DNA of 64,000 nucleotides, from contig VGVX01000005.1 in the NCBI GenBank assembly GCA_016873845.1, positions 2,002 through 66,001 on the forward strand, given 5' to 3'. Source of the stretch: Ignavibacteria bacterium (GTDB lineage Bacteria > Bacteroidota > Ignavibacteria > Ch128b). Each line of letters opens with the position of its first letter. Positions within the stretch are counted from its first letter, which is position 1. Below the pieces are notes generated by a model, which did not search any database, was not told where the DNA came from, and saw nothing but the letters and a program-made list of their open reading frames with translations. The position numbers were made by a program, and so were the translations under genes. Below are positions 1 to 64,000 of the stretch, one piece after another.

Positions 1-3000
1 TTAATACTTTATACTGACAAACTTGCAGATGAACTTAAAGAACTTATTTCTGATACAACAAAACTTTTCTATTCTAGGGAAAGCATCTTCGAATTATTGA
101 AGGATGCAGAGAGAAAACAAAATTATAGATACCAATTTTTCAAGAATGAATATGAACCGATTGCTTGGACTAACCAGTTCTTCACATTTGATTTTCCAGT
201 TAAACTCTTGGCACAAGATAGTCTGATCACAATTAAAAAAGGCAATTTTCGGACGTTTGTTGCCTTCTACAAAAAAATATTCGAGCATTTTGAGGATAGC
301 TATTTCTTAGCCGGATACGAAAACATCGAAAACAATTACCCGATCAAAAATGAATACTTTACTGCCTCTTCATTGGAAAATGATTTTACAAGTGAATATG
401 AAACAAAAATTTCACTTAACCTGTCTGAAAATGCATCTCCTCGTTTAGATGGAAGAATATTTTCTCAGCAACTCAATCATGTTGACGGCTCGAGAGCAGG
501 ATTCATTTATATTAATCACCTTTCCAAGTCAGCATTTATCGAGCATTTAAAAAAATTGTTTTCCAATTTCCAGCAGCTTTTATTTTTATTGCTCATAGGA
601 ATTCTTTTCTTCTCTTTAATCAGAGATTTTCAGCATATCAATTCCAGACTTTCGAAGATTGCAGTCACAACAGCATTTATTTGGCTGATTCGGATTATTC
701 TATTTTATTTTCAATTTCCATCCAATTTCATTCAGAGCGAACTTTTCAATCCACTCTATTTTGCTTCAAGATTTGGATTCGGGATTGTTAAATCGCCAGG
801 AGAACTATTTATTACGGCTTCTGCTTTGCTGATCAACATGATTTACGTTTTTATGCTTTTCAGAAGGTGGTTAGTTGATCATTCCGATCTTTCTCAGAAA
901 TATTTCTCGAAGACTTTTATATCAATTTTGGGAGCTGTCTGTTTGCTTGTATTTCCATTATTGCTAAGAGGATTTGGTGCTGCAATACGTAGTTTTGTTT
1001 TTGATTCATCGATAAAATATTTTGAGTCAGCATCAATTCTGCCAAGTCTTCCTTTCCTTGTGATGCATATAAATGTGTTTCTAACCAGTACGAGCATGAT
1101 CATTGCTTCGCTGATACTGTATAGTTTCATATTTCGTGGGGTAAATCACTGGCATGAATTTAAAAATCAAATTAATATATCTCTTGTCTCAATAGGATTG
1201 GTAATAATTGCATGTATAATTTTTTTACTTGTTGATGGAAGCAGGCAGTTTACGTTTTTCTTCCTTGTTGTATTTGTGTTGCTGCTTGCCTTTTTCAGTT
1301 ATCAATTTCTTCAAGCTAAATTACCGGCGAATTTTAATATTATAATTTCAATATTAATATTCTCCTCACTTGTTGACATATCCATGCTGTTTCAGAAAAA
1401 CGATCTATTGGAAAGAGAACTTCAAAGAAATCTTACTTATGAATTAGTAAGACCGCAGGATCAATTAACTAATTTTGTATTGAATGAAACTCTGACTAGT
1501 CTTGGAAACAATAATGATCTCATTCAAGAGTTTTTGAAACGTGATGGAGAACAAAATTTTGAGTTAACTGCATTTACGCTATGGGTAAATAGTCTTCTAA
1601 GCAGCGAGGGGGTGAATTCAAATTTACAGTTACTGAATAAATTCGGAAATTTACTCGGTTCATTTGGGGTAGGAATTGACAATACAGATTATTTTCAGAA
1701 ATATTTCGATCCGAGGTTAATCTCACAACACACAATTTTTATAAATCAAAATCAGTATCCGAATAATATTTTTGGCGTCATGCCAATTCGTTTTAATGGC
1801 AGAATTCTTGGATTTGCGGCTCTAACGCTCGAAGTACCTTCCAATCGAAAAATAACTGCACATTTTAATCAATCAGGCACACCGAAGATTTTCAAAAATA
1901 TTCAGAGGGAACGAAATCCTATAGAACTCCTTCCAGATGCAGTGATCTATACCTTTTGGAAAAATGAATTAGTGCGTGTACGTGGAGAAGATATACCAGA
2001 AAGACGATCTCTTCCAAAAGAAATTAACGAAACGCCAATAGAATCTGGTAGTTATGAGCTTTGGTCAAGTGAAAAATTCGGTAATCGATCTTATTCGACA
2101 TACTACCTCCTCTACGAGGAGAATGCTGTAGGAAAAATTCTTGCTGTGAGTGTTGAAAAGAAAAGTTTTCTGTGGCATGTTTTTAATTTTTTTAGGCTAA
2201 TCTTTATTCATTTTTTAATTACCGTGACGGTTATATTATTGATAGCGGTATCTTTATTCCTTAAGGGTTATCGGTTCCGCATTCGATTCAAAACGAAACT
2301 ATTTGCCGGCTTGCTCATCGTAACGATAATCCCTTTAATCATACTAGCTTATTATAATCGTGAAAATTCTCTCGAAAGCTGGAATCAATCAACAAGAAAT
2401 GAATTACGAAAGGATCTTGATGTAATTGAAATTTATCTAGGGGATATTTTTTCAAAAGGGATATCTTCAACAAACGCGAGTGAATTAAATCGTATCTCAA
2501 AGAAACTTCAAGTTGATTTTAATGTCTATGTGAATGACAGGCTTTTTTATTCTACGCAGAAAAAACTTTACGATCTAAACTTTTTCCAAGCGGGAATGAG
2601 CTCAGAGATTTATAATGAATTATTTTTGAATGATAAATCTTATTCATTTGATTTTGAATACGTTGGAGATTATAAATACTTAGTTGGATTTAAGAAATTT
2701 TCAGTCGAGGGACTTGGTCAAATCCTCATTTCCAGCCCAACAATTTATCGTCAGGAAAAAATTCAAAAGGAAATAGCTCAAATCGACGCGTTTATTTTCG
2801 GTGCTTACTCTTTCACGCTAATTCTTATTTTTATTTTTGGAAGTTTTATTGTTGAAAGAATTTCCAAGCCGATAAGTGATTTAACAGAAGCTACAAAAAA
2901 AGTCTCTCAGGGTGATCTTCAGGTTCAGCTTGCAACAAATGAAACAGGAGAAGTTGGGGATTTAATTGAAGCTTTTAATTCCATGATCGCAGACTTGGAA

Positions 3001-3702
3001 GAAAGCCGAAAAAACTTAGCCCAAGCTGAAAGGGAGTATGCTTGGAAGGAAATGGCAAAACAAGTTGCTCATGAAATTAAGAATCCGCTCACGCCAATGA
3101 AATTGTCTCTACAGCATCTCCAAGTTCTTTATACGGAAAACCGAAAAGAATTTGGGAAACTGTTTGGCAAAGTATCAGTTAGCTTAGTTGAGCAAATTGA
3201 AGCGTTAAACCGAATCACAAACGAGTTCTCTCATTTTGCGCGAATGCCAAAACGTAATGTTGAAAAATGCGATCTTTTAGAAATTATAAAAGAATCAATT
3301 TCGCTGTTTGCATCGCAATGCAAAATGGAATTTAATTTTGTTAAGGATGAACAATTTTTTATCAGCGGCGACCGTGAGGAGCTTAAGAGAATCTTTATAA
3401 ATATTTTTAAAAACTCTATTCAAGCGGATAGTACTACTGTAAAAGTCAAGCTCTTTAAAGATGTGAAATATAATTTTATTAATATTGAAGATGATGGGCA
3501 CGGGATATCTCAAGAAAATTTGAGTAAGATTTTTGAGCCGAATTTTTCTACGAAAAGCGAGGGAATGGGATTGGGATTGTCGATGATTAAGAAAATAATT
3601 GATGAGATGGAGGGAACAATTGAAATCGAAAGCAAGGAAAATAATGGAACGATAGTCAGAATAATTATTCCTGTTTTCACCGAAACACAAACCGAAGATT
3701 AG
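1..3702 (+). CDS. Multi-membrane-module sensor histidine kinase. It has a 7TM-type N-terminal membrane region, a second TM/periplasmic module, then HAMP, HisKA and HATPase_c domains. The 5' end is truncated by the window edge.
   Basis: The reading frame is open from nt 1, with no stop codon before the TTG at 97 given in the ORF track. The H-box is HEIKNPLTPM. The ATP-binding G-box region is DDGHGIS...GLGLSM. A HAMP-like segment follows the last TM helix. No response regulator gene is adjacent. Confidence 0.85.
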   Translation, partial: LILYTDKLADELKELISDTTKLFYSRESIFELLKDAERKQNYRYQFFKNEYEPIAWTNQFFTFDFPVKLLAQDSLITIKKGNFRTFVAFYKKIFEHFEDSYFLAGYENIENNYPIKNEYFTASSLENDFTSEYETKISLNLSENASPRLDGRIFSQQLNHVDGSRAGFIYINHLSKSAFIEHLKKLFSNFQQLLFLLLIGILFFSLIRDFQHINSRLSKIAVTTAFIWLIRIILFYFQFPSNFIQSELFNPLYFASRFGFGIVKSPGELFITASALLINMIYVFMLFRRWLVDHSDLSQKYFSKTFISILGAVCLLVFPLLLRGFGAAIRSFVFDSSIKYFESASILPSLPFLVMHINVFLTSTSMIIASLILYSFIFRGVNHWHEFKNQINISLVSIGLVIIACIIFLLVDGSRQFTFFFLVVFVLLLAFFSYQFLQAKLPANFNIIISILIFSSLVDISMLFQKNDLLERELQRNLTYELVRPQDQLTNFVLNETLTSLGNNNDLIQEFLKRDGEQNFELTAFTLWVNSLLSSEGVNSNLQLLNKFGNLLGSFGVGIDNTDYFQKYFDPRLISQHTIFINQNQYPNNIFGVMPIRFNGRILGFAALTLEVPSNRKITAHFNQSGTPKIFKNIQRERNPIELLPDAVIYTFWKNELVRVRGEDIPERRSLPKEINETPIESGSYELWSSEKFGNRSYSTYYLLYEENAVGKILAVSVEKKSFLWHVFNFFRLIFIHFLITVTVILLIAVSLFLKGYRFRIRFKTKLFAGLLIVTIIPLIILAYYNRENSLESWNQSTRNELRKDLDVIEIYLGDIFSKGISSTNASELNRISKKLQVDFNVYVNDRLFYSTQKKLYDLNFFQAGMSSEIYNELFLNDKSYSFDFEYVGDYKYLVGFKKFSVEGLGQILISSPTIYRQEKIQKEIAQIDAFIFGAYSFTLILIFIFGSFIVERISKPISDLTEATKKVSQGDLQVQLATNETGEVGDLIEAFNSMIADLEESRKNLAQAEREYAWKEMAKQVAHEIKNPLTPMKLSLQHLQVLYTENRKEFGKLFGKVSVSLVEQIEALNRITNEFSHFARMPKRNVEKCDLLEIIKESISLFASQCKMEFNFVKDEQFFISGDREELKRIFINIFKNSIQADSTTVKVKLFKDVKYNFINIEDDGHGISQENLSKIFEPNFSTKSEGMGLGLSMIKKIIDEMEGTIEIESKENNGTIVRIIIPVFTETQTED

Positions 3703-3705
3703 TTC

Positions 3706-6700
3706 GTGGCACATTCCTTAAGCAGCCAGCAGAAAAAAGCATTACTCATTGACAGGAATATTGCATTAACAGCAAATGCAGGTTCAGGAAAGACTTTTAT
3801 TTTGTCGAGAAGGTTTTTGGAGACGGTTATTTCCAAAAATATTTCGGTGAATCAAATTGCAGCAATAACGTTCACTGAAAAAGCTGCGGGTGAACTATTG
3901 GCAAAAATCTCAAATGATATTGATGAATTTTTATTGAGTGAAATTCCTCAAAAGCTTCGCTTGCAAATTCAAAAATTTCGCGATTTAATTTTAACCGCGA
4001 AGATCTCCACAATCCATTCCTTTTGCTCTGACATTCTAAAAAAATATCCAATTGAAGCTGAGATCGACACACAATTCTCAATTATTGAAGACTCAGAGAA
4101 AAAGGAAATAATTACCTCTGCCGTTGATAAAGCTGTTAAAGACTTGTTGAGCGAGAACATTGTCAAAGATGTGCTTCGAATTTTTGGGAAGCAGCATCTC
4201 TTCGAAAAGCTTGAGAGAATGATCAATAAAAGATATTTAACCGAGAAAGTGCTAGATAATCTCTATGAAAATGACTTTGAACACTTCAATAAAAAGATTG
4301 ATGAACTATACATAAAATATTTCTCAAGCGAATCCTCATGCAAAAGAGTCCAAAATCTAGTCAGCCAGCTGAGAAATGTTTTGCCTTTTATGATTGATTC
4401 TATGAGTGCGGAACTTTCGGATCTGATCGCGAGTGTCAAAAAGAACATTGAAGTTCGTAACTTCCAAGAAGTATTTCTTCTTCTTTCAGAATTAAATCAG
4501 ATTGTATTTGTCAAAAATTGGGATGGTATCCGAAAGAAATCTTTCGTCAAGGGAAAAATCGATTGTACTGAGTTTGATGAATTTATCGAACGACTTTTTT
4601 TTGAGATGGAATACTTTTCACCATTTATCAATGCGGAGTATTATGATGAGATCAATGAAAGGAAAAGATTTTTTCTCACACTAGCGATCATTGAAATATA
4701 TGACTCAGCTTTACAGATTTTTGAAAGTGAAAAAAATAAACTTGGGTTTTTGGATTACGATGATCTTTTAATTAAAACTGATCGACTGTTAGATAATGAA
4801 ATTGTTCGAAACGAAATCTCAAATTCGTTAAAGTACATCTTAGTAGATGAGTTTCAGGACACAGATCAGCTTCAGTATTCAATATTAAAAAAAATTACAA
4901 ATGATTTTGACGAGGAACATTTTCTATTCATTGTTGGAGATGAGAAGCAAAGCATTTATGGTTTTAGGAACGCTGACATTAAAGTCTTTCAAAATGCCAA
5001 AAGTGGAATTTCGAATTCTAATTCATTAATTGCAGAGTTTGATTTCTATGATGAAAAAGTTGAATTAATTAATAACGAAACTTCCGGAATTATCACTCTT
5101 CCAGAAAACTATCGATTGCTTCCGAACTTAATTGCATTTAATAATTATTTCTTCAAATCACTAATGGAAGATAATATTGATTTGAGTGCCGTAAATTTTG
5201 ATGGAGAGGTTTCATATTCTGATTTAGTGCATGCAAGAAATAATAACGCAAATGGAATAGTTGAACTGCTTATCAATAACGAATCAATTGAGGATGAAGT
5301 TGAAAAGGTGGCGGATAAAATTGAATGGCTCGTCAACAGCGAATATAAAATATTTACTAAAGATAAAAGTGCGAATTCTGAAATCGAGCAATCAGTAAAT
5401 TATCGAGACATAGGTATTTTATTCCGTGAAAAATCTTTTTTCAAAAAGTTCGAACGTGAATTTGCGAAGAGAAAAATTCCATATACTATCACCGGAGGGA
5501 AAGGTTATTATCAAACTGAGGAAATAACAGATTGGATCCAATATTTTAAATTCCTATCGGATTTGAAAAATGATGTTGCACTCGCAGCTGTACTGCGATC
5601 ACCATTTTATGCTCTGAGCGATAATATACTATTTGAGATTAGCGAAATCCAAAATGGCGATAGTCTGTTCGAAAAATTTATTATGTATGCAAAAAACTTC
5701 GATAAAAGTGAAGTTTTGAATGTATATGATTCATTAAACCGGCACTTAAACGTTGCTGGTAGAATTACACTACCAAACTTGATTCAACTCATATTAAATG
5801 ATACGGGTTATTTGGGTGTGATTGCATCTGATCAAAGAGCAAACCAAATCAATGCAAATGTACTGAAGCTTCTTGATAATGCAAGAGAGTTTGAAGCGAA
5901 AGGATTTTCCGATCTTTTCGATTTTACAGAATATTTAAAATTTAATTGGAAGGAGGATACTGAGGTCGGTGAGGCTCCAATTAATGAAATGTCTAACAGT
6001 GTAAAACTGCTTACAATTCATCAAGCCAAAGGTTTGGAGTTCCCAGTAGTTATTATCCCGCGGTCAGATATGCCAATCAAAAACTACCAACTTAATTACG
6101 GACAGCTTGATGTTGAAGAGAACACGGGATTAATATTTAAAATTAACTCAGGAACTGAAAACATACATACTAAATCTTCTGTTCTCGGTTATCACATCAA
6201 AAGTCAAAATAATTACAATGAAGCACTAAGAGTTTTTTATGTAGCTTTAACAAGAGCAAGAGACTATTTGATAATTTCCGGAACTGGCCACGATAAGTTG
6301 TTTACACAGAATTCTCTGTTGAAGAAAATTCTTGAGATACTTGAAGTAGCTGATTTCAGGACTAATCGTAAGCTTACTCGCAATGTTAAGCTGAGTTCTA
6401 TATATCTAGCTGAGAAAGAATCGAAGTTACTTGAGAGGAATTTTCAACTTGAAGTTAATTTGAATCCGGCTGTTAAAAAAGTAACAAAGAAGATGGAAAC
6501 AATTGGGAAACAAAAAGCTTCTTCGGCAAAAGAGATTGCGATTTCTGCATTAACAGATTTGCCAAAAGGTGAATTTTTCACAGCTACACAGTTAAATGCC
6601 TTTTCTCTCTGCCCGACAAAATATTTAATTAAGTATCAAATTGGCCTCGATGAAAATTTTTCAAGCTCAGACCCGACTTTGAACCTCACTGGAAATTCCA

Positions 6701-7323
6701 ATTTGGCTGGTCCAAGATTTGGAAATCTCGTTCATCAAATAATGGAAAAGATCACCTCTCATCAAATAACCGAAGTCGAGATAATTAAACTCATTGATAG
6801 CTCATTGATTGAATATCGGGAGTTTTCAGCTGCCGAGGTTCGAAGCGAATTAATCTCAGTGCTGAATAAAATCGTTAATTCAGAAATATTTAAGACGATT
6901 TTTTCAAAACCAAATTTTCTTGTTGAACAAGAAATTAATTCAAAATTTGGCGATCAGTTTTTATGCGGCATTATCGATCGCATCGTAATAGAAGAAAACA
7001 AGATTACAATTGTTGATTTTAAGACTGACACTTTTATTCTCCAAGAGTATGAGAAGAAAGTTTCGGATTACTTAATCCAAATGGGATTTTATTCTGTTCT
7101 AGTAAAAAATTATTTTAGGTCGATCAAGGAGATAGAACTTGTTTTGTTCTTTATTCGTTATCCTGAAAAACCATTTATAAAAAGCTTTAGCTTCGATGAA
7201 ATATTACAGTATGAAAATCTATTTAAGACGAACTTAAATAAAATCATTAACGGACAATTCGAAAAGAACATAACTCATTGTTCTGAATGTGAATTTTACT
7301 ATGGCAGAAGCTGCCTTCTTTAG
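3706..7323 (+). CDS. UvrD/PcrA-family superfamily-1 helicase fused to a C-terminal PD-(D/E)XK nuclease (RecB/AddB/Cas4-like) with a Cys4 iron-sulfur signature.
   Basis: Walker A motif is ANAGSGKTF and motif II is VDEFQDTD. The C-terminus carries a Cys in CPTKY, the nuclease motifs IIDRIV...IVDFKTD, and a terminal CSECEFYYGRSC. The start codon is GTG. Confidence 0.8.
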   Translation: MAHSLSSQQKKALLIDRNIALTANAGSGKTFILSRRFLETVISKNISVNQIAAITFTEKAAGELLAKISNDIDEFLLSEIPQKLRLQIQKFRDLILTAKISTIHSFCSDILKKYPIEAEIDTQFSIIEDSEKKEIITSAVDKAVKDLLSENIVKDVLRIFGKQHLFEKLERMINKRYLTEKVLDNLYENDFEHFNKKIDELYIKYFSSESSCKRVQNLVSQLRNVLPFMIDSMSAELSDLIASVKKNIEVRNFQEVFLLLSELNQIVFVKNWDGIRKKSFVKGKIDCTEFDEFIERLFFEMEYFSPFINAEYYDEINERKRFFLTLAIIEIYDSALQIFESEKNKLGFLDYDDLLIKTDRLLDNEIVRNEISNSLKYILVDEFQDTDQLQYSILKKITNDFDEEHFLFIVGDEKQSIYGFRNADIKVFQNAKSGISNSNSLIAEFDFYDEKVELINNETSGIITLPENYRLLPNLIAFNNYFFKSLMEDNIDLSAVNFDGEVSYSDLVHARNNNANGIVELLINNESIEDEVEKVADKIEWLVNSEYKIFTKDKSANSEIEQSVNYRDIGILFREKSFFKKFEREFAKRKIPYTITGGKGYYQTEEITDWIQYFKFLSDLKNDVALAAVLRSPFYALSDNILFEISEIQNGDSLFEKFIMYAKNFDKSEVLNVYDSLNRHLNVAGRITLPNLIQLILNDTGYLGVIASDQRANQINANVLKLLDNAREFEAKGFSDLFDFTEYLKFNWKEDTEVGEAPINEMSNSVKLLTIHQAKGLEFPVVIIPRSDMPIKNYQLNYGQLDVEENTGLIFKINSGTENIHTKSSVLGYHIKSQNNYNEALRVFYVALTRARDYLIISGTGHDKLFTQNSLLKKILEILEVADFRTNRKLTRNVKLSSIYLAEKESKLLERNFQLEVNLNPAVKKVTKKMETIGKQKASSAKEIAISALTDLPKGEFFTATQLNAFSLCPTKYLIKYQIGLDENFSSSDPTLNLTGNSNLAGPRFGNLVHQIMEKITSHQITEVEIIKLIDSSLIEYREFSAAEVRSELISVLNKIVNSEIFKTIFSKPNFLVEQEINSKFGDQFLCGIIDRIVIEENKITIVDFKTDTFILQEYEKKVSDYLIQMGFYSVLVKNYFRSIKEIELVLFFIRYPEKPFIKSFSFDEILQYENLFKTNLNKIINGQFEKNITHCSECEFYYGRSCLL

Positions 7324-7364
7324 AAGTTAAAGACCATTTTGATAATTTTTACTAAAGGGTACTA

Positions 7365-8204
7365 ATGAGAAAATATATTTTATTACAATTATTTATATCA
7401 GCACTTTTTGGGAATATAAGTATTGCTGCCGATTCCTTGAAGGTCTGTTGCGATCCTCCGTCAATAGCGATTGAAGACAACTCATTTTTTATAGAGGAAG
7501 CTTATAATCAAGAACCAGGAGTTGTTCAGCATATTTTTACCGGTCAATATGCATGGAAATATTTTAAATCCGTTGGATTGTCATTTACACAAGAATGGCC
7601 GATTGGAGACGAGCATCACCAAATAAGTTTTTCAATCCCATTTACTAGCTTACTTTCGAACTCTTCATCAGGTGTTGGAGACATTATGCTGAACTATAGG
7701 TATGAACTCACTGGAAGAGATGACTTTGCAGTTTCCGCTCCAAGATTTTCAATAATATTTCCTACTGGCAAGGTTGAAGGCGGGTTTGGATCTGGTAATC
7801 TTGGATATCAAGTCAATCTGCCGGTCAGTAAACGATGGAATGATTTTCTTGTTAATCATTTTAATGTGGGCTTTACTTTTTTTCCAAATGCACGAACCAA
7901 AACTTCAGCTGGTGTTGAAGCAAAAAATGATATTTATTCATTCGACATTGGAGGGAGTGCTATTTGGCTAGTTCGCCAAAATTTTAATCTTATGTTTGAA
8001 ATTTTACACTCATATTTTGTTGAAATTGATGCAAGTGGAAAAAAACAAAAAATGAATGTGACTATTTTCAATCCTGGTTTTCGATTTGCGATTGATATTA
8101 GTGATCTGCAGATTGTACCTGGTTTATCAATTCCATTGAACTATCAAAGCAAGAAGATTACGCCCGAGCTGTTCTTCTACTTATCATTTGAACATAATTT
8201 TTAA
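7365..8204 (+). CDS. Secreted hypothetical protein, probably an outer-membrane beta-barrel, possibly of the MetA-pathway/phenol-degradation-like transporter type.
   Basis: It has an N-terminal signal peptide, alternating amphipathic beta-strand character, and a C-terminal aromatic residue (…SFEHNF). Confidence 0.45.
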   Translation: MRKYILLQLFISALFGNISIAADSLKVCCDPPSIAIEDNSFFIEEAYNQEPGVVQHIFTGQYAWKYFKSVGLSFTQEWPIGDEHHQISFSIPFTSLLSNSSSGVGDIMLNYRYELTGRDDFAVSAPRFSIIFPTGKVEGGFGSGNLGYQVNLPVSKRWNDFLVNHFNVGFTFFPNARTKTSAGVEAKNDIYSFDIGGSAIWLVRQNFNLMFEILHSYFVEIDASGKKQKMNVTIFNPGFRFAIDISDLQIVPGLSIPLNYQSKKITPELFFYLSFEHNF

Positions 8205-8219
8205 ACTGAAATTTTTTAC

Positions 8220-9569
8220 ATGAATGAAAAGCGGATAAAAATTCTAAAAAATGGCGAGATAAAATTTGGGCCTGTAGTTTATTGGATGAGCCGCGATCAG
8301 CGAGTAAATGATAATTGGGCTTTGCTGTATGCACAACAAAAAGCAATAGAGAATAAACAAAATTTAATTGTGATCTTTAATTTGGTCCCAAAATTCTTAG
8401 AGGCATCAATTCGTCAATATGGTTTCATGCTTAAGGGATTAGAAGAAGTCGAAAAAGAGTTGAGTCGTTTCAACATTTCGTTTTCTTTATTAATCGGCGA
8501 TCCAGCACAAAACATTGTTAAATATGTTAACGACACAAAAGTATCTGTTCTGATTTCCGATTTTTCACCGCTAAAGATTGTTCGAGAATGGAAAAACAAA
8601 GTCGCGCTAAAAATCAAAAATCCATTTTACGAAATCGATGCTCACAACATAGTTCCATGTTGGGAAGCATCTGACAAACTCGAATTTGCTGCGTATACTA
8701 TCAGACCGAAAATCAATAGAAAATTAAATGAATATCTAATCGATTTTCCAAATTTGAAAAAGATGCCAAGGAAAAATAAAAATTACTCCAATCCCGTGAA
8801 TTGGTCACACACAACCAATTCACTTCGAATTGATTTCTCGATCCCCGAAGTTGACTGGCTGCAATCCGGGGAGAAAGCTGCTTCTATGCAACTGAATCGT
8901 TTTATCGAGAAAAAACTTAATCAATATGCTGAGAATAGAAATGATCCGGCTCTGAATTTTCAGTCGCAGCTTTCACCGTACATTCATTTTGGACAAATCT
9001 CTGCTCAACGTATTGCATTGACAATTCAAAACTTGAATAAGAATGTTCAATCCACAGAAGCGTTTCTTGAAGAATTGATTGTACGACGGGAATTATCTGA
9101 TAATTTTTGTTATTACAATTCCGATTATGATTCTGTTAAAGGCTTTCCTGATTGGGCAAAAAAAACGTTAAATGAACATAGGAACGATAAGAGAGCTCAT
9201 CTGTATTCAATTGAACAATTTGAAAAATCTCAAACACACGATAAACTTTGGAATGCTGCACAACAAGAAATAGTCCAAACTGGAAAAATGCATGGCTATA
9301 TGAGAATGTACTGGGCAAAAAAGATTCTTGAGTGGAGTAAGTCACCAGAACAAGCACTCGAAACAGCTATTTATCTAAATGATAAATACTCACTTGATGG
9401 ACGCGATCCGAATGGATATACAGGATGTGCATGGTCAATTGGGGGAGTTCATGATCGAGCATGGGGAGAAAGAGAAGTTTTTGGTAAAATCCGCTATATG
9501 AACTACAATGGCTGTAAAAGAAAATTTGATTTAGATAAATATATCTCTGCATTTCTGAATACATTATAA
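8220..9569 (+). CDS. phr: Deoxyribodipyrimidine photolyase, class II (CPD photolyase).
   Basis: The N-terminal motif VVYWMSRDQRVNDNWALLYAQ is characteristic of class II photolyases. Length is about 450 aa and the C-terminal FAD-binding region is conserved. Confidence 0.85.
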   Translation: MNEKRIKILKNGEIKFGPVVYWMSRDQRVNDNWALLYAQQKAIENKQNLIVIFNLVPKFLEASIRQYGFMLKGLEEVEKELSRFNISFSLLIGDPAQNIVKYVNDTKVSVLISDFSPLKIVREWKNKVALKIKNPFYEIDAHNIVPCWEASDKLEFAAYTIRPKINRKLNEYLIDFPNLKKMPRKNKNYSNPVNWSHTTNSLRIDFSIPEVDWLQSGEKAASMQLNRFIEKKLNQYAENRNDPALNFQSQLSPYIHFGQISAQRIALTIQNLNKNVQSTEAFLEELIVRRELSDNFCYYNSDYDSVKGFPDWAKKTLNEHRNDKRAHLYSIEQFEKSQTHDKLWNAAQQEIVQTGKMHGYMRMYWAKKILEWSKSPEQALETAIYLNDKYSLDGRDPNGYTGCAWSIGGVHDRAWGEREVFGKIRYMNYNGCKRKFDLDKYISAFLNTL

Positions 9570-9646
9570 CACTCTTGTTTTTATTCTAACCTGGCACAAG
9601 CTTCTTAAGCTGCTTGACACTATTAAACTTTTTCATTATATTAAAA

Positions 9647-9679
9647 ACATACAAAACGAACATAACGAAGATAACAAAT
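9647..9679 (+). promoter_or_regulatory. Three tandem approximately 11-bp direct repeats (ACATACAAAAC / GAACATAACGA / AGATAACAAAT) immediately upstream of the CarH-like gene. They are a candidate operator.
   Basis: Read directly from the sequence. CarH-type repressors are known to bind tandem 11-bp direct repeats that overlap their promoters. The match to the published consensus is weak. Confidence 0.2.
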
Positions 9680-9680
9680 A

Positions 9681-10580
9681 TTGCAAATCTCAAATTATAA
9701 ATATATTTCAACCAGAGAAGTCGCGGCTATGTTGAACGTAACAGAGACCACAGTCAAGCGTTGGGCAGAAAGGCAATTGATTAATTGTTCAAAAACCATT
9801 GGAGGACATCGCAAGTTTGAACTCAAGGAAGTCCGAGACTTCGCTCAAAAAAACTCAATACCGATTTCTGGTATGACCGCTCCGCCTTTAAGTCAACATC
9901 AAAAAGAGAAACTTGGCTATGCGATCTATTCCAGTAATTTTAAAACTATATCAGAAATATTCTTCGAGGAGGCATTGCAAGGTGATCGTGAAGGACTCCT
10001 TGATTTAATGATCTATCTACACAAGAACCAGATTCAATTTTCAGTTATCGTTGATGAAATCATTCGGCCTGCCATGGTCGAAATTGGAATTAAGTGGGAA
10101 AGAGGAGAATTAGGCGTCAATCAAGAACACACTGCATCAGAATCTGTAAAATTGGCAGTAGCGAGATTTGCAGCTCAAATGTTTAATCAAAAGAAAAAAA
10201 ATCTGAAAGTTATCTGTGCATGTGTTGAAAGCGAACAGCACGACTTAGGAATTCAATTTCTATTTCACGAATTAGTTCGATGCGGGTATGAAGTAACTTA
10301 CATGGGTGCAAATACACCTTTTGAGTCTTTAAAAGATGAGATTGCAAGTTCAAAACCGAATATAGTTTTCCTTTCGGCAACATCACCGAACATTTCACAG
10401 CGGAAAATTAAAAGCGAAATAGAGTCTCTTTCTCGAGAATGCAAAAAACTAAAATCAAGATTAATTCTTGGAGGAATTTATATTGAAAAACTCAATAACA
10501 AAAATTTGATATCTACCGAAACAGCATTTTCGATTACTGAGGCAGTTAAAATCATTAGAAAACAGAAAGGAAAGTTGTAA
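9681..10580 (+). CDS. carH: CarH/LitR-like light-responsive transcription regulator: a MerR-type helix-turn-helix (HTH) domain plus a cobalamin (B12)-binding domain.
   Basis: The N-terminal HTH is STREVAAMLNVTETTVKRWAE. The C-terminal B12-binding Rossmann fold carries the E-x-H-x-x-G motif (ESEQHDLGI). The start codon is uncertain: TTG at 9681, or ATG at 9729. Confidence 0.7.
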   Translation: MQISNYKYISTREVAAMLNVTETTVKRWAERQLINCSKTIGGHRKFELKEVRDFAQKNSIPISGMTAPPLSQHQKEKLGYAIYSSNFKTISEIFFEEALQGDREGLLDLMIYLHKNQIQFSVIVDEIIRPAMVEIGIKWERGELGVNQEHTASESVKLAVARFAAQMFNQKKKNLKVICACVESEQHDLGIQFLFHELVRCGYEVTYMGANTPFESLKDEIASSKPNIVFLSATSPNISQRKIKSEIESLSRECKKLKSRLILGGIYIEKLNNKNLISTETAFSITEAVKIIRKQKGKL

Positions 10581-10691
10581 AGATGAATAGAGCCATTCTG
10601 ACACAATTAGATCAGAATAATGTGCTAATTGAATAACCTATCATACTCTCCTGAATTCAGGGTGGCTCGTTCTCTTTATTTAAGAATAAAA

Positions 10692-12977
10692 ATGAAAAAT
10701 ATAATTAATTACTTGATTGTACTTATTTTATTTACAACAGAGATTTTCTCCTAAAATATTGAAACGGGAATCATTCAGGGAAAAGTTATTGACCGAACAA
10801 CAAAGGGGCCGAATATCGCTGCTAATGTATTAGTAGTTGGAACACTCTTTGGTGCGGCAACTAATTTGGATGGAAAATTTTCCATAAAAAATATTCCAGT
10901 CGGCAGCTATCAGATAAGAGCAAGCGCAATCGGTTATTCCTCGAGAATAAAATCAGATTTGATTGTTAGTACTGCTAAACCATCCGTTGTTGAATTTGAA
11001 TTGCTTGAAACAGTCATCGAAATAGAAGCAATAACTGTAACATCAGATTTATTTCAAACCGCACCGACCGAAGTAAATAGTATTACAAATTTCAGTTATG
11101 AGGAAATTCGGAGGGCACCTGGTGGTTTTGAAGATGTTGTCAGAGCTTTATCAGTATTGCCTGGTGTGGCGATAGCAGATCCTGGACGAAACGATTTAAT
11201 TGTTCGTGGAGGCGCACCATCTGAAAATCTCTTTTTAGTTGATGGAATGGTTGTCCCAAATATAAATCATTTCGGCAGTCAAGGGGCGACAGGCGGACCA
11301 TTGAGCTTTGTAAATTTAGATTTTGTGGAGGAATCCTCTTTTTCAACTGGAGGTTTTTCGGCAATTTATGGAGATAAACTTTCATCGGTATTACAGATTA
11401 AATTACAAGATGGAAGAAGCGACCGCATTGGGGGTAAGGGTACAATTTCTGCAACGCAGTTTGGATTTAATCTTGAAGGACCTCTGTCGAGCAATTCCGA
11501 TTTTATTTTTTCTGTTAGGAGAAGTTATCTTGATTTTATTTTCAAAGCTGCTGGTTTTGGATTTGTTCCAGAATATTATGACGTTCTCTCGAAGTTCAAT
11601 TATATACTCGACAACAATAATTCGTTTTCGTTTCTTTTCATAAGTGCTTTCGATAATGTCAAATTTTTTAATGAGACTGCAGATCAAAGATTCAGTAATT
11701 CACGGGCATTGGGAAGCGCTCAAACCCAATACGTAACAGGTATATCTTATCGGCATCTTTTAAAGAAGGGATTTTTCGATATAAGTCTAAATAGAAATTT
11801 TATTGATTTTAATACTTCACAAAGAGATTCACTATTAAATCCGATTTTCTTAAATGAATCACGAGAAGGAGAAAACACTTTAAAATTAGATTTTGTTTAC
11901 AAGCTTTCACCAATGACAGAAATAAATTTCGGTGCACAAATAAAGCAGATTAAATTCAAAACTGATGTTAAACTTCCTTCGTTCTTAACGACATTCGGTG
12001 ATACTTTGGAAATCTATTCGTTAAAAGCTGAAGAGATGTTCTTCAAATCAAACATTTATGCTCAATACAGCAACATGTTTTTCAATAGGATTAGATTAAA
12101 TCTTGGAATACGTACAGATTATTTCAGTGCGATTGAACAAAAATTCACTTTCGGTCCGTGCCTCTCTTTATCTTATGCATTAACACCAATTTCAAATTTG
12201 AATTTCAGTACTGGAATCTATCACCAAAATCCATCTTACATTTGGCTTGCTGCTGATGAAGTGAATAGGAAGTTAAATCAAATCCAAGTTGAACATTATA
12301 TATTAGGAGTTGACCATAGATTAAGAGACGATATAATAATGAAAGCTGAAGCTTTCTATAAAAATTATTCTAATTACCCTGCAAGTCTGCTTCGAAATTA
12401 TGTTGTTCTTGCAAATACTGGGGCTGGTTTCGCAGGTGCAGAAGATAATTTTTCCTCATTTGGATTAGAAAAACTATCCAGTGGCGGAAAAGGTTTTTCT
12501 CATGGGATAGAATTCTCATTACAGAAAAAATCCTCAGTCATTCCCCATTATGGAATTTTCAGTTTAACGTATGGTGAAACTTACTTCACTGGATTGGAGG
12601 GGATTGAACGCGCTGGAACTTATGATCAGCGTTTGATAATTAATCTTAGTGCAGGCTATATCTTCAACAAAAAATGGGAAGCGAGTGTAAAGTTCCGATA
12701 TGCTTCAGGCAAACCAAAAACTCCATTTAATTCTGATGGTTCACAAACTATCGCCCTATATAATACTGAAAGACTACCAAATACTCATTCTCTTGACATT
12801 CGAATAGACCGAAGATGGAATTTCCACGGTTGGAATCTAATCGCTTACCTTGATGTGCAAAATATTTATAACAGGAAAAATGTTAGTGTGAACCGCTGGA
12901 ATCCACGAACAAAATCCGCAGATGAAGGATCGGCAATTGGAATTTTACCCTCAATTGGTGTGAGCATAGAATTTTGA
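10692..12977 (+). pseudogene. TonB-dependent receptor (CarboxypepD_reg domain, plug, beta-barrel) interrupted by an in-frame TAA at 10752-10754, directly after the signal peptide.
   Basis: ATG at 10692 encodes MKNIINYLIVLILFTTEIFS, then TAA, then in the same frame NIETGIIQGKVIDRTT... (CarboxypepD_reg). The track ORF at 10866..12977 has no signal peptide and starts inside that domain. Confidence 0.7.
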
Positions 12978-13095
12978 ATTATTAAAATATTTCTGTTCAT
13001 GTTCTTCGGTTAAGTTTGCGTTGAGAGAATTGTTTTTTTAACTTTCGCACAAAATAAAAGATCAATTGTCCGAGCAATCTGGAAAACTTATTTTA

Positions 13096-13791
13096 ATGCA
13101 CATACATAACATAAGTTTAAATTTAAAAAGATTCTTTGCATTTATTGTTGATCTTCTTTTGCTTTCCATAATCTTTACTATCATTTACTTAAAATTCATT
13201 TACGACCTTCTAGATCCATTTGAAAATTCGATTTATCCAATCACGATAATCTTGTATATTCTTTTCCTCCAATTTTACTGCATCATATTTGAATATTTTA
13301 CCTGGGGAACTTCACCTGGGAAATATCTTTATAAAATTAGAATTGCTTCAAAAGAATCAAATAAGTTAAGTATCACACGAATATTAATTCGCAATCTATC
13401 CAAAGTGATTTTATTCGTGCCGCCATTATTTTTGATGAATGAAGTCTATCTTTTTATTGCCCTTAAAAAGAAGTTTTCTGATCATCTATCCGATTCTGAA
13501 ATTACTGAAGTTCTGAGAAAACTAAAGGTAAAGTTCAGTGAAAAAGAAAAACAATTGATTGATAGAGAACTGCAACAGCAGTTAAATATATCACTCCAAT
13601 TCGATGAAATAAATTTGTTAAAAAAGTTTTATACTTCATCGAAATATTTAAACGAAGAATTTAAAAAGAATTTTCTTACAAAATTTTTGGATCATTTCTC
13701 AGAAAGAATTATCCTCACCTCAAAAGAAATAAGTGAAATTAATCCACACATTTTATTAACAAACATTCTCTATAAGCTAAAATATGTATAA
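13096..13791 (+). CDS. RDD-family membrane protein.
   Basis: It contains the RFFAFIVD...TWGTSPGKYLYKIRI motif with TM helices. ATG at 13096 is preferred over the TTG at 13066. Confidence 0.5.
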   Translation: MHIHNISLNLKRFFAFIVDLLLLSIIFTIIYLKFIYDLLDPFENSIYPITIILYILFLQFYCIIFEYFTWGTSPGKYLYKIRIASKESNKLSITRILIRNLSKVILFVPPLFLMNEVYLFIALKKKFSDHLSDSEITEVLRKLKVKFSEKEKQLIDRELQQQLNISLQFDEINLLKKFYTSSKYLNEEFKKNFLTKFLDHFSERIILTSKEISEINPHILLTNILYKLKYV

Positions 13792-14842
13792 AAAAATTTT
13801 CGTACCGATTATCTCGTTAATTTCAGTCGTGTTTATTGTCGGCTGCTCAACAACCACAGTGGTTCAAAATATTTATTATGTTAAACCATTCGACTGGCAT
13901 CCGAAAGAAAAACAAGATTCAACAATAAATTCATATTCACAGACTTACATGGGATACACGATATTTATAGATCCAGGTCATGGCGGTACAGATAGAAGAA
14001 ATAAAGGTCCAAAAGGATTGGCAATTGAAGCTGATCTGAATTTGAAAGTTGGACTTTACCTGCGCGATTATCTTCTTCGTGCTGGAGCTAAAGTAATAAT
14101 GTCTCGTGATATTGATACATTCATCTCTCTCGATGATAGATCAAAATTAGCAAATGAATCGATAGCTGACGTTTTTATTTCTATCCATCACAATGCACCA
14201 GGTCGTGCTGGCGATGTATATACGAATTTTACTTCAACGTATTATCATGGTACTGCTAAAGATTATGTCTATGATCCATGCAATCATGATTTAGCAAAAT
14301 ATATTCAGCGTGATCTTGCATATGTCATGGGAAACAGCGGCGGGCTCGGCTCATTCGATGGAACATATTCTGATTACTGGATTTATCCTGGTGCTGGATT
14401 CTCAGTCCTTCGGAAGACTGTAATTCCCAGAGTGCTAGTGGAATGTGCTTTTCATACAAGTGAGTATGAGGAACAGCGGCTTATCGTTGACGAGTTCAAT
14501 CAAATTCAGGCTTGGGGAATTTTTCGCGGACTCGGAAAATACTTGCGACAGGGAGTTATTAAATTGTATACACCAGAAACAATGAATTACATTACATCTG
14601 ATCCGCAAATAAAAATATTCATTGATGATCAAGGAAGAGGAATTGATTCAACATTTTGTTTGGCACAAATAAATAAAGAGCCGGCGTATTCTATTTTTGG
14701 TGATGAGGAGGGTAAAAAAGTGCTTATCATCTCTCCAATGAGAGAGCTTCCTCCAGGTGAACATGAAGTAAACGCAGTTGTAAAAAATCTCAACGGGAAT
14801 CATTCATTCCCATTTAGAAAAAAAATTACAGTTAGTTATTAA
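13784..14842 (+). CDS. N-acetylmuramoyl-L-alanine amidase (Amidase_3, AmiC-like) lipoprotein.
   Basis: It has a lipobox (VGCSTT) and the zinc-binding motifs IFIDPGHGG and ISIHHNA. Confidence 0.8.
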   Translation: MYKKIFVPIISLISVVFIVGCSTTTVVQNIYYVKPFDWHPKEKQDSTINSYSQTYMGYTIFIDPGHGGTDRRNKGPKGLAIEADLNLKVGLYLRDYLLRAGAKVIMSRDIDTFISLDDRSKLANESIADVFISIHHNAPGRAGDVYTNFTSTYYHGTAKDYVYDPCNHDLAKYIQRDLAYVMGNSGGLGSFDGTYSDYWIYPGAGFSVLRKTVIPRVLVECAFHTSEYEEQRLIVDEFNQIQAWGIFRGLGKYLRQGVIKLYTPETMNYITSDPQIKIFIDDQGRGIDSTFCLAQINKEPAYSIFGDEEGKKVLIISPMRELPPGEHEVNAVVKNLNGNHSFPFRKKITVSY

Positions 14843-14876
14843 AAATTATCAATCTAATATTGAAAGGTTTTAATCC

Positions 14877-16502
14877 ATGCTGAACTATGTCTGGATTGCT
14901 TTAATAATTCTTGGCATTGGGGTTGCATTATATTTTGATGTTTCTGATTCATCATCGAACAAATATCGAAATAAAGAATCTATTGAAGTAGAGTTTTATC
15001 CATCACCGCAAAATACTCAAATTCAAAAAGGAACATTGAATGGATCATTAAGAATAGATGAAAAAACATTTTCTGATTTTTACAATGTTGAATGCAAGGA
15101 AAGGATAGAATTAAGTGCAAAGCTTTCAATTGGTGAGGACAATCGAGGATCAATCTACCTAACGATTACTGACGCGGTGCCTGAGATCTGGAAAACAATG
15201 GCAAAAGCTTCTGGTGATAAAAATGATTTAACCGGAAATTTTACTTTTAAAGCTAAAGATGACGGATCAATCAAGTTAAACATAGCTTTTGAAGAAGTAA
15301 GCTTTGTGAAGATGAAAAATGTGACAAACGGAGTTTTGGATATTGTTAACGTAGCAGTGCAAATTGCCTTCGGACTGATTGGAATAATGGCTTTGTGGCT
15401 TGGTGTGATGAAAGTTGCGGAGGAAGCTGGATTAATTCGATTAATTGCTCGTGCAGTTAGACCAATCACTAAATTTTTATTTCCTGAAGTTCCACAAGAA
15501 CATCCAGCAATGGGTTCAATGATAATGAATATATCTGCAAATATGCTCGGATTGAGCAATGCTGCAACTCCATTCGGATTAAAAGCGATGGAAGACTTGA
15601 ACACCTTAAATGAGAATAAAGATACTGCAACTAACGCCATGTGTATGTTTTTAGCAGTCAATACTGCCGGCTTAACTTTAATACCAGCAACTGCGATTGC
15701 AATTCGTGCTGCTTCCGGTTCGAGTGATCCTGCGATCATTATCGGAACTTCTATTTTTGGCGCTTCATGTGCAACTCTTGTCGGTGTAACAGCAGCAAAA
15801 ATATTTGAAAACATTGCAAGTGTGAAACAAGGTTTCGCAAACTGGATAAAAAATCATCTTAAAGCTATAAGCGTATTCTTTGGAATCTTACTGGCAGGTG
15901 TGTTAATTTTTGCAACTGGATTAAGTCTAGCACTTGGATCAATACTGAGCTTCGTAAATCCTGAAACGTTCAAATTAATAATCGGTTATATTTCTATCAC
16001 TGCAATTCCATTTTTAATTTTTTCGTTTCTAACTTTTGGCTTGATAAAAAAAGTTAAAGTCTATGAAAAATTTGTTGAAGGAGCGAAAGAAGGATTCAAT
16101 GTCGCAGTTAGAATAATTCCATACTTAGTTGCAATGCTGGCTGCAATTGGGATATTCCGGTCAGGCGGAGCAATGGACTTTTTAGTCTATGTTCTCACGC
16201 CAGTCACAAATTTTATTGGCATGCCCGCCGAAGCATTGCCAATGGCATTGATGAGACCTCTTTCAGGCAGCGGTTCGCTCGGTATCATGACTGAGATTAT
16301 TAAAGTTCATGGACCGGATTCACTACTTGGAATTTTAGTCTCAACTTTTTTTGGAAGCACCGAAACAACTTTTTATGTCTTAGCAGTTTACTTCGGAGCG
16401 GTAAATATTCAAAAAACTCGTTACGCTTTGCCAGTTGGATTGATGGCAGATGTTGCTGGAATTCTCGGAGCAACATTTATTGTGAATCTTTTATTTAGTT
16501 GA
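14877..16502 (+). CDS. Nucleoside-recognition (Gate) domain membrane protein, a fused SpmA/SpmB-like protein.
   Basis: It is polytopic, and both the SpmA-like half (PITKFLFPEVPQEHPAMGSMIMNISANMLGL) and the SpmB-like half are present. Confidence 0.65.
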   Translation: MLNYVWIALIILGIGVALYFDVSDSSSNKYRNKESIEVEFYPSPQNTQIQKGTLNGSLRIDEKTFSDFYNVECKERIELSAKLSIGEDNRGSIYLTITDAVPEIWKTMAKASGDKNDLTGNFTFKAKDDGSIKLNIAFEEVSFVKMKNVTNGVLDIVNVAVQIAFGLIGIMALWLGVMKVAEEAGLIRLIARAVRPITKFLFPEVPQEHPAMGSMIMNISANMLGLSNAATPFGLKAMEDLNTLNENKDTATNAMCMFLAVNTAGLTLIPATAIAIRAASGSSDPAIIIGTSIFGASCATLVGVTAAKIFENIASVKQGFANWIKNHLKAISVFFGILLAGVLIFATGLSLALGSILSFVNPETFKLIIGYISITAIPFLIFSFLTFGLIKKVKVYEKFVEGAKEGFNVAVRIIPYLVAMLAAIGIFRSGGAMDFLVYVLTPVTNFIGMPAEALPMALMRPLSGSGSLGIMTEIIKVHGPDSLLGILVSTFFGSTETTFYVLAVYFGAVNIQKTRYALPVGLMADVAGILGATFIVNLLFS

Positions 16503-16553
16503 AATTGAATTAAACTAAATTAGTAAATTTAGATTTAAGAATAGTGGTTAACG

Positions 16554-16571
16554 ATCCATCAGCTGACGGAT
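16554..16571. repeat. Imperfect palindrome ATCCATCAG-CTGACGGAT, one member of a recurring palindromic motif.
   Basis: Read directly from the sequence, about 20 nt upstream of the start codon of the four-helix-bundle gene. Confidence 0.5.
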
Positions 16572-16590
16572 GATTTGATAAGGGAGTTAT

Positions 16591-16989
16591 ATGAATAAAC
16601 ATGAGTTAGAGGAACGACTGATAAATTTTGCAGTTTTAATAATTGAGATTGTAAATGAATTACCGCAAACAAAAGCAGCGATACATCTCTCAAATCAACT
16701 GATTCGGTCTGGTACTTCACCCGCACTGAATTATGGGGAAGCACAAAGCGGTGAATCGAGAAAAGACTTTATCCATAAAATTAAAATTGTATTAAAAGAA
16801 TTGCGTGAAACATTTGTTTGCCTGAAAATTATTGACAAAGCAAAGCTCTACCAAGCGTCAGATCATACTTTAATGGAAAAAGAACTAAAACTAAAAAGTA
16901 AAATAGAGCGAGCATTGAAAGAAAGTAATGAATTGATCTCTATTTTTGTGAAAAGTGTTGAAACTGCACAAAGAAACATTGAGAGATAG
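16591..16989 (+). CDS. Four-helix-bundle protein of the 23S rRNA intervening-sequence protein family (TIGR02436-like).
   Basis: It is about 130 aa and helical. The family pattern EL..L..I..G..S.A.NY.EA is present. Confidence 0.7.
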   Translation: MNKHELEERLINFAVLIIEIVNELPQTKAAIHLSNQLIRSGTSPALNYGEAQSGESRKDFIHKIKIVLKELRETFVCLKIIDKAKLYQASDHTLMEKELKLKSKIERALKESNELISIFVKSVETAQRNIER

Positions 16990-17095
16990 CATTAAAAAAA
17001 ATCAAAATTCATCAATCGTTAATCTGAAATCTATATTCAAAAAATATTTTAATCATGAATATGCATTATCTGTTCAATTCAATTGAGACTAAATA

Positions 17096-18058
17096 TTGAA
17101 AAAGGTTTTCATCAATGCAATCATTCCAAAAATTGGGATAGATATTCTTAAAAAAAATAAAATCCGGGTAATTCGGAATAATTCTTACCTTCCGATTGCT
17201 AAATCTGAATTGATCAAGAAAGCGAAAGATTGCGATGCAATTATTTCTCTCTTGATAAATAAAATCGATTCGTCAATAATCGATAAAATTCCGAATCTGA
17301 AAATAATTTCAAACTATGCTGCAGGGTATAACAACATTGATATCAGGCATGCGAGCAGTAAAGGAATATGGGTTACAAATACTCCAGATGTTCTAACCAA
17401 TGCAACGGCGGATGTAGCTTTTGGATTAATGATTGCCTGTGCGAGAAGATTTCGTGAAGCTGATATATTTACGCGAAAAGGGAAATTTAAAATTTGGCAA
17501 TCGGATTTAATGCTTGGTAAAGAACTTTATAGAAAAAATCTTGGAATTATTGGAACCGGTAGAATTGGTAAAGCAGTTGCCAAGCGTGCGTATGGATTTG
17601 GAATGAATATATTTTACAATAATCTTGAGAGAAATTTACCGCTTGAAATTGAATTGAAAGCGAAATCTCTTCCGCTTAATAAATTGCTGAGTACATGCGA
17701 TTTTATCTCAATTCATACTCCGCTTACACCAAAGACGTACCATTTAATAGATAAAAAGAATTTTGATAGAATGAAAAATGGTGTAGTATTGATTAATACT
17801 TCTCGAGGTGAAGTTATTGATGAAAAAGCTTTGGTTCAAGCTTTGAAGTCAGGAAAGCTATTTTCAGCAGGCTTAGACGTTTATGAATTTGAGCCAAAGA
17901 TCACAAAAGAGCTTTTAAAATTTGAGAGTGTAATTCTCCTGCCGCACATTGGAAGTGCAACCGAAGAAGCACGAAACAAAATGGCTGAAATCGCCGCACA
18001 AAATGTTGTGAATGTGCTTAGTGGGAAAAAGCCAATAACACCGGTAAATAATTTATAA
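17096..18058 (+). CDS. D-isomer-specific 2-hydroxyacid dehydrogenase (glyoxylate/hydroxypyruvate reductase-like).
   Basis: NAD-binding motif is GIIGTGRIGKAV and the catalytic His lies in LLPHIGSAT. The start codon is TTG. Confidence 0.8.
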   Translation: MKKVFINAIIPKIGIDILKKNKIRVIRNNSYLPIAKSELIKKAKDCDAIISLLINKIDSSIIDKIPNLKIISNYAAGYNNIDIRHASSKGIWVTNTPDVLTNATADVAFGLMIACARRFREADIFTRKGKFKIWQSDLMLGKELYRKNLGIIGTGRIGKAVAKRAYGFGMNIFYNNLERNLPLEIELKAKSLPLNKLLSTCDFISIHTPLTPKTYHLIDKKNFDRMKNGVVLINTSRGEVIDEKALVQALKSGKLFSAGLDVYEFEPKITKELLKFESVILLPHIGSATEEARNKMAEIAAQNVVNVLSGKKPITPVNNL

Positions 18059-18112
18059 TGTTTTGTTTTAGAAATTCTCTGGGATCTCAATGGTTCATTT
18101 AACTGCGTGGAT

Positions 18113-18865
18113 TTATATTTCGGAGTTAATAAAATCCGCCAACAATTCCGCTTGCTTTAGAACTGTATCAATTGCTTTTTGTTGCTTATCGGGAGGATAT
18201 CCATATTTTGTAAGAGTACGTTTAACAAGTACCATCAGTTTTGCTCTAGCACTCTCACGAATAGTCCAATCAATCGTTGTGTTCTTTTTAACCTTATCAG
18301 CAATTTCTCTTGCAATAGTTTTTAATGTTTCATCTCCCAAAACTTTTACCGCACTGTCATTCGTTTCAAGCGCATTGTAAAATGCAACTTCTTCAGTTGA
18401 TAAACCAAGCTTCTCACCTTCTTTGTCAGATTCTTTTACTTCCTTGGCAATCCGTATAAGCTCCTCAATTATCTGCGCTGTAGTTAACAAATTATTTTGA
18501 TATTTCTTTATTGCTGATTCAAGCATTTCTAAGAAAGCTTTGCTCTTTACAAGGTTTGTTCTTAACCGTGATTTGATTTCATCGTTCAGTATCTTCTTCA
18601 ATAGTTCAATCGCAAGATTTTTATGGTTCATCCCTTGAACTTCCAACAGAAACTCATCAGATAAAATTGAAAGCTCCGGCTTTTCAATTCCGGCAGCTTC
18701 AAAAATATCAATGACTTTATCTGAAGTAATCGCTTGATCAACTATTTGTTTGATAGCAGTTTCAAAGCCCTCACCCCCGCTTTCCTGTCCGAAAATAGAA
18801 ATACGATCTTTAGGATTAAGAGCGAGTTTCTGTCGGGGCTGTCTCAAAAGGTTCTCTCGATACAT
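18113..18865 (-). pseudogene. hsdR: Type I restriction enzyme HsdR, C-terminal domain fragment only (DUF3387-like). It is preceded by an 8-aa HsdM-like remnant, ISIFGQES.
   Basis: The segment ...VLVKRTLTKYGYPPDKQQKAIDTVLKQAELL is the conserved C-terminus of HsdR. The helicase/nuclease N-terminal 700 or more residues are missing. Confidence 0.75.
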
Positions 18866-19665
18866 CCGTCAAACGACGGATTACTCGAGAACCTTTTAAT
18901 TTTTGCGGTTTTCGAGTTTTTTCTGACAAAGTCAGAAAAATTATCGAGAAAACACAAGTTATGAGACAGCCTCTTAGAGGGGGCTTTGTAATGATCAGAA
19001 TGCGCCTCAATAAACTTTTCACTTTGCACAAACATACCACCGCTGCCGCAGCAAGGATCGAACACTCTTCCTTCATAAGGTTCAAGCATTTCAACAAGCA
19101 ATCTTACAACGCAGGTTGGAGTATAGAATTGACCGCCTTTCTTTCCTTCTGCTAAAGCAAACTGCCCTAAGAAATATTCAAACACTTTCCCAAGAATATC
19201 TTTACTCTGAGCTTCTTTTGTTCCTAAGGTTGCAGTGCTTAATAAATCTATTAGACTTCCCAAACTTGCCTTATCAAGTTTTTCTTGAGAATAGACTTTT
19301 GGAAGAACATCCCTAAGCGACTTTGGATTATCTTTCTCAATCGCTACCATAGCATCATCAATATCTTTTCCAATTGTAGGAAGCTTTGCACGACCTTGCA
19401 GCCATTTCCATCTTGCTGAGGGTGGAACATAAAATACATTCTCGGCTGTATATTCATTTTTATCTTCCGGATCAGCTCCTTCGTTTTTTAGTTCAACCAA
19501 TTTTTGATAATGTTCCTCAAAAGCATCGGATATATACTTTAGAAATATCAAACCTAAAACAACGTGCTTGTATTCTGCAGCATCCATATTCTTTCGGAGT
19601 TTATCAGCAGCTTTCCAAAGCTTTTTTTCGAGAGGTTCTTCAGTATTTGATTTCTTTTTCTTCAT
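18844..19665 (-). pseudogene. hsdM: Type I restriction-modification methyltransferase HsdM, N-terminal fragment. Homology ends near nt 18980 and the rest of the ORF is read-through into the palindromic insert.
   Basis: The HsdM N-terminal domain, GQFYTP, and AdoMet motif I ([20 protein letters not shown]) are present. The NPPF catalytic motif and the C-terminal half are absent. Confidence 0.8.
18850..18957. repeat. Nested palindromic element of about 110 bp (MITE/REP-like). An outer palindrome of about 44 nt centres on ATCCGTCAAACGACGGAT. Inside it are a 10-bp stem (CTCGAGAACC/GGTTTTCGAG) and a 9-bp stem (TTTTCTGAC/GTCAGAAAA).
   Basis: Read directly from the sequence. It lies exactly at the junction between the hsdM fragment and the hsdR fragment. 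Confidence 0.6.
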
Positions 19666-19953
19666 AGTTACCTCATTAATTCCTAGTCCTTATCCAGGTA
19701 AACAATCCATTTGTATTTAACTTATACCGATATCCCAATAGTATTATCTAATCTATTACCCAAACTTATCATCGTGGGCAAAAATAGTTATTGAAGCGAT
19801 GATAGACAAACGGAATTGTGTTTTCATCAACTATTGTAATGCATTCCACTAACAATATTCATAATTAATATTATTTACCATTTGTCTTTTCTTTAATTCA
19901 AATAAAATTTTAGTTAAATTGTCACAGTAGCTTCCAATAATATAAAAAACTTT

Positions 19954-21075
19954 ATGCGTATAGGAATTTTAAAAGAGACACATTTTGAAGATAACCGCAT
20001 TGCTTTAACTCCAGCCGGTATTCAATCACTTGTTGAAAAAGGGCATTCTGTCTTTGTTGAAAAAGATGCCGGGCTGCAAAGCAACTTCACTAATAATGAG
20101 TTTGAATCTGTAGGAGCGAAATTAGTTTACTCGCAGGAAGAAGCTGTCAATCGTTCTGAATTAATTCTAAAAGTATCACCATTTTCAGATGAAGAAGCAT
20201 TGAAGCTTAATCCTGAGCAAATTATCTTCTCAGCACTTCATCTTTTCATGCGGAGAAAACTGGTTGACATTTTTCTTGAGAAAAAAATCACTTCCATTGG
20301 ATTTGAACTTGTAGAAAATAAAGAAGGACATCTCCCAATACTTGGAGCAATGAGTGAAATTGCAGGGCAAATGTCGATTCAAATTGCAGCAAGATATCTT
20401 GAAAACAATTTCGAGATAAGCCGCGGCGTACTGCTTGGCGGAATTGCCGGAGTTGCACCTGCGGCAGTTGTAATTCTTGGTGCGGGAACAGTTGGAATTA
20501 ATGCTTCACGTGCTGCAATTGGACTTGGAGCACAAGTAGTAATTCTTGACAAAGACATTCACAAGCTCAAACAAGTTGAAGAATTGCTCGGCAAGCATAT
20601 TACTACAGTGGTGATGAATCAATACACCGTCGAGCGTGGAGTAAAATTTGCAGACGTATTGATTGGTGCCGTACTCATAAAAGGGGAAAAAGCGCCGCAT
20701 GTTGTTACAGAATCAATGGTAAAATCTATGAAACCTGGTGCCGTGATTATTGACGTATCGATTGATCAAGGCGGATGTATTGAGACCAGTCGCCCCACAA
20801 CACTTACAAATCCTGTTTATATTATGCATGATGTTATTCATTATTGTGTGCCGAACATTCCTGCACTGGTTGCGCGTACAGCGAGTTATGGTTTGAATAA
20901 TATTGTTGTAGATTATGTTCAGCAGATTGCCGATTTAGGAATCGAAGAAGCCATGAAATCTAATGCAGGATTGACGAGTGGTGTCTGCACGCATAATGGA
21001 AGCTGCACAAACGAAACATTAGCAGAAATTTTTAATTTGGAGTATAGAAGAATTCATATCTTCTCAAAGAACTAA
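19954..21075 (+). CDS. ald: Alanine dehydrogenase.
   Basis: The N-terminus MRIGILKETHFEDNRIALTP and the NAD-binding site ILGAGTVGINASRAA are present. Confidence 0.8.
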   Translation: MRIGILKETHFEDNRIALTPAGIQSLVEKGHSVFVEKDAGLQSNFTNNEFESVGAKLVYSQEEAVNRSELILKVSPFSDEEALKLNPEQIIFSALHLFMRRKLVDIFLEKKITSIGFELVENKEGHLPILGAMSEIAGQMSIQIAARYLENNFEISRGVLLGGIAGVAPAAVVILGAGTVGINASRAAIGLGAQVVILDKDIHKLKQVEELLGKHITTVVMNQYTVERGVKFADVLIGAVLIKGEKAPHVVTESMVKSMKPGAVIIDVSIDQGGCIETSRPTTLTNPVYIMHDVIHYCVPNIPALVARTASYGLNNIVVDYVQQIADLGIEEAMKSNAGLTSGVCTHNGSCTNETLAEIFNLEYRRIHIFSKN

Positions 21076-21084
21076 GGTTTAAGA

Positions 21085-22437
21085 ATGGTACAGGAAATCT
21101 CGGAAGCAGCTAAAACAAAATCATATTTTTGGCTTGCAAATTATAAATCGAAATTAAAAACAGCTGAAGATGCTGTTAAAGTTGTAAAATCTGGCGATAA
21201 GATTGTGATGCACGGCAACTGTGCATTCCCGATGAATTTGATTAATGCTTTGGTGAATCGTAAGGATGAATTAGAAAATGTTTCGATACTTCATGCTTTG
21301 ACTGTGGGGGATATACCATATTTACACTCTGGAATGGAAAAACATTTTTCTCATAATTCTTTTTTTATGGGAGCTGCTGCAAGAAAAGCAGTTAATGAAG
21401 GAAGAGCAGATTTCTCACCGATCTATTTGTATGAATATCCTTTGCTCTTTTCGAAAGGAGATATCAAACCTGAATTTGCATTTGTCCATTTATCCCCACC
21501 GGACGAACATGGATTTTGCAGTTACGGAGTGGAAGTCGGAATCATAAAAACTGCTGCGGAAAATTCACAGACAATAATTGCACAAGTCAATCCGAATATG
21601 CCCCGTGCGCTGGGTGACAGTTTCATTCACATCAACAAAATTAATTACATTGTCGAAGTTGATGAGCCGATCGCAGAACTTCCGCAGGAAAAGGGAGATT
21701 TATCGAATGAGATGCAGGATGTTTATACTAAGATTGGTAAGTATATTTCAGAATTAATCGAAGACGGCTCAACACTTCAGATGGGGATTGGGATCATTCC
21801 GGACTCTGTTATGAAATTCCTCGATACAAAAAATGATCTTGGAATTCATTCTGAAATGTTTTCGGATGGTGTGATCGATCTTGTAAATCGAGGAATAATT
21901 ACAAATCGTAAGAAAAAACTGCATGCAGGTAAAACAATTGCTGGATTTGTTCTCGGCACCAAAAAACTTTATGATTACATTGACAATAATCCTTCAATCG
22001 AATTTCATCCACAAGAATATGTGAACGATCCATTTGTTATTGCCCAGAATCATAAAATGGTTGCCATCAATTCTGCAATTGAAGTCGATATCACGGGTCA
22101 AGTTTGTTCGGATTCGTTTGGATCAAAATTATACAGTGGATTTGGCGGTCAGGTTGATTTCATTCGAGGCGCCGCTCGTTCAGATGGAGGGAAGCCGATT
22201 ATTGCACTTCCATCTACTACAAAAGATTTTACAATTTCGAGAATAGTTTCTACATTGCGTCCCGGTGCTGGTGTAGTAACAAATCGAGCAGATGTTCATT
22301 ACATCGTTACAGAATATGGAGTTGCACAATTGCACGGGAAATCAATCCGCGAAAGAGTAAATGAAATGATAAAAATTGCTCATCCAGATTTTCGAGATGA
22401 ATTAAAACACTTCGCAAAGAAAAATAATTATATTTAA
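21085..22437 (+). CDS. Acetyl-CoA hydrolase/transferase family protein (4-hydroxybutyrate or succinyl-CoA:acetate CoA-transferase-like).
   Basis: It is about 450 aa with conserved GIGIIPDSV and EVDITGQV...GFGGQVDF regions. Confidence 0.75.
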   Translation: MVQEISEAAKTKSYFWLANYKSKLKTAEDAVKVVKSGDKIVMHGNCAFPMNLINALVNRKDELENVSILHALTVGDIPYLHSGMEKHFSHNSFFMGAAARKAVNEGRADFSPIYLYEYPLLFSKGDIKPEFAFVHLSPPDEHGFCSYGVEVGIIKTAAENSQTIIAQVNPNMPRALGDSFIHINKINYIVEVDEPIAELPQEKGDLSNEMQDVYTKIGKYISELIEDGSTLQMGIGIIPDSVMKFLDTKNDLGIHSEMFSDGVIDLVNRGIITNRKKKLHAGKTIAGFVLGTKKLYDYIDNNPSIEFHPQEYVNDPFVIAQNHKMVAINSAIEVDITGQVCSDSFGSKLYSGFGGQVDFIRGAARSDGGKPIIALPSTTKDFTISRIVSTLRPGAGVVTNRADVHYIVTEYGVAQLHGKSIRERVNEMIKIAHPDFRDELKHFAKKNNYI

Positions 22438-23138
22438 TGGTTGCAGTAATTGGTGATGTTCATGGGTGCATCAAAACGCTCACTGAACTTTACAATCAAA
22501 TTAAGAATAAGCATCCGGAAACTGACGTTTACTGCGTCGGTGACTTGGTAGACCGCGGGAATTTCTCAGCCGAAACGATTGACTTTTGTCAAACAGAAGA
22601 TATAAAATGTTGTCTTGGTAATCATGATTTAATGTTTTTGTCATACTTTCGAGATCCTTCTTCGGTTATGGGACGATCGTGGCTGTACAATGGCCATCTT
22701 TCGACCTTAAGTTCGTACAAAAATCGACCGATGAGCCTTGAACCGCATCTTGATTTTATTGAAAAATTAAAACTCTTTTACAATACCACCGATTGCTTCA
22801 TCTGCCATGCTGGAATTTCAGTGAAATACAAAAAATATTTTAATGAATATGAGCTCGACGGATCAGATGATGATTTTATTCATCAAGTTCTGAGTCAGGA
22901 TCTTGAATCAGGGTCATCGGTTCTTTGGGTAAGAAACAATTACTTGAAATTGAGTAAACTGCAAATCGTTGGGCATAGCCGTAAGTTTGAAATATTGTTT
23001 GATAAGAATTATCAGATGTATTTTATTGATACCGGATGTGCTTACGGCAATAAACTTACCGGCTTAATAGTCGATAATAATGTTGTCATTGAGAGATTAG
23101 AAGTTCCAGTATTCGCTGAAGATTTGATTGCTCGGTAA
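22437..23138 (+). CDS. Metallophosphoesterase (PPP-family Ser/Thr phosphatase, ApaH-like).
   Basis: Motifs GDVHG, GDLVDRG and GNHD are present. The start overlaps the upstream stop codon (TAATG). Confidence 0.75.
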   Translation: MVAVIGDVHGCIKTLTELYNQIKNKHPETDVYCVGDLVDRGNFSAETIDFCQTEDIKCCLGNHDLMFLSYFRDPSSVMGRSWLYNGHLSTLSSYKNRPMSLEPHLDFIEKLKLFYNTTDCFICHAGISVKYKKYFNEYELDGSDDDFIHQVLSQDLESGSSVLWVRNNYLKLSKLQIVGHSRKFEILFDKNYQMYFIDTGCAYGNKLTGLIVDNNVVIERLEVPVFAEDLIAR

Positions 23139-23347
23139 AAACTCAATGCAGAAAATTTTGGAACTGTTTGATAAAAAAATAGTAAATTTGCTTTGAATTT
23201 GAACACATATTTAATATGACTTACAGAAAACATAAACATCCTGCATCTTTCAGTCATCAATTTTCCCACCAGCATTGGAGTGTCTTATAGCTGACTTTCT
23301 ACCGTAGCTTTTTGTACTTATTTGATTAGTAATAGCATAAGATACTT

Positions 23348-26300
23348 TTGAAGAAGTTAATTTTACATCTGCCAATTTTATTCATCCTATCGGCAAGCTT
23401 TTTTGCTTCAGGATTTGTTTTTGATCCCAAGCAGGAAGAGTTGTACGATAAATACTTATTGTTCGATGCAATTTTTCAAGAGATAATTGTAGAGAGTTTT
23501 AAGCATGATGATTCTCGCACGATTCCTAATGAAACAGTTTCATTTACTGATCATTCGCAGGAATCAAGGGGATTTTATCTCCCATGGTTGTCGCAAACTG
23601 CACTCTCCGATACAAATGATTTTGATAAGAGTGAAAAGATCGATGATGAAGGTGAACCGCAAGATGAGAATCTCCTCCTAACTGATACTACTCAAGTTGG
23701 ACTTGATTCTGCAGCAATACTCGATTCCATTCTTAAAGCCGATACTCTTGCACTGGATTCAACAGCACGCTTAATTCAGTTTAAACACATAAGAAAAGAT
23801 CCGATAACCGTTCCACTATTCAAGAAAAGGAAATATTCACTTTTTCTCGATAAGCCTGAAGGAAGTATTGTCCGTACAGTAAAATTAGATTCAACAGGCA
23901 GATTTGTTGAAATTCGAGAAACTCTTGATGGAAAAGATTATAGAGTAAGATTATTAATTCCATTGGAAGATTATGTTCAGCTTCGATTGGCTTATATCGA
24001 TAGAAAGAATTGGGAGGAACTTGCGTACAAGTATGAAGCAAAACTTGGCAAGAAAGAGCTGGGAGACATTTTTGCGTCGATCACAAATATTGATATACCA
24101 ATTCCCTCAAATCCTGTTCTTAGTATTTTCGGTCCTCCGAAAATCAATCTCCGGATAAGCGGTGCAGTTGATATTCGTGGTGCTTGGCGTAACGAAAGTA
24201 CTGAGGGAATTACTGCTTCACGGCTCGGAAATGTTCGCAATGAACCAGATTTCAAACAAGATGTGCAGATAAATATTAGCGGTACAATTGGCGATAAGCT
24301 GAATATAACTGCTGACTGGAACACTCAGAATACATTTGAATACGAAAACCAGCTAAAGATCCGTTACACAGGATACACAGATGAAATTGTTCAAAGTGTA
24401 GAAGCTGGAAACGTTTCATTACAGACTTCTCCCCTAGTTGGAGGTGGTGAAGCGTTGTTCGGAGTCAAATCCCGATTTCAATTTGGTCCATTGATGCTGA
24501 CTGCAATTGCAAGTCAGAAGAAAGGCGAAGTGAAAGAAAAAAGTTTAAGCGGTGGAGCAGAAGCGCAGACTTTTCAAAAGCGTGTGTATGATTATTCAAC
24601 AAATCATTATTTTCTTGATACAGTTTATGCAGATACATCGCGGGACTTAAATCTTTTCAATAAATATTATGGCAATGCAACTCCAATTGAAATTCAATAT
24701 TACCGAATTAAAGATATTGAAATATGGAAAACAGTTACGGGAATAATCAATCCTAAAGAAAGATTAGTTAATGCATATATTGATCTTCCTTCAAGAACAA
24801 AGACTTCAAAATATCCCGCATCTCTGCGAGGTGAAGTTAGTGTAGTTCCAGGAAGAGTGGAGACAGGAAGATTCATTAAACTTGAACCTTCTGAATATAT
24901 TTTGCATGAAGCGACAGGATATGTGTCCTTCAGAACTCAAGTAAATGAAACGGATGCAATAGCAGTTGCATACAGAATGGAGGGCGATCCAGGACCTGAG
25001 AATGATTTATATTTCGGGGAGTTCATTGCGGACGTAACTGATACAGTCACGCTCATTTTAAAATTAATAAAACCGGCTAACCTGCAGCCGCAGTTTCGCA
25101 CAGCATGGAAACTTCAGCTTAGAAATATTTATCCGCTTGGTGTGCGTGACGTGAAGGAAGATGGATTTGCATTTGATATTAAATACGGAATTACTCTTGA
25201 TGACGCTCGGAATGATATTGGTGGAGTGAAATTTTTGAATGCATTTGGATTGGATTTAATAGACGATTCAAAAAACGCTCGACCAGACGGCAAATTCGAT
25301 TTTTTACCGGGAAAAACAATTAATCTTTCAACAGGGGAAATAATTTTCCCTGTGCTCCAACCGTTCGGAAGGAATTTACCTTCCAGTCTTTCGGATACAC
25401 TCGCCTACTTGAAAGTCTATGATACGCTTCAAGTGTTCGCTAAACAAGATCGCGAGAAGGACAAATTCATTCTCGTTGGTCAATCCAAAGGAAGTTCCCG
25501 TAATTCATATAATCTTGGATTTAATATTGTAGAAGGGAGTGTTCGTGTTAAACTTGACGGAAGAGAATTGCTGCCTAATGCTGATTATATGGTAGACTAT
25601 AATACCGGACAGCTCATAATTCGGAATGAACAAGCACTTCTCCCAAATGCCGATCTAAGAATTACATATGAAGAAAATACTTTATTCCAATTAGCTGCAA
25701 AATCTTTATTGGGTTTGCGTGGAGAATTTAAATTTTCCAATAAAACTTTCTTAGGTTTTTCGATGTTGAATCTCAATCAGCAAACTTTAAGTGATAAAGT
25801 ACGAATTGGCGAAGAACCGCTTCAGAATTCAATTTATGGAATTGACGCACGAACAAGTGCCGATCTGCCATTCATTACCAAACTCTTAAACAATGTAATC
25901 TCAACACGCGAAATGTCTACTTTTGCATGGCGGGGTGAAGCCGCATATATCAATCCCGATCCTAACACAAAGAAAAGTACAATCATAAGTGATCAAGGAG
26001 AAAGTGTTGCTTATGTCGATGATTTTGAAGGAGCCAAACAAACACTTTCGATAGGAGTTCATTATACTTCGTGGAAAAACTTAAGTCCGCCTAAAACTAT
26101 TGAACGGCTTGGTGATATACCTGATTCAACCAAAATGGGATACAAAGCAAAAACATATTGGTACAACGAACTTCCGAGCAATGTTAGTGTTAAGGAAATC
26201 TGGCCACAGAAATCTGTTGCAAGAGGTGAAGATCATGTCACTGTCCTTGATTTGATTTATTCCCCATCCTCGAGAGGAGAGTTTAATTATAATCCATCTC

Positions 26301-29300
26301 TTTCAGTTCGTGAGAATAATTGGGGAGGAATGATGAAAATGTTATCCTCAACTACTTCAAATCTTGTTGAACAGAATATCGAATTCATAGAATTCTGGAT
26401 AAGACCCGATAAAGTCGCTCAAGACGGAAGAATGTACATTGACCTCGGCAGAATAACCGAAGATATCATTCCTAACAATAAACTCGATACAGAAGATAAA
26501 AATTTGAACGACCTGATCGATGAAGGTGAAGATGTTGGTTTAGATGGTTTAACAAATGCACAAGAACTTGCCCGATGGCCTGCACTCGGTCCCGATCCCA
26601 GTGGTGATAATTTCTCATTTTCACTAGCATCAAAAAATTATACACTTATAAATGGGACTGAGGGAAACGCTGCTTTAACTGATGCCGGGAGATTTCCAGA
26701 TACTGAGGACATGAATAGAAACGGCGTTCTTGATCGTGTGAATAGTTATTATACTTATGAAATTAAACTCGATACATCTCGAATTTCAAATCCATATGTT
26801 GTCGGCGGCGGTACAGGTACAAGATGGTATCAAATAAGGATTCCATTAAGAGATTATTCCCGCAAGGAGGGAGATCCGAGTTTTACACTTATTGAGAACA
26901 TTCGCGTATGGTTCAATGGATTTAAAGACAGTGTTCATGTTCGGCTTGCTGAATTTAATTTGGTCGGTAACCAATGGCAGAAATTAAACAAAGAAGATAA
27001 CGTCTTAAATCTTTCTGTAGTTAACATTGAAGATAACTCGCCATTTTATTACAGCCCGCCGGATGTTCAAAGAGAATTGGATCGCACGCAGCAAACAAGC
27101 ACAGAGGAAAGGATCTATAAAAACGAGCAATCACTTGCAATGATTTACGAAGGCTTGAAAGAAGGAAAATCAAGTTATGCTGTCAAGTACTTATTCCGAC
27201 CGATAGATGTTTTCAATTATCGTGAAATGAAATTCTATTACCATGGAGAACGATCAATGATGGGGGGTGATCTAGTCTTTCGTTTCGGTGTGGATACAAA
27301 TAATTACTATGAATATAGAGAGCCCATCAGAAATGATTGGCAGAACATCGGAATAAAGTTCAAAGAAATCACAGCGATTAAACAGAGAAGAGATACGATC
27401 GGCAAAACCATAACTGTTCCAGTTGAAAATGGACCTCCTAATTCATTCTATACAGTGAAAGGAAATCCAAGTCTTACTGTCGTAAGTATATTTATGGTAG
27501 GAGTTGATTTCCCTGCAGATAAAAATGCGAATTTGCATTCGAACGATATTTCCGGACAGATCTGGGTGAACGAACTCCGTTTAATTGGAGCCGATGATAG
27601 AGAAGGGTGGGCATACTCAACTAATGTTTCACTCAAGTTGGCGGATTTTATAAATATTTCAGCAAATTTGAACGAGACTAACCCATTCTTTCACCCGCTT
27701 GAACAAAGATTCGGATCGCGTGTATCTTCTCGTGGTTGGGGAGTCTCTGCAGATATCGATATAGTTAAACTATTGCCGGCAGATATGCGGCAAAGTTCTC
27801 TAAGATTCAGTTATTCACATACCGAAAATATTGGTAAACCTCTTTATCTACCGGGTACAGATATTTTGGTGGAAGAGGCAGCTAAACAAATTTATGAAAA
27901 AATGATCAATGAAGGGGAAGACGAACGTGCCGCTCAAGCAGAAGCAGATGCTCTAAAAACGAGTTCACAAACCGTCGGAACGTCAGATACATACTCACTT
28001 CCAAGTATTAGAATTAAAATTCCGACTGACTTTTGGCTGATCCGAGATACATGGAATAATTTGGGATTCGCTTTTAATTACAATAAATCTTTCAGCAGAA
28101 ATCCTGTTACTCAATCGAATACAACATGGGTTTGGAATTTTTCAACAAATTACTCCTACACCTTTAGTCCTGAAAATTATTTCAAAGCAGTTGACATTCC
28201 ATTTCTTGGAACCGTTTTCGAACTTTTCGAAGACTTGAAGAATTTGAGATTTTATTATACTCCAGCAACTACATCATTCGATTTTACAGCAACGAGGAAT
28301 CGCGGAGAAAATGTAACTCGAACTGATCCAAATAGACCAAATGTAACTCGAGATTTCAGAACCACAAGACGTTTTCAATTTGGCTGGAAATTCATTGAGG
28401 GAGGTTTCTTAAATCCATCATTGAATTATAGTATCGATTTTGGAAGCAGTCTTGCACACATAGAAACATATCTTGATTCAGTTCCGAGTAGTCTCCCCGG
28501 AAAAGATTCGGTCTTCGAAGTTCAAAGAAGCGAGAAAGAAATTTGGTCAGACATTTTTGGCGGAAATCTTTTTGGAAGAGATAATTCTTTCAATCAAAGA
28601 ATTGAAATTCGTACACAACCAAAGCTGCCGTCAATATTTGAATTGGATAAATTCCTGAATATCACGATGGGTTATTCTGTTGATTACCGATGGCAGAATG
28701 ACTTCAGACAAGCTGAGCTTGGACGTGCGGCAAGTTTTGCAAATAATATTACTTTCGGAATGAATTTCAGATTGAAACAGCTATTCGATCCATTGTTTAA
28801 AGAGTCACCTGATCAGTCGGCGCCGCAACAGCCGCAGCAGCCGGATCCGAGAAGCCGAGAGCGAAGGAAACCAAGAATTCAGGAAGAAGATGAAGACGGA
28901 CCTGCACCAGATACAACTCAAGTAATCGAAGAACCTGTTGATGAAACTCCAAAACAAAGTCCTGTTACTTCCGTTTTATTAATGCTCAAATCAATTTCGA
29001 AATGGCTCTTTTTTGATTATGAAAACATTTCAATAAACTTCACTCAAGGGAATACTTCGGCAAATTCCGGGCTCGCAGGTGAAGGTACAGGAATTACAAA
29101 TTTGTGGAATTTCTGGCTGCCTAATCGAAATGAGCAAGGACCATCGCGGCTTTACCAGCTTGGATTAGATTTTAAAGCTGGACCTCGTGCCACGAGAGGA
29201 AATTTAACCGATGCTGTCGGACAAAGAAATAATCTTGACTTCAGAACATCGAGGCCATTGTGGGAAGGTGCCAGGATTGATTTAACGTGGAAGGTCGGTT

Positions 29301-30217
29301 GGTCTTATAATAAAAATACATCATTGCAAACAGATTCGCTTGGAAATGTTAACGTCGTAAACTTTGCTTCAACTGGTACAACTGATAGATCGTTCTTGAC
29401 TTTTCCTCCGGTTCTGATTTTCAGTTTCTTTGGAAACGGTATTAAGAAAGTTCATGAACTGTACGATGTCGAAGCGGAGAATCAAACTGAAAATCTCGCA
29501 AACGCTTTCGTTGAAGGATTTGAAACATTCCCAATTTTGGGAAAACTTCCAGGTCTTAAACAATTCATCAGATACATTCCGCGACCGAACTGGAGTTTGA
29601 GCTGGGATGGATTAGAAAAATTTTTCTTATTTAGTTCGTTTGCACAGAGAGTTTCTTTAAATCATGCATATACATCGAGTTATACGCGAGGATGGAAAAT
29701 CAATCCAGATGGAAACGAAGAAACCCAAGCACAAAAAATATCTTATGGATTTCAACCGTTTTTGGGATTGTCAATGACATTTCTTCCTCTTTGGGGAGGG
29801 AATTTAGGAGCGAATATTAAATTCGGAGCGAATGTCTCTTACGATTTGGGATTAGCAACGAAAAACATTACGGAAACATTTCAAAATGATATTAATGTTT
29901 CCATCAATTTTACTAAGTCCGGATTCGAGCTTCCTTTATTTGGTATCTCTTTGAAAAATGATATTGATATTTCTATTTCGTATACTCAAATGAAAAACTC
30001 GACAGTTATTTACGATATGCTAAAATTCAAGGAAGAAGGAACACCGCAGGACGGCACTACGCGAGCAACAATTGAACCGAGAATTAAATATGTAATGAGT
30101 TCGCGAGTAACGCTTTCAATCTTTTACAAACGATCCAGTGTTACACCAGAAGGAGCTTCGCGGATTCCACCAACAACGACAAATGAAGCAGGATTAGATG
30201 TACGAATTACAATTTGA
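23348..30217 (+). CDS. sprA: SprA (Sov), the type IX secretion system translocon and gliding-motility protein.
   Basis: The protein is 2289 aa with a signal peptide and a predicted huge beta-barrel. It is directly followed by porX. The start codon is TTG. Confidence 0.8.
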   Translation: MKKLILHLPILFILSASFFASGFVFDPKQEELYDKYLLFDAIFQEIIVESFKHDDSRTIPNETVSFTDHSQESRGFYLPWLSQTALSDTNDFDKSEKIDDEGEPQDENLLLTDTTQVGLDSAAILDSILKADTLALDSTARLIQFKHIRKDPITVPLFKKRKYSLFLDKPEGSIVRTVKLDSTGRFVEIRETLDGKDYRVRLLIPLEDYVQLRLAYIDRKNWEELAYKYEAKLGKKELGDIFASITNIDIPIPSNPVLSIFGPPKINLRISGAVDIRGAWRNESTEGITASRLGNVRNEPDFKQDVQINISGTIGDKLNITADWNTQNTFEYENQLKIRYTGYTDEIVQSVEAGNVSLQTSPLVGGGEALFGVKSRFQFGPLMLTAIASQKKGEVKEKSLSGGAEAQTFQKRVYDYSTNHYFLDTVYADTSRDLNLFNKYYGNATPIEIQYYRIKDIEIWKTVTGIINPKERLVNAYIDLPSRTKTSKYPASLRGEVSVVPGRVETGRFIKLEPSEYILHEATGYVSFRTQVNETDAIAVAYRMEGDPGPENDLYFGEFIADVTDTVTLILKLIKPANLQPQFRTAWKLQLRNIYPLGVRDVKEDGFAFDIKYGITLDDARNDIGGVKFLNAFGLDLIDDSKNARPDGKFDFLPGKTINLSTGEIIFPVLQPFGRNLPSSLSDTLAYLKVYDTLQVFAKQDREKDKFILVGQSKGSSRNSYNLGFNIVEGSVRVKLDGRELLPNADYMVDYNTGQLIIRNEQALLPNADLRITYEENTLFQLAAKSLLGLRGEFKFSNKTFLGFSMLNLNQQTLSDKVRIGEEPLQNSIYGIDARTSADLPFITKLLNNVISTREMSTFAWRGEAAYINPDPNTKKSTIISDQGESVAYVDDFEGAKQTLSIGVHYTSWKNLSPPKTIERLGDIPDSTKMGYKAKTYWYNELPSNVSVKEIWPQKSVARGEDHVTVLDLIYSPSSRGEFNYNPSLSVRENNWGGMMKMLSSTTSNLVEQNIEFIEFWIRPDKVAQDGRMYIDLGRITEDIIPNNKLDTEDKNLNDLIDEGEDVGLDGLTNAQELARWPALGPDPSGDNFSFSLASKNYTLINGTEGNAALTDAGRFPDTEDMNRNGVLDRVNSYYTYEIKLDTSRISNPYVVGGGTGTRWYQIRIPLRDYSRKEGDPSFTLIENIRVWFNGFKDSVHVRLAEFNLVGNQWQKLNKEDNVLNLSVVNIEDNSPFYYSPPDVQRELDRTQQTSTEERIYKNEQSLAMIYEGLKEGKSSYAVKYLFRPIDVFNYREMKFYYHGERSMMGGDLVFRFGVDTNNYYEYREPIRNDWQNIGIKFKEITAIKQRRDTIGKTITVPVENGPPNSFYTVKGNPSLTVVSIFMVGVDFPADKNANLHSNDISGQIWVNELRLIGADDREGWAYSTNVSLKLADFINISANLNETNPFFHPLEQRFGSRVSSRGWGVSADIDIVKLLPADMRQSSLRFSYSHTENIGKPLYLPGTDILVEEAAKQIYEKMINEGEDERAAQAEADALKTSSQTVGTSDTYSLPSIRIKIPTDFWLIRDTWNNLGFAFNYNKSFSRNPVTQSNTTWVWNFSTNYSYTFSPENYFKAVDIPFLGTVFELFEDLKNLRFYYTPATTSFDFTATRNRGENVTRTDPNRPNVTRDFRTTRRFQFGWKFIEGGFLNPSLNYSIDFGSSLAHIETYLDSVPSSLPGKDSVFEVQRSEKEIWSDIFGGNLFGRDNSFNQRIEIRTQPKLPSIFELDKFLNITMGYSVDYRWQNDFRQAELGRAASFANNITFGMNFRLKQLFDPLFKESPDQSAPQQPQQPDPRSRERRKPRIQEEDEDGPAPDTTQVIEEPVDETPKQSPVTSVLLMLKSISKWLFFDYENISINFTQGNTSANSGLAGEGTGITNLWNFWLPNRNEQGPSRLYQLGLDFKAGPRATRGNLTDAVGQRNNLDFRTSRPLWEGARIDLTWKVGWSYNKNTSLQTDSLGNVNVVNFASTGTTDRSFLTFPPVLIFSFFGNGIKKVHELYDVEAENQTENLANAFVEGFETFPILGKLPGLKQFIRYIPRPNWSLSWDGLEKFFLFSSFAQRVSLNHAYTSSYTRGWKINPDGNEETQAQKISYGFQPFLGLSMTFLPLWGGNLGANIKFGANVSYDLGLATKNITETFQNDINVSINFTKSGFELPLFGISLKNDIDISISYTQMKNSTVIYDMLKFKEEGTPQDGTTRATIEPRIKYVMSSRVTLSIFYKRSSVTPEGASRIPPTTTNEAGLDVRITI

Positions 30218-30226
30218 AACAAGAGT

Positions 30227-31795
30227 TTGCAGATGAAAAAAGGAAAAATACTTTGGGTCGATGATGAAATTGAATTGCTTCGTTCTCACATAATCTTTTT
30301 GAACGAAAAAGGTTATGATGTCGAAACAGTAACAAATGGAGAGGATGCAATTGATTTTGTCTCACGTGCTAAGTTTGACTTAATCTTTCTTGATGAAATG
30401 ATGAGCGGAATGGGGGGGCTGGAAACTCTTGCAAAAATCAAAGAGATCAATTCTAATGTTCCAGTAGTTATGGTCACGAAGAATGAAGAAGAAACATTAA
30501 TGAACGAAGCAATCGGAAGTAAAATTAATGATTATCTTTTAAAGCCAGTTAATCCGAGCCAAGTTTTATTAGTCTGTAAAAAATTCCTTGAGAAGAAAAA
30601 CATTTCCGCCGAATATGTCTCAAAAGATTATCTTCAGGATTTTAATTTACTTTCTCAGCGAATTTTTTCTGAACTAAATCACGATGATTGGGTAGACATA
30701 TATCTAAAACTAATTAATTGGGATTTAGAACTAACCAAACATTCAGATCTCGAACTCGAACATACTTTTCTCGATTTAAAACGAAATGCAAATAAAGAAT
30801 TCTCAAAGTTCATTGAGCGAAATTACAGAAATTGGCTGAATTCGGACGAGTCACGTCCAAATCTCTCTATAGATGTGGTCGAAGATTCTGTTTTTCCGTT
30901 GCTGAAACAAAAGAACAATGTTTTCTTATTCGTCCTCGATTGTATGAGATATGATCAGTGGGCAGTGATGGAAGAAATGTTATATCCTTATTTTAATATT
31001 TCAAAAAAATCTTATTATTCAATTCTACCATCATCAACGCCTTATGCAAGAAACGCAATTTTTGCCGGCTTGTTTCCTTCTGAAATTGAAAAGTACTATC
31101 CAGAATTATGGACGCACCAGCATGATGATGAAAATTCACACAATAAACACGAAAGAGAACTTCTCGAGAAATTACTTGAACGGAAGAGAATTAAGCTCCA
31201 TAGTGAACTAAAATATTTTAAAATTATTGATCCTGAGTACGGAAGAAATTTTGAGCAGAACATTCAAACACTAGTGAATAATAATTTAACTGCAGTAGTT
31301 GTGAATTATCTAGATATGATTGCTCACTCTCGCTCTGATTCAGCGATTCTTAAAGAGATTGCACCGAATGAAGCAGCATTTCGTTCACTCACGCAAAGTT
31401 GGTTTACACATTCATCTCTGTTAAAAACTTTTAGGAATCTTTCTAATCAAAAAAATGTACGCATAGTCATTACAACTGACCATGGAAGCATACGTTGTAT
31501 GCATGGAGCAAAAGTACTTGGCGATCGAGAAGCACTGCCAAATCTACGATATAAGTTTGGCAGGAATTTAAAATCAGAAGCGAAGCAGGCGATATTTATT
31601 CGGAATCCGATTGACTACAAACTTCCGAAGAGGGGATTGACAATTAATTACATCATCGCAAAAGAAGATTATTACTTTGTTTACCCAACTGAATACAATA
31701 AATATTTAAATCTTTACAAAGATTCTTTTCAGCATGGCGGCATCTCGATGGAAGAATTAATACTTCCGATAATTACTCTCGAACCGAAATTATAA
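30227..31795 (+). CDS. porX: PorX, the T9SS-associated response regulator, with a receiver domain and a PglZ (alkaline-phosphatase-like) domain.
   Basis: The CheY-like receiver domain (ILWVDDE...DLIFLDEMM...VVMVTK) is followed by a PglZ-type C-terminal domain. Confidence 0.75.
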   Translation: MQMKKGKILWVDDEIELLRSHIIFLNEKGYDVETVTNGEDAIDFVSRAKFDLIFLDEMMSGMGGLETLAKIKEINSNVPVVMVTKNEEETLMNEAIGSKINDYLLKPVNPSQVLLVCKKFLEKKNISAEYVSKDYLQDFNLLSQRIFSELNHDDWVDIYLKLINWDLELTKHSDLELEHTFLDLKRNANKEFSKFIERNYRNWLNSDESRPNLSIDVVEDSVFPLLKQKNNVFLFVLDCMRYDQWAVMEEMLYPYFNISKKSYYSILPSSTPYARNAIFAGLFPSEIEKYYPELWTHQHDDENSHNKHERELLEKLLERKRIKLHSELKYFKIIDPEYGRNFEQNIQTLVNNNLTAVVVNYLDMIAHSRSDSAILKEIAPNEAAFRSLTQSWFTHSSLLKTFRNLSNQKNVRIVITTDHGSIRCMHGAKVLGDREALPNLRYKFGRNLKSEAKQAIFIRNPIDYKLPKRGLTINYIIAKEDYYFVYPTEYNKYLNLYKDSFQHGGISMEELILPIITLEPKL

Positions 31796-32223
31796 TGCGC
31801 GGTAAATTTATTTCCAAAAGCGAATCAGAAACTTTTGAATTTGGAAAGAAGTTTTCCAGTTCTCTCAAAAAAGGGGATTTGGTTGCACTAATCGGTGAAC
31901 TCGGTAGTGGAAAAACAATTTTTGTTAAGGGAATTTGTTCAGGATTGAATGCAATTGAAACTCCATTAAGTCCGACTTTTTCACTTATAAACAAATATCA
32001 CGGAGAAGCAATAATTTATCATTTTGATTTTTATAGGATAAAATCTATTCAAGAATTGTATGATATCGGCTACGAAGATTATTTTTACAGCAAAGAAATT
32101 TGTTTAATCGAGTGGGCGAATCTCGTAAGGGAAATTCTCCCGAAAAATTATATTGAAGTAAAGTTCAAAAATCTTGAAACTGAAAATGAGAGGGAAATTA
32201 CAATCAGAGACATTGCGCAATGA
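31795..32223 (+). CDS. tsaE: tRNA threonylcarbamoyladenosine (t6A) biosynthesis protein TsaE.
   Basis: P-loop is GELGSGKT and the length is about 140 aa. The start overlaps the porX stop codon. Confidence 0.8.
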   Translation: MRGKFISKSESETFEFGKKFSSSLKKGDLVALIGELGSGKTIFVKGICSGLNAIETPLSPTFSLINKYHGEAIIYHFDFYRIKSIQELYDIGYEDYFYSKEICLIEWANLVREILPKNYIEVKFKNLETENEREITIRDIAQ

Positions 32224-32888
32224 AACTGCTCGGTATTAGCACTGCTTTTCAGACTTTAAGCTTATCTATTTCAGATGGACAAAATCTAATGAGCGCTGTC
32301 TCGATTAAGGAGAGTCTAGCGTATGCCGAAAAAATTACTGGATTAATTTCGGATATCTTCGCTGAGCTGAAGTTTGAATTGCATTCGCTTGATGGGATTG
32401 CAGTAAATTTAGGTCCAGGAACGTTTACGGGATTAAGAATTGGTCTTTCGACTGCAAAGGGATTAGCATTCGGATCAGAATTGAAACTATATGGCTATAC
32501 CTCATTTGAAGAATTAGTTTCCGCGGCAATCCGCATTAAAAATGTTTCGGGAAGAGTATCAGTTCTAATAGATTCACGAAAAGATGAATTTTATTCAGCA
32601 AATTATAATGTTTCGGGAGAAAAATTTACTTTAATTGATTCATTTGAATTGGTAAATTTACATGAAGCAATTCAAATTGGAACTGCTTCAGATTTTCTCA
32701 TAATCCCTGAAGATTCCAAGTGTGTAGAAGAATTTGGAAAAATTTTGAAGAATATTGTTCGAGTAAGACCCAACTCTTTTTCTGGCTGCTTGCTCGTGCA
32801 AACCGATAAATGGAAATATCTCATTGATAATTTCGATTATCTCGAGCCAATTTATTTAAAAAACTTTGTGCCAAAAATTAGAAAGTAG
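32220..32888 (+). CDS. tsaB: tRNA t6A biosynthesis protein TsaB (YeaZ).
   Basis: The GPGTFTGLRIGLSTAKGLA motif is present. The gene overlaps tsaE by 4 nt. Confidence 0.8.
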   Translation: MKLLGISTAFQTLSLSISDGQNLMSAVSIKESLAYAEKITGLISDIFAELKFELHSLDGIAVNLGPGTFTGLRIGLSTAKGLAFGSELKLYGYTSFEELVSAAIRIKNVSGRVSVLIDSRKDEFYSANYNVSGEKFTLIDSFELVNLHEAIQIGTASDFLIIPEDSKCVEEFGKILKNIVRVRPNSFSGCLLVQTDKWKYLIDNFDYLEPIYLKNFVPKIRK

Positions 32889-33611
32889 ATGGTTATGTTA
32901 AAACAAATAATTTTCAGTTTAGCTTTATTTTCGGTATCCGTATTTGCACAATTTATCACTCCGCAAATACACTTTAATTTTGAGAGTCACGATTTTGGTA
33001 AAATCGAACAGGGCGTAGTGATCGATTTCACATTTGAATTTTCAAATAGTGGAGGTGATACTCTTCAGATAACAAATGTCTCAACGTCCTGCGGATGCTC
33101 TGCCGCACTATTAACAAAGCGTTCCCTTGCAGCAGGAGAAAAAGGATCCCTGAAAGTTACATATAATTCAAAAGGTAAATTGGGAATGCAGTCGAATATC
33201 ATATATGTTTACAGCAACGATCCAATCTATCCGCAAAAAGCAATTACGATAAAAGCAGACGTTTTTGTAAGTCAAGAAAAAGAAAGTAAGCCACAGCCCA
33301 AGATTGAGTTTGACAGGATCATACATGATTTTGGAATTATCGAAGAAGGGAAAATTTTCGACACTGTATTTAAATTCAAAAATATTGGGACCGATACGCT
33401 TGCAATAAATGATATACAAACATCATGCGGCTGTACAGCGGCGATTCCCAAGAAACGTAAACTTCCTCCAGGGGAATCGAGTGAAATCAGAGTCGAAATG
33501 GATACTGCAAATAGATTCGGTTCGATATCGAGAATGGTAACAGTAAAAACTAACGATCCAGATGTTCCGGAATTCCATCTTACATTAAGAGCAGAAGTTG
33601 TAAAAAGATAA
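32889..33611 (+). CDS. Secreted protein with two tandem DUF1573 domains.
   Basis: A signal peptide is followed by repeated SCGCSAA / SCGCTAA motifs. Confidence 0.65.
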
Positions 33612-33621
33612 GGAGTTTATA

Positions 33622-34464
33622 ATGGCGTGGTTTAAAAGAACAAAAAGTGGTATTGAATCAGGCACCACTAAAAAAGAATTACCGGATGGGATGTGGATAA
33701 AATGCGATTCATGCAGCGAGATAATTCATAAGAAACAACTCGAGCAAAATCTTCACACATGTCCCAAATGTGATTTTCATTTTCGGATTGGAAGTGCCGA
33801 GTACATCGATATTCTGTTCGATAAAGGTTCATTCAAAGAGATGGACAAAAAAATGACTTCTGCTGATCCACTCGAGTTTACAGATTCAAAACAATATAAG
33901 GATAGAATAAAGGGAGCAATAAAGTCTACCGGTTTATACGATGCGGTTCGGACTGGAACCGGAAAAATCGATGGCGAAGAAGTTGTTGCTGCAATAATGG
34001 ATTTTGCTTTTATTGGCGGCAGTATGGGCTCGGTAGTCGGAGAAAAAATTGCTCGTGCAATTGTGAAAGCCACTAAAACGAAAAATCCGTTAATCGTAAT
34101 CTCTAAAAGCGGCGGTGCTCGAATGATGGAAGCTGCGCTTTCTCTTATGCAATTAGCCAAAACAAGTGCGAGATTAACTCAGCTTGCAGAAGCTAAAGTT
34201 CCGTATATTTCAATCATTACAGATCCAACAACAGGAGGAACCACAGCAAGTTATGCAATGCTCGGAGACGTGATTATCGCAGAGCCAGGTGCATTGATCG
34301 GGTTCGCCGGTCCGCGAGTTATAAAACAAGCGACCGGAAAAGATCTACCAAAAGGATTTCAAACTTCGGAATTTGTGCTCGAAAAAGGTTTCGTTGATTT
34401 TATATGCCACAGGAAAGAATTGAAGAACAAACTATTTCAGCTTTTACAGTTGTTTAAGAATTAG
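33622..34464 (+). CDS. accD: Acetyl-CoA carboxylase carboxyltransferase beta subunit.
   Basis: The N-terminal Zn finger (CDSC...CPKC) and the carboxyltransferase domain are present. Confidence 0.9.
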
Positions 34465-34507
34465 TTTTTGGTTCTTGGTTATTAGTTGTAGTTAATGGTT
34501 AATGGTT
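34463..34507. repeat. GT-rich upstream arm of an imperfect inverted repeat flanking the second four-helix-bundle gene.
   Basis: It is about 70% complementary to the AC-rich arm at 34909..34952 over about 42 nt, with a 12-nt exact core TAGTTAATGGTT. Confidence 0.55.
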
Positions 34508-34529
34508 CGAAATTAAATAAATAGTTTAA

Positions 34530-34910
34530 ATGGCTACTGGTTTAGACAATTTGTGGATTTACAAACTTGCGGAAGATTTGGAGGTAATGATTCATGAAGT
34601 CACACAATCATTTCCAAGAGATGAATTTTACCGTTCAGTTGACCAATTGCGGAGGTCATCATCAGTATCGAATAATATCGCAGAACATTATCATAAATCA
34701 ACTACCAAAGAAAAAGTCAGATTTCTTCAGATTGCAAAAGGTGAGATGGAAGAAACTCGCAGGGGAATTCTTAAATCTGCCCGAAAAAAATTCTTAACTG
34801 AAAAGCTCGCCTCTGAAATTGCTGATAAATATACTGTATTGTTAAAAGGCTCAACTTCCTTTATTCGTTTCCTCGAGCTGAATGACACAAAAAATATTTC
34901 GAAGAAATAA
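34530..34910 (+). CDS. Four-helix-bundle protein of the 23S rRNA intervening-sequence protein family, second copy.
   Basis: It is 126 aa and helical, with the family pattern (…VSNNIAEHYHKST…). It lies between accD and panC. Confidence 0.7.
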   Translation: MATGLDNLWIYKLAEDLEVMIHEVTQSFPRDEFYRSVDQLRRSSSVSNNIAEHYHKSTTKEKVRFLQIAKGEMEETRRGILKSARKKFLTEKLASEIADKYTVLLKGSTSFIRFLELNDTKNISKK

Positions 34911-34952
34911 CTAAAAACCAAAAACCAAAACTAACAACCATTAACTAAAAAC
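34909..34952. repeat. AC-rich downstream arm of the imperfect inverted repeat flanking the four-helix-bundle gene.
   Basis: Its reverse complement aligns with the arm at 34463..34507. Confidence 0.55.
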
Positions 34953-35012
34953 ATAAATTTATACTCTCAGAAACTCACTATTTATGGAATCTTTTTTATA
35001 AGCGACCGGTGA

Positions 35013-35858
35013 ATGAAGATAATAAAATCAATTTCTGACTTTAGAAAAAATCTCAGTCAGACCAAAAAAACGGGAAGCATAATTTCATTTGTTCCGACAA
35101 TGGGTTTTCTGCATGAAGGTCATCTAAATCTTGTTCGATTTGCGAAACAAAACTCCCATGTTTGTGTAGTATCGATTTTTGTAAATCCAACTCAATTTTC
35201 ACCGAATGAAGATCTCAATCGATATCCGCGTGATGAAGCACGAGATTTACATCTTCTCGAAAAAGAAAAATGTGACTTTGTATTCATCCCATCCATTGAA
35301 GAGATCTATGGATACAATTATCAAACATTTGTCTCTGTAAAAAATTATAGTCAATTACTAGAAGGTGAATTTCGTCCGACTCATTTTGAGGGTGTTGCAA
35401 CAATTGTCTTAAAACTTTTTAATATTGTTCAACCTAATTTTGCAGTCTTTGGTCAGAAGGATGCACAGCAAGTATTTATCGTAAAAAAGATGGTCAAAGA
35501 TTTGAACTTGCCAGTTGAAATCAAAGTGCAGCCGATCATTCGTGAAGCAGACGGCTTGGCAATGAGTTCGCGTAACATTTATCTTTCTTCCAACGAAAGA
35601 AAGGAGGCATTGGTAATAAACCAAGCACTTCACACAGCAAAAGCGTTATCCGAGACTGGTGAAAAATCTGTAAAGATTTTGAAAAACAAAGCGATAGAAA
35701 TCATCTCACAATCAAGAATCGCTCAACTTGATTACGTGGAAGTCGTCGATGTGGAAACGTTTGAAAAAGTTGATAAAGTTGAATTTCCAAACACAGTCTA
35801 TATGCTCGCGGCTGCCAGATTCGGAAAGACGAGATTAATTGACAATATCATCTTATGA
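35013..35858 (+). CDS. panC: Pantoate--beta-alanine ligase.
   Basis: The PTMGFLHEGHLNLV motif and overall length are conserved. Confidence 0.9.
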   Translation: MKIIKSISDFRKNLSQTKKTGSIISFVPTMGFLHEGHLNLVRFAKQNSHVCVVSIFVNPTQFSPNEDLNRYPRDEARDLHLLEKEKCDFVFIPSIEEIYGYNYQTFVSVKNYSQLLEGEFRPTHFEGVATIVLKLFNIVQPNFAVFGQKDAQQVFIVKKMVKDLNLPVEIKVQPIIREADGLAMSSRNIYLSSNERKEALVINQALHTAKALSETGEKSVKILKNKAIEIISQSRIAQLDYVEVVDVETFEKVDKVEFPNTVYMLAAARFGKTRLIDNIIL

Positions 35859-35975
35859 TATTAAGTCTGAGCATTTGTTCATTCATCATTTTTTGAAAAT
35901 AATAGAAACAAATAATATATTGCATTTGTACAAGAAATTGTTTACTAATTGTAAGTAGTTTCATAAAGGAATAGT

Positions 35976-36494
35976 ATGAAAATAAGATTTATCATATCGG
36001 TTCTATTGCTGGCATCATGTTTTGCCATAGCGCAATTGAAAAGTCAATTACCTCAGCAGCCGAACGTAGGTGAAGCAATGCTTAGTCGCCCTCAAAGCAG
36101 TATGTTGTTAGGATTTATAAATCCGGACAATTTTAGGATGTTCCATAGCTACAACATGTCATTCAGCACGTTTGGAGGAAACAGTATGGCACTTGGCGTC
36201 TATACCAACTCTATGTTTTACCAAATTGCAGATCCACTTTCAATGCAGGTCGATGTGAGCTTAATGCATTCTCCATACAACTCATTCGGAAAAGAATTTC
36301 AAAATGATTTCAATGGAATTTACGTAAGCCGTGCAGCTTTAAATTGGCGGCCAAGCGAAAATTTCATGGTGAATATCGAATATCGAAACATGCCGATGGG
36401 ATTGAGTTATTTCAACCCATATTATAGATTCTCACGATATGGTAATTACTTCTATGATGCGAACGGATTTAATGATTGGTACATTGGAAGATAA
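35976..36494 (+). CDS. Secreted hypothetical protein.
   Basis: It has a signal peptide and no recognisable domain. It is followed by an intrinsic terminator. Confidence 0.5.
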   Translation: MKIRFIISVLLLASCFAIAQLKSQLPQQPNVGEAMLSRPQSSMLLGFINPDNFRMFHSYNMSFSTFGGNSMALGVYTNSMFYQIADPLSMQVDVSLMHSPYNSFGKEFQNDFNGIYVSRAALNWRPSENFMVNIEYRNMPMGLSYFNPYYRFSRYGNYFYDANGFNDWYIGR

Positions 36495-36520
36495 CTCATC
36501 GAAACAAATTATAATTTTTT

Positions 36521-36548
36521 TTCAAACCGAGTCATCTCGGTTTTTTTT
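36521..36548 (+). terminator. Rho-independent terminator: a CCGAG/CTCGG stem with a TCAT loop, then T8.
   Basis: The hairpin and T-run are read directly from the sequence. Confidence 0.6.
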
Positions 36549-36567
36549 ATACTAAAGAAATAATTAA

Positions 36568-37008
36568 GTGGCAGCACAGAGTTCGGGCAAAAATACACTG
36601 TTAAACATTTTCCTATTTATATTTATAATAATAATCCTCTTTGTTGCATATACTATTTATTTAAAATTTTCAGTTAAAAGTCAGGAAGAATTAGAAGCAG
36701 AAAATCCAACTGGTGCAATAATTCAAGTGGAGGTACTGAATGGGACAAAAGTTCGTGGATTAGCAGAAAAAGTTACAAACTATCTTCGCAGTAAAAACAT
36801 TGATGTTGTTCAGCAGGGAAATTATAAGCGAGACGATGTATTACAAAGTTATGTAGTTGATCGAATTGGTAATACATCTAATACCAAAAAAATTGCTCGA
36901 ACATTGGGAATTAATTTTGAGCAAATTAGGACTGAGATCAATCAAGATTTCTTTTTAGACGTAACGATTGTACTTGGTGCAGATTATGAGAAATTTAAGT
37001 TAGAGTAG
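36568..37008 (+). CDS. LytR_C (LytR C-terminal) domain membrane-anchored protein.
   Basis: A single N-terminal TM helix precedes IIQVEVLNGTKVRGLAEKV...IARTLGI. The start codon is GTG. Confidence 0.6.
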   Translation: MAAQSSGKNTLLNIFLFIFIIIILFVAYTIYLKFSVKSQEELEAENPTGAIIQVEVLNGTKVRGLAEKVTNYLRSKNIDVVQQGNYKRDDVLQSYVVDRIGNTSNTKKIARTLGINFEQIRTEINQDFFLDVTIVLGADYEKFKLE

Positions 37009-37011
37009 AAA

Positions 37012-37374
37012 ATGTCAAGTGAATACTTAAAAGATCAGATTATTACTCACATTCAGGAGAAAAAAGGAGAAAAGATCGTTGTACTGAATTTAACCAAAGT
37101 TACAACGCTGGCGGATTATTTCATTATTTGCACAGGTAGTGTAGAGCCGCATATAAAAGCAATTCGTGATAATGTAGTCGACAAACTTTCTGAAGACGGA
37201 ATAAAGTGCTGGCATATTGAGGGGAAAGAAGCTGCGAGCTGGGTTCTCGTAGATTACGTTGATGTTGTATTACATATTTTCAGCCCGCAAGCTAGAGAAT
37301 ATTACAAGCTCGAAAAGCTCTGGTCCGATGCCCAAAGAACTGAGATTGATGACGAGGAAAAACTCATTCAGTGA
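37012..37374 (+). CDS. rsfS: Ribosomal silencing factor RsfS (Iojap).
   Basis: The DYFIICTGSVEPHIKAI...HIF motif is present. Confidence 0.85.
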   Translation: MSSEYLKDQIITHIQEKKGEKIVVLNLTKVTTLADYFIICTGSVEPHIKAIRDNVVDKLSEDGIKCWHIEGKEAASWVLVDYVDVVLHIFSPQAREYYKLEKLWSDAQRTEIDDEEKLIQ

Positions 37375-38996
37375 AAAAGTATTTATCCACTCTCTTTACA
37401 AACGCATCTAAAAAGCTCTCATACATTGAACCTAAAAAAGTTTATTTTAATGTTCCAAAGATCAAAGAGCATGGCGATTTAGCAACCAATTATCCACTTA
37501 CTATCGCAAAAACTTTGTCCAGGAATCCCCGCGATGTAGCCCAGGAAATTATTTCAAATTTGACTGATCCTCAAGATGCAATTGAAAAAATTGAAATTGC
37601 CGGACCGGGATTTTTAAATTTTAAATTCAAAAAAGAGTTTATCTCCTCTCTTATCAAAGAAATCATCGATCAGAAAAGTGCTTTCGGCAGAAGCAATCTT
37701 CATTCAGGGAAAAAAGCGCAAGTTGAATTTGTTTCAGCAAATCCAACTGGCCCACTGACAGTGGGACATGGTAGAAATGCAGTATTCGGAGACACTATCG
37801 CAAATATCTTAGAATGGGTTGGATTTGATGTTGATCGGGAATATTATTTCAATAATGCTGGCAGGCAAATGCGCGTGCTGGGTGATTCTGTCCGACTTCG
37901 TTATTTATCTTTGTGCGGAGAAAGTGTCGATTTTCCGGAAGATTATTATCAGGGTGAATACATAACTGATATAGCCAAAACAATCTTTGATAAGCTTGGG
38001 AATAATCTTCTTGAATCGAAAGATGAAAATTACTTCAAAGAAATAGCCGAGCGCGAAATATTTAAAGATATAGCAGAAACACTAAACCGACTTAGTATTA
38101 AGTTCGATTCTTACTTTAATGAAAATACCCTTTATGAAGAAAAAAAAATCGATGATGTTCTGCAGAAACTCAAATCCTTGGGTTTCAGTTATGAAAGTGA
38201 AGGAGCAATTTGGCTTTCACTAAAAAATATTGGAATGGAGGCCGACAAAGTAATTGTTAAAAGCTCAGGAGAACCTACATACAGGCTGCCTGATATCGCT
38301 TACCATATTGAGAAATTCAAAAGAAATTACGATTTAATGATAGACATTTTTGGCTCAGATCATATGGCGACTTTTCCCGATGTGCTTGCAGGATTAAAAA
38401 TCTTAGGTTACGATGAGTCAAAAGTTAAAGTGCTGATCCATCAGTTCGTAACAATAATGGAAAAAGGGGAAGTGGTAAAGATGTCGACGCGTAAAGCAAA
38501 CTTTATCACCCTCGATCAACTGATTGATGAAGTTGGCGCTGATGTGGTTCGTTATTTCTTCCTGATGCGTTCAATTTCGAGTCATTTGAATTTTGATCTT
38601 GATCTTGCCAAGAAACATTCTGATGAAAATCCTGTTTTTTATTTGCAATATGCTCACGCCAGGATTTGCGGAATTTTAAGACTTGCCAAAGAAGAAGGGC
38701 ACGATCCAACGGAGGATTTTAAATTACTAATTGAAGAAGAAGAGCTTGAGCTTATCAAACATCTTCAATTGTTTCCTGAAGTTGTTGAGTCATCAGCATC
38801 GAATTTCGAACCGCTGCTGTTGATTACATTTTTACATGATCTTGCGGGATTTTTCCACAAGTTTTATCACAATCACCGTGTGCTTGGACAGCCAAAAAAT
38901 CTCACGGGTGCAAGGTTATCATTGTGCTTATCTTCGCAAATTGTTTTACAAAATGGTTTGAAAATCCTCGGTATTTCTGCCCCTGAGAAGATGTAA
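37371..38996 (+). CDS. argS: Arginine--tRNA ligase.
   Basis: The HIGH-region (SANPTGPLTVGHGRN) and KMSTRK motifs are present. GTG start overlaps the rsfS stop. Confidence 0.9.
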   Translation: MKKYLSTLFTNASKKLSYIEPKKVYFNVPKIKEHGDLATNYPLTIAKTLSRNPRDVAQEIISNLTDPQDAIEKIEIAGPGFLNFKFKKEFISSLIKEIIDQKSAFGRSNLHSGKKAQVEFVSANPTGPLTVGHGRNAVFGDTIANILEWVGFDVDREYYFNNAGRQMRVLGDSVRLRYLSLCGESVDFPEDYYQGEYITDIAKTIFDKLGNNLLESKDENYFKEIAEREIFKDIAETLNRLSIKFDSYFNENTLYEEKKIDDVLQKLKSLGFSYESEGAIWLSLKNIGMEADKVIVKSSGEPTYRLPDIAYHIEKFKRNYDLMIDIFGSDHMATFPDVLAGLKILGYDESKVKVLIHQFVTIMEKGEVVKMSTRKANFITLDQLIDEVGADVVRYFFLMRSISSHLNFDLDLAKKHSDENPVFYLQYAHARICGILRLAKEEGHDPTEDFKLLIEEEELELIKHLQLFPEVVESSASNFEPLLLITFLHDLAGFFHKFYHNHRVLGQPKNLTGARLSLCLSSQIVLQNGLKILGISAPEKM

Positions 38997-39025
38997 TTAT
39001 TCTGATCAACTAATCCGCCACTTAT

Positions 39026-39448
39026 TTACGAAGCAGATTCTTGCGATTTATTTTTACGTAACAAGAAATAGACGAACAACACTCCGCAAATTCCTCCGAT
39101 TAGATCTGCAATGAAATCCGAAAACTCACAAAACCGCCCAGGAATGAAATATTGATGTACCTCGTCGAAGATTCCATAAAGAGTTACTATAAGCAGGCTA
39201 AAATATGAATGACCGTTTTGTTTTAAACCAAATTTTTTCTGGATACGAAGAGAAAAATCAAGCAAGACCGCTAAGAAAAAATATGCAAGAAAATGCTGGG
39301 CCTTATCGCTCATTCCAACTTTTGGAAGTGAAGTAGTAGGAAGCGAAGTCAAAATGACTAATACAATCCAATAAACGCCTAACGTGAAGTAAATAAGTTT
39401 TTTGTGACCGTGAATAAAATTTAATACTGAATTCATATTTTTACACAA
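39026..39448 (-). CDS. VanZ-like family membrane protein.
   Basis: It has four TM helices in a VanZ-like topology. Confidence 0.6.
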   Translation of the reverse strand: MCKNMNSVLNFIHGHKKLIYFTLGVYWIVLVILTSLPTTSLPKVGMSDKAQHFLAYFFLAVLLDFSLRIQKKFGLKQNGHSYFSLLIVTLYGIFDEVHQYFIPGRFCEFSDFIADLIGGICGVLFVYFLLRKNKSQESAS

Positions 39449-40171
39449 TTATGCAATGGCTGAGGTGATTATTGAAACGGATGCCGCACCATTTTCAAAT
39501 AAAATTTTTAAGCATTCCTGCGAAGTTGAACCGGTGGTACAAACATCATCCACAATTGCTATGTTTTTGTTTTTTATTTCAGAGTGGTTGATAATCACAA
39601 ATGCTCCCTCCATATTTCTCTGCCTCTCTTCTTTTGACAAGAGGGTTTGAGTTTTAGTATTTCTGACTCTTTTTAGGATCTTTGTATCAATCGGCTTTTG
39701 TGTGAACTCATTTATTCCTCTGCAAATCATAAAGGATTGATTATATCCTCTTTCGATTTTCTTAATGTAGTGTAATGGGACAGGGATGAGGAAGTCGACT
39801 TTCTCAAACCAATCTAACTTAGATAAATCTTTTCCAATTTCATTTCCGATTTGGATACCGATTTTCGAAATCCCATTATATTTCAGCGAATGCACTAATC
39901 TCTGGAAGTTACCTTCTCTCGTGAATAAATATTTCGAGTAGAAGTTTATGACGATATCTGAAGCAGTAAAGTGCTCAGAATAAAAATTATCCAAATCAGT
40001 TTGATCGGCTTTTGTTAATTTTGAGATGCAGTCTTCACAAATTACAAATCTTGAGCGAGTCAGTTTTCTATCGCAGAGATGGCATAGATTGGGAAATAGA
40101 AAATCAACGCAGTCAATTAAAAAGTTTTTTACTGGGTTTAAAGTAAACCCAATCTTTTCCTGATAAACCAT
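39449..40171 (-). CDS. ComF family protein (double zinc ribbon plus phosphoribosyltransferase domain).
   Basis: Motifs CxxC...CxxC, HYIKKIERGYNQS and the PRTase motif IAIVDDVCTTGST are present. The start is taken at the internal Met (MVYQEK). Either start overlaps the upstream vWA gene. Confidence 0.7.
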   Translation of the reverse strand: MVYQEKIGFTLNPVKNFLIDCVDFLFPNLCHLCDRKLTRSRFVICEDCISKLTKADQTDLDNFYSEHFTASDIVINFYSKYLFTREGNFQRLVHSLKYNGISKIGIQIGNEIGKDLSKLDWFEKVDFLIPVPLHYIKKIERGYNQSFMICRGINEFTQKPIDTKILKRVRNTKTQTLLSKEERQRNMEGAFVIINHSEIKNKNIAIVDDVCTTGSTSQECLKILFENGAASVSIITSAIA

Positions 40172-42309
40172 TCTGCTGCCAATAGAAAAATTACTCCGAT
40201 TAAAAGATAAAATGAATTCCAAAACTGAATGGAATCATGTACTTCGTTTTCAACAATTCGTTGACTTAGAAATGAATTAATATCCGAGAAGAGTTTATCC
40301 GATGCTTCTGCAGAAAAATATTTTCCACCAGAAATCTCTGCAATTTGTTTCAGCAGCCCTTCATTCATAGTGAGATTTTGATATTCAAGTTCAGTTTCTG
40401 AGACAGAGAACTTTCCATCATCTGAATATTTTTGTCCTCCGTAGTCTGTTGAAACTTTGAGAGAATAATCCCCCTCAGTCAGATCAGATAAAGCAAATTG
40501 ATATAACCCGCTGCCGATCGGCTCAAGAATTGCGTTAATAATTGGTTGATTCTCCTTGGAGATATCCAGCGAAATGTTTGCATTCGAAACTGCTTGATTG
40601 CTTTCATCATAAAACTGTCCCGATACAATTACACGTTCGGACGAGTCAAATATTTTTTTCGAGAGATTTAATTTTAAGTTTTTGGAGATCTCTGGCGAAC
40701 TAAGCCATTTTATGGAGTTATTAATAAAATTATCAAAATATTCATTCTCGCTTGTTTTTAATGCGTTGAGCAATTTCAACCTCCATATACCAAAACCAAT
40801 GAAAGCGATTGAACGATGACGATTTATTTTCCTTGAGAGAATTAAGGGTTGATTGACCCGATTATTTTGAATTTTGAAATATGAAAGAATTTCAGATTCA
40901 GGTTTGCTGCGGAAATCTCTATCGACACGAAAGATTGGGGGAAACGTATTCCAAATGTTAAAAGAATTTGATTCATCAATGTTCAAAATTTCATTCTTTG
41001 CTAAACCTTCTCTTATGTCAATAAAAATTTGCGACACATCTCCATACGGATTTCCCCACTCGAAAGGAAGATAATCGTTGAAAAATTGCAAGCGTGAAAA
41101 GTCACTTTCGTTAGATATTAAAGTAAATAAGGGAAGATTTTTTCTTTGAATAATTGATTTTAGTTCATCAAGAAAGTTTTGTGAGGAATTTATTCCCGGG
41201 AATCCAACAAAGAATATAACGTCAGCTGAATCAAGAAAACTTTTATTAGTGCTATTCGGAAGAAATCCATGGCCAAGATTTTCGACAAGAGTTTTCACGT
41301 TGTAATCGTTTTTGGAAGTCAGACTCTGCTTGATAAAACTTAAATCAACAGATGCGCCAGATGCCACTAAAAGCACTTTTATTTTATTGCTTAAGACATT
41401 CACATATTTGGAAAGTGAGTTGTTCTTTGCAGTAACTTCATCAGTAAGTGCTTTAACATTAACTGTTAAACGCTTTTCACTATCTGACTTTGGAGTGTAA
41501 TCAAATTCTATTTCATTGAAATTTCCAATTAGCTTAATTTTTTTCGCATCAATTTGATTCCCATCTTCTAATAAGAATACTTCAATTTCTCTCGCATCAT
41601 AACCATTATTAACAATACTTATTTTTATAGGGGAATTATTGTCAACATATAGATTGTCATTTGTGATGATATCTTTTACAATCAGATCTTTTTGTTTATT
41701 CGGATTACCGACTCCAATAGTGAAAATCGGTACATTTAACTTTTCAGCGATATGAATTGGCTTATCACCTTTGTTGTAAATTCCATCAGTGATTAGAATT
41801 ACATTCTGAAGGTTCTTTTCATCTTTTAATTTATTAAGAAGTTCTAAGGTTGAAGAGATATCTGTACTGGCTCCTGTAAATAGTAAATCATCTACAGGAG
41901 AAATTTGTGAATCTGAGATAGTTTCTGCAAAATGATAGAACTGATATTCAGCTTGATCGGAGCCGGAAACATTTTTCAAGTTATCAATAGCACGATTTAA
42001 AGAGTTTTGATCGTGCAGCATACTTTTACTGTTATCTATTAAAAAAATTGAAGTCGATTTCTTCTCCAGCACTGATGAAATATTAAAAGTTAATTCTGCT
42101 ATTGCTAAAAGAATTCCAAATATCGCTAAGCCGCGCAGAACAGCAAGAAAGATTCTCCAATTAGATTCAATAGATGGAATTGTTCTTCGGTAATAAAAAT
42201 AAACCGAAACTAATATCACTGCACAAAGCAGTATGAGAATGGAAGCTGACAGCCCAAAGGAGATCGAAATTCTCATTGGAGTAAGAAAAAGAGATTCAGT
42301 AAAAGTCAT
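40138..42309 (-). CDS. Membrane protein with an N-terminal double-TM anchor, a von Willebrand factor A (vWA) domain, and a C-terminal TM helix (BatA-like).
   Basis: The N-terminal TM pair is followed by the vWA DxSxS-like motif (IFLIDNSKSM) and by a C-terminal hydrophobic helix. Confidence 0.6.
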   Translation of the reverse strand: MTFTESLFLTPMRISISFGLSASILILLCAVILVSVYFYYRRTIPSIESNWRIFLAVLRGLAIFGILLAIAELTFNISSVLEKKSTSIFLIDNSKSMLHDQNSLNRAIDNLKNVSGSDQAEYQFYHFAETISDSQISPVDDLLFTGASTDISSTLELLNKLKDEKNLQNVILITDGIYNKGDKPIHIAEKLNVPIFTIGVGNPNKQKDLIVKDIITNDNLYVDNNSPIKISIVNNGYDAREIEVFLLEDGNQIDAKKIKLIGNFNEIEFDYTPKSDSEKRLTVNVKALTDEVTAKNNSLSKYVNVLSNKIKVLLVASGASVDLSFIKQSLTSKNDYNVKTLVENLGHGFLPNSTNKSFLDSADVIFFVGFPGINSSQNFLDELKSIIQRKNLPLFTLISNESDFSRLQFFNDYLPFEWGNPYGDVSQIFIDIREGLAKNEILNIDESNSFNIWNTFPPIFRVDRDFRSKPESEILSYFKIQNNRVNQPLILSRKINRHRSIAFIGFGIWRLKLLNALKTSENEYFDNFINNSIKWLSSPEISKNLKLNLSKKIFDSSERVIVSGQFYDESNQAVSNANISLDISKENQPIINAILEPIGSGLYQFALSDLTEGDYSLKVSTDYGGQKYSDDGKFSVSETELEYQNLTMNEGLLKQIAEISGGKYFSAEASDKLFSDINSFLSQRIVENEVHDSIQFWNSFYLLIGVIFLLAAEWFIRKRLGLL

Positions 42310-43079
42310 TTACCGTTGAGATTCCACTTTTTTAGATGCGGAAGAAAATCGTATGCGGTTAGGTCATATTGAATTGGAGTAACCGAAACAAAATTTTCGT
42401 GAGTTGCAATTACATCTGAATCGATTTCTATATCGAGTTTTTTGAGAGAGCCAGTCAGCCAAAAATATTCACGCTGGTTTGGATCGATCCGCCGTTCGTA
42501 AATATCGTTCCACTTCGATCTACCTTGCCGAGTCACTGTGATACCTCGAATTTCACTTTCAGGCACAGCGGGAATATTTACATTTAATAAAACGCCGGGC
42601 GGAAGCCCTTTTTCTAAAACTTCTTTTGAAATTTGTTTTGCAACTTTTTGTGCATAAGAAAAATCTTCAGGTTCAAAAGTGGTCATACTGAAAGCAATCG
42701 ATGGAATATCTAAAATTCTTCCCTCGGTTGCAGCAGAAACCGTTCCGCTGTAAAGAACGTTTATTGCAATGTTCGCCCCATGGTTAATTCCTGAAACTAC
42801 TAAGTCAGGCGGGTCATCCATCATAGATGAAATTGCGAGTTTGACACAGTCTGCGGGTGTTCCGGTAACAGCGTATCCAAACAATTCATCGTTTACAAAA
42901 TGCGGTTCGATTCGTAACGGAGTTTGAACTGTGATTGCATGTCCAACGGCACTTTGCTGTTTGTGCGGGGCATAAACAACTACTTCACCTAATTCAAGCA
43001 TAGCATTTCGTAATGCAACGATTCCCTTTGACGATATTCCATCATCGTTTGAAACAAGTATCTTATATTTTTTCTTCAT
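42306..43079 (-). CDS. surE: 5'/3'-nucleotidase SurE.
   Basis: The ILVSNDDGI motif is present. The stop overlaps the vWA gene start by 4 nt. Confidence 0.85.
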   Translation of the reverse strand: MKKKYKILVSNDDGISSKGIVALRNAMLELGEVVVYAPHKQQSAVGHAITVQTPLRIEPHFVNDELFGYAVTGTPADCVKLAISSMMDDPPDLVVSGINHGANIAINVLYSGTVSAATEGRILDIPSIAFSMTTFEPEDFSYAQKVAKQISKEVLEKGLPPGVLLNVNIPAVPESEIRGITVTRQGRSKWNDIYERRIDPNQREYFWLTGSLKKLDIEIDSDVIATHENFVSVTPIQYDLTAYDFLPHLKKWNLNGK

Positions 43080-43165
43080 GAAACAAATTTAGAGATAATA
43101 TCATTTTGGTTCAAACGTTAAGATATTATGTTCAACTAATTAAACATATCAATTGCACTCGGTAG

Positions 43166-43855
43166 TCAGATATTTTTAACAAACCAATTATGCAGCGGCA
43201 GCATGTCCTTAAAAATCTTAAAAGTAAAACTTACGGGATTACTTTTTAATAATTTGGAATGATCATCTTCATAATATAAATACAAACCGCTGTGTAAAAG
43301 GTATTTTGATCGAGGTAGGTTATCTGGATAACCTTTTGGAATTTTTTTGTATGATTCTCCGCCCAGCTTAAATTTTTTATTTTTTGTCAGCTTAGTAACA
43401 ATTGTGTGAAGTTCTTTGCCTTTTCTTTGGTCAGCAACTGCATCGCGAAACTTTTTCAAATCTTCTTTTGATAACATATACATTCCGACCCCAATGAAGA
43501 AGAGCTTTGGTTCAATGTGGAAGTAAAATCCGGAGCTGTCCATTTTCTTTCGCGTGCCTTCCCAAAAATAGATCCCGAGATTTGTCTTGTAAGGAGCTTT
43601 GTCTTTGCTGAACCGAACGTCTCTGTGAATTCGAAAGATTGATTGATCAATTTTTGGAATTGCATTTATTTGTGGGGCTATATCCTGCAATTTCGAGCCC
43701 ATTTCCAGAACAAATTTCTGTGCAGGTTCAAGAAAATGCATCTCAAATTCTTGTCGATGACTTTCGAACCATTCGCGGTTGTTGTTTCGAGAAAGTCTTG
43801 TTAAAAAATCTATTGTTACTTGTGGAAAATCGTTTGCTGTATTTTTTGTTTTCAT
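43166..43855 (-). CDS. DUF2461 / TIGR02453-family protein.
   Basis: The family signatures TIDFLTRLSRNNNREWFESHR and HRDVRFSKDK.PYK are present. Confidence 0.7.
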   Translation of the reverse strand: MKTKNTANDFPQVTIDFLTRLSRNNNREWFESHRQEFEMHFLEPAQKFVLEMGSKLQDIAPQINAIPKIDQSIFRIHRDVRFSKDKAPYKTNLGIYFWEGTRKKMDSSGFYFHIEPKLFFIGVGMYMLSKEDLKKFRDAVADQRKGKELHTIVTKLTKNKKFKLGGESYKKIPKGYPDNLPRSKYLLHSGLYLYYEDDHSKLLKSNPVSFTFKIFKDMLPLHNWFVKNI

Positions 43856-43920
43856 TTTTTTGTCTATTTTTTTTCAGTGTTATCTATATTCAATTTGTAA
43901 TGTATCAGAAATTACTCTGC

Positions 43921-45903
43921 TTAAATTATTTCCGTGTTTGAAAGAATTTCAAATGCTTTATCGATTGCATTGTGAGTTCCGAAAATAATTAGCTGATCAT
44001 TTTTCTCGATCCTGAAATCACCGTGAGGATTATGGATCGTTTCTTCTTTCCTTATCGCACTTATCACTGTTGCTCCTGTAAGTGCTTTTAAATTAATCTC
44101 CTTTAATGATTTTCCAATATTAACATTTTTATTCGAGATGATGATCGTATCGACTGTCCCTTGTGCAAGGATTTGACTGATTTGTTCAAACGCTAAATCT
44201 GTAAATCGAACGTCTCGTAGAATTCCATATGATTGATTTCGAATAACATTTGTTTGAGCAAGAATCACGCTGTTCGGAATGTGAAATTTCTTCAGTACAC
44301 GCGAAAAGATTTGAATGGAAGTTTCGTACTCTTCGGGAATGACTTCATCGGCACCAAGTTTTATAAGTTCATCGATTTCACTAACGTAACGAGTTCGGAC
44401 AATAATATGGATCTTTGGATTCAAATCTCTCACATTTCTCACCGCCAATCTAACCGAGACAGGGTCCGAAATAGCAAAGACAATAATCTTTGCATAGTTG
44501 ATGCCAGCTTTTTCAAGCAAGTCTTTCTTTGTAGCATCGCCGAAAATAATTTTCTCTTCCGAACTTTTAGCCGCCTTCACAGATTTTGGATTCAATTCGA
44601 CGACAATATATTTGATTCCCGTTTCTTTCAAAACTCTTGCAAGGTTTCGTCCGTTTAATCCATAACCGACAATTATCACGTGGTCTCTCAATTTCTCTTT
44701 CATCATTTCCAAACTATCAAGAGTATCCCGAGATGGAATTAAATCAGGTACCTTTTTTGTGATATGAGGTGTGAAATGAAATAAAATAGGCGAGACGAGA
44801 AGTGTAATTACAGATGCGGCAATAAATCCTTTATAAATTTCGGTAGGAAGGAGATTATAGTCCACTCCAACCATAGCGAGTACGAATGAAAATTCACCGA
44901 TTTGTGCAAGTCCGAAGCCCACAATCATTGCGAGCCGCATTGGATATTTTAAACCGTGAATAATCAAAATTAAAACCGAAGCTTTTAATATTATTATCAA
45001 CACAGTGTAGGATAAAACAATTCCTGGATTAGTTAGAAAAAAATTAATATCGAGCAGCATTCCGAATGAAATAAAAAAGAGAGAAGCAAAAATATCTTTG
45101 AATGGAATCACATCGCTAACGATTTGATGAGTATAATCTGTTTCCGAGATAATCAAACCGGCAATAAATGCACCAATTGCAAAAGAAAGCCCAACCAAAT
45201 GAGTCAACCAAGCAGTTCCAAGACTCAAAACTATTACACCGATAATTGACACATCTCGCATTCTAAGATTTACAAGATTGTAAAGAATATACGGCATTAG
45301 AAATCGGGCAAAGAAAAAAATCAAAATGATAAATCCAAATGCGCTTGCCAATCGGATTAACGCACCTGAGATAGAAATAGATTCTGATAATCCAAGAATC
45401 GGAATCAAAACCATCATCGGGACAACCATTAAGTCTTGAAAAACAATTATTCCGATAGACAATTTGCCGTGTGGCGAATCGGTTTCGTTTCTCTGTTGAA
45501 GTAATTTTAAGATTACGGCCGAACTGCTGTGTGAAAGCAAAAATCCAATAAGAAGAGATTGTTGAATACTCAAACCAAATAAAAAAGATACACCTGTGCC
45601 GATTAAAATCGTTAGAAGAACCTGTGACCCACCGGTTAATAAAATTTCCTTAAAGATTTTTTTGAAACGAGAAAACGAGACTTCAACACCGATTGTAAAA
45701 AGTAAAAGTGCGACTCCTATTTCCGCTAATCTATTTATTCCATCGATTTGGCTTACAAAGGATAATCCGAAAGGACCGATTATAATTCCTGTTATTATAA
45801 ATCCAACTATCGATGGTAGATTGATTTTATTGAAAATATAGATAACAGGAATTGAAACCGCCAAAACGATTAGCAAATCTCGAAGTAATGTAAATTCAAC
45901 CAT
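43921..45903 (-). CDS. Monovalent cation:proton antiporter (CPA2, KefB-like) with two C-terminal RCK/TrkA domains.
   Basis: It has about 12 TM helices and TrkA-N (IIVGYGLNG) and TrkA-C regions. The start is taken at MVEFTLLRD (45903). The 100-aa upstream extension in the track ORF is rejected. Confidence 0.75.
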   Translation of the reverse strand: MVEFTLLRDLLIVLAVSIPVIYIFNKINLPSIVGFIITGIIIGPFGLSFVSQIDGINRLAEIGVALLLFTIGVEVSFSRFKKIFKEILLTGGSQVLLTILIGTGVSFLFGLSIQQSLLIGFLLSHSSSAVILKLLQQRNETDSPHGKLSIGIIVFQDLMVVPMMVLIPILGLSESISISGALIRLASAFGFIILIFFFARFLMPYILYNLVNLRMRDVSIIGVIVLSLGTAWLTHLVGLSFAIGAFIAGLIISETDYTHQIVSDVIPFKDIFASLFFISFGMLLDINFFLTNPGIVLSYTVLIIILKASVLILIIHGLKYPMRLAMIVGFGLAQIGEFSFVLAMVGVDYNLLPTEIYKGFIAASVITLLVSPILFHFTPHITKKVPDLIPSRDTLDSLEMMKEKLRDHVIIVGYGLNGRNLARVLKETGIKYIVVELNPKSVKAAKSSEEKIIFGDATKKDLLEKAGINYAKIIVFAISDPVSVRLAVRNVRDLNPKIHIIVRTRYVSEIDELIKLGADEVIPEEYETSIQIFSRVLKKFHIPNSVILAQTNVIRNQSYGILRDVRFTDLAFEQISQILAQGTVDTIIISNKNVNIGKSLKEINLKALTGATVISAIRKEETIHNPHGDFRIEKNDQLIIFGTHNAIDKAFEILSNTEII

Positions 45904-45964
45904 AGAACTTTTTTTAAGAATTATTATATTATATTTATTTAATGATAACCAAATAGAGGAAAAA

Positions 45965-48103
45965 ATGAAAATTGTATCAAAACTAAATCGACCATTACTT
46001 GTTTTTTTTATTTTTACACATATGCTCTTTGCCCAGGGGAAAAGAGTTTTTACCCCGTTAGATAGTAACTTCCGCGAGGTAATAAATATCCACCAGGGTA
46101 AACATCTAACGAGGCTTACCGCTGAAGATTTGTGGAATATGAAAAGATTATCTTCTCTTACAATCTCACCCGACGGGAAATTCGGATGTTTTGTTGTAAC
46201 TGAATATAACATTAAAGATAATAAGGGAAACAGCGATCTTTGGCTGATAGATCTTAAAACGTATCAGACGAAGAAACTTACGACTAATCTTGGTTCTGAC
46301 GGTTCTCCAACTTGGCATCCGAATAGTAAAAGCATTGCATTCATTTCGAAAAGGGAAGGGGATTATTCTCAGCTTTACACTATACCGATTGACGGAGGTG
46401 AAGCATCGCTACTTGCAGAAATGCCAATGGGAATATCTTCTCCAAAATATTTCCAAGATGGAAAGAAAATTGCATTCGTTTCTCAAATTCTACCGGAACA
46501 TGAAAACGATTTTTCCCAATGGGATGCATTCGCAAATGCAATGAAAAAAGCAATCAAAGAAAAAAAAGAAAATAAGATGACAGCCAAAGTAACGGAGAAT
46601 CGATTTTATCGATATTGGGATGGCTGGCTAACAGATGGATATGTATCGCGAATTTTTGTTTATGACATCGAGAAAAAGGAAAAAGTGGACGTAACTAAAG
46701 GTTCTACAAGAATTTTCAATTTTGATGGTGGAATTACTTATTCAATTTCTCCCGATGGGAAATGGATCAGTTATTCAGCCAATAACACTCAACTCCCTTA
46801 TGACGAACTCAATTCAGATGTCTTTCTAATCGGGTTGGACGGTTCCTCTTCAGAGATCAATATAACTTCAAAGAATCCGCAGGAAGATGGCTCTCCAGTT
46901 TTTTCAAACGACAGCAAATTTTTATTCTATGGAATGCAAAACGATCCGGATTACTCCGCGGATAATGTGAAACTCGTTAAATATGATATTACAAATCGGA
47001 CTGAAAAAGTGCTGACGACTAATTATGATTATTCTTTTGGCGACTTTAAAGAGAGCAAGGACGGATCATCTATGTTTATGCTGTCAGATGTTCATGCTCG
47101 TTCTGCAATATTTAGTTTAGATTTAAAATCAAATAAACTCGATAAACTTTATAACGAAGGGGGAATCATCTCACTTAATCATGCAAATGAAAAATTGTAT
47201 TTTCTCAAAAACAATTTAGCATCGCCTACAGATATTTTTGAATTTGATTTGAAAACTAAGAAGCTAAAACAAATTAGCGACTTTAATAGAACATTATTGG
47301 ATCAGATCGAATTTGGCAAGTATGAAAATCTTTATTTTGAAGGGGCTGATAATCAAGAAGTCCAAATGTTTCTGCTTTATCCTCCGAATTTTGATGCGAG
47401 TAAAAAATACCCATTAGTTCATTTGATTCATGGAGGTCCACACGGAACATTCGGAGATGATTTTCACCCGCGCTGGAATGCACAGCTTTTTGCTTCGCCT
47501 GGTTATGTAGTTGCAATGGTGAACTTTCACGGATCAACAAGCTTTGGAAATAAATTTGGTAAATCGATTGTTGGTGCACACGGAGACAAACCTTTTACAG
47601 ACATAATGAAAGCAACAGATTATTTAATAAAAAAATATTCGTTCATAGATGGTTCAAAGCTTGGAGCTGCAGGAGGAAGCTATGGCGGCTATCTTGTTAA
47701 TTGGATTGCAGGACATACAGATCGTTTTAATGCTTTGATCAGCCACGCAGGAGTTTATAATCTGATGGGGCAATTTGCTTCAGACCTGACTCATGAGCGA
47801 GTAAAAAATTATGACGGTGCACCTTGGGAAGGGAAATATGAAAATATTAATCGATACAGTCCGGCTCATTTTGCGCATAATTTCAAAACTCCGATGCTCG
47901 TAATTCACGGCGAGAAAGATTATCGGGTTGTTATTACTCAAGGATTGGAAATTTACGGCGTGCTCAAAGGAAAGGGTGTGGATGCACGCTTAATTTATTA
48001 TCCAAATGAAAATCACTGGATATTAACACCGCAAAATTCCATTTACTGGTACAAAGAAGTACACGATTGGTTTGCGAGATACTTATTAGAAAAGGAGGAG
48101 TAA
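45965..48103 (+). CDS. S9-family serine peptidase (prolyl oligopeptidase / acylaminoacyl-peptidase type) with an N-terminal beta-propeller.
   Basis: A signal peptide, a TolB-like propeller, and the catalytic GGSYGG motif with His are present. Confidence 0.8.
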   Translation: MKIVSKLNRPLLVFFIFTHMLFAQGKRVFTPLDSNFREVINIHQGKHLTRLTAEDLWNMKRLSSLTISPDGKFGCFVVTEYNIKDNKGNSDLWLIDLKTYQTKKLTTNLGSDGSPTWHPNSKSIAFISKREGDYSQLYTIPIDGGEASLLAEMPMGISSPKYFQDGKKIAFVSQILPEHENDFSQWDAFANAMKKAIKEKKENKMTAKVTENRFYRYWDGWLTDGYVSRIFVYDIEKKEKVDVTKGSTRIFNFDGGITYSISPDGKWISYSANNTQLPYDELNSDVFLIGLDGSSSEINITSKNPQEDGSPVFSNDSKFLFYGMQNDPDYSADNVKLVKYDITNRTEKVLTTNYDYSFGDFKESKDGSSMFMLSDVHARSAIFSLDLKSNKLDKLYNEGGIISLNHANEKLYFLKNNLASPTDIFEFDLKTKKLKQISDFNRTLLDQIEFGKYENLYFEGADNQEVQMFLLYPPNFDASKKYPLVHLIHGGPHGTFGDDFHPRWNAQLFASPGYVVAMVNFHGSTSFGNKFGKSIVGAHGDKPFTDIMKATDYLIKKYSFIDGSKLGAAGGSYGGYLVNWIAGHTDRFNALISHAGVYNLMGQFASDLTHERVKNYDGAPWEGKYENINRYSPAHFAHNFKTPMLVIHGEKDYRVVITQGLEIYGVLKGKGVDARLIYYPNENHWILTPQNSIYWYKEVHDWFARYLLEKEE

Positions 48104-48106
48104 TAA

Positions 48107-48150
48107 TTTTAGATTTTAGATTTTAGATTTTTGATTTTAGATTGCAGATT
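48107..48150. repeat. Short tandem repeat of about five copies of the 8-mer TTTAGATT.
   Basis: Read directly as tttagattttagattttagatttttgattttagattgcagattg, just after the peptidase stop codon. Confidence 0.7.
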
Positions 48151-48537
48151 GCCTGCTTGCAGGGTGGAGCGATGACGTATCGTAGATATTCAGGTATTGG
48201 TTCCTGCTTCGTTTAATTCGGGTATAAGCAAGTATGTTGGAATTGTGCCACAGATTCACAGATTTTCAAAAGTCGATGAGATGATTTATCTTTTACAACT
48301 GATTCTTTGATCCCGATACGATTAGTTAACACGTTGAATCGGGATGATTTGCTTTCCGCCTCCGCAGAGTATCGTAAGAATATGTTTTATGATAATTTGC
48401 TTCGGCGGACAAGTCAAATTTTTCTTTGAAAACATTTATTGAATTTTCAATCCAAGGACATTTTTTGCCATTCGCATCAAAGCTTATTATATTTGTACCC
48501 GCAATTAGAGATTTTCCAGCGGATATAATTGAAATTT

Positions 48538-48611
48538 TGGCGAGGTAGCTCAGGTGGTTAGAGCAGTGGAATCATAATCCACGTGTCGGGGGTTCGAATC
48601 CCTCCCTCGCT
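48538..48611 (+). tRNA. tRNA-Met with anticodon CAT. It has an elongator-type structure and could alternatively be a lysidine tRNA-Ile2.
   Basis: Manual cloverleaf: acceptor GGCGAGG/CCTCGCT, D-arm GCTC-AGGTGGTTA-GAGC, anticodon stem GTGGA/TCCAC with loop ATCATAA, and T-arm GGGGG-TTCGAAT-CCCTC. Confidence 0.8.
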
Positions 48612-48632
48612 ACAAACTTAATAGGAGAAAAA

Positions 48633-48995
48633 ATGTATTCGATTTTAATGACAGTCGGTTTAGTAGTTGCGTTCATATTGATGGTGGTAGTTCTCATGCA
48701 ATCAAGTAAGGGCGGCGGATTAGCCGGAACGTTCGGCAGAGTTGGCGAAATGGGAACAATGTTCGGTGTAAGAAGAACTGCAGATTTCTTATCAAAAGCC
48801 ACATGGTGGTTAGCCGGAATTTTAGCAGTTCTCTGTTTGGTTGTTAATCTAGCTTTTTTGCCATCTTCATCGCAACAAAGAATGCGTGAAAGTATTATTC
48901 AAAGAGGAGGTCAGCAATCTTTACCTCAAAAACCTTTTGTACCCCAGACTCAACAGCCTGCTCAACCTCCACAGCAAACTCCCCCACAGCAATAG
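48633..48995 (+). CDS. secG: Preprotein translocase subunit SecG with a Pro/Gln-rich C-terminal tail.
   Basis: Two TM helices and the LMQSSKGGGLAGTFG motif are present. Confidence 0.8.
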   Translation: MYSILMTVGLVVAFILMVVVLMQSSKGGGLAGTFGRVGEMGTMFGVRRTADFLSKATWWLAGILAVLCLVVNLAFLPSSSQQRMRESIIQRGGQQSLPQKPFVPQTQQPAQPPQQTPPQQ

Positions 48996-49010
48996 CAGAA
49001 ATTTTAACGT

Positions 49011-49045
49011 GATTAAAAAGCCAAGTTATTAACTTAAACTTGGCT
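49011..49045. terminator. Bidirectional Rho-independent terminator: a GCCAAGTT/AACTTGGC stem flanked by an A-run and a T-run.
   Basis: Read directly from the sequence. It lies between the convergent secG and dacB genes. Confidence 0.7.
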
Positions 49046-49165
49046 TTTTTATCCGCCTTCGCGTTCCGCTTCGGCGGACCTGCATGCACGAAGCCGTGGT
49101 TTCGTTTCGGTAAAGGCAGGCGAGAAGGTAGGGTTAAATTCCCCGCCGCTTGCAATGGGGAGGTT
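49046..49165 (-). ncRNA. Candidate structured small RNA or structured 3'UTR. It is a GC-rich element of about 120 nt (about 60% GC against 33% background) with a CCGC-UUCG-GCGG tetraloop hairpin and nested CCUGC/GCAGG helices. On the minus strand it ends at the terminator.
   Basis: Composition and multiple complementary segments are read directly. No known RNA family could be assigned from the sequence alone. Confidence 0.3.
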
Positions 49166-49169
49166 CATT

Positions 49170-50597
49170 TTAATTTCGTTGTGAAATTTCAGTTTCAGAC
49201 AGCAGGCTGATTATATTATCCATTATATCTCTATAGTAACTTGCAGATCTTTTGAAAGAATTAAAGTTCATTGCAAAAATCATTAAGTCATTATCTTTTG
49301 ATGTTACATAGCCGGCAGTAGCTGTCACTCCTCTAAGTGTTCCAGTTTTCGCACGGCAATTATTTGCGGCTGAAGTTCCAACCAGTCTGCTTCCCATTGT
49401 ACCATCCACTCCCGCAATTGAGAGTGAATTGAAGAATTGTTCGAAATCATCCTTAGTGAAATACATATGAGTTAAAAGCCGGACAAGTGCTTTCATGGAA
49501 AACTGATTGTTCCTCGAGATGCCTGATCCATCCAAAATGCTCATCTCTTCTTCGAACAAATTAGTTGATTTAAGAAATGTGAAAATCGCCTGAGTGGCAT
49601 CGAATGCACCTCCTGAGCCTTCGGAATAATTAGCACCAATAATTTTGAACAAATGCTCGGCTATGAAATTATCACTCCGTTTATTAATCTCCGATATTAA
49701 ACTTATGAGTGGAGTTTCATTCGAGACAAGAAGATTTAAAACTTCTGGAGAAGTTCGAGTTAGGATTTTTCCGGTGAATTCAATTCCACCTTGTATTAAA
49801 AGGTTTTTAAGCAAATTACCAATAAAGAGTGGTGGATTTTTAATGTGGACTTTAATTGAAGAAGATCGATTGCGCGGAATAGTACCTGTAACAGTTATTT
49901 TTTCACCGCTCTGCATCTGTTGAACAACAGTTCCGATTCGAGTACGTCTCCCGGTGGTTTTTGCTGAATTAACCACTGTGAAATAATCCAAATTTGGAAA
50001 AATGGAAACTGTCGGTTTTCTATTCGTTCGTGAATTCCCTCTTAGGCTCAACGTAATAGAATTTTTGTCAATAGTTGTAGCGCAAATAGCTGGGAGTGGA
50101 ACATTTCGGTTTTCATCTTCAATCCATTCTTCCCGGAACAAGATTTCATCGAAAAAAGAATCATCCACAATAATATTACCGCTAATTCTTTTTATACCTT
50201 GTGCCATAATTTCACTGACCATCTTCTGCAAGTTTGGAATCGTAAAGGTTGGGTCTCCAAATCCCTTTAAGAAAATATTTCCATCAATCGAATTGTCAGT
50301 TAAATTCACGTCGTCAGTCAGTATCTCTGTATTAACTGTATACTCATCTCCAAGGAAGAGGATTGCAGTTGCTGTGGTATAGAGTTTTGTTGTTGAAGCC
50401 GGAAGAAGCGTTGCTTCTGAGTTGTTTTCAAAAAGAAATTTATTTTGATTAGTTGAAAATATGGCTATTCCATATTCGTCGGTATTTGTCCGAGTAGAAC
50501 TTAATATCTGCTGAATTCGATCTTGTAGATTTTGAGCAGCTGCAGAACCAAAGACAAGTAAAATGCATAGAAGTGTTATTAATTTGAATATCTTCAT
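49170..50597 (-). CDS. dacB: D-alanyl-D-alanine carboxypeptidase/endopeptidase (PBP4, peptidase S13).
   Basis: A signal peptide and the SxxK (ASTTKL) and KTG motifs are present. The start is taken at MKIFKLITLL (50597), not the longer track ORF. Confidence 0.75.
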   Translation of the reverse strand: MKIFKLITLLCILLVFGSAAAQNLQDRIQQILSSTRTNTDEYGIAIFSTNQNKFLFENNSEATLLPASTTKLYTTATAILFLGDEYTVNTEILTDDVNLTDNSIDGNIFLKGFGDPTFTIPNLQKMVSEIMAQGIKRISGNIIVDDSFFDEILFREEWIEDENRNVPLPAICATTIDKNSITLSLRGNSRTNRKPTVSIFPNLDYFTVVNSAKTTGRRTRIGTVVQQMQSGEKITVTGTIPRNRSSSIKVHIKNPPLFIGNLLKNLLIQGGIEFTGKILTRTSPEVLNLLVSNETPLISLISEINKRSDNFIAEHLFKIIGANYSEGSGGAFDATQAIFTFLKSTNLFEEEMSILDGSGISRNNQFSMKALVRLLTHMYFTKDDFEQFFNSLSIAGVDGTMGSRLVGTSAANNCRAKTGTLRGVTATAGYVTSKDNDLMIFAMNFNSFKRSASYYRDIMDNIISLLSETEISQRN

Positions 50598-50639
50598 AAA
50601 ATTGATTAGCAAATTATCATTTCTTAAATTGAATTTAAA

Positions 50640-51350
50640 ATGAAAAAGGCCCTTGTTACTGGAGGTGCAAAGCGACTTGGAAAGTACCTTTCGCTTTTTC
50701 TCTCGACTATTGGTTACGATGTTGCAATAACATATCACTCCTCAGCTTCGAGTGTTGCTTTTATAAAGAAACAAGTTGAAGCGAATGGCATGTCGTTTAA
50801 ATCATACAAGACAAACCTTAATTCATACTTAGAGATAGAAAAACTTTTCATTAATTACAAAAAAGATTGGGAAAAAATTGACCTGCTTATTAATAATGCG
50901 GGCGTATTTCCTGAAGCGGGATTTAAGTCGATTAAGGAAGAATTATGGGATAATACTTTCGCAGTTAATTTAAAATCAGTTTTTTTTCTTAGTCAGAAAT
51001 TTTCTTCAATCATGAATAATGATGGAACTATTGTCAACATTTCATCTATTGGTGGATTTGAAGTTTGGAAGGATCGTATTTTATATAATACTTCTAAAGC
51101 TGCACAAATCGCATTGACGCGTTCGCTTGCGAGAGAACTTGCGCCAAAAATTAGAGTGAATTCCGTTGCTCCCGGTACAATTGAGATGGAAGATGAAAAG
51201 AACCTCAAAGCAATTTTAGGGAAAAACAAAATTCCGCTCAAACGTTATGGTTCACCTCAAGAAATTTGTGAAACAATTAATTTTATAATCAAGAATAAAT
51301 ATTTAACTGGAGTTACAATCCCCGTTGAAGGAGGAAAACTTCTTACTTAG
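50640..51350 (+). CDS. SDR-family oxidoreductase (pteridine-reductase-like).
   Basis: NAD(P)-binding motif is TGGAKRLG and the catalytic pair is YNTSK. Confidence 0.75.
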   Translation: MKKALVTGGAKRLGKYLSLFLSTIGYDVAITYHSSASSVAFIKKQVEANGMSFKSYKTNLNSYLEIEKLFINYKKDWEKIDLLINNAGVFPEAGFKSIKEELWDNTFAVNLKSVFFLSQKFSSIMNNDGTIVNISSIGGFEVWKDRILYNTSKAAQIALTRSLARELAPKIRVNSVAPGTIEMEDEKNLKAILGKNKIPLKRYGSPQEICETINFIIKNKYLTGVTIPVEGGKLLT

Positions 51351-51358
51351 GAGAATAA

Positions 51359-52159
51359 ATGCCGAATAAAGCTTACAAAAATTTAGACTTTTTAAATTCA
51401 CCCGATGCAAGAATTATTAGAATACTAGCGGAATTTTTAGAACCTCAGGCAAGATTCAGAAAAGACAATATTACTGATACAATTGTTTTTTTTGGCTCTG
51501 CCAGATTTACTGATAGAAAAACAGCCACTAAGATGTACAATGATGTCAAAAAACTTGATCCAAAACATGAGAAAAATTTCGTTGACAAACTAAAATCTGC
51601 CCAAGTCGCTTTGGAGATGTCGAAGTATTACGAAGATGCAGTCACTCTTTCAAAAATGATAACCGAATGGGCAAATTCTCTACCAACAAACGGAAGACGT
51701 TTTGTTGTTTGTACTGGAGGTGGTCCTGGTGTGATGGAAGCCGCAAACAAGGGGGCAAAACTTGGTAAAGGAAAATCAATGGGATTGAATATATCCATCC
51801 CGATGGAACAGTTTGTAAATAAGTATGTTTCCAAAGAACTCGGTTTCGAGTTTCACTATTTCTTTATGAGAAAATTTTGGCTTGTTTATCTTGCAAAGGC
51901 ATTAATAATCTTTCCGGGAGGATTTGGCACATTCGATGAATTGATGGAAGTGCTAACTCTTCTACAAACTGGCAAACTGAATAAAAAAATGTCTGTGATA
52001 ATTTATGGATCGAGCTATTGGAAAAAAGCGATCAACCTCCAGCATTTGATTGATCATGGAGTGATCGACAAAAAGGATTTAAATTATTTTAAGTTCTGCG
52101 ATACCCCAAAGGATGCATTCCAAGAACTTAAAACTTTTTTAACGAATAACTATTTGTAA
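51359..52159 (+). CDS. LOG-family (TIGR00730) Rossmann-fold nucleotide-binding protein.
   Basis: Motifs VVCTGGGPGVMEAANKGA and PGGFGTFDEL are present. Confidence 0.8.
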   Translation: MPNKAYKNLDFLNSPDARIIRILAEFLEPQARFRKDNITDTIVFFGSARFTDRKTATKMYNDVKKLDPKHEKNFVDKLKSAQVALEMSKYYEDAVTLSKMITEWANSLPTNGRRFVVCTGGGPGVMEAANKGAKLGKGKSMGLNISIPMEQFVNKYVSKELGFEFHYFFMRKFWLVYLAKALIIFPGGFGTFDELMEVLTLLQTGKLNKKMSVIIYGSSYWKKAINLQHLIDHGVIDKKDLNYFKFCDTPKDAFQELKTFLTNNYL

Positions 52160-52186
52160 TAAACCCTGAAATCTTCGAGAGTGGGA

Positions 52187-52384
52187 TTATACCATCTCTT
52201 CAAGGACAATTCGCTGCATTCTGCGGATCGCCTTTGCCTTTTTCATTCTCTTTTTTATGGATGGTTTGGTGAAGAATGTCCTCTTCTTGAATTCTTTGAG
52301 GACTCCGGATCTTTCGTATTTTTTCTTAAATCTTCTTAATGCTCTATCGAGCGATTCAGTTTCGTTAATTGAAATTCCGACCAA
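52187..52384 (-). CDS. rpsU: 30S ribosomal protein S21.
   Basis: The ALRRFKKKYERSGVLKEFKKRTFFTKPS segment is typical of S21. Confidence 0.8.
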   Translation of the reverse strand: MVGISINETESLDRALRRFKKKYERSGVLKEFKKRTFFTKPSIKKRMKKAKAIRRMQRIVLEEMV

Positions 52385-52399
52385 AAAGTTTCTCCTTTT

Positions 52400-52783
52400 T
52401 TATTGTACTTGAAATTGTTCTAATAATTTTTTCATACCGGCTTTTTCAAATTCGACAACTATAGACTTAGCGCCGGCTGATGTTGTCTCTTTTGCTGTAA
52501 CTTTTCCGACATCTTCCCAATCTTGATGGTATATCGAGTCACCCACCTCAAATGTGGAAGAAGGATTATAAGGTTTACAATCTTCAATTTTAATTGCAGA
52601 TAGATCTACATTTGCGGATGATTTAATATTCGCTTCAACATCCAATGCCATTGTGTGTTTGCAAGTTTTGCAGCGAGCCCATCTGCGGCTGTCACTTTCA
52701 ATTCCTAATTCTCCGACTATTTCCAGTTTGACAGTTTTATTGCAATAACTGCAAAAAGCTTCAACGTGTTTTAACCTTGCCAT
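52400..52783 (-). CDS. Hypothetical zinc-ribbon protein.
   Basis: It has CSYC...CKTC cysteine pairs and is tightly spaced between usp and rpsU. Confidence 0.4.
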   Translation of the reverse strand: MARLKHVEAFCSYCNKTVKLEIVGELGIESDSRRWARCKTCKHTMALDVEANIKSSANVDLSAIKIEDCKPYNPSSTFEVGDSIYHQDWEDVGKVTAKETTSAGAKSIVVEFEKAGMKKLLEQFQVQ

Positions 52784-52801
52784 ATCGTCTCTTTATTCCT
52801 T

Positions 52802-53263
52802 TTATTTTCCATCCTTACTGGGAGTGATAACCAGAACAGGACACTTTGCATATCGAATTACTTTTTCTGCAACACTTCCAAGAAGTGTATGCAATAATCC
52901 TGTTCTTCCGTGAGTAGCGATTACAATCAGATCTATCTTTTTTTCTTTTGCGTAAGATGTTATGGTTTCAAAATCGTTCCCACGTAATAAAACTTCTTTC
53001 ACTTTTTCTGAGCTGTTAAATTTTTCCGCGAATTTTTTCAATAATGTCCGAGCGTCATCTTCGATCGTTTTTTGGATTTTTTCGGTTTTCAAATCAAGCG
53101 AACGAATTGTAAGAATCGGGGGTGTTTTTTCAAGTACATGAAGTAAATGAATTTCACCATCGTATTGGCTTGCAATTTCTTCGGCATAACCAAAAGCTTG
53201 CGCAGACATATCACTAAAATCAGTAGGAACTAATATCTTCCTAATCTTAAAATTTTTCTTCAT
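52802..53263 (-). CDS. Universal stress protein (UspA family).
   Basis: The ILVPTDFS...HGRTGL...GSVAEKV motif is present. The start is taken at MKKNF (53263). Confidence 0.75.
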   Translation of the reverse strand: MKKNFKIRKILVPTDFSDMSAQAFGYAEEIASQYDGEIHLLHVLEKTPPILTIRSLDLKTEKIQKTIEDDARTLLKKFAEKFNSSEKVKEVLLRGNDFETITSYAKEKKIDLIVIATHGRTGLLHTLLGSVAEKVIRYAKCPVLVITPSKDGK

Positions 53264-53367
53264 TTGGGCTTCAAATATAATGGAATTCCACGTCAAAAAA
53301 AAATTTTCACTTTCCTCAGTGCATCGGAACGAAAATCCACTCGAAAATAACTAAAAATGACTAAAGT

Positions 53368-53409
53368 TACGCAAAACAGTTATTCTGAATCCGTCAACTG
53401 ACGGATGAA
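53368..53409. repeat. Imperfect palindrome of about 42 nt, AGTTATTCTGAATCCGTCA-AC-TGACGGATGAAGAATCTAACT, belonging to the same motif family as the elements at 16554 and 18850.
   Basis: Read directly from the sequence, about 105 nt upstream of the usp start. Confidence 0.5.
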
Positions 53410-53537
53410 GAATCTAACTATGCAAATATCATCGTTTTTTAGATGTTTCGCTTTGCTCAACATGACAATAAGACTATTCTGCATAACTTCAGAAAATGAG
53501 TAAAAATTAGTTGTTTGCCTTAATTACTGCTTTTAAA

Positions 53538-54365
53538 TCACCGGTATTCAAAGCTGTTTAGAAGATCTGCCATTAAAATGCTTGATTTTCTATCCATAAC
53601 AAAACTTGCAAATGTGCCGTCGATTATACTTAGGAGAGCATTACAAGAATCAGTTTCAACGATCTCGAAATCCTTATTAATTACATTTTCCAATAAACTT
53701 TCTGACAGAAAAAGTTTTTTGTCTTCGATTATTGCACTGCAAGGGGCTTGAAAGATGTAAACTATATCTTTATCACTTTGATAGATCAGATGTGCGATGA
53801 TTATTTCATTGAGCTTGTTTAATCCAGCACCGATCAATTTCCACTTAGTTTTTGGGAAAATCGGTGACTTAAATCCATTTGAAATTAGAAATCCTTTTAC
53901 AGCTTCTTGATTGCTATTTAGAATAGTTTTGCTTGGATATTTATGATTCTTAACAGCATTAAAGTTTACAATGGATTGTGCAAATACATTGTTGCTAAAA
54001 TTTGCAGAAACAAAATCATTCGACTTGTTAAAAAAAGCTGCATAAATTAAAAAAGTCAATCCTAATCCAAAGCTTAACGAATAAACAGGTTTTTTAATAA
54101 TTGAGTTGAATAATTCTTTGACTCTAAATAAAAATAGCCGGTGAGATAATTTTTTAAAGATTGTACTTTTTAATTCATCGGGAGCGGATTCAAGCGGCGT
54201 TTGGTCTTGGATAACTTTTTTAACCTTTTTTTCTATTACTAAATCTAGATTACAGTCAGAACAAAGAGAAGCATGTTTTTCAACGCTCGATCTATTTTCC
54301 TTTTCTATTTCGTTATCGATAAAAGGAGTTACTTTATCTTTAAAATCTTTGCAGTTAATTGTCAT
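53538..54365 (-). CDS. Anti-sigma factor with a zinc finger (zf-HC2) and one TM helix.
   Basis: The HASLCSDC motif and a TM helix are present. The gene overlaps the upstream ECF sigma gene by 4 nt. Confidence 0.6.
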   Translation of the reverse strand: MTINCKDFKDKVTPFIDNEIEKENRSSVEKHASLCSDCNLDLVIEKKVKKVIQDQTPLESAPDELKSTIFKKLSHRLFLFRVKELFNSIIKKPVYSLSFGLGLTFLIYAAFFNKSNDFVSANFSNNVFAQSIVNFNAVKNHKYPSKTILNSNQEAVKGFLISNGFKSPIFPKTKWKLIGAGLNKLNEIIIAHLIYQSDKDIVYIFQAPCSAIIEDKKLFLSESLLENVINKDFEIVETDSCNALLSIIDGTFASFVMDRKSSILMADLLNSFEYR

Positions 54366-54973
54366 TCTTTGATTGGTTCATAACCTTTACTAATAGCATA
54401 ATCATTTAATTTCACAGCCAGCATTTTTCTCGCTCGATGTAATCGGGAGCGGACAGTTCCGATTGGACAATCGACGAATTCCGCGATCTCCTCATATGTT
54501 AAACCCTCAATGTCACAAAGTAATATTACAGTTCGGAAGTCATCAGGCAGGGACTGAACTGCATTCATTACTTCATCATCCAAAACATTATTAAAGATCT
54601 CACTTTCGAGATCATTGTCGGAGGCATGATCTGATTTTATTGTTTCATAAAATTCTTCGATCTCACCATAATCAACTTTATCGGGCTCTCTAGTGTTTTT
54701 CCGATATATGTTTATGTATGAATTTTTCATTATACGGAACAACCATGCTTTGCAATTAGTTCCGATTTCAAATTTATCGAAGAAGCGATATGCTTTAAGA
54801 TAGGCTTCCTGCAGAAGATCGTTTGCATCATCTGGATCACGTGTCATCTTCAGGGCAAAATTGTATAAGGCATCCATGTGCGGAATGGCTTCTTTTAAGA
54901 AATTCTTATCAATTTTACTTGATGACTCTTGAAGTGATTTTTTTATTTCAGTTTGGGATTTCTGCATTTTCAA
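54362..54973 (-). CDS. ECF (sigma-24 type) RNA polymerase sigma factor.
   Basis: Sigma-70 region 2 (LLQEAYLKAYRFF) and region 4 HTH (LTYEEIAEFVDCPIGTVRSRLHRAR) are present. Confidence 0.8.
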   Translation of the reverse strand: MKMQKSQTEIKKSLQESSSKIDKNFLKEAIPHMDALYNFALKMTRDPDDANDLLQEAYLKAYRFFDKFEIGTNCKAWLFRIMKNSYINIYRKNTREPDKVDYGEIEEFYETIKSDHASDNDLESEIFNNVLDDEVMNAVQSLPDDFRTVILLCDIEGLTYEEIAEFVDCPIGTVRSRLHRARKMLAVKLNDYAISKGYEPIKE

Positions 54974-55108
54974 GAATTTTCAACTACTCAATAATACTGA
55001 AATGGTCTCTGGCGTTCAAGAAATTCTAGTTAGAATATTTTTTAGTTTGCAATAAGTAAATTGAATTTTCACAAACGCTTCAATATCTTTGAAGTGAGTT
55101 GTAATATT

Positions 55109-55768
55109 ATGAAATATTTGTTTTTATTTACTTTAGTTTTAGTTTTTTATACAGCGCCTCAGCTGCAGGATTCTCATTTTTTTCAAATTGCGCGATTGAA
55201 ATACAATGGTGGAGGAGATTGGTACAATGATCCAACTTCGGAAGTTAATTTATTAAAATATATTTCAAAAGAAATTGGATTAAAAACAAAACCAGAATAT
55301 GTATTCGTTGATGTTGGAAGTGAAAAAATTTTTAGTTTTCCTTTTCTTTTTATCACAGGGCATGGAAACATTTCATTTTCGAATTCTGAAGCAAAGCGTC
55401 TCCGTAAGTATTTGGAGAATGGCGGATTTCTTTATGCAGATGATGATTATGGAATGGATCAATCATTCAGACGTGAAATGAAGAAAGTTTTTCCTGATCA
55501 GCAATTAGTTGAAATTCCTTTTTCACATCCAATTTACAACTCAGCATTTAAGTTTAGTAATGGTCTGCCAAAGATTCACGAGCACGATAATAATCCACCG
55601 CAAGGATTTGGTTATTTCTTGAATGGGAGACTTTGTGTTTTTTATACATATGAATGTAATCTGGGAGATGGATGGGCTGATGCTGAACTTTACAATGACC
55701 CGCCGCAAAAAAGAGAAGCCGCACTGCGAATGGGAACGAACATAGTGATTTACTCGTTGACAAATTAA
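55109..55768 (+). CDS. DUF4159 domain protein (ThuA-like, GATase1-like fold), secreted.
   Basis: A signal peptide and the conserved LKYNGGGDWYNDP motif are present. The start is taken at MKYLFLF. Confidence 0.6.
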   Translation: MKYLFLFTLVLVFYTAPQLQDSHFFQIARLKYNGGGDWYNDPTSEVNLLKYISKEIGLKTKPEYVFVDVGSEKIFSFPFLFITGHGNISFSNSEAKRLRKYLENGGFLYADDDYGMDQSFRREMKKVFPDQQLVEIPFSHPIYNSAFKFSNGLPKIHEHDNNPPQGFGYFLNGRLCVFYTYECNLGDGWADAELYNDPPQKREAALRMGTNIVIYSLTN

Positions 55769-55769
55769 G

Positions 55770-58700
55770 ATGAATAATATCTCCATTCAAAATATTATCA
55801 GTAAGCTCGAAAGACAAATTAAAAAAGAAAACTTGGTTACAATTTTGTCGGGTTTCCTTTTCTCAGCTGTCGCAATTTTATTACCACTGACAATTCTTTC
55901 TTTGTTGGAATCTTATTTTTACTTCGATACAGATGTAAGAACAATTTTATTTTTTCTGTTTAGTGTTTTTGTACTAATCGTTTTTGTTGTTTCGTTAGTT
56001 CACCCATTCTTCAGATTTCGAATGCAGATGAAAGAAGATAAATACCTGAAATCTGCAAGAAAAGTTGGGGAAAAATTTCCGCAGATCAAGGACAAACTTG
56101 TAAATATTTTGCAGCTTGATTTTTCAAAAGATAAAGAAGAATATTTTTCAAATTCACTCATCGAGGCAGCGATTGAAAGTATAGAAGGTGAAACCTCGAC
56201 TTTTAAATTTGAAGAATCGGTTAATCAGGAACGAATAAACAATCCTGCTAAATACTTCGTGTTTTCAGTTCTGTTTTATGTTTTGTGTTTCTTCTTGCTC
56301 AGCGGCTTCAGTTCGGCATCATACAGAATTTTAAATTTTACAGAAGAATTTTTACCTCCAGCAAAATTTTATTTTGATGTAAAACCTGGAAATGGAAAAA
56401 TCACAAAGGGTGAAAACTTTGATATCAAAATTAGAATAATAGGTTACGAACTTAACAAAGTTGTGATCAATCATGGGCAGTCTGAATCTGAATACGTTGA
56501 AACCAAACAAATTACTGCTGACTCAAATGGTGTTTTTCAGCATACTTTCGTAAATCCATTAAGAGATTTTACTTACTTCATATCGGCAGATGGAGTTAGA
56601 AGTAAAAAATATGAAGTGCAAGTAGTTAATCGTCCAATTATTAAGAACCTGACAGTTCGAGTAATCCCTCCCGCTTATTCTAAATTGCCTATGCAGTTGA
56701 ATGAAGATAATGGGGATGTAAACACGCTTTATGGTTCTTCAATCGAATTGAATTTGACAGCGAGCAAAACACTTTCCTCAGCAAAAACATTATTTGCTGA
56801 TACAACTGAGTTGTTGATGAAAATTGAAAAAAGTAGAGCTTACATCAAGTTTCTTCCCCGAAAAGATGCGGCTTATCAACTTCTGATCTATGATGAAGAA
56901 GGAAACGAGAATGTTAATCCAGTCCGTTATAATATAAAACTGATTGCAGATAATTTTCCAAGCATAACGCTTTTAAAACCGCAGGAAACAGTTAATCTCA
57001 CAGATAACCAGCGTGTTTCAACTTTAATAAAAATCAAAGATGATTACGGATTCACGTCACTTACCTTGAATTACAGATTAAGTGATTCTCGGTACGAAAG
57101 GCCATGGGAGGAATATGAAAAAATCAACTTAAGTATTCCCGATAATCTTGAATCGGATATTGGTTATGTCTGGAATCTTTCTTCGCTCAACTTGGTCACA
57201 GATGATGTCGTCTCATATTATTTTGAAGTTTTTGATAATGATAACGTCAGCGGTCCAAAATCTGCAAAAACTGAAATTATGACTGTTAGAATTCCATCGC
57301 TTGATGAAATACTTGCCGAAGGAGATAAGACCTACGACACGGCAATTAAAGATATACAGCAGACTTTGAAAGAAACTGAGCAGCTTAAGAAAGATATTGA
57401 AGAGCTCGACAGAGATTTAAAATCTGCAAGAGAGAAAGTAACTTGGGAAGAACAGAAAAAAGCTGAAGAGATTCTGAAGAAACAACAAGAAATGATGAAG
57501 CGAGTTGAAAATATTCAGGATCAGATGAACGATCTTCAAAATAAATTGAGTGAGAACAACCTTCTTTCTCAAGAGACGCTCCAAAAATTCATGGAGCTTC
57601 AAGAGTTATTTAATCAGCTCAGTTCTGAAGAGATGAAAGCTGCAATGCAAAAACTGAATGAAGCTTTAAAAAATATCAACAAGCAAATGATGCAAGATGC
57701 CTTGAAGAACTTTCAATTTAATGAAGAGATGTTCAGAGCAAGCATCGAACGAACTTTAGAATTACTCAAACGGGTACAAATCGAGCAAAAAATGGATGAA
57801 ATCTCAAAACGGCTTGATGAATTAATGAATAAGCAGGATGACCTTTCACAAAGACTTCAGAACACAAATCCAAGTGATGAAAAATCTCTTCAAAATTTGA
57901 GTGAACAGCAGAAAAAACTTGCTGAAGAAATCGACAAACTCGAGAAAGAACTTGAAGATTTAGAGAAGAAAATGTCTGAGTTCCCAAAGGAAATGCCAGA
58001 AAAAGATTTGAAGAATATGATGCAGGAATTTTCTGAAGAAAATCCGAGTCAATGTTCAAATCAAGCGTCGAAAGAGATGATGGTAGGTCAGCTTTCAAAA
58101 GCTGGAAAGAATCAACAGAATGTGAAAAGCAGTCTTTCAAAGACGAAAAAAGGGATGTCTCAGCTAAAAGAGAAAATGATGCAGAATCAGATGATGATGG
58201 CAATGAATCAGATGAAAAAAATTATCAGCGAATTACTTGAGCTTTCTAAAAAGCAAGAAGCTCTTAAGAATAGAACTAATGCTGTTGATCCGAATTCTCC
58301 ACAATTAAATCAATCTGTTCAAGAACAGGCGGAACTCCGTGAAGATTTAAGCAAAGTAATAGACCAAATGATTGAACTCTCGAATAAAACATTTGCAGTA
58401 ACACCTGAAATGGGAAAAGCTGTTGGCAAAGCTAATTCTGAGATGGCTCAATCTCTCAATAACTTTCAGTTGCAAAATAAAATTGGCGGAGTGCAAAACC
58501 AAACAAACGCTATGGGCGCATTGAATGAAGCTGCAAGCTTAATTCAAGATATGATGCAGAACATGATGCAAGGAGGACAAGGCGGAGGATTGATGTCGTT
58601 TATGCAAAAGTTGAAACAGATGTCGCAGCAGCAAATGAATTTGAATAATCTAACTCAAATGCTTGGACAAGGAAAGCTAAGCATGGAACAGCTTTCACAA

Positions 58701-59138
58701 TTGCAAAGACTCGCTTCTGAACAAGAAATGATCAGAAAGTCGCTTGAAGAATTGAACCGTGAAATAAAAGAAAGCGGTGAAGGGAGTAAGATGCTTGGCG
58801 ATCTTGATGACGCAGTAAAAAAAATGGAAGAAGTGATTCGAGAAATGCGGCAAAACAATGTGAATAACGATGTGATCCAAAAGCAGGAAAAAATTCTAAC
58901 TCGTATGCTTGATGCGCAAAGATCTTTGAATGAACGTGATTATGAAAAACGCCGTGAATCAAAACCGGGCGAGGAGTTAGTGAAACGTCCGCCAACTGAA
59001 ATTGATTTTAACGAGGGAAAAGATAAACTGCGGCAGGATTTGATGCGGGCTTTAGAGGAAGGATATGCGAAAGATTATGAAATTCTAATTCGCAAATATT
59101 TTGAAGCGTTACAGAGAGAAAAACTGGGGCAGAAATAA
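55770..59138 (+). CDS. Large membrane-anchored protein with a very long coiled-coil and a Met/Gln-rich low-complexity C-terminal half (DUF4175-like by context).
   Basis: N-terminal TM helices are followed by about 600 aa of heptad-like E/K/Q/M-rich sequence (MMQNQMMMAMNQMKK; MQNMMQGGQGGGLMSFMQ). It is immediately downstream of the DUF4159 gene. Confidence 0.5.
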   Translation: MNNISIQNIISKLERQIKKENLVTILSGFLFSAVAILLPLTILSLLESYFYFDTDVRTILFFLFSVFVLIVFVVSLVHPFFRFRMQMKEDKYLKSARKVGEKFPQIKDKLVNILQLDFSKDKEEYFSNSLIEAAIESIEGETSTFKFEESVNQERINNPAKYFVFSVLFYVLCFFLLSGFSSASYRILNFTEEFLPPAKFYFDVKPGNGKITKGENFDIKIRIIGYELNKVVINHGQSESEYVETKQITADSNGVFQHTFVNPLRDFTYFISADGVRSKKYEVQVVNRPIIKNLTVRVIPPAYSKLPMQLNEDNGDVNTLYGSSIELNLTASKTLSSAKTLFADTTELLMKIEKSRAYIKFLPRKDAAYQLLIYDEEGNENVNPVRYNIKLIADNFPSITLLKPQETVNLTDNQRVSTLIKIKDDYGFTSLTLNYRLSDSRYERPWEEYEKINLSIPDNLESDIGYVWNLSSLNLVTDDVVSYYFEVFDNDNVSGPKSAKTEIMTVRIPSLDEILAEGDKTYDTAIKDIQQTLKETEQLKKDIEELDRDLKSAREKVTWEEQKKAEEILKKQQEMMKRVENIQDQMNDLQNKLSENNLLSQETLQKFMELQELFNQLSSEEMKAAMQKLNEALKNINKQMMQDALKNFQFNEEMFRASIERTLELLKRVQIEQKMDEISKRLDELMNKQDDLSQRLQNTNPSDEKSLQNLSEQQKKLAEEIDKLEKELEDLEKKMSEFPKEMPEKDLKNMMQEFSEENPSQCSNQASKEMMVGQLSKAGKNQQNVKSSLSKTKKGMSQLKEKMMQNQMMMAMNQMKKIISELLELSKKQEALKNRTNAVDPNSPQLNQSVQEQAELREDLSKVIDQMIELSNKTFAVTPEMGKAVGKANSEMAQSLNNFQLQNKIGGVQNQTNAMGALNEAASLIQDMMQNMMQGGQGGGLMSFMQKLKQMSQQQMNLNNLTQMLGQGKLSMEQLSQLQRLASEQEMIRKSLEELNREIKESGEGSKMLGDLDDAVKKMEEVIREMRQNNVNNDVIQKQEKILTRMLDAQRSLNERDYEKRRESKPGEELVKRPPTEIDFNEGKDKLRQDLMRALEEGYAKDYEILIRKYFEALQREKLGQK

Positions 59139-59406
59139 CAACACATTGAATTAAGTGTTTATAAAACCTGATGTCGCATTCAATTAGCTGCGTCTTACAT
59201 TTTAACGTCTCAGCAAGCAACTCAATATTTTTATGAGCATACAAATCTCATTCGAGCGAACAAAAGTATTGAGCGACAACTATAATTCGTTTTCATAAAT
59301 GGAGCGACGTTATTTGTCGTGTTAATTGCAGTGTGCTCTACGTGTACTTGATTATATCATAATTTGGTATTAATTTGTGCATGTTATTAGTCAAAGGAGA
59401 AAAACA

Positions 59407-59676
59407 ATGCCTATTATTAAATCCATATCAAGTTTACGTAATCGGACACGAGAAATTGCAAGTCTCTGTCACGATCAAGATGAACCCGTATATCTCACAA
59501 CCAATGGTGAAGGCGATTTGGTCGTGATGAGTATCGACCATTATGAACGATTGAAAGCCCAGGTCGATCTTTTCGAAAAACTATCCTTTGCTCAAGCACA
59601 ATCACTTACGGGGAAGAAAGGGAGTACGAACCAACAGATGATGGCAAAACTAAGAAGCCGCATCAATGCCCGTTAA
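59407..59676 (+). CDS. Phd/YefM-family antitoxin.
   Basis: The MPIIKSISSLRNRTREI...PVYLTTNGEGDLVVMSIDHYERL segment is present. The gene overlaps the toxin gene by 11 nt. Confidence 0.75.
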   Translation: MPIIKSISSLRNRTREIASLCHDQDEPVYLTTNGEGDLVVMSIDHYERLKAQVDLFEKLSFAQAQSLTGKKGSTNQQMMAKLRSRINAR

Positions 59677-59971
59677 ATCGACCCTTCGTTACCTTCCAGC
59701 TTCTCAGGACGATCTCTTATCCATTCTCGACTATATCGCCAAAGATAGCCCAAGTCGCGCTCTGAAATTTATCGACAAACTTGAAGCTCGTATTGGACTT
59801 TTAGAAAACAATCCAAAACTTGGTCGCATACCACGGCATCCGAAGCTTCGAGAGTACGGTTACCGAGTTCTCGCAATAGAATCATCTCTTGTTTTCTATA
59901 TCATTCGTGGACGGACCATCGAGATTCATCCTGTCGTTCATGGTTCTCGCAACCTTGATCATTTCATCTGA
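59666..59971 (+). CDS. RelE/ParE-family toxin.
   Basis: It is about 100 aa with the ...YRVLAIESSLVFYIIRGRTIEIHPVVHGSRN pattern typical of ParE/RelE. It follows the antitoxin with overlap. Confidence 0.7.
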   Translation: MPVKSTLRYLPASQDDLLSILDYIAKDSPSRALKFIDKLEARIGLLENNPKLGRIPRHPKLREYGYRVLAIESSLVFYIIRGRTIEIHPVVHGSRNLDHFI

Positions 59972-60030
59972 TTTACCAAATCTTATTTCAACTTGCCGGC
60001 GCATTGCACGTAACGGCTCGCATAAAAATG

Positions 60031-60081
60031 ACATACTGTTTGCCACTATAAATAGACAAATTATCTTGTGGCAAACAGTAT
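60031..60081. repeat. Perfect 15-bp inverted repeat (CATACTGTTTGCCAC / GTGGCAAACAGTATG) with a 21-nt loop.
   Basis: Read directly from the sequence, 60 nt after the relE-like stop. No T-tract follows it. Confidence 0.7.
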
Positions 60082-60282
60082 GTTCCCAAGAGCGAGACGT
60101 TTGATTTAACTATGTTTATTTTATGTTTCATTTTTATGCGTGTTAGCCGCAGTGCACGGTAATTAACATTTTTGAAACCTACTTCGAGAACAAGAGATGA
60201 CTGTGTTAAAAGTCAAGCATACTTTGGATGTACATAATCATCCACGTATGTTCTATTATTTTTAACTACTGCAAATAACTGT

Positions 60283-60517
60283 TTAACCAACTTCTTCGCA
60301 GGACATATTTAGGTGAGCGTAGCTTACACCAAGTTTAGAAGCTGTCAATCTAAAACGTTGAAATGCATGATCAATTTTTACCCAGGATGCAACATTATTT
60401 TCATCGGCGAAAAAATTTATCAAACCTTGTGTATGATCTAATAAATCTTTGAGGCGTTTTGCCTCGCTTTTAGAAGTAAAAAAGGCAAGGTCACTGTTCC
60501 CGAATGATGATGATCAT
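60283..60517 (-). pseudogene. C-terminal gene fragment with no start codon (possibly nitroreductase-like).
   Basis: The minus-strand frame ...FADENNVASWVKIDHAFQRFRLTASKLGVSYAHLN...* is open only to an upstream TGA and has no initiator codon. Confidence 0.3.
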
Positions 60518-60822
60518 AAAAAATGCTTTACCTGGTTTACAGAGCTCTCTCAAAGAAATGGACTATGCCCATTTGGAACTGAGCTATCGTTCTTTCTAAT
60601 TTTTCAATTATTTTTGGACAAAGGCTGGAGTCTTTTATATGAAAACAGACAGCCGTTCACACAAATTATTTTACACGCTCGAAGAAAATCAAAAAAGTCT
60701 TAGTAGCACTAACTAATTGAATTATTCTTGAAATCATCCAGGTTCTATAAAGTGAATTAATCATATTCTTTCTCAGATGTAACCAATTACTAATGACAAT
60801 TCTGAGATAAAATCACCATCTC

Positions 60823-61056
60823 CTAATTAATTTTTTTCAATGACATAGACTGAATCTTTGTGCTGGTGGCTTTTTCATAATAACTTTTAGACTCCTCTAT
60901 CTTACCATTTTTTTTATAAATTAAACTAAGATAATAGTAAGGCTGGTCGTATTCCGGGTAATATTTAATTGAATTCTCAAATGCTTCAATTGCCAGTTTA
61001 AATTTGTTTTGTAAAAAATAAAGCCTACCTAATTCATTATATTCAGTTAGAAAGAG
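60823..61056 (-). pseudogene. TPR-repeat protein fragment, N-terminally truncated.
   Basis: The minus-strand frame ...YNELGRLYFLQNKFKLAIEAFENSIKYYPEYDQPYYYLSLIYKKNGKIEESKSYYEKA...* contains a TPR motif and no start codon. Confidence 0.4.
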
Positions 61057-61151
61057 TTAACTTCAAAAGTTGTGTAAAATTATAAATTTTGAAAAGTTAG
61101 CAGTGACCCCTAAACTAGTAAAGAAAAAAAATAACAAAAGGAGCCACTGCA

Positions 61152-61740
61152 ATGTCAGAATATCTAAAAGAAATCAGACAATCAAGTAGTAACGACATAC
61201 TAGAAGAATTGGCCTTAGAAGGTTTTAAGGAAAAACTAATTGATCTACTTAATTCGGAGATAGACGAATACTTGGGCCATAAAAAGTACGAGCGAATACC
61301 AGAAGGAAGTAATTCCTATAGAAATGGTAGCTCAAAACCACGCCACATAAGTATAGGCAGTGGCACAACATATATAGAAGCTCCACGCTTACGAGAACAA
61401 TTTGAATCAGAGATACTCCGAAAATACCAATCCGAAGTGATCAACTTACAGAGATGATCTTAGATATGTATCTGCATGGTTTATCCACAGGAGACTTTTC
61501 AAAGTTCCTAGATAAGATATTAGGTGAAGAAGCATCGCTATCAAGTATAACTATTACACGGTTAAAAGAAAGTTGGCATCTAGAATATGAGGAATGGAGA
61601 CAACGTCCACTTGAAGAGTCATATCTTACATTTGGGCAGATGGAGTCTATCCCAAGGCCGGTCCATCAGACGAAAAGATGGCATTATTAGTTGTAATAGG
61701 GGTAAAATCAAATGGAGAAAAAGATATTTTATTTTTGAAG
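61152..61740 (+). mobile_element. IS256-family (mutator-type) transposase remnant. Only the N-terminal half of the protein (about 200 aa) is present. It carries two frameshifts and is truncated at its 3' end.
   Basis: Frame 1 reads ...KKYERIPEGSNSYRNGSSKPRHISIGSGTTYIEAPRLRE. After a -1 shift the next frame reads MILDMYLHGLSTGDF...EEWRQRPLEESYL. A third frame reads WADGVYPKAGPSDEKMALLVVIGVKSNGEKDILF. The DDE catalytic region is absent. Confidence 0.75.
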
Positions 61741-61841
61741 AGGGTTACGCGAAAGATTATGAAATTCTAATTCGCAAATATTTTGAAGCACTTCAAAAAT
61801 TGAATTTCAAACAAGAAAAATTTCACTTTATAACTACATGA
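61741..61841 (+). other. Paralogous copy of the 3' end of the DUF4175-like gene. It encodes ...EEGYAKDYEILIRKYFEALQ and shares a 42-nt exact core with 59066..59107.
   Basis: Direct comparison: gcgaaagattatgaaattctaattcgcaaatattttgaagc occurs at both sites, with about 85% identity over about 70 nt. Confidence 0.7.
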
Positions 61842-61893
61842 AAAGATTCTATCTTTTCACTGAGCTATTGAATCTAAGAAAGATAGAATCTTT
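61842..61893. repeat. Perfect 15-bp inverted repeat (AAAGATTCTATCTTT / AAAGATAGAATCTTT) with a loop of about 21 nt.
   Basis: Read directly from the sequence. Confidence 0.65.
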
Positions 61894-61924
61894 ACCTAAC
61901 TTAGACTTAAACTAAATTCTAAAA

Positions 61925-61969
61925 AAACCCGACTTTTCTGATTCGTTTATTTCATAAAAAGTCGGGTTT
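61925..61969. terminator. Bidirectional terminator-like hairpin: a 13-bp stem (AAACCCGACTTTT / AAAAGTCGGGTTT) with a 19-nt loop, with an A-run on one side and a T-run on the other.
   Basis: Read directly from the sequence, between the + strand island and the convergent DUF1579 gene. Confidence 0.55.
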
Positions 61970-61989
61970 ATTAAAACAAAAATTAATTC

Positions 61990-62577
61990 TTACTTCTTCC
62001 GTTTCATTTCAACGACCATATTGAGAAACTCATCTCCAAATGCGGAAGAATACATTTCCATAATGTGGAGATCCGGGCTTACAAATTTGATTACTTGACG
62101 GAAAGCATAATCCTTACTCGACATTGGATCGTACATCATTCCCTTTAAAGTAATAGAGTTATTCGCTTCGTCAAACGTACCACGTGCAATAGTTGTTCCG
62201 GTTCCGAGGTTATCATACCAAACTGATGTGAACTCGTTTTTTGCATTATCATATCCTACGATTTCAAGACCTTCAAAAGGCATCCCCATAACTTCACCTT
62301 TGTGAACACTTTTCATATATCTATTCCCGAGTATCATTTCGGATGTAGTTGTGCCTTCCCAAGTTGTCGGTTCGGTGCCCGGTGCCCACCACATTTTGGA
62401 GTATGAGGTCCATTCACCTGCACTTTTTGCCATCGCATCGTGCGTCATACTTGGTGTCATGTATTCCATCCAAGCTTTTTGTTCAGCTTCCATTTGTTCA
62501 GGTGTATAATCCTGCGCATGAGATTGAAAAACAAAAATTACACAAACAAATAAGAAAGTTAAAATAGTTTTTGTCAT
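61990..62577 (-). CDS. DUF1579-family secreted protein.
   Basis: A signal peptide is present, and the W/G-rich pattern (WEGTTTSEMILGNRY...FEGLEIVGYD) resembles DUF1579. Confidence 0.5.
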   Translation of the reverse strand: MTKTILTFLFVCVIFVFQSHAQDYTPEQMEAEQKAWMEYMTPSMTHDAMAKSAGEWTSYSKMWWAPGTEPTTWEGTTTSEMILGNRYMKSVHKGEVMGMPFEGLEIVGYDNAKNEFTSVWYDNLGTGTTIARGTFDEANNSITLKGMMYDPMSSKDYAFRQVIKFVSPDLHIMEMYSSAFGDEFLNMVVEMKRKK

Positions 62578-62650
62578 GATATGACTCCTTATTTTTGATT
62601 ATTGATTAATTAGTTAACACTTAATTACGTGATAATAGTTTCAAGTAAAT

Positions 62651-63502
62651 CTAAACTGGATCAATGTGTACAAAAACCTCTGCAACATCCCTTAATTCTC
62701 TGATTGCTTTTTTTACATCTAAACCGATATCATGCGACATTTTAGTTGTATAGTCTTTATCTATTTCGATATGGATCTCTATGTGATATTTGTTACCAAT
62801 GTAATGAGATTTAAGATCGTTCATCCCCTTTACACCATCAATTTTCAAAGCGAGATTCGCAACTTCAATCATTAACTCTTTGTCAGCGGCTTTCCCCATC
62901 AGGTAATCAATATTTTCTTTTGCTACATGGTAACCGCTTCTGAAAATAAAAAATGCAATTAGAATTCCAGCAATTCCATCAAAATATTTGAATCCGAACG
63001 CCGAAATAATAATTCCAGTAAGTGCGATAAAAGAAGATAGAACATCATTAAAACTATCAACTCCAAGTGCTCTTATTGCTGGACTGTTATACTTTCGACT
63101 GACTCTGCTGAAATAGAAAGTCATAAAGCTTTTAAGGAAAATCGTAATGGCTAATACTATCAATGGAAAAGTAATTGCATCTAAGATCGAAGGTTCAATT
63201 ATTCTCGTTATAGATTCTCGGATTACGGTTATTCCAGCAACTCCTGCGAAAATTGCGAGGATCATTGCTGCTATAGGCTGTGCAGCATGATGTCCATATT
63301 GGTGATCATGATCAGCTTGCTTGTAGGAAACCTTGACACTGAAATGCACAGCATAGTTTGTCAGTATGTCCGTGAATGAATTTATTGCATCAGAGATTAA
63401 TGCGATGCTGTTTGATAGAATTCCCGCGGTTAACTTTATAACGAATAAAAATATGTTCGATATTAAAGAAAACTTTGAAGCTTTTTCGACTTTATGCTGC
63501 AT
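62651..63502 (-). CDS. Cation diffusion facilitator (CDF) family divalent-metal efflux transporter.
   Basis: Six TM helices, a His-rich loop (HDHQYGHH), and the ISDAINSFTD motif are present. Confidence 0.8.
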   Translation of the reverse strand: MQHKVEKASKFSLISNIFLFVIKLTAGILSNSIALISDAINSFTDILTNYAVHFSVKVSYKQADHDHQYGHHAAQPIAAMILAIFAGVAGITVIRESITRIIEPSILDAITFPLIVLAITIFLKSFMTFYFSRVSRKYNSPAIRALGVDSFNDVLSSFIALTGIIISAFGFKYFDGIAGILIAFFIFRSGYHVAKENIDYLMGKAADKELMIEVANLALKIDGVKGMNDLKSHYIGNKYHIEIHIEIDKDYTTKMSHDIGLDVKKAIRELRDVAEVFVHIDPV

Positions 63503-63512
63503 GGATTAAGTT

Positions 63513-64000
63513 TTATTTCGATTTTTCTGCCCAGATCTGCGATAGGTGAACGATCGTATCGACTGCTTTTTGCATATCTTGAACTGAAATCCATTCTAAC
63601 CTTGAATGAAACGCATGCCCGCCAGCAAAAATATTAGGACAAGGAAGTCCCATATAAGAAAGTCGTGATCCATCCGTTCCGCCTCGAATTAAATGAAGCT
63701 TGGGTTTTACTCCAGCTCGCTCAACTGCTTCTAAAGCATATTGAACTAAGTGAGGATGTTTGTCTAACACAAATCTCATGTTTCGATATGATTCCTGCAC
63801 TTCAAATTTGAATGAAGCTTTCGAATATTTTCCAACAATCTCCTTTGCAAGATCCTCAAGAAAAGCTTCTTTCTCTTTTAAGCCTGACTCTTCGAAATCA
63901 CGAATTAAAATTTTAATAATCGTTGAATCTACACCTCCATTAATAATATATGGATGAACATAACCTTCACGCATTTCGGTGGTTTCGGGAGAAAGCATGT
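63513..64000 (-). CDS. pepT: Peptidase T (tripeptide aminopeptidase, M20B). Only the C-terminal part is in the window and the gene continues beyond it.
   Basis: The PepT C-terminal consensus ...IRGGTDGSRLSYMGLPCPNIFAGGHAFHS is present. The reading frame reaches the window edge. Confidence 0.7.
   Translation of the reverse strand, partial: MLSPETTEMREGYVHPYIINGGVDSTIIKILIRDFEESGLKEKEAFLEDLAKEIVGKYSKASFKFEVQESYRNMRFVLDKHPHLVQYALEAVERAGVKPKLHLIRGGTDGSRLSYMGLPCPNIFAGGHAFHSRLEWISVQDMQKAVDTIVHLSQIWAEKSK

Follow-up and report, generated by a model that had tools for sequence, protein, structure and literature searches.

A Putative CtMerR-Like B12 Photoreceptor Regulator and Its Predicted Operator of 9-bp Direct Repeats Beside a Class II Photolyase Gene in an Ignavibacteria Bacterium

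Introduction

Within a 64-kb stretch of DNA from an Ignavibacteria bacterium (the whole of which is called the window), a photolyase gene is followed in the same orientation by the gene of a regulator that combines a helix-turn-helix (HTH) with a cobalamin-binding domain. Both open reading frames lie on the + strand at the positions given in Table 1. This arrangement raises the question of which genes the regulator controls. The original prediction was that the pair forms a light-response module with a CarH/LitR-type repressor, that the pairing implies light-induced DNA repair, and that a neighbouring beta-barrel gene and a disrupted TonB-dependent receptor gene may belong to the same regulon, with a hint at cobalamin uptake.

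B12-based photoreceptors are rare and are sought as green-light optogenetic switches. The closest characterised relative of the regulator is CtMerR of Chloracidobacterium thermophilum (WP_157850694), for which dark (PDB 8JBS) and light (PDB 8JBT) structures are available (FEBS J 2024, PMC11796333). That study worked on the B12 domain rather than the full-length protein and found that the domain binds AdoCbl, undergoes green-light photolysis, and passes from tetramer to monomer. The DNA site and regulon of CtMerR were not addressed there; for the present regulator, both are predicted below.

Table 1. Features of the locus, in window coordinates.
Feature	Position	Strand	Remarks
Outer-membrane beta-barrel, PF13557-like family	7365..8204	+	279 aa; neighbour only, outside the light module
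Class II CPD photolyase	8220..9569	+	449 aa; TIGR00591 phr2 score and full-length PDB matches
Sigma-70-type promoter of the regulator	9614..9642	+	−35 TTGACA 9614-9619, 17-nt spacer, −10 TATATT 9637-9642
Predicted operator	9648..9683	+	Four tandem 9-bp direct repeats: CATACAAAA CGAACATAA CGAAGATAA CAAATATTG
Regulator	9681..10580	+	299 aa, TTG start; Pfam domains, PDB 8JBS match, AlphaFold model
Photoreceptor motif W139-x9-E149-H150 (with G136-x-x-W139)	10095..10130	+	Invariant in alignment A1
E185-Q-H187-D-L-G190	10233..10250	+	H187 is the predicted lower axial cobalt ligand
G209-ANT-P213 (GxxxP)	10305-10319	+	3' of E185-Q-H187-D-L-G190
CarboxypepD_reg-Plug-barrel TonB-type receptor gene	10692..12977	+	In-frame TAA 10752-10754

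Architecture and Cofactor Motifs of the Regulator

The regulator is built from a winged HTH (wHTH) of the BldC/HTH_17 type at residues 8–59 (nucleotides 9702–9857), a four-helix bundle at residues 98–161, and a Rossmann B12-binding domain at residues 176–266. The predicted union of a MerR-type HTH with a cobalamin domain is borne out by a Pfam profile search, in which HTH_17 (41.7 bits), MerR_1 (26.6 bits, cut-off 21.6 bits), B12-binding_2 (42.3 bits), and B12-binding (32.5 bits) all exceed their cut-offs. Of the two HTH profiles, HTH_17 fits the N-terminal domain better. Helix 1 of the HTH is retained only with the TTG at 9681 as start codon; the public annotation, which begins at ATG 9729, truncates it. 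The AlphaFold model has a pLDDT of 90.1 and matches 8JBS by Foldseek with a TM score of 0.90 and an rmsd of 1.9 Å.

The motifs that hold the cofactor in characterised photoreceptors are found in the regulator. Its photoreceptor motif aligns to WHRGEIGVAEEH of Thermus thermophilus CarH (TtCarH) and to WRRGELNIWEEH of CtMerR, with W139, E149, and H150 falling on TtCarH W131, E141, and H142. The Rossmann domain contains ESEQHDLGI, in which E185-x-H187-x-x-G190 aligns to ERHEIG of TtCarH. The expected histidine ligand is thus in place, as H187 aligns to TtCarH H177 and to the ligand histidine of CtMerR (PMC11796333). Residues G136, W139, E149, H150, E185, H187, G190, G209, and P213 are invariant in the 37-member family alignment (A1). 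The Wx9EH/GxxW signature sets photoreceptor B12 domains apart from enzymatic ones (PMC11796333).

Two positions depart from known relatives. In the SignatureFinder signature, G136-IK-W139, E149-H150, and G209-ANT-P213 are present, and the GxxH element reads S184-EQ-H187. Residue 184 is serine in the regulator and glycine in CtMerR, in most relatives, and in the published GxxH signature; in CtMerR this glycine touches the corrin by its main chain (PMC11796333). The second position is the residue after the motif tryptophan, which is His132 in TtCarH, arginine in CtMerR, and glutamate (Glu140) in the regulator, within a column that is variable across the family. With glutamate in place of His132, a bis-His light state cannot form via residue 140, and since neither CtMerR nor the regulator has histidine here, neither is likely to adopt a bis-His state of the TtCarH kind.

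Kinship with CtMerR, CarH, and BldC

Judged by its sequence, the regulator falls into the CtMerR-like branch within the CarH/LitR superfamily, and its DNA-binding domain resembles BldC. It matches CtMerR (8JBS) at E=5.8e-28 over residues 9–268, and the two share their architecture over the full length, including the same N-terminal wHTH type, as well as GxxW, EH, GxxxP, and the histidine ligand. The relationship is a distant one, with only ~21% identity between the B12 domains in the Foldseek alignment and an origin in another phylum.

The class I CarH/LitR proteins used for comparison, T. thermophilus CarH (PDB 5C8D/5C8E), Myxococcus xanthus CarH, and Bacillus megaterium LitR, have the same order of wHTH, four-helix bundle with Wx9EH, and Rossmann domain with ExHxxG. 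They are AdoCbl-dependent dark repressors that light sets free, and by analogy the regulator is expected to behave alike. Their operators consist of tandem direct repeats, as predicted here, and their targets are carotenoid and photolyase genes, the same genes that lie by the regulator's relatives. Orthology with CarH/LitR is nevertheless ruled out by a score of 56.4 bits against the CarH equivalog NF052513 (cut-off 400) and by the BldC-like DNA-binding domain, which on its own matches no CarH chain at E≤1. The CarH/LitR assignment therefore stands for the B12 photoreceptor domain and falls for the protein as a whole, which is CtMerR-like.

Searched alone, the DNA-binding domain finds CtMerR at 6e-9 and Streptomyces BldC (6AMA) at 7e-6. 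The BldC residues that contact DNA, R30, W31, H46, and R47 (PDB 6AMA/6AMK, PMC5859096), correspond to R27, W28, H43, and R44 of the regulator, all four invariant in the family, and BldC R48 corresponds to the nearly invariant K45. On the NCBIfam model HTH_BldC (NF033787), the regulator scores 43 bits and misses the cut-off of 77. BldC is a stand-alone protein of 68 residues with no effector domain, whereas in the regulator a sensor module of 230 residues is attached to the wHTH. By analogy with other B12 photoreceptors, this module would provide the oligomerisation, unlike in BldC.

The Regulator Promoter and Its Predicted Operator

The promoter of the regulator is the best promoter match between 6800 and 13200, agreeing at 11 of 12 positions, and TTGACA-N17-TATATT also stands upstream of the regulator gene in ~35 related loci. 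Directly after the promoter, ~36 loci carry three to four tandem 9-bp repeats that can be written CGnnCAwAw or AwAwCGnnC, with the consensus CGTaCAAAA CGAacATAT CgtctAaAA (36 loci). The array in the window begins 5 nt past the −10 box and overlaps the TTG start codon of the regulator; its first and fourth repeats (DR1 and DR4) have CA where the consensus has CG.

The array is singular within the window. With a PWM built without the window, its site scores 24.1 bits and ranks first among 127,948 positions; the null maximum was 12.4 ± 2.9 bits. The next best match (14.5 bits, 23439–23465) lies inside an open reading frame and within the null range, and no second operator was found upstream of the photolyase, barrel, or receptor genes or elsewhere in the 64 kb. 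Each related locus likewise has a single site, which lies before the regulator or, where crtI comes first, before crtI. When the PWM is built from the more distantly related loci, the locus-wide best match lies no more than 80 nt before the regulator gene in 20 of the 26 closer loci; in the reverse test, this is so for 22 of 39.

Read in the BldC register, the array is AAAACATAC AAAACGAAC ATAACGAAG ATAACAAAT (9644–9679). The BldC unit is AATTxxxx(C), with 9 bp per subunit, and the repeat of the regulator is an AT-rich tetrad plus C, also 9 bp, to which a conserved CG is added. Because period and composition resemble the BldC repeat, head-to-tail binding in the manner of BldC is proposed; that the regulator would bind the repeats is suggested by their co-occurrence and by this analogy. 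As for a CarH-type spacing of 11 bp, inspection by eye found no 11-bp spacing among the ACA triplets near the promoter. The TtCarH operator, which Jost et al. in 2015 are said to have described, reportedly consists of 11-bp repeats over the −35 box, whereas the 9-bp repeats predicted here lie downstream of the −10 box.

Control of the Photolyase Gene

The predicted identity of the photolyase is secure. The protein, which contains VVYWMSRDQRVNDNWALL, scores 656.9 bits on the TIGR00591 phr2 model (cut-off 550), and its full-length matches include 2XRY, the class II photolyase of Methanosarcina mazei (E=2e-163), and 8OET (E~1e-163); 3UMV matches at 7e-140. It has no notable difference from the M. 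mazei enzyme and is an ordinary bacterial class II member.

The genes around the regulator in 80 related loci, all from Ignavibacteriota/Bacteroidota MAGs, are dominated by crtI/B/E/Z, photolyases, SRPBCC, DUF1722, and epimerase-DUF1731 genes, a typical photoprotection set. The photolyase is a member of this evolutionary gene neighbourhood, and 25 of 81 loci have a photolyase next to the regulator. Many of these have it behind the regulator within one operon (L011, L018, L019, L012, and L028 are examples), and in L012 and L028 the downstream enzyme is of class II, so that in these relatives a regulatory tie between the two genes exists. Of the further light-regulon genes sought in the window by tblastn (crt, SRPBCC, DUF1722, small OMP, lipocalin, and fasciclin), none was found. 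At the start of the window, the open reading frame 97–3702 encodes a HAMP histidine kinase (Pfam).

Such neighbourhoods lend some weight to the possibility that in the dark the neighbouring photolyase gene, and with it the barrel gene, is under direct repression by the regulator, which would make DNA repair light-induced. LitR-family regulators do control phrB in Pseudomonas (PMC9758184), and the search for a terminator between the photolyase and regulator genes found none; a 20-bp palindrome at 9597–9616 was rejected as a terminator, being unstable as a hairpin (z = 0.35). Against this, the photolyase in the window and in three relatives (L005, L008, and L009) lies upstream of the promoter and operator of the regulator, no second operator-like site is present in any of the four, and the photolyase follows an unrelated upstream gene at a distance of 6–15 nt. 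In the window, that gene is the barrel gene, 15 nt away, which is never syntenic with the regulator. The photolyase is probably transcribed from upstream together with it. Since the photolyase precedes the regulator promoter and has no visible operator in front, it is most likely outside the control of the predicted operator, and direct repression of the photolyase is unlikely. Light-induced DNA repair thus does not follow from the pairing, as the sole operator-like site lies downstream of the photolyase, at the regulator promoter.

The Barrel and Receptor Genes

Membership of the barrel gene in the regulon, which had been suggested, is ruled out. The gene stands beside the regulator in none of the 80 loci, and three close homologues adjoin unrelated genes (enoyl-CoA hydratase, CheW/MCP, and FeoB). 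The protein itself has no Pfam match; among its 3541 homologues, some carry PF13557, an outer-membrane channel family, or are named 'transporter'.

The receptor gene is disrupted, as predicted. Its frame opens with ATG at 10692, meets TAA at codon 21 right after the signal peptide, and then runs intact to 12977. The protein matches the Pfam families Plug and CarboxypepD_reg, and an intact orthologue also matches TonB_dep_Rec_b-barrel. Locus L009 has an intact orthologue at 9503-11782. Most orthologues have glutamine where the stop stands, making it a Gln-to-TAA nonsense codon. The identical stop recurs in five independent assemblies, which differ from one another elsewhere; it is therefore real, and a sequencing error is ruled out. 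The gene is likely a dead pseudogene.

The receptor gene is probably the second gene of the regulator's operon. Receptor orthologues occur downstream of the regulator, always on the same strand, in ~15 of 80 loci. An obligate partnership is ruled out, as only ~16 of 80 receptor-anchored metagenome loci have a light gene nearby. Stand-alone receptors have no operator, and of five operator-like matches of at least 16 bits in 705 kb, none lies before a receptor on its own strand. The proposed place of the receptor in the regulon therefore holds for its role as a downstream operon partner in some loci and not for the receptor family, most members of which are unlinked to the regulator.

A downstream TonB-type receptor in those ~15 loci, together with the requirement of all characterised relatives for B12 in DNA binding, could also mean that the regulator senses cobalamin availability rather than light and, with B12 in ample supply, shuts off a TonB-dependent importer of cobalamin, a protein counterpart to the B12 riboswitch. 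This is very improbable. The photoreceptor signature Wx9EH/GxxW is invariant (PMC11796333), and carotenoid and photolyase genes dominate the neighbourhoods. On the BtuB model NF007926 (cut-off 836), the receptor reaches 15.5 bits, confined to the plug region, and no solved relative was found for it beyond the N-terminal domain. Cobalamin riboswitches often accompany btuB genes, although they are not strictly required. An Rfam scan of the whole 64-kb window found none, with only one tRNA reaching the gathering score. Together with the weak linkage of receptor and regulator, these results speak against the suggested cobalamin uptake.

Proposed Mechanism

The reading that best accounts for the locus is an AdoCbl-dependent, light-sensing repressor of the CtMerR-like type that probably acts on the repeats at 9648–9683 and governs its own gene and the receptor gene, most likely not the photolyase. 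That the conserved A-rich stretch from the −10 box to the start codon serves instead as an mRNA leader element for translational or stability control is the least credible of the alternatives: the stretch does belong to the leader transcript and in many loci extends as far as the start codon, but the leader (9648–9740) has no predicted structure (MFE −6.2 kcal/mol, z = +0.95, 167 of 200 shuffles folding at least as well) and no Rfam match, the 9-nt phasing of the CG/CA steps is strict and anchored to the −10 box rather than to the start codon, and period and composition fit the known protein–DNA mode of BldC.

As a repressor, the regulator would work as follows. In the dark, it would bind AdoCbl with H187 below the cobalt and with W139, E149, and H150 capping the adenosyl group, and would be held as a tetramer, as CtMerR and TtCarH suggest. 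Four BldC-type winged helices could then align head-to-tail on the four 9-bp repeats, a picture drawn from BldC–DNA structures and the anatomy of the operator. Because the repeats extend over both the start codon and the expected start of transcription, RNA polymerase is proposed to be blocked. Green, blue, or UV light would cleave the Co–C bond and dissociate the oligomer, whereupon the operator would be vacated and the promoter would fire.

With the array unique in the 64 kb and located at the regulator promoter, the visibly controlled unit, which light would derepress, is the regulator gene and the downstream receptor gene. The only downstream cargo of the operator in the window is thus a gene disrupted by a nonsense codon; the module may be decaying, or its true targets may lie outside the window.

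Significance

The module is otherwise biologically expected, and its photolyase illustrates that a position beside such a regulator is by itself no proof of light control. For the CtMerR-type branch, the analysis offers a predicted, synthesisable operator, TTGACA-N17-TATATT followed by (AwAwCGnnC) x3 or x4, and BldC-like head-to-tail binding gives it a structural rationale. More broadly, and with somewhat less assurance than an even chance would warrant, these proteins may form a distinct class of B12 photoreceptor-repressors, in which a BldC-type wHTH is joined to a CarH-type sensor and a dark tetramer lies head-to-tail on four 9-bp repeats over the transcription start. Its light regulon in Ignavibacteriota would comprise carotenoid and photolyase genes together with recruited envelope proteins (the TonB-type receptor, a small OMP, a fasciclin protein, a DUF4397 protein, and a lipocalin), which might serve light protection or help to replenish the photolysed cofactor. 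The finding places a B12-dependent photoprotection regulon in the non-phototrophic Ignavibacteriota.

The regulator and its sensor domain

The regulator matches the Pfam families HTH_17, MerR_1, B12-binding_2 and B12-binding, all above their cut-offs. TTG 9681 is the sole start codon that retains the first HTH helix; the public gene call, from ATG 9729, cuts this helix off. The top solved relative is CtMerR, a B12 protein of Chloracidobacterium thermophilum (8JBS, dark; 8JBT, light; E=5.8e-28), aligned over residues 9-268, so that the DNA-binding and sensor parts are both covered. An AlphaFold model built with 37 relatives as input (pLDDT 90.1) superposes on 8JBS with a TM of 0.90 and an rmsd of 1.9 Å, and more poorly on Thermus thermophilus CarH (TtCarH) and photocobilins.

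The original prediction placed a class II photolyase and a CarH/LitR-type B12 regulator in the same orientation, and both open reading frames, with both peptides quoted for them, are found in the ORF list (Table). For the regulator, the MerR and B12 domains and the ExHxxG histidine stand, whereas orthology to CarH is rejected at 56 bits on the NCBIfam CarH equivalog (cut-off 400). TtCarH ranks only fifth or sixth among the solved relatives, with an E of about 1e-9.

Invariant in the 37-sequence family alignment are G136 and W139 (GxxW), E149 and H150 (EH), E185, H187 and G190 (ExHxxG, containing the lower axial His), and G209 and P213 (GxxxP). A cofactor pocket and its His ligand are evident at the level of sequence. 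Ser184 takes the Gly position of the GxxH signature as published, and TtCarH His132, which supplies the second His in the bis-His light state, is replaced by Glu140 in the regulator and by Arg in CtMerR. The B12 domain of CtMerR binds AdoCbl, undergoes green-light photolysis and passes from tetramer to monomer (PMC11796333); these properties, shown for this relative only, may extend to the regulator by analogy.

Coordinates of the regulator locus and its predicted control elements
Feature	Position	Strand	Sequence, evidence or remark
Class II CPD photolyase, 449 aa	8220-9569	+	ORF list, TIGR00591, 2XRY
Regulator promoter	-35 9614-9619, -10 9637-9642	+	Top promoter match within 6800-13200
Predicted operator repeat 1	9648-9656		CATACAAAA
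Predicted operator repeat 2	9657-9665		CGAACATAA
Predicted operator repeat 3	9666-9674		CGAAGATAA
Predicted operator repeat 4	9675-9683		CAAATATTG; overlaps TTG start codon
Regulator, 299 aa, TTG start	9681-10580	+	ORF list, Pfam
TonB-type receptor gene	10692-12977	+	ATG 10692, signal peptide, in-frame TAA 10752-10754

DNA-binding domain and predicted operator

The CtMerR study deleted the DNA-binding domain and noted only its difference from that of CarH, implying “an alternative DNA-binding site” (PMC11796333). Searched alone, residues 1-72 of the regulator match CtMerR (6e-9), then the Streptomyces wHTH protein BldC (6AMA, 7e-6) and then RacA (0.065), with no CarH chain among the matches at E<=1. 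BldC binds head-to-tail over tandem 9-bp direct repeats, AATTxxxx(C), where Arg30 contacts a YpG step, Trp31 introduces a kink and a His46-Arg47-Arg48 wing enters the AT-rich minor groove (PMC5859096). The regulator counterparts are R27, W28, H43 and R44, invariant in the family, and K45, nearly so, a BldC-like set of predicted DNA contacts.

A near-consensus promoter, TTGACA-N17-TATATT, lies 5′ of the regulator gene and is common to about 35 loci. Three to four tandem 9-bp repeats follow it after 4-5 nt (consensus CGTaCAAAA CGAacATAT CgtctAaAA). Shifted by four bases, each repeat reads AwAw-CGnn-C, comparable to the AATT-xxxx-C of BldC with the same 9-bp period. A position weight matrix (PWM) of such arrays made without the window ranks the window site first among 127,948 positions (24.1 bits). 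The full PWM gives 25.9 bits, against a maximum of 12.4 ± 2.9 bits in 50 Markov shuffles (highest value 23). For 20 of 26 closer loci, a PWM from more distant loci places the locus-wide top match no more than 80 nt 5′ of the regulator; with the two sets exchanged, this is so for 22 of 39. Nearly all site-bearing loci have one strong site apiece, and in the three loci with crtI ahead of the regulator (L041, L047, L071) it is directly 5′ of crtI. The regulator leader has neither a predicted RNA structure (z = +0.95) nor an Rfam match. On sequence evidence, a conserved promoter and 9-bp repeat array are linked to the regulator gene. Because the promoter is strong, with an optimal 17-bp spacer, and the repeats lie over the expected start site, the predicted operator points to repression by occlusion rather than MerR-style activation.

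At 9597-9616, a 20-bp imperfect palindrome (CAAGCTTCTTAAGCTGCTTG) extends into the -35 box. It does not fold into a stable RNA hairpin (z = 0.35), was seen in none of the other loci, and could be a second protein-binding site.

Gene neighbourhoods of the regulator family

A search using one genome per species gave 278 relatives; the 80 loci retained are all from Ignavibacteriota or “Bacteroidota” MAGs; ORFs within 6 kb were clustered and the clusters named via Pfam. Of 81 loci, 25 have a photolyase beside the regulator; among the nearest relatives this enzyme is class II, and in the others it is of FAD_binding_7 type. Further neighbours are crtI (18 loci), crtB (14), crtE (12) and crtZ (9), an epimerase with DUF1731 (22), an SRPBCC protein (18), a 167-aa small OMP (14), a DUF523/DUF1722 protein (6) and, in a few loci, fasciclin, DUF4397 and lipocalin proteins. 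A CarboxypepD_reg-Plug-barrel TonB-type receptor occurs in about 15 loci, always on the same strand and 3′ of the regulator. These neighbours are what photoprotection regulons of bacteria usually contain, with that of Pseudomonas LitR as comparison (PMC9758184), and they strongly support a light-response role for the family.

Nearest to the window in synteny are L005 and L009, with genes in the order photolyase, regulator, small OMP, receptor, SRPBCC, DUF1722, those 3′ of the regulator overlapping or tightly packed. No small OMP, SRPBCC, DUF1722 or other light-cluster member is found elsewhere in the 64-kb window. In L005, L009, L012, L013, L017, L028 and other loci, the light cluster repeatedly includes secreted or envelope proteins (fasciclin-domain, DUF4397, 167-aa small OMP, lipocalin, TonB-type receptor), alongside SRPBCC, DUF523/DUF1722 and epimerase-DUF1731 genes.

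Photolyase and barrel gene

The class II assignment of the photolyase is borne out by 656.9 bits on TIGR00591 phr2 (cut-off 550) and a full-length match to the Methanosarcina mazei enzyme 2XRY (E=2e-163). Light-induced DNA repair, which had been read from its pairing with the regulator, does not follow, as the single predicted operator sits 3′ of the photolyase and none lies 5′ of it. What is visibly regulated is thus the regulator together with the genes co-transcribed after it. The photolyase begins 15 nt after the barrel gene (279 aa), which is preceded by a terminator-like hairpin (7303-7315) and a weak promoter-like site (7319-7346), with no operator-like sequence near 7303-7346. L005 and L009 also have none 5′ of the photolyase, where a different gene precedes by 6-12 nt; in L012 and L028 a class II photolyase is placed downstream of the regulator instead. 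The photolyase-regulator association has an evolutionary and probably also a functional basis; induction of this photolyase by light via the predicted operator at 9648-9683 is not supported.

The barrel gene had also been named as a possible regulon member. Its family (3541 homologues, a few with PF13557 or named “transporter”) never accompanies the regulator across the 80 loci kept, and three close homologues have unrelated gene contexts, giving no reason for inclusion.

The receptor as probable cargo

Terminator prediction gives nothing between 10580 and the receptor gene. That the receptor is disrupted was confirmed: its in-frame TAA replaces a Gln of most of 14 aligned orthologues, directly past the signal-peptide cleavage site, and the remaining frame is intact (741 codons past the stop; 49-64% identity to orthologues). 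The same TAA occurs in five independently assembled metagenomes with the same regulator protein (L081-L085), in which a few other positions differ from the window. Because it is identical in assemblies that differ elsewhere, the TAA is a genuine mutation that has become fixed in the population, rather than an error. Across these assemblies, the receptor start codon varies (ATG/GTG, position 10692), and position 10813 has a nonsynonymous Asn40/Ile polymorphism, at a residue hydrophobic in orthologues, that weakly fits relaxed constraint. The pattern looks like recent, population-wide pseudogenisation of the sole cargo gene of the light operon. The source samples (JGI 3300020084 to 3300020603, Ga0194110-26) have record names that suggest a single series from a freshwater lake.

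The receptor family is much wider than that of the regulator. Only about 16 of 80 receptor-anchored metagenome loci have a light gene of any kind: a photolyase directly downstream (three loci), crtI/crtB (two), SRPBCC or the regulator (several). The operator is absent at the stand-alone receptors of this set. Recurrent recruitment of the receptor into the light operon is real. In L153 (4768-4794, minus strand) and L151 (678-704, minus strand), an operator-like array lies just 5′ of the receptor on the opposite strand, which suggests a divergently transcribed regulator operon beside it. Cobalamin uptake, hinted at earlier, remains speculation: the receptor scores 15.5 bits on the BtuB model (cut-off 836), Rfam finds no cobalamin riboswitch for it, and it has no solved relatives beyond the N-terminal domain.

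Other genes in the window

The gene for a 1201-aa HAMP histidine kinase (97-3702) overlaps with the beginning of the one at 3706-7323, which encodes a 1205-aa AddA-like UvrD helicase with a PD-(D/E)XK nuclease domain. This DNA-repair gene is just upstream of the barrel-photolyase pair, with the 7303-7315 hairpin at its end; the annotated window genes include no AddB partner. A type I restriction-modification remnant (18113-19665, minus strand) comprises a 273-aa HsdM N-terminal fragment (HsdM_N and the first 75 positions of N6_Mtase) overlapping a 250-aa fragment whose match is confined to the C-terminal part of an HsdR-like endonuclease (T1RH-like_C), and looks like an internal deletion. At 23348-31795 a 2289-aa SprA (type IX secretion translocon) is directly followed by a PorX-like Response_reg-PglZ protein, a pair that fits an FCB-group (Ignavibacteriota) origin.

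Proposed mechanism and significance

In the dark, a tetramer would place its four DNA-binding domains head-to-tail on the four repeats, so that transcription is blocked. Light would free the domains from the repeats. The regulator would be autoregulated, with the receptor as its cargo.

B12-dependent light repressors acting on carotenoid and photolyase genes form an established group. Because the CtMerR-type branch has been reported as well, in 2024 (PMC11796333), the regulator is a further case of a known type. In the literature searched, of incomplete coverage, no earlier account was found of either the predicted operator or CarH-like proteins from Bacteroidetes. The analysis adds, first, the regulon of an Ignavibacteriota regulator family; second, a predicted operator that agrees with the binding mode of BldC; and third, a photolyase that in the window lies outside the visibly controlled unit.

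Follow-up and report, generated by a model that had tools for sequence, protein, structure and literature searches.

Several mobile elements use or target DNA hairpins, among them IS200/IS605-derived palindrome-associated elements, IS1397 and ISKpn1 at REP loops, and group IIC introns at terminators. These elements insert beside or inside a hairpin and leave it in place, whereas the Ignavibacteria family that we describe here appears to remove it; the IS200/IS605 derivatives resemble this family in leaving no target duplication. Small palindromic repeats (REP/REPIN, Correia, ERIC) are widespread among bacteria; how they move and why they gather after genes is poorly understood, and the family offers an unusually clear clue. 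According to PMC3116915 and PMC3337134, the REPINs of Pseudomonas and Enterobacteria consist of inverted palindromic units that form one long hairpin, are extragenic and have no reported target duplication; PMC3337134 also describes inverted arms that are conserved, a spacer that varies yet forms a hairpin, and A/T runs at the termini that are read as terminator co-option. The Ignavibacteria family shares with REPINs the inverted palindromic pair folding into a long hairpin, the extragenic position, the absence of target duplication and an inner region that varies yet still forms hairpins. It is unlike them in that it has no sequence relation to them, its longer units of about 45 nt lie inside an extra conserved 12-bp clamp, its hosts belong to another phylum, and no RAYT was found alongside it. 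Precise replacement of resident terminator hairpins goes unmentioned in the passages on REPINs that were searched.

Correia, ERIC and RUP MITEs (100–170 bp; PMC3184786) are also non-coding, with terminal inverted repeats, a stable predicted RNA fold, a frequent position at gene 3′ ends with co-transcription, and size variants arising from internal insertions and deletions. However, those elements are bounded by direct target duplications, with TA as the duplicated sequence in Correia and ERIC-like elements; no such duplication is present here, and both sequence and host are unrelated. Measured against MITEs in general, the family has the small size (below about 400 bp), the terminal inverted repeats, the dispersed copies and the absence of a transposase gene, but no direct target duplication. 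One dispersed repeat, compared here from its entry in a table of PMC3184786, likewise has a structure resembling an intrinsic terminator, and is unrelated in sequence and architecture. Rickettsia palindromic elements (RPE; PMC3184786) are palindromic repeats of about 105–146 bp that, like the copy studied here, can lie within protein-coding genes; RPEs are typically in frame and translated, whereas this copy adds a stop codon and has relatives that lie between genes. Searches of the literature with the end sequences and with Ignavibacteria plus MITE or repeat terms returned no description of the family, which supplies a repeat family for Ignavibacteriota, a phylum without any found described in the searchable literature.

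We characterized the copy in the window, by which we mean the whole 64,000-nt stretch of DNA that was analysed (Table 1). A preliminary description had outlined an element of about 110 bp at 18850–18957. Its palindromes are all present, namely an imperfect one of about 44 nt at 18850–18893 and those now assigned to H2, H1 and P2/P2′, with the perfect hairpin measuring 10 bp instead of 9. Homology among copies nevertheless runs end to end over a longer span of 139 nt. The ends proposed as terminal inverted repeats do form an inverted repeat, but they are the inner block of a bipartite one, and the true ends lie 14–16 nt further out.

Table 1 Features of the element and of the surrounding hsdM/hsdR locus, in window coordinates.
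Feature	Position	Strand	Basis or remark
hsdR C-terminal remnant	18113..18778	-	PF11867, E = 2.6e-95, profile positions 117-327 of 329
Deletion junction, hsdM (after GQES) fused to hsdR C-terminal part	18775..18779		Homology to intact hsdM ends here
Short hsdM remnant downstream of element, RQKLALNPKDRISIFGQES	18779..18834	-	Aligns with KLNPKDRISIYGQES of intact L002 HsdM
Whole element, 139 nt	18835..18973	- (family polarity; hsdM sense strand)	Profile match end to end
Outer inverted-repeat arm P1, GGCTGTCTCA	18837..18846		Partner 18962-18971
TGA stop within element, ending truncated HsdM frame at 273 aa	18844..18846	-	ORF 18844..19665
Inner inverted-repeat block P2, GTTCTCTCGATA	18851..18862		Pairs with 18942-18953
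Hairpin H3, ATCCGTC-AAAC-GACGGAT	18864..18881		Alignment of copies
Hairpin H2, ACTCGAGAACC - 13-nt A/T loop - GGTTTTCGAGT	18883..18917		Arms 18883-18893/18907-18917
Hairpin H1, TTTTTCTGAC-AAA-GTCAGAAAAA	18918..18940		Perfect, 10 bp
Inner inverted-repeat block P2′, TATCGAGAAAAC	18942..18953		Pairs with 18851-18862
Outer inverted-repeat arm P1′, TGAGACAGCC	18962..18971		Partner 18837-18846
5′ part of hsdM: HsdM_N domain and first ~75 positions of N6_Mtase	18974..19665	-	Pfam PF12161, PF02384

The element has the layout GA-P1-8nt-P2-H1-H2-H3-P2′-4nt-P1′-CC, and an nhmmer profile built from 26 copies matches it with 113 bits on the − strand and 38.7 bits on the + strand. P1 and P1′ form a perfect 10-nt inverted repeat that closes the structure, occurs nowhere else in the window and, for P1, is more than 90% conserved across the 26 aligned copies. 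The family ends form a bipartite inverted repeat, (GA)GGCTGTCTCA, a 4–8-nt spacer and then GTTYTCTCGATA, at both ends. This repeat encloses two inverted palindromic half-units of about 45 nt that carry the interchangeable modules H1, H2 and H3; reverse-complementing the left half, GTTTTCTCGATA-H1-ACTCGAAAACC, gives the right half, GGTTCTCGAGTA-H3-TATCGAGAGAACC. Within the window element, the motif GTTYTCTCGA is present four times. Across copies the inner region comes in at least five versions of H1 and four of H3, all palindromic: the sequence of H1 differs and every variant seen is still a hairpin, while H3 is an optional module that most copies lack and that differs in sequence in others. 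The H3 version of the window element is also present in JGI contig Ga0194119_10001143, although a pattern search of metagenome contigs for it returned nothing; this negative, and that of a like search for an empty hsdM site, are therefore uninformative. No reading frame is consistently open across copies, and the element is accordingly non-coding and without a transposase gene. Template-switch correction of quasi-palindromes could be an alternative source of modules such as H1 and H3 that vary yet stay palindromic.

The window copy has hsdM sequence on both sides. Its 5′ flank is 94.5% identical at the DNA level to an intact sister hsdM allele (L002) down to 18985, and since that allele reads AHSDQYKKKNANGLKLNPKDRISIYGQES without the element, the window copy represents an insertion. 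The element hit the hsdM coding sequence, put a TGA in frame and cut the methylase to 273 aa, an instance of an R-M methylase gene struck by such an element. Contigs of SRR16108671 and SRR7990334 break off 34–52 nt from the element. The hsdM loop at the insertion site is length-variable among homologues, so the alignment does not fix the exact insertion boundaries; the nearest informative homologue there is protein P0004 (HYKAPSNSPKGGGQKLALNP). Frame arithmetic requires that the 139-nt insert displaced a stretch whose length is 2 mod 3; with a loop like that of P0004, a displaced length of 17 nt would be compatible.

The preliminary description had placed the element at the hsdM/hsdR junction and proposed that it caused the deletion there. 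The junction lies about 56–58 nt beyond the element, past the hsdM remnant, and is followed by a match to T1RH-like_C that starts at profile position 117. With hsdM on both sides and the junction 58 nt off, the element did not visibly cause the deletion, which appears instead to have happened separately, in a type I R-M locus that was already in decay. It is extremely unlikely that the palindromes arose as a by-product or were the cause of this deletion, whether as a recombination scar or as a recombinogenic palindrome at the junction. Such a reading could appeal to the position of the element less than 60 nt from the hsdM-hsdR fusion in a decaying locus, but hsdM continues for 56 nt past the element until the junction is reached, neither end of the element is missing, and about 35 unrelated loci of other genomes carry the same sequence, which refutes the deletion as its origin.

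By pattern search of genome contigs, nhmmer and inspection, we recovered about 35 related sequences from 13 MAGs, most of which bear the label Ignavibacteriota; the copies are 65–219 nt long (the family size was also put at about 120–185 bases). About 30 copies are full length, match end to end and share the same ends at many unrelated loci, and exact-pattern matches reach six per MAG, again at unrelated loci, in three MAGs. The assemblies JAGXRK01, JACZKK01 and JAXHMN01 are rich in copies. Together with the L002 allele lacking the insertion, these copies bear out the earlier suggestion of a small mobile MITE- or REP-like element. The source genome holds a single copy within the 64-kb window, where neither blastn-short nor the nhmmer profile detected a second; the earlier observation that the core recurs at two other loci holds for the short hairpin ATCCGTC-N4-GACGGAT (53389-53406 and, with one mismatch, 16555-16572) but not for the element. 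About 15 loci outside Ignavibacteria returned by the genome pattern search were set aside as matches by chance or to coding sequence, including a conserved gene found in L016/L026/L027/L043. The plasmid collection yielded merely chance matches of 22–33 nt, and the pattern search of viral contigs one chance match in GC-rich coding DNA. The family may account for some assembly breaks in Ignavibacteriota metagenomes.

Outside the window, every one of the 31 copies that were analysed lies between genes, and the copies run in either orientation with respect to the genes beside them. They normally start a few to about 35 nt past a stop codon, and a stop codon lies within 35 nt of the element in 20 of 28 copies. 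In most intergenic copies, a GC-rich stem downstream of a gene is directly followed by a T-run, and the 3′ flank contains 6.1 T per 10 nt where a gene of the same orientation ends on the 5′ side of the element as against 3.45 otherwise (p = 0.0015). This arrangement does not hold for the window copy, which lies in a coding region, has no T-run and is followed by CCGACAGAAA.

Folding of the element far exceeds the expectation from shuffled sequence. The − strand RNA reaches −64.6 kcal/mol (z = −10.5, with none of 200 shuffles equally good), the + strand DNA folds at z = −7.1, and seven representative copies from different subfamilies adopt one common predicted shape at z of about −10. These stable, conserved predicted folds, and the expected co-transcription of many copies at gene 3′ ends, might suggest a structured non-coding RNA gene or a cis-regulatory RNA that is not mobile. 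We regard this as very unlikely. Both strands fold equally well, so that the strand of action cannot be read from the energies, and the aligned copies contain no compensatory changes in the conserved stems P1, P2 and H2; given equal folding and absent covariation, no RNA-level role is demanded. Rfam returned nothing at gathering score and, at E ≤ 10, only implausible weak matches, for instance to snoRNA and miRNA models. The occurrence of copies in both orientations, and of one within a coding sequence whose sister allele is uninterrupted, also argues against an RNA gene.

Filled and empty sites could be compared at two independent loci only, eno-glnA and asnB. At eno-glnA, empty genomes (L065/66, L068, L069/70) contain GCCCGG-N12-16-CCGGGC followed by ATTTTTG, and a filled clade (L012, L053, L067) carries the element exactly where the empty genomes have this hairpin. 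At asnB, the empty site (L074) reads GTAGC/CGCAGGTTTTAGCCTGCG/AAATTT and the filled site (L076) GTAGC/GG-element-TC/AATTTT, with the element of L019 in the same position; the flanks of L074 and L076 are near-identical, yet exactly the 18-nt hairpin is absent from the filled site. At both loci, the alignments indicate that the element occupies the place of the resident terminator hairpin, which is gone, with the stop-codon spacing and the T-run kept. A further pair, L022/L046, was rejected as a case of one orthologous site holding the element in inverted orientation, as the shared flank is just about 35 nt and contains another small hairpin.

Inspection of the flanks revealed no target-site duplication: none of 29 copies has a direct repeat of at least 2 nt at the P1 ends, and with GA/TC removed the 2–3-nt direct repeats in 4 of 29 are taken as chance. 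Beyond GA/TC the flanks are instead mutually complementary over a mean of 2.5 nt, compared with 0.84 nt in permutations (P < 0.0002). Replacement of the hairpin at both loci and the absence of target duplication together point to a hairpin-directed mechanism.

These results bear on whether the family could be a classical MITE, whose bipartite terminal inverted repeats of 26–30 nt would be recognised by the DDE transposase of a cognate IS and which would move by cut-and-paste into AT-rich DNA, with the post-gene position reflecting survival of harmless insertions and the missing hairpins reflecting later deletions. The defined ends with long imperfect terminal inverted repeats, the repeated inner motif as a possible binding site, and the small size, non-coding nature, multiple copies and both orientations all suit this account. 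It is nonetheless unlikely, since a direct target duplication is found in 0 of 29 copies, and exact loss of the 18-nt asnB hairpin is hard to obtain by insertion and independent deletion. Moreover, about 345 kb of sequence (element-bearing loci plus the window) contains no longer element with the same ends, sought as an inverted pair 0.5–3 kb apart. Repeats in L023/L040/L011, considered as an autonomous element, proved to be paralogous PAS histidine-kinase and response-regulator genes.

We consider it probable that the sequences form a non-autonomous REPIN/MITE-like element family that targets terminator hairpins and takes over their place. In such a process, a putative enzyme acting on DNA hairpins or cruciforms would move the element in trans and attach its ends to both arms of the target stem, thereby replacing the apical part of the hairpin and often the whole hairpin. 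Judging from the geometry, the 12-bp GC-rich outer stem and the retained T-run would then act as the intrinsic terminator of the gene. With its own terminator stem and the kept T-run, such an insertion would be nearly harmless, which suggests a 'safe harbour' strategy: what the parasite destroys, it also provides. We put forward only tentatively a narrower form of this proposal, 'terminator-swapping', in which an enzyme specific for hairpins would exchange the element for the resident terminator stem-loop by joining it to the two arms at the stem base; this enzyme may be an HUH/Y1 transposase with single-stranded DNA as its substrate. Flanks that are complementary and not directly repeated would then follow from symmetric cuts made further up the target stem. 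The element could then spread with no target duplication and with gene expression undisturbed, because it brings a terminator stem.

It is conceivable but doubtful that the family consists of true REPINs, in which two palindromic units in inverted orientation form a doublet that a single-copy host RAYT (Y1/HUH) moves as single-stranded DNA. The two inverted halves of about 45 nt with a spacer, and internal hairpins that vary in sequence and stay hairpins, match this description, as do the lack of target duplication, the extragenic position and the terminal A/T runs, all described for REPINs in PMC3337134 and PMC3116915. The 620 kb examined also contain a Y1 transposase, a pseudogene of a relative (L072:3625-4077) that lies in the asnB intergenic region at the same position as the L019 element. 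However, this pseudogene is the only Y1_Tnp in those 620 kb, it is not flanked by the repeat, its flanks look unlike the element by eye, and no RAYT with flanking repeats was seen. In addition, the units are longer than typical REPs, and the family occurs in several divergent MAGs, whereas REPIN-RAYT systems are described as mostly vertical and lineage-specific.

The substitution of terminator hairpins that we favour may be followed by loss of the element. Of two paralogous gene ends in L060, one has a full element after it and the other GGCTGTC-CTTTTGA-GACAGCC and a T-run, a pair that we read as probable decay of the element to a plain terminator.

The palindromes that the preliminary description listed for this region are all present; the boundaries it gave (18850-18957) fell short, since the palindromic structure extends further outward and is enclosed by a perfect 10-nt inverted repeat whose 10-mer has just these two occurrences within the 64-kb window. 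The resulting element is a 139-nt repeat with outer inverted-repeat arms (P1 and P1′), inner blocks (P2 and P2′) and three internal hairpins (H1, H2 and H3). Folded as RNA, the 139 nt reached −64.6 kcal/mol, compared with −27.2 ± 3.6 kcal/mol for shuffled sequences (z = −10.5), and 0 of 200 shuffles folded as well. The opposite strand folded equally well as RNA (z = −10.7), folding of the element as DNA gave z = −7.1, and an Rfam search with the element returned no match. Because its left half (P2, H1 and the 5′ arm of H2) is the reverse complement of its right half (the 3′ arm of H2, H3 and P2′), the element is a doublet of inverted palindromic units.

Features of the palindromic element and its surroundings (window coordinates)
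Feature	Position	Strand	Description
Element	18835-18973	-	Order on this strand: GA, P1 GGCTGTCTCA, 8-nt spacer, P2 GTTTTCTCGATA, H1, H2, H3, P2′, 4-nt spacer, P1′, CC
Outermost inverted repeat	18837-18846 and 18962-18971		GGCTGTCTCA / TGAGACAGCC, encloses all other palindromes
Hairpin H2		-	Arms CTCGAAAACC…GGTTCTCGAG, between H1 and H3
Hairpin H3		-	ATCCGTC…GACGGAT, between H2 and P2′
Block P2′		-	TATCGAGAGAAC, then 4-nt spacer, P1′ TGAGACAGCC and CC
ORF (hsdM remnant)	18844..19665	-	HsdM_N and first quarter of N6_Mtase; 273-aa product
ORF (hsdR remnant)	18113..18865	-	Last two thirds of HsdR C-terminal domain, PF11867 profile positions 117-327
H3-like hairpin ATCCATCAGCTGACGGAT	16555-16572		Intergenic, 19-36 nt upstream of ATG at 16591
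H3-like hairpin ATCCGTCAACTGACGGAT	53388-53407		Intergenic, 93 nt upstream of ORF 52802..53296 (-)

Placed by the preliminary description at the hsdM/hsdR junction, the element in fact lies inside hsdM. The order in the window is hsdM sequence, the element, RQKLALNPKDRISIFGQES and only afterwards HsdR sequence (GG-EGFETAIKQ…); an intact hsdM allele without the element, on contig L002 (JGI Ga0194113_10000229), reads …FIEAHSDQYKKKNANGLKLNPKDRISIYGQESNQTT…. With hsdM sequence on both sides of the element and an uninterrupted L002 allele, the window copy is, on this comparison, an insertion within hsdM. Its TGA (18844-18846) falls in the hsdM frame, and the same insertion occurs with the same deletion on three other contigs of the same population. 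The earlier suggestion that the element caused the deletion in the restriction-modification (R-M) locus does not hold: 58 nt separate the element end from the fusion junction at about 18775-18779. L002 has an identical neighbouring alanine dehydrogenase and an intact 543-aa hsdM with more R-M genes behind it; L002:1-3388 holds a 27-aa ORF, a RhuM-family gene and one more gene before the contig ends. As this co-occurring strain keeps an intact hsdM and downstream genes, the window lineage (18113-19665) has lost several kilobases of its type I R-M locus. The L002 hsdM is just 94.5% identical to that of the window, yet the neighbouring alanine dehydrogenase protein is identical. By frame arithmetic, a 139-nt insert in hsdM must have displaced a segment of length 2 mod 3; we conjecture that the loop APSN-SPKGG-GQKLA of a homologue (P0004) would fit a 17-nt displaced segment at this site.

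Further copies are found in relatives, and the initial guess of a MITE- or REP-like element was right in kind: the family is mobile, multi-copy, non-coding and palindromic. Scanning one genome per species with a pattern matched by both element ends (GGCTGTCTCA-N2-10-GTTYTCTCGA) yielded 50 loci, about 35 of them element-like in 13 MAGs, a lower bound because the scan demanded a 21-nt exact match; the other roughly 15, in other phyla, were rejected as coding sequence or chance matches. The MAGs are mostly labelled Ignavibacterium, Ignavibacteriaceae or Melioribacteraceae, the exceptions being two labelled Bacteroidetes/Bacteroidota (five loci) and one Atribacteria locus, and three MAGs hold up to six loci each. 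By nhmmer, about 30 copies align end to end with the window copy, with a clear polarity (113 bits on one strand vs 39 bits on the other). Their flanking DNA is unrelated, save for the orthologous pair L012/L053 and a 2.3-kb segmental duplication at 95% identity in one Melioribacteraceae MAG (L023:4434-6703 and L040:53-2341), which contains PAS histidine-kinase and response-regulator genes. The duplicated segment carries a copy of the element, so some copies are not independent transpositions. An exact 32-nt pattern is known to occur in JGI contig Ga0194119_10001143 (sample 3300020220); it has no match in the metagenome_contigs collection, where these samples are apparently absent and negatives mean little for this organism.

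The modular build of the family accounts for the spread in copy length, 65 to 219 nt. P1, P2 and H2 are conserved, H1 takes at least five different sequences and forms a hairpin in all, H3 is missing in most copies and represented by four different hairpins in the rest, and some copies have additional inserted GC-rich hairpins. The 65-nt copy (L047) is a deletion derivative, the loss lying between internal direct TTCTCGA repeats. In the right half of a Melioribacteraceae subfamily, both arms have changed (GGTCATT…AATGACC vs GGTTCT…AGAACC) with pairing kept. Variation of this kind, in which the hairpin is preserved, could stem from selection for hairpins in DNA or RNA or from template-switch correction of quasi-palindromes. 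Across 26 copies, P1, P2 and H2 exhibited almost no compensatory change, mutations there merely breaking pairs, and covarying pairs occurred only at the two flanking positions. Given this and the equally good folding of either strand, a strand-specific role as RNA need not be assumed. In one copy (L050:710-1233), some 380 nt of AT-rich DNA, which may be a nested insertion, split H3.

The window copy is alone among 32 analysed in lying within a coding region, the 31 others all being intergenic, and the family is strongly associated with the terminator position. Of 28 copies, 20 have a stop codon no more than 35 nt from one element end; gene ends adjoin the 5′ side of 21 copies and the 3′ side of 16, so orientation is not strongly biased. 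Amongst 29 copies, the bases outside P1 are G at −2 (26 copies), A at −1 (23), T at +1 (21) and C at +2 (24), with a CC variant at the 3′ end common to the window copy, L019, L059 and L076; conservation here nearly equals that of the element proper, and we therefore assign these bases to it. Further out, the flanks are rich in A on the 5′ side and in T on the 3′ side; the T-run is significantly stronger where a co-oriented gene ends immediately upstream, at 6.1 T per 10 nt vs 3.45 otherwise (P = 0.0015). Insertion occurs without target duplication: a direct duplication was found in no copy. The two flanks are complementary to each other beyond GA/TC over 2.5 nt, compared with 0.84 nt in permuted flank pairs (P < 0.0002), and the effect stays significant without the extreme case, L052 (12 nt). 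In two different MAGs, the same module of about 33 nt, GGGCGAATTGAATTCGCCC-AAARCAAAMAAG, adjoins the element in opposite relative orientation (L022:3040-3072 and L046:6682-6714), and the other flank (CTACAAAA…) is common to both as well; this may represent either a preferred composite target or in-situ inversion. Some contigs break a few tens of bases from the element: L004 and L005 at window 19007 and 19025 (34-52 nt away), and L071 and L075 31 nt past the asnB stop codon, which fits a repeat or polymorphism that fragments assemblies.

Orthologous sites with (filled) and without (empty) the element were compared at housekeeping genes adjoining two copies in the Ignavibacterium MAG JAGXRK01. 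At the first locus, eno then glnA, the filled contigs L012, L053 and L067 form one clade (85-91% DNA identity) with the element 11 nt past the eno stop codon. The five empty contigs (L065/L066, L068 and L069/L070; three distinct sequences, L069/L070 the most divergent) carry, equally far from the stop codon, a hairpin that resembles a terminator, GCCCGG-N12-16-CCGGGC and then ATTTTTG; a terminator scan detected it in L068. In filled genomes the GCCCGG arms are gone without trace, and the T-run and downstream sequence can still be aligned. At the second locus, asnB then an AMP-ligase gene, the genomes compared are closer. Here the empty L074 reads …CATTTTTTTGTAGC / CGCAGGTTTTAGCCTGCG / AAATTTCTTTTAATAATTATAAG… and the filled L076 …CATTTTTTGTAGC / GG-GGCTGTCTCA…TGAGTCAGCC-TC / AATTTTTTAAATAATTATAAG…, exactly the terminator-like hairpin being replaced by the element with flanks otherwise intact. 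At each of the two loci open to comparison, the alignments show precise replacement of the resident putative terminator stem-loop, with the T-run kept. In L060, the 3′ ends of two paralogous genes share 85% identity over 397 nt and the same gene-proximal flank; one is followed by a full element (L060:4185-4309) and the other by a bare P1-like hairpin, GGCTGTC-CTTTTGA-GACAGCC, and TTTTTTG (L060:2751-2774). The bare hairpin is apparently an internal-deletion derivative, an ordinary-looking terminator formed from the element's own outer stem, and is likely to be the end state of the element.

We infer that the element is joined to both arms of a target stem by an enzyme whose substrate is a DNA hairpin or cruciform. 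A cut at the stem base would remove the entire target hairpin, and flanks complementary to each other, such as those of L052, L036 and L030, would result from cuts higher up the stem. Transcription would then be terminated by the P1 stem together with the kept T-run. A classical MITE mobilised by a DDE transposase is possible, but is disfavoured by the lack of target duplications and the exact loss of the resident hairpin. Hairpin replacement is the behaviour worth following up. The family is absent from Rfam, and we found no description of it in the searchable literature; among described elements the closest in kind is the REPIN, which likewise consists of inverted palindromic units. The likeness extends to an interior that varies in sequence yet forms hairpins and to A and T runs at the ends, read as a sign of co-option as terminators (PMC3337134; PMC3116915). 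Mobilisation of REPINs is attributed to a Y1/HUH transposase. The sole Y1_Tnp seen was an IS200-like pseudogene (L072:3625-4077; PF01797, E = 1.4 × 10−18, three in-frame stops) in the asnB/AMP-ligase intergenic region of a more distant relative, the same intergenic position as the element in L019 and L076. At its flanks we found no element repeat and no similarity by eye. Upstream of the pseudogene are two small hairpins centred on GTTTCAAC.

The core reported to recur at two other loci in the window does so only in part: an H3 hairpin of the ATCCGTC-N4-GACGGAT type is present at both, as a hairpin alone and not as the element. No lone H3-like hairpins are expected by chance in the window, and these may represent a distinct, very small palindromic repeat or an operator. 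Copies in other genomes have H1 and H3 modules that vary around the same TYCNGAY…RTCNGRA type as the lone hairpins.

What the first reader, a model, noticed from the sequence alone, without database searches (positions are those of the whole stretch)
59139..61841. A 2.6-kb junkyard island inserted at the 3' end of the DUF4175-like gene: TA module, gene fragments, dead IS256
The large gene stops at 59138. Between 59139 and 61740 lie five things: an intact Phd/YefM-RelE/ParE pair, a perfect 15-bp inverted-repeat hairpin, two start-less C-terminal gene fragments on the opposite strand (nitroreductase-like and TPR), and the N-terminal half of an IS256-family transposase broken by two frameshifts. 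At 61741 the sequence resumes with a second, 85%-identical copy of the last 70 nt of the large gene. This is a hotspot of IS-mediated rearrangement. It is the only clearly accessory DNA in the window, and the TA pair may stabilise it.
Basis: partly seen in the sequence, partly recalled or inferred. Interest (0 to 1): 0.6.

Follow-up and report, generated by a model that had tools for sequence, protein, structure and literature searches.

The report
Decayed gene-cassette islet after DUF4175 gene
The 2.6-kb stretch is a worn-down piece of an integron-type gene-cassette array, with one intact toxin-antitoxin cassette plus gene debris, recombined into the conserved end of a large Ignavibacteria gene: an ordinary kind of accessory DNA at a spot where relatives also collect foreign genes.

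Summary
These are the Phd-ParE pair, a perfect hairpin, nitroreductase and TPR gene tails on the minus strand, a twice-frameshifted N-terminal half of an IS256-family transposase, and a second partial copy of the DUF4175 gene end (61733-61789 vs 59051-59107, 57 nt, 91%).

Three points are new.

1. The hairpin is the centre of an attC-like site. A covariance model built only from the attC repeats of an unrelated integron array hits the window twice and nowhere else: 59194-59336 (E 1e-6) and 60002-60157 (E 8e-12). These sites bracket Phd-ParE, so the pair is an integron-type cassette in an array with no integrase nearby (a CALIN).

2. The right boundary is not an IS end. The interior of the dead transposase gene (codons L-E-E-G-Y) is fused to the same codons of the old gene end. 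This is a microhomology (illegitimate) joint.

3. The downstream copy is the decayed ancestral gene end. Its cation-efflux neighbour is shared with outgroups.

Displaced DUF4175 ends recur in five other lineages, so this site is a recombination hotspot. The IS did not drive the rearrangement. The result is a new member of known kinds and of modest interest.

The parts
55770..59138 (+). DUF4175-family gene (1122 aa), intact. Its present 3' end is the 'A-type' tail ...EALQREKLGQK*
   Evidence: Pfam PF13779. Homologues are 1113-1142 aa across Ignavibacteria. The A-type tail is shared with L015 and with the displaced copy in L014.
59051..59107 (+). Repeat copy A, inside the working gene end
   Evidence: 57 nt, 91% identical to 61733-61789.
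59139..59165 (+). Post-stop stretch with a small AACAC...GTGTT stem, conserved with relative L015
   Evidence: blastn 59013-59165 vs L015 13250-13403, 85.7%. Alignment.
59194..59336 (+). attC-like site 0. R'' is TTTTAAC at 59200-59206. R' is GTTAATT at 59321-59327.
   Evidence: Covariance model R1, built only from foreign attC repeats: 30.2 bits, E 1.3e-6, full length.
59322..60142 (+). Phd-ParE gene cassette (821 bp), measured from the R' of site 0 to the R' of site 1. It carries its own promoter region.
   Evidence: Homology to cassette copies in L114-L118 and L111 begins at 59346. Flanking attC-like sites.
59407..59676 (+). Phd/YefM-family antitoxin gene (89 aa)
   Evidence: PF02604, 38.6 bits. 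TIGR01552.
59666..59971 (+). ParE/RelE-family toxin gene (101 aa)
   Evidence: PF05016, 56.2 bits. 284 relatives (E <= 1e-8; the 120 listed are 69-100% identical), some named Bacteroidota or Ignavibacteriae, mostly on short contigs.
60002..60157 (+). attC-like site 1. R'' is ACGTAAC at 60008-60014. R' is GTTAGCC at 60142-60148.
   Evidence: Model R1: 49.2 bits, E 7.7e-12, full length. Fold -49 kcal/mol, z -6.3. Alignment to L114 attC sites.
60216..60513 (-). C-terminal fragment of a nitroreductase-family gene. It has no start and one frameshift.
   Evidence: Exhaustive HMMER search finds relatives of about 320 aa, with the fragment aligning to their residues 216-281. Those relatives carry PF00881.
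60826..61056 (-). C-terminal fragment of a TPR-repeat gene. Its 5' side is cut where the IS256 copy begins.
   Evidence: TPR_2 E 7e-13, TPR_8, TPR_1. Coordinates from tblastn.
61152..61731 (+). N-terminal half of an IS256-family transposase gene. It has two frameshifts (about 61445 and 61627) and is truncated. The IS left end lies somewhere in 61057-61137 and was not delimited.
   Evidence: Transposase_mut profile 25-200 of 379, E 9.5e-31 after frame repair. 78% nt identity to L109.
61733..61752 (+). Illegitimate joint. The shared codons (L)EEGY of the IS256 transposase and of DUF4175 give a microhomology of about 12-15 nt (TTGAAGAGGGTTAC).
   Evidence: The IS relative reads GATATTTTATCGTTAGAGGAAGGTTATCGTGAGAGCTATGAA. 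DUF4175 ends read CTTGAAGAAGGTTACGCGAAGGATTATGAA. The window switches from one to the other inside the shared stretch.
61733..61841 (+). Displaced remnant of the older ('B-type') DUF4175 gene end. Compared with the outgroup tail ...EALQKQKLNLR*, its tail has a 6-nt deletion and has lost the stop.
   Evidence: It matches outgroup ends at 84-87%.
61842..61972 (.). Two strong hairpins after the remnant. The second (61922-61972) is a terminator-like stem flanked by A and T runs, shared with the convergent DUF1579 gene.
   Evidence: z = -6.4 and -6.7.
61990..62577 (-). DUF1579 gene. Native right flank together with the cation-efflux gene at 62651-63502.
   Evidence: PF07617. The cation-efflux gene lies about 2 kb downstream of DUF4175 in outgroups L016 and L022-L024.

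Best explanation
The segment is the eroded remnant of an integron-type cassette array lacking an integrase (a CALIN). It lies in a recombination hotspot directly after the DUF4175-family gene of an Ignavibacteria population.

Content. The only intact unit is an 821-bp Phd-ParE toxin-antitoxin cassette bracketed by two attC-like sites. To its right lies debris: tails of a nitroreductase gene and a TPR gene, and the front half of a dead IS256 copy that had inserted into the TPR gene.

How it was installed. On the left, DNA carrying an alternative ('A-type') DUF4175 gene end plus the array recombined with the chromosome through the very conserved last ~90 nt of the gene, so the gene stayed whole. 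On the right, the boundary was made by illegitimate recombination at a chance 12-15-nt microhomology: codons L-E-E-G-Y occur both in the IS256 transposase and in DUF4175. This happened either during entry (homology-facilitated illegitimate recombination) or later, as a deletion that trimmed the island. The joint left a 109-nt pseudogene remnant of the original ('B-type') gene end next to the native terminator and the DUF1579 and cation-efflux genes.

Why the TA cassette survives. It most likely persists because losing it is toxic to the cell.

Shown: all the parts, the two attC-like sites, the joint inside the transposase frame, and the ancestry of the two gene ends. Inferred: the order of events, the homologous left crossover, and the addiction effect.
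For: attC-like sites:
- The closest ParE relatives with usable context (78% identity, L114-L118) sit in an array of at least 8 same-strand repeats. These repeats have GCCTAAC...GTTAGGC ends and lie next to a 99-aa fragment whose best match is integron integrase TIGR02249.
- A covariance model built only from those repeats hits the window full-length at 60002-60157 (E 7.7e-12) and 59194-59336 (E 1.3e-6). Both hits are on the + strand and flank Phd-ParE. Nothing else in the 64 kb scores better than E 0.2.
- The same model gives no hit in 847 kb of 84 other loci.
- The structure is kept: 93.6% of cells are paired, and 17 of 27 pairs show changes on both sides.
- Relative L015 shares the A-type gene end and also carries 4-5 such sites downstream of DUF4175, two of them flanking a HigB/HigA pair.

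No integrase:
- tblastn and a motif scan find no tyrosine recombinase in the window.

The joint:
- The IS256 relative reads ...GEKDILSLEEGYRESYE and DUF4175 reads ...ALEEGYAKDYE. The window switches from one to the other inside the shared codons.

Ancestry of the two gene ends:
- Copy B matches outgroup ends at 84-87% and is a decayed QKQKLNLR* tail.
- The cation-efflux neighbour is conserved in outgroups L016 and L022-L024.

Foreign origin of the TA part:
- G+C is 0.43-0.44 against about 0.35 in the flanks.
- ParE relatives named Bacteroidota and Ignavibacteriae are 70% identical.

Hotspot:
- Displaced DUF4175 ends occur in L013, L014, L043/L066, L058 and L049, with different inserts and different remnant lengths of 23-77 codons.
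Against: - No donor locus was found that carries the A-type end, this TA cassette and intact nitroreductase/TPR genes.
- No island-free haplotype was found, so the direction and timing of events rest on comparison with relatives that are only 53-82% identical.
- The R''/R' motifs of both window sites each deviate by one base from RYYYAAC/GTTRRRY.
- A sequence-only HMM built without the window copies does not find the sites.
- The attC model comes from one array family only.
- The left crossover leaves no scar. The switch of nearest relative in the last ~250 nt is confounded, because L013 has itself had its gene end replaced.
- Whether an integron integrase exists elsewhere in this genome is unknown.
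Confidence: 0.62

Rival explanations
1. An integrative element with its own or a borrowed site-specific recombinase inserted into an attachment site in the DUF4175 gene end. It carried a surrogate gene end, as prophages e14 and 21 do in icd. The integrase and most of the element were then lost, and a later deletion ran from the IS256 interior into the displaced gene end.
For: The layout is the classical signature of such insertions: a working gene end, then cargo, then a displaced gene end. In the distant clade, L049 differs from L055 by a 7.4-kb insert in the gene end. That insert's right edge is a conserved ~190-nt element plus palindromic TTGTAA hexamers, and two successive remnants suggest serial insertions. 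The attC-like sites in the window and in L015 point away from the gene end, which sits where attI would be.
Against: No recombinase gene was found in the window or, by tblastn, within about 10 kb of DUF4175 in loci L001-L100. The left limits of the remnants differ from case to case, at 23, 29, 35, 55 and 77 codons, so there is no common crossover point. In the window, the sequence abutting the remnant is a transposase reading frame joined at a microhomology, not an element arm. Inserts as small as 0.6-1.2 kb (L014, L013, L043) cannot encode an integrase.
Confidence: 0.2
2. IS256-mediated rearrangement: transposition, or recombination between IS256 copies, brought the pieces together and duplicated the gene end.
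For: An IS256-family fragment lies at the right boundary and truncates a TPR gene. Several assemblies break inside it, which could mean related copies exist elsewhere.
Against: The boundary is in the middle of the transposase gene, at profile position about 200 of 379, not at an IS end. There is no inverted repeat and no 8-bp target duplication. The copy has two frameshifts. No second copy is in the 64 kb, and no close intact copy was found among 5.8 billion protein clusters. The best relative there is itself a frameshifted fragment with 90% aa identity. IS256 transposition makes 8-bp duplications (general knowledge), not a 57-nt, 91% repeat.
Confidence: 0.06
3. A local tandem duplication of the gene end, followed by divergence and unrelated insertions between the two copies.
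For: The two copies share a 37-nt exact block.
Against: The tails and everything downstream of the two copies are unrelated. Copy B resembles outgroup tails, whereas copy A resembles the tails of L015 and L014. The left limit of copy B coincides with a microhomology to the IS, not with a duplication junction.
Confidence: 0.03

Closest known systems
CALIN: cluster of attC sites lacking an integron integrase (Cury et al. 2016, PMC4889954), with a toxin-antitoxin cassette as in sedentary chromosomal integrons (Richard et al. 2024, PMC13108822)
   Same: Two same-strand attC-like sites are 0.8 kb apart with no integrase nearby. They bracket a self-promoted Phd-ParE pair. A homologous cassette sits in a true array next to an integrase fragment (L114). 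Relative L015 carries a longer array at the same place.
   Different: Only one cassette survives, and the array is truncated by unrelated debris. The core motifs each deviate by one base. The host is an Ignavibacteria lineage. The array abuts the stop codon of a core gene whose end was replaced. Recombination activity was not tested.
Homology-facilitated illegitimate recombination during natural transformation (de Vries & Wackernagel 2002; Prudhomme 2002; Meier & Wackernagel 2003, as summarised in PMC6382021)
   Same: Foreign DNA appears with one side in a homologous anchor (the conserved gene end) and the other side joined at a short microhomology.
   Different: The microhomology here (about 12-15 nt, imperfect) is longer than the 3-10 bp reported. 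The recipient joint lies inside the anchor region, so a partial duplicate remains. Competence of this organism is unknown. A later deletion would give the same joint.
Prophages e14 and 21 in the E. coli icd gene (integration into a gene's 3' end with a surrogate end; from my own knowledge, not checked in a paper here)
   Same: The gene stays intact through an imported alternative 3' end, and the original end survives as a displaced pseudogene on the far side of the insert.
   Different: There is no integrase and no defined attachment core. The remnant's limit is a microhomology with an IS interior. The insert is cassette debris, not a prophage.
Orphan C-terminal modules downstream of rhs/cdiA genes (from my own knowledge)
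   Same: Partial copies of a large gene's end lie downstream of it and share a short conserved stretch that could allow recombination.
   Different: Here the variable part is only about 7-15 residues with no toxin domain and no immunity gene. Nothing suggests that selection acts on tail switching.

Membership tests
Integron gene cassette / attC site | Imperfect palindromic site with inverse core R'' (RYYYAAC) and core R' (GTTRRRY) at its ends, 57-141 nt long | tested here: met
   Site 1: ACGTAAC...GTTAGCC, 141 nt. Site 0: TTTTAAC...GTTAATT, 128 nt. Each motif has one mismatch to the consensus. GTTAGCC also occurs in a bona fide array member, L114_f.
Integron gene cassette / attC site | Conserved folded structure (R and L boxes plus a variable stem), supported by compensatory changes | tested here: met
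   Full-length covariance-model hits at E 7.7e-12 and 1.3e-6, using a model that excluded the window. 93.6% of cells paired, and 17 of 27 pairs changed on both sides across 11 sites. The alignment is fitted to the model. The same model gives 0 hits in 847 kb of control loci.
CALIN (Cury et al. 2016) | At least two attC sites on one strand less than 4 kb apart, with no integron integrase nearby | tested here: met
   The sites are at 59194-59336 and 60002-60157, both on the + strand. No tyrosine recombinase was found by tblastn or motif scan in the 64-kb window. The definition is taken from PMC4889954.
Complete integron | An intI gene with an adjacent attI site and Pc promoter | tested here: not met
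   No intI or fragment of it is in the window. The place where attI would lie is occupied by the DUF4175 stop codon.
Integron gene cassette / attC site | Excision and integration catalysed by an integron integrase | not testable with these tools
   Needs an in vivo recombination assay.
Type II toxin-antitoxin, Phd/YefM-ParE | Two small adjacent genes, antitoxin first, both matching the family profiles above the curated cut-offs | tested here: met
   PF02604: 38.6 bits against a cut-off of 29.8. PF05016: 56.2 bits against 23. 11-nt overlap, both frames open.
Type II toxin-antitoxin, Phd/YefM-ParE | Toxin activity that is neutralised by the antitoxin | not testable with these tools
   Needs expression experiments.
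IS256-family insertion sequence | Complete DDE transposase (Transposase_mut) between terminal inverted repeats, with an 8-bp target duplication | tested here: not met
   Only profile positions 25-200 of 379 are present, with two frameshifts. The right half and right end are absent. The left end was not delimited. It is a dead fragment of a member, not a functional member.
Homology-facilitated illegitimate recombination | One junction in extended homology and the other at a short microhomology between otherwise unrelated sequences | tested here: inconclusive
   The microhomology joint is shown. The homologous left crossover is inferred only from the different ancestry of the two gene ends. An intrachromosomal deletion would give the same joint.
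Integrase-borne island with a surrogate gene end (e14/icd type) | A site-specific recombinase gene in the element, and a common attachment core at both ends | tested here: not met
   No recombinase was found. The remnant limits vary between lineages. The right edge is an IS interior.

The most novel reading that the evidence does not exclude
The conserved 3' end of the DUF4175-family gene may be a dedicated, repeatedly used docking site for gene cassettes across Ignavibacteria. It sits exactly where attI would lie relative to the attC-like arrays of the window and L015. In a distant clade, cassettes carrying a different, uncharacterised ~190-nt repeat plus TTGTAA palindromes pile up there, and each arrival displaces the previous gene end. 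The recombinase would be encoded elsewhere in the genome. That would be an integron-like platform built on a protein-coding gene end rather than on an intI-attI module.
Probability: 0.15. Interest if true: 0.65.

Novelty: new member of a known kind. Interest (0 to 1): 0.35.

Why it matters
The locus is a clear natural example of how accessory DNA is stitched into a chromosome without a dedicated enzyme at the site. A conserved gene end serves as the homologous anchor, and a chance microhomology closes the other side.

It also places integron-type cassettes, with a toxin-antitoxin pair as the last survivor, in an Ignavibacteria lineage.

Finally, it flags the DUF4175 gene end as a landmark next to which defence and accessory genes can be looked for in this phylum. 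The genes found there include restriction-modification, TIR, OLD-family nuclease, HEPN and toxin-antitoxin genes.

None of this overturns current views.

Tried and rejected
- Island-free haplotype or donor locus: not found. Exact-protein look-ups for DUF4175, DUF1579 (two variants) and ParE returned only the same population with the same structure.
- Intact close copy of the IS256: not found. The only close relative, L109, is itself frameshifted and does not reach the IS left end, so the IS terminus could not be mapped.
- Rfam: no match for the hairpin region or for the R element.
- Sequence-only HMM from the foreign attC repeats: finds nothing in the window. Only the structure-aware model does.
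- attC model R1 on other loci: no sites in L013, L014 or the R-element clade. The displaced gene ends there are therefore not explained by this attC family.
- Sliding-window identity to locate the left crossover: ambiguous, because L013's own gene end has been replaced.
- Tandem duplication and assembly chimera: considered and rejected on the ancestry of the two tails and on the agreement of many independent assemblies.
Full report
**What is there**

The window comes from an Ignavibacteria population. Contigs from at least six JGI metagenomes with Ga01941xx identifiers, several Logan assemblies and an NCBI MAG are 99.9-100% identical across the region.

The 1122-aa DUF4175-family gene ends at 59138.

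- Phd/YefM antitoxin (59407-59676) and ParE toxin (59666-59971). Both are above Pfam's cut-offs and overlap by 11 nt.
- A perfect inverted repeat with 16-nt arms (60031-46 / 60068-83), nested in a second perfect 13-nt pair.
- A TPR tail on the minus strand (60826-61056).
- A second minus-strand tail (60216-60513). It has no Pfam hit of its own. Its best full-length relatives are nitroreductase-family proteins of about 320 aa, and it aligns to their residues 216-281.
- The N-terminal half of an IS256-family transposase (61152-61731). It covers Pfam profile positions 25-200 of 379 and has two frameshifts.
- A second copy of part of the gene end: 61733-61789 against 59051-59107, 57 nt, 91%, with a 37-nt exact block.

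**It is accessory DNA at a variable spot**

- Upstream gene order (SecG ... sigma/anti-sigma, DUF4159, DUF4175) is kept in relatives whose DUF4175 is 78%, 82% and 66% identical (L015, L013, L014). Downstream, each carries something different.
  - L013 has a toxin-antitoxin-like pair, an Eco57I-type restriction-modification gene, a TIR protein and DUF3800.
  - L015 has an IS, HigB/HigA and other small genes.
- In more distant relatives (L016, L022-L024) a cation-efflux gene lies about 2 kb downstream of DUF4175, as it does in the window beyond the island. The right flank is therefore native.
- G+C rises to 0.43-0.44 over the toxin-antitoxin genes, against 0.29-0.38 in the flanks.

**Which gene end is the old one**

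The working end (copy A) reads ...EALQREKLGQK*. This tail and the 27 nt after the stop are shared with L015. The same tail type is the displaced copy in L014.

The downstream copy (B) reads ...EALQKLNFKQEKFHFITT*. At the DNA level it is the outgroup tail GAAGCACTTCAAAAGCAAAAATTAAATTTGAGGTAA (...QKQKLNLR*) with a 6-nt deletion and a lost stop codon. It matches outgroup ends at 84-87%.

Copy B is followed by two strong hairpins, one of them terminator-like and shared with the convergent DUF1579 gene. I read B as the decayed original gene end, and A as an imported replacement that keeps the gene whole.

**The hairpin is part of an attC-like site, and Phd-ParE is a cassette**

The search found 284 ParE relatives (E <= 1e-8). 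The 120 listed are 69-100% identical, and some are named Bacteroidota or Ignavibacteriae. Most are on short contigs.

- *The comparison array.* One relative (78% identity; L114-L118) lies beside a 99-aa fragment whose best match is integron integrase (TIGR02249, E 3e-12). It sits in an array of at least eight same-strand repeats of about 130-170 nt that separate small genes. These repeats have GCCTAAC...GTTAGGC ends and a conserved fold with compensatory changes, so they are attC sites.
- *Alignment by eye.* The window sequence after ParE aligns to them end to end, and so does a stretch upstream of Phd.
- *Independent test.* I built a covariance model from the foreign repeats only and scanned the whole window with filters off. 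It hit full-length at 60002-60157 (49.2 bits, E 7.7e-12) and 59194-59336 (30.2 bits, E 1.3e-6). Both hits are on the + strand, and the next best hit is at E 0.2.
- *Control.* The model found nothing in 847 kb of 84 other DUF4175 loci.
- *Structure.* Across eleven sites, 93.6% of cells pair and 17 of 27 pairs change on both sides (the alignment is fitted to the model).
- *Caveats.* A sequence-only HMM without the window copies fails. Each core motif is one base off consensus.
- *Conclusion.* The two sites bracket an 821-bp unit (59322-60142) holding Phd-ParE and its promoter. No tyrosine recombinase is detectable in the 64 kb. By the published definition this is a CALIN: at least two attC sites less than 4 kb apart with no integrase (PMC4889954).
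- *Relative with the same arrangement.* L015, which shares the A-type gene end, has four to five hits of the same model over 9 kb downstream of DUF4175. Two of them flank HigB/HigA. The A-type end and a cassette array therefore go together in this clade.

**The right boundary**

The closest IS256 relative (L109; 78% nt, 90% aa, itself frameshifted) reads ...GEKDILSLEEGYRESYE, as GATATTTTATCGTTAGAGGAAGGTTATCGTGAGAGCTATGAA.

DUF4175 ends read ...ALEEGYAKDYE, as CTTGAAGAAGGTTACGCGAAGGATTATGAA.

The window reads GATATTTTATTTTTGAAGAGGGTTACGCGAAAGATTATGAA. It is transposase up to GATATTTTAT, DUF4175 from GCGAAAG onward, and the shared (L)EEGY codons in between.

The boundary is therefore an illegitimate joint at a chance microhomology of about 12-15 nt inside the transposase reading frame. 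It is not an IS terminus, and there is no inverted repeat or target duplication. The IS is a passenger: it had inserted into the TPR gene and then lost its right half. No other copy is in the window.

**How it most likely came about**

1. DNA from a related lineage, carrying an A-type gene end followed by a cassette array, replaced the local gene end through homologous pairing in the conserved last ~90 nt. This step is inferred.
2. The other side was closed at the LEEGY microhomology. This happened either at entry, which would be homology-facilitated illegitimate recombination as described for transformable bacteria (PMC6382021), or later as a deletion that removed the rest of the IS and whatever lay between it and a once longer remnant. 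The data do not separate these two options.
3. The other truncations show continued deletional decay: the nitroreductase gene lacks about 215 codons, and about 290 nt remain unassigned.
4. The toxin-antitoxin cassette is the only intact unit. This fits the published role of such cassettes in resisting loss within chromosomal integrons (PMC13108822). That step is inference.

**A recurrent pattern**

I searched about 80 loci with at least 1 kb downstream of the gene. Same-strand displaced gene ends turned up in five other lineages.

| Locus | Displaced gene end | Insert or context |
|---|---|---|
| L013 | 41 nt, 85% | follows a toxin-antitoxin-like pair broken by two copies of a ~150-nt repeat |
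| L014 | 214-240 nt, 90% | follows a 152-aa gene |
| L043 / L066 | present | a 63-aa and 176-aa gene pair |
| L058 | present | a HEPN protein |
| L049 | two remnants | 7.4 kb |

The remnant lengths differ, from 23 to 77 codons. That argues for recombination anchored in a conserved sequence rather than for one fixed crossover point.

Comparing L049 with L055 shows directly that the L049 insert lies inside the gene end of an otherwise L055-like locus.

**Rivals**

- An integrase-borne element with a surrogate gene end (the e14/icd pattern) explains the layout. It is not supported by any recombinase, by a common crossover point, or by the window's right edge. I give it 0.2.
- IS256-driven rearrangement, 0.06.
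- Local tandem duplication, 0.03.
- An assembly artefact is excluded by the many concordant assemblies.

**Verdict**

The 'IS-mediated' part is wrong.

All components belong to known kinds (CALIN, toxin-antitoxin cassette, dead IS, illegitimate joint). The novelty is a new member of known kinds, and the interest is modest.

The most novel reading not excluded is that the DUF4175 gene end is a dedicated docking site for cassettes in this phylum. I give that about 0.15.

Noticed in passing
L049 8002-8199 and 2920-2984; L058 2607-2792; L043 5342-5524; L066 5639-5809 and 8121-8268; L055 11020-11178 and 12138-12305: A conserved ~150-190-nt repeat (the 'R element': ...CATTTGGTCAGTTGGTAAGCATAGTTTACAAGTCCCCGCAATCT.CTCGCTTAAAACATAAATAAATTTTGGGAGGAGG...). 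It sits between minus-strand single-gene units downstream of DUF4175 in a clade about 43% identical to the window's gene. In L049, L055 and L058 it is followed by palindromic TTGTAACTTACAAAGTTGTA hexamers, and in L049 and L058 also by a displaced DUF4175 end. It has no Rfam match, no attC-like long hairpin, and is not hit by the attC model.
   Followed up: partly
L015 16407-16552, 17262-17405, 20277-20495, 22725-22819 (weak: 13723-13823): The 78%-identical relative carries a 9-kb array of attC-like sites on the + strand directly downstream of DUF4175. One pair flanks a HigB/HigA (Gp49 / HTH_3) module. The array runs to the contig end, so any integrase or displaced gene end beyond it is unseen.
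   Followed up: partly
window 61987 (ends of L006, L009, L011, L012): Four independent contigs stop at exactly this base, just inside the end of the DUF1579 gene, while others read through. No repeat explains the break. Strain heterogeneity to the left of this point is possible, but no alternative haplotype was found.
   Followed up: partly
L013 10737-10893 and 11083-11240: Two copies (90-97% identical) of a ~150-nt MITE-like repeat. One of them interrupts the RelE/ParE-like toxin gene that follows DUF4175 in the window's closest relative.
   Followed up: partly
L013 11419-16408; L043 3427-5208; L058 1654-2385; L066 3830-4225: The region downstream of DUF4175 in relatives is rich in defence-type genes: an Eco57I-type restriction-modification enzyme, a TIR protein, DUF3800, an OLD-family AAA_15+TOPRIM nuclease, a HEPN protein and a GIY-YIG protein.
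   Followed up: partly
L114 1336-8294 (also L115-L118): An ENA metagenome contig with a truncated integron integrase (99 aa) and at least eight attC sites of an unusually long, sequence-conserved type (about 130-170 nt with an internal GAAGCGAG motif). Its first cassette is a Phd-ParE pair 78% identical to the window's toxin.
   Followed up: partly
L066 5371-5438 (-): A DUF805 RNA motif (Rfam RF03081, 80 bits) lies within the accessory region downstream of DUF4175.
   Followed up: no
window 61587-61841 (+): An 84-aa open frame that is a chimera of out-of-frame IS256 sequence and the displaced DUF4175 tail. It has no family match and is most likely not a gene.
   Followed up: partly
L014 15435-16053: A Phd/ParE pair 54% and 45% identical to the window's lies 3.3 kb beyond the displaced DUF4175 end in the 66%-identical relative. 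It has no attC-model hit.
   Followed up: partly
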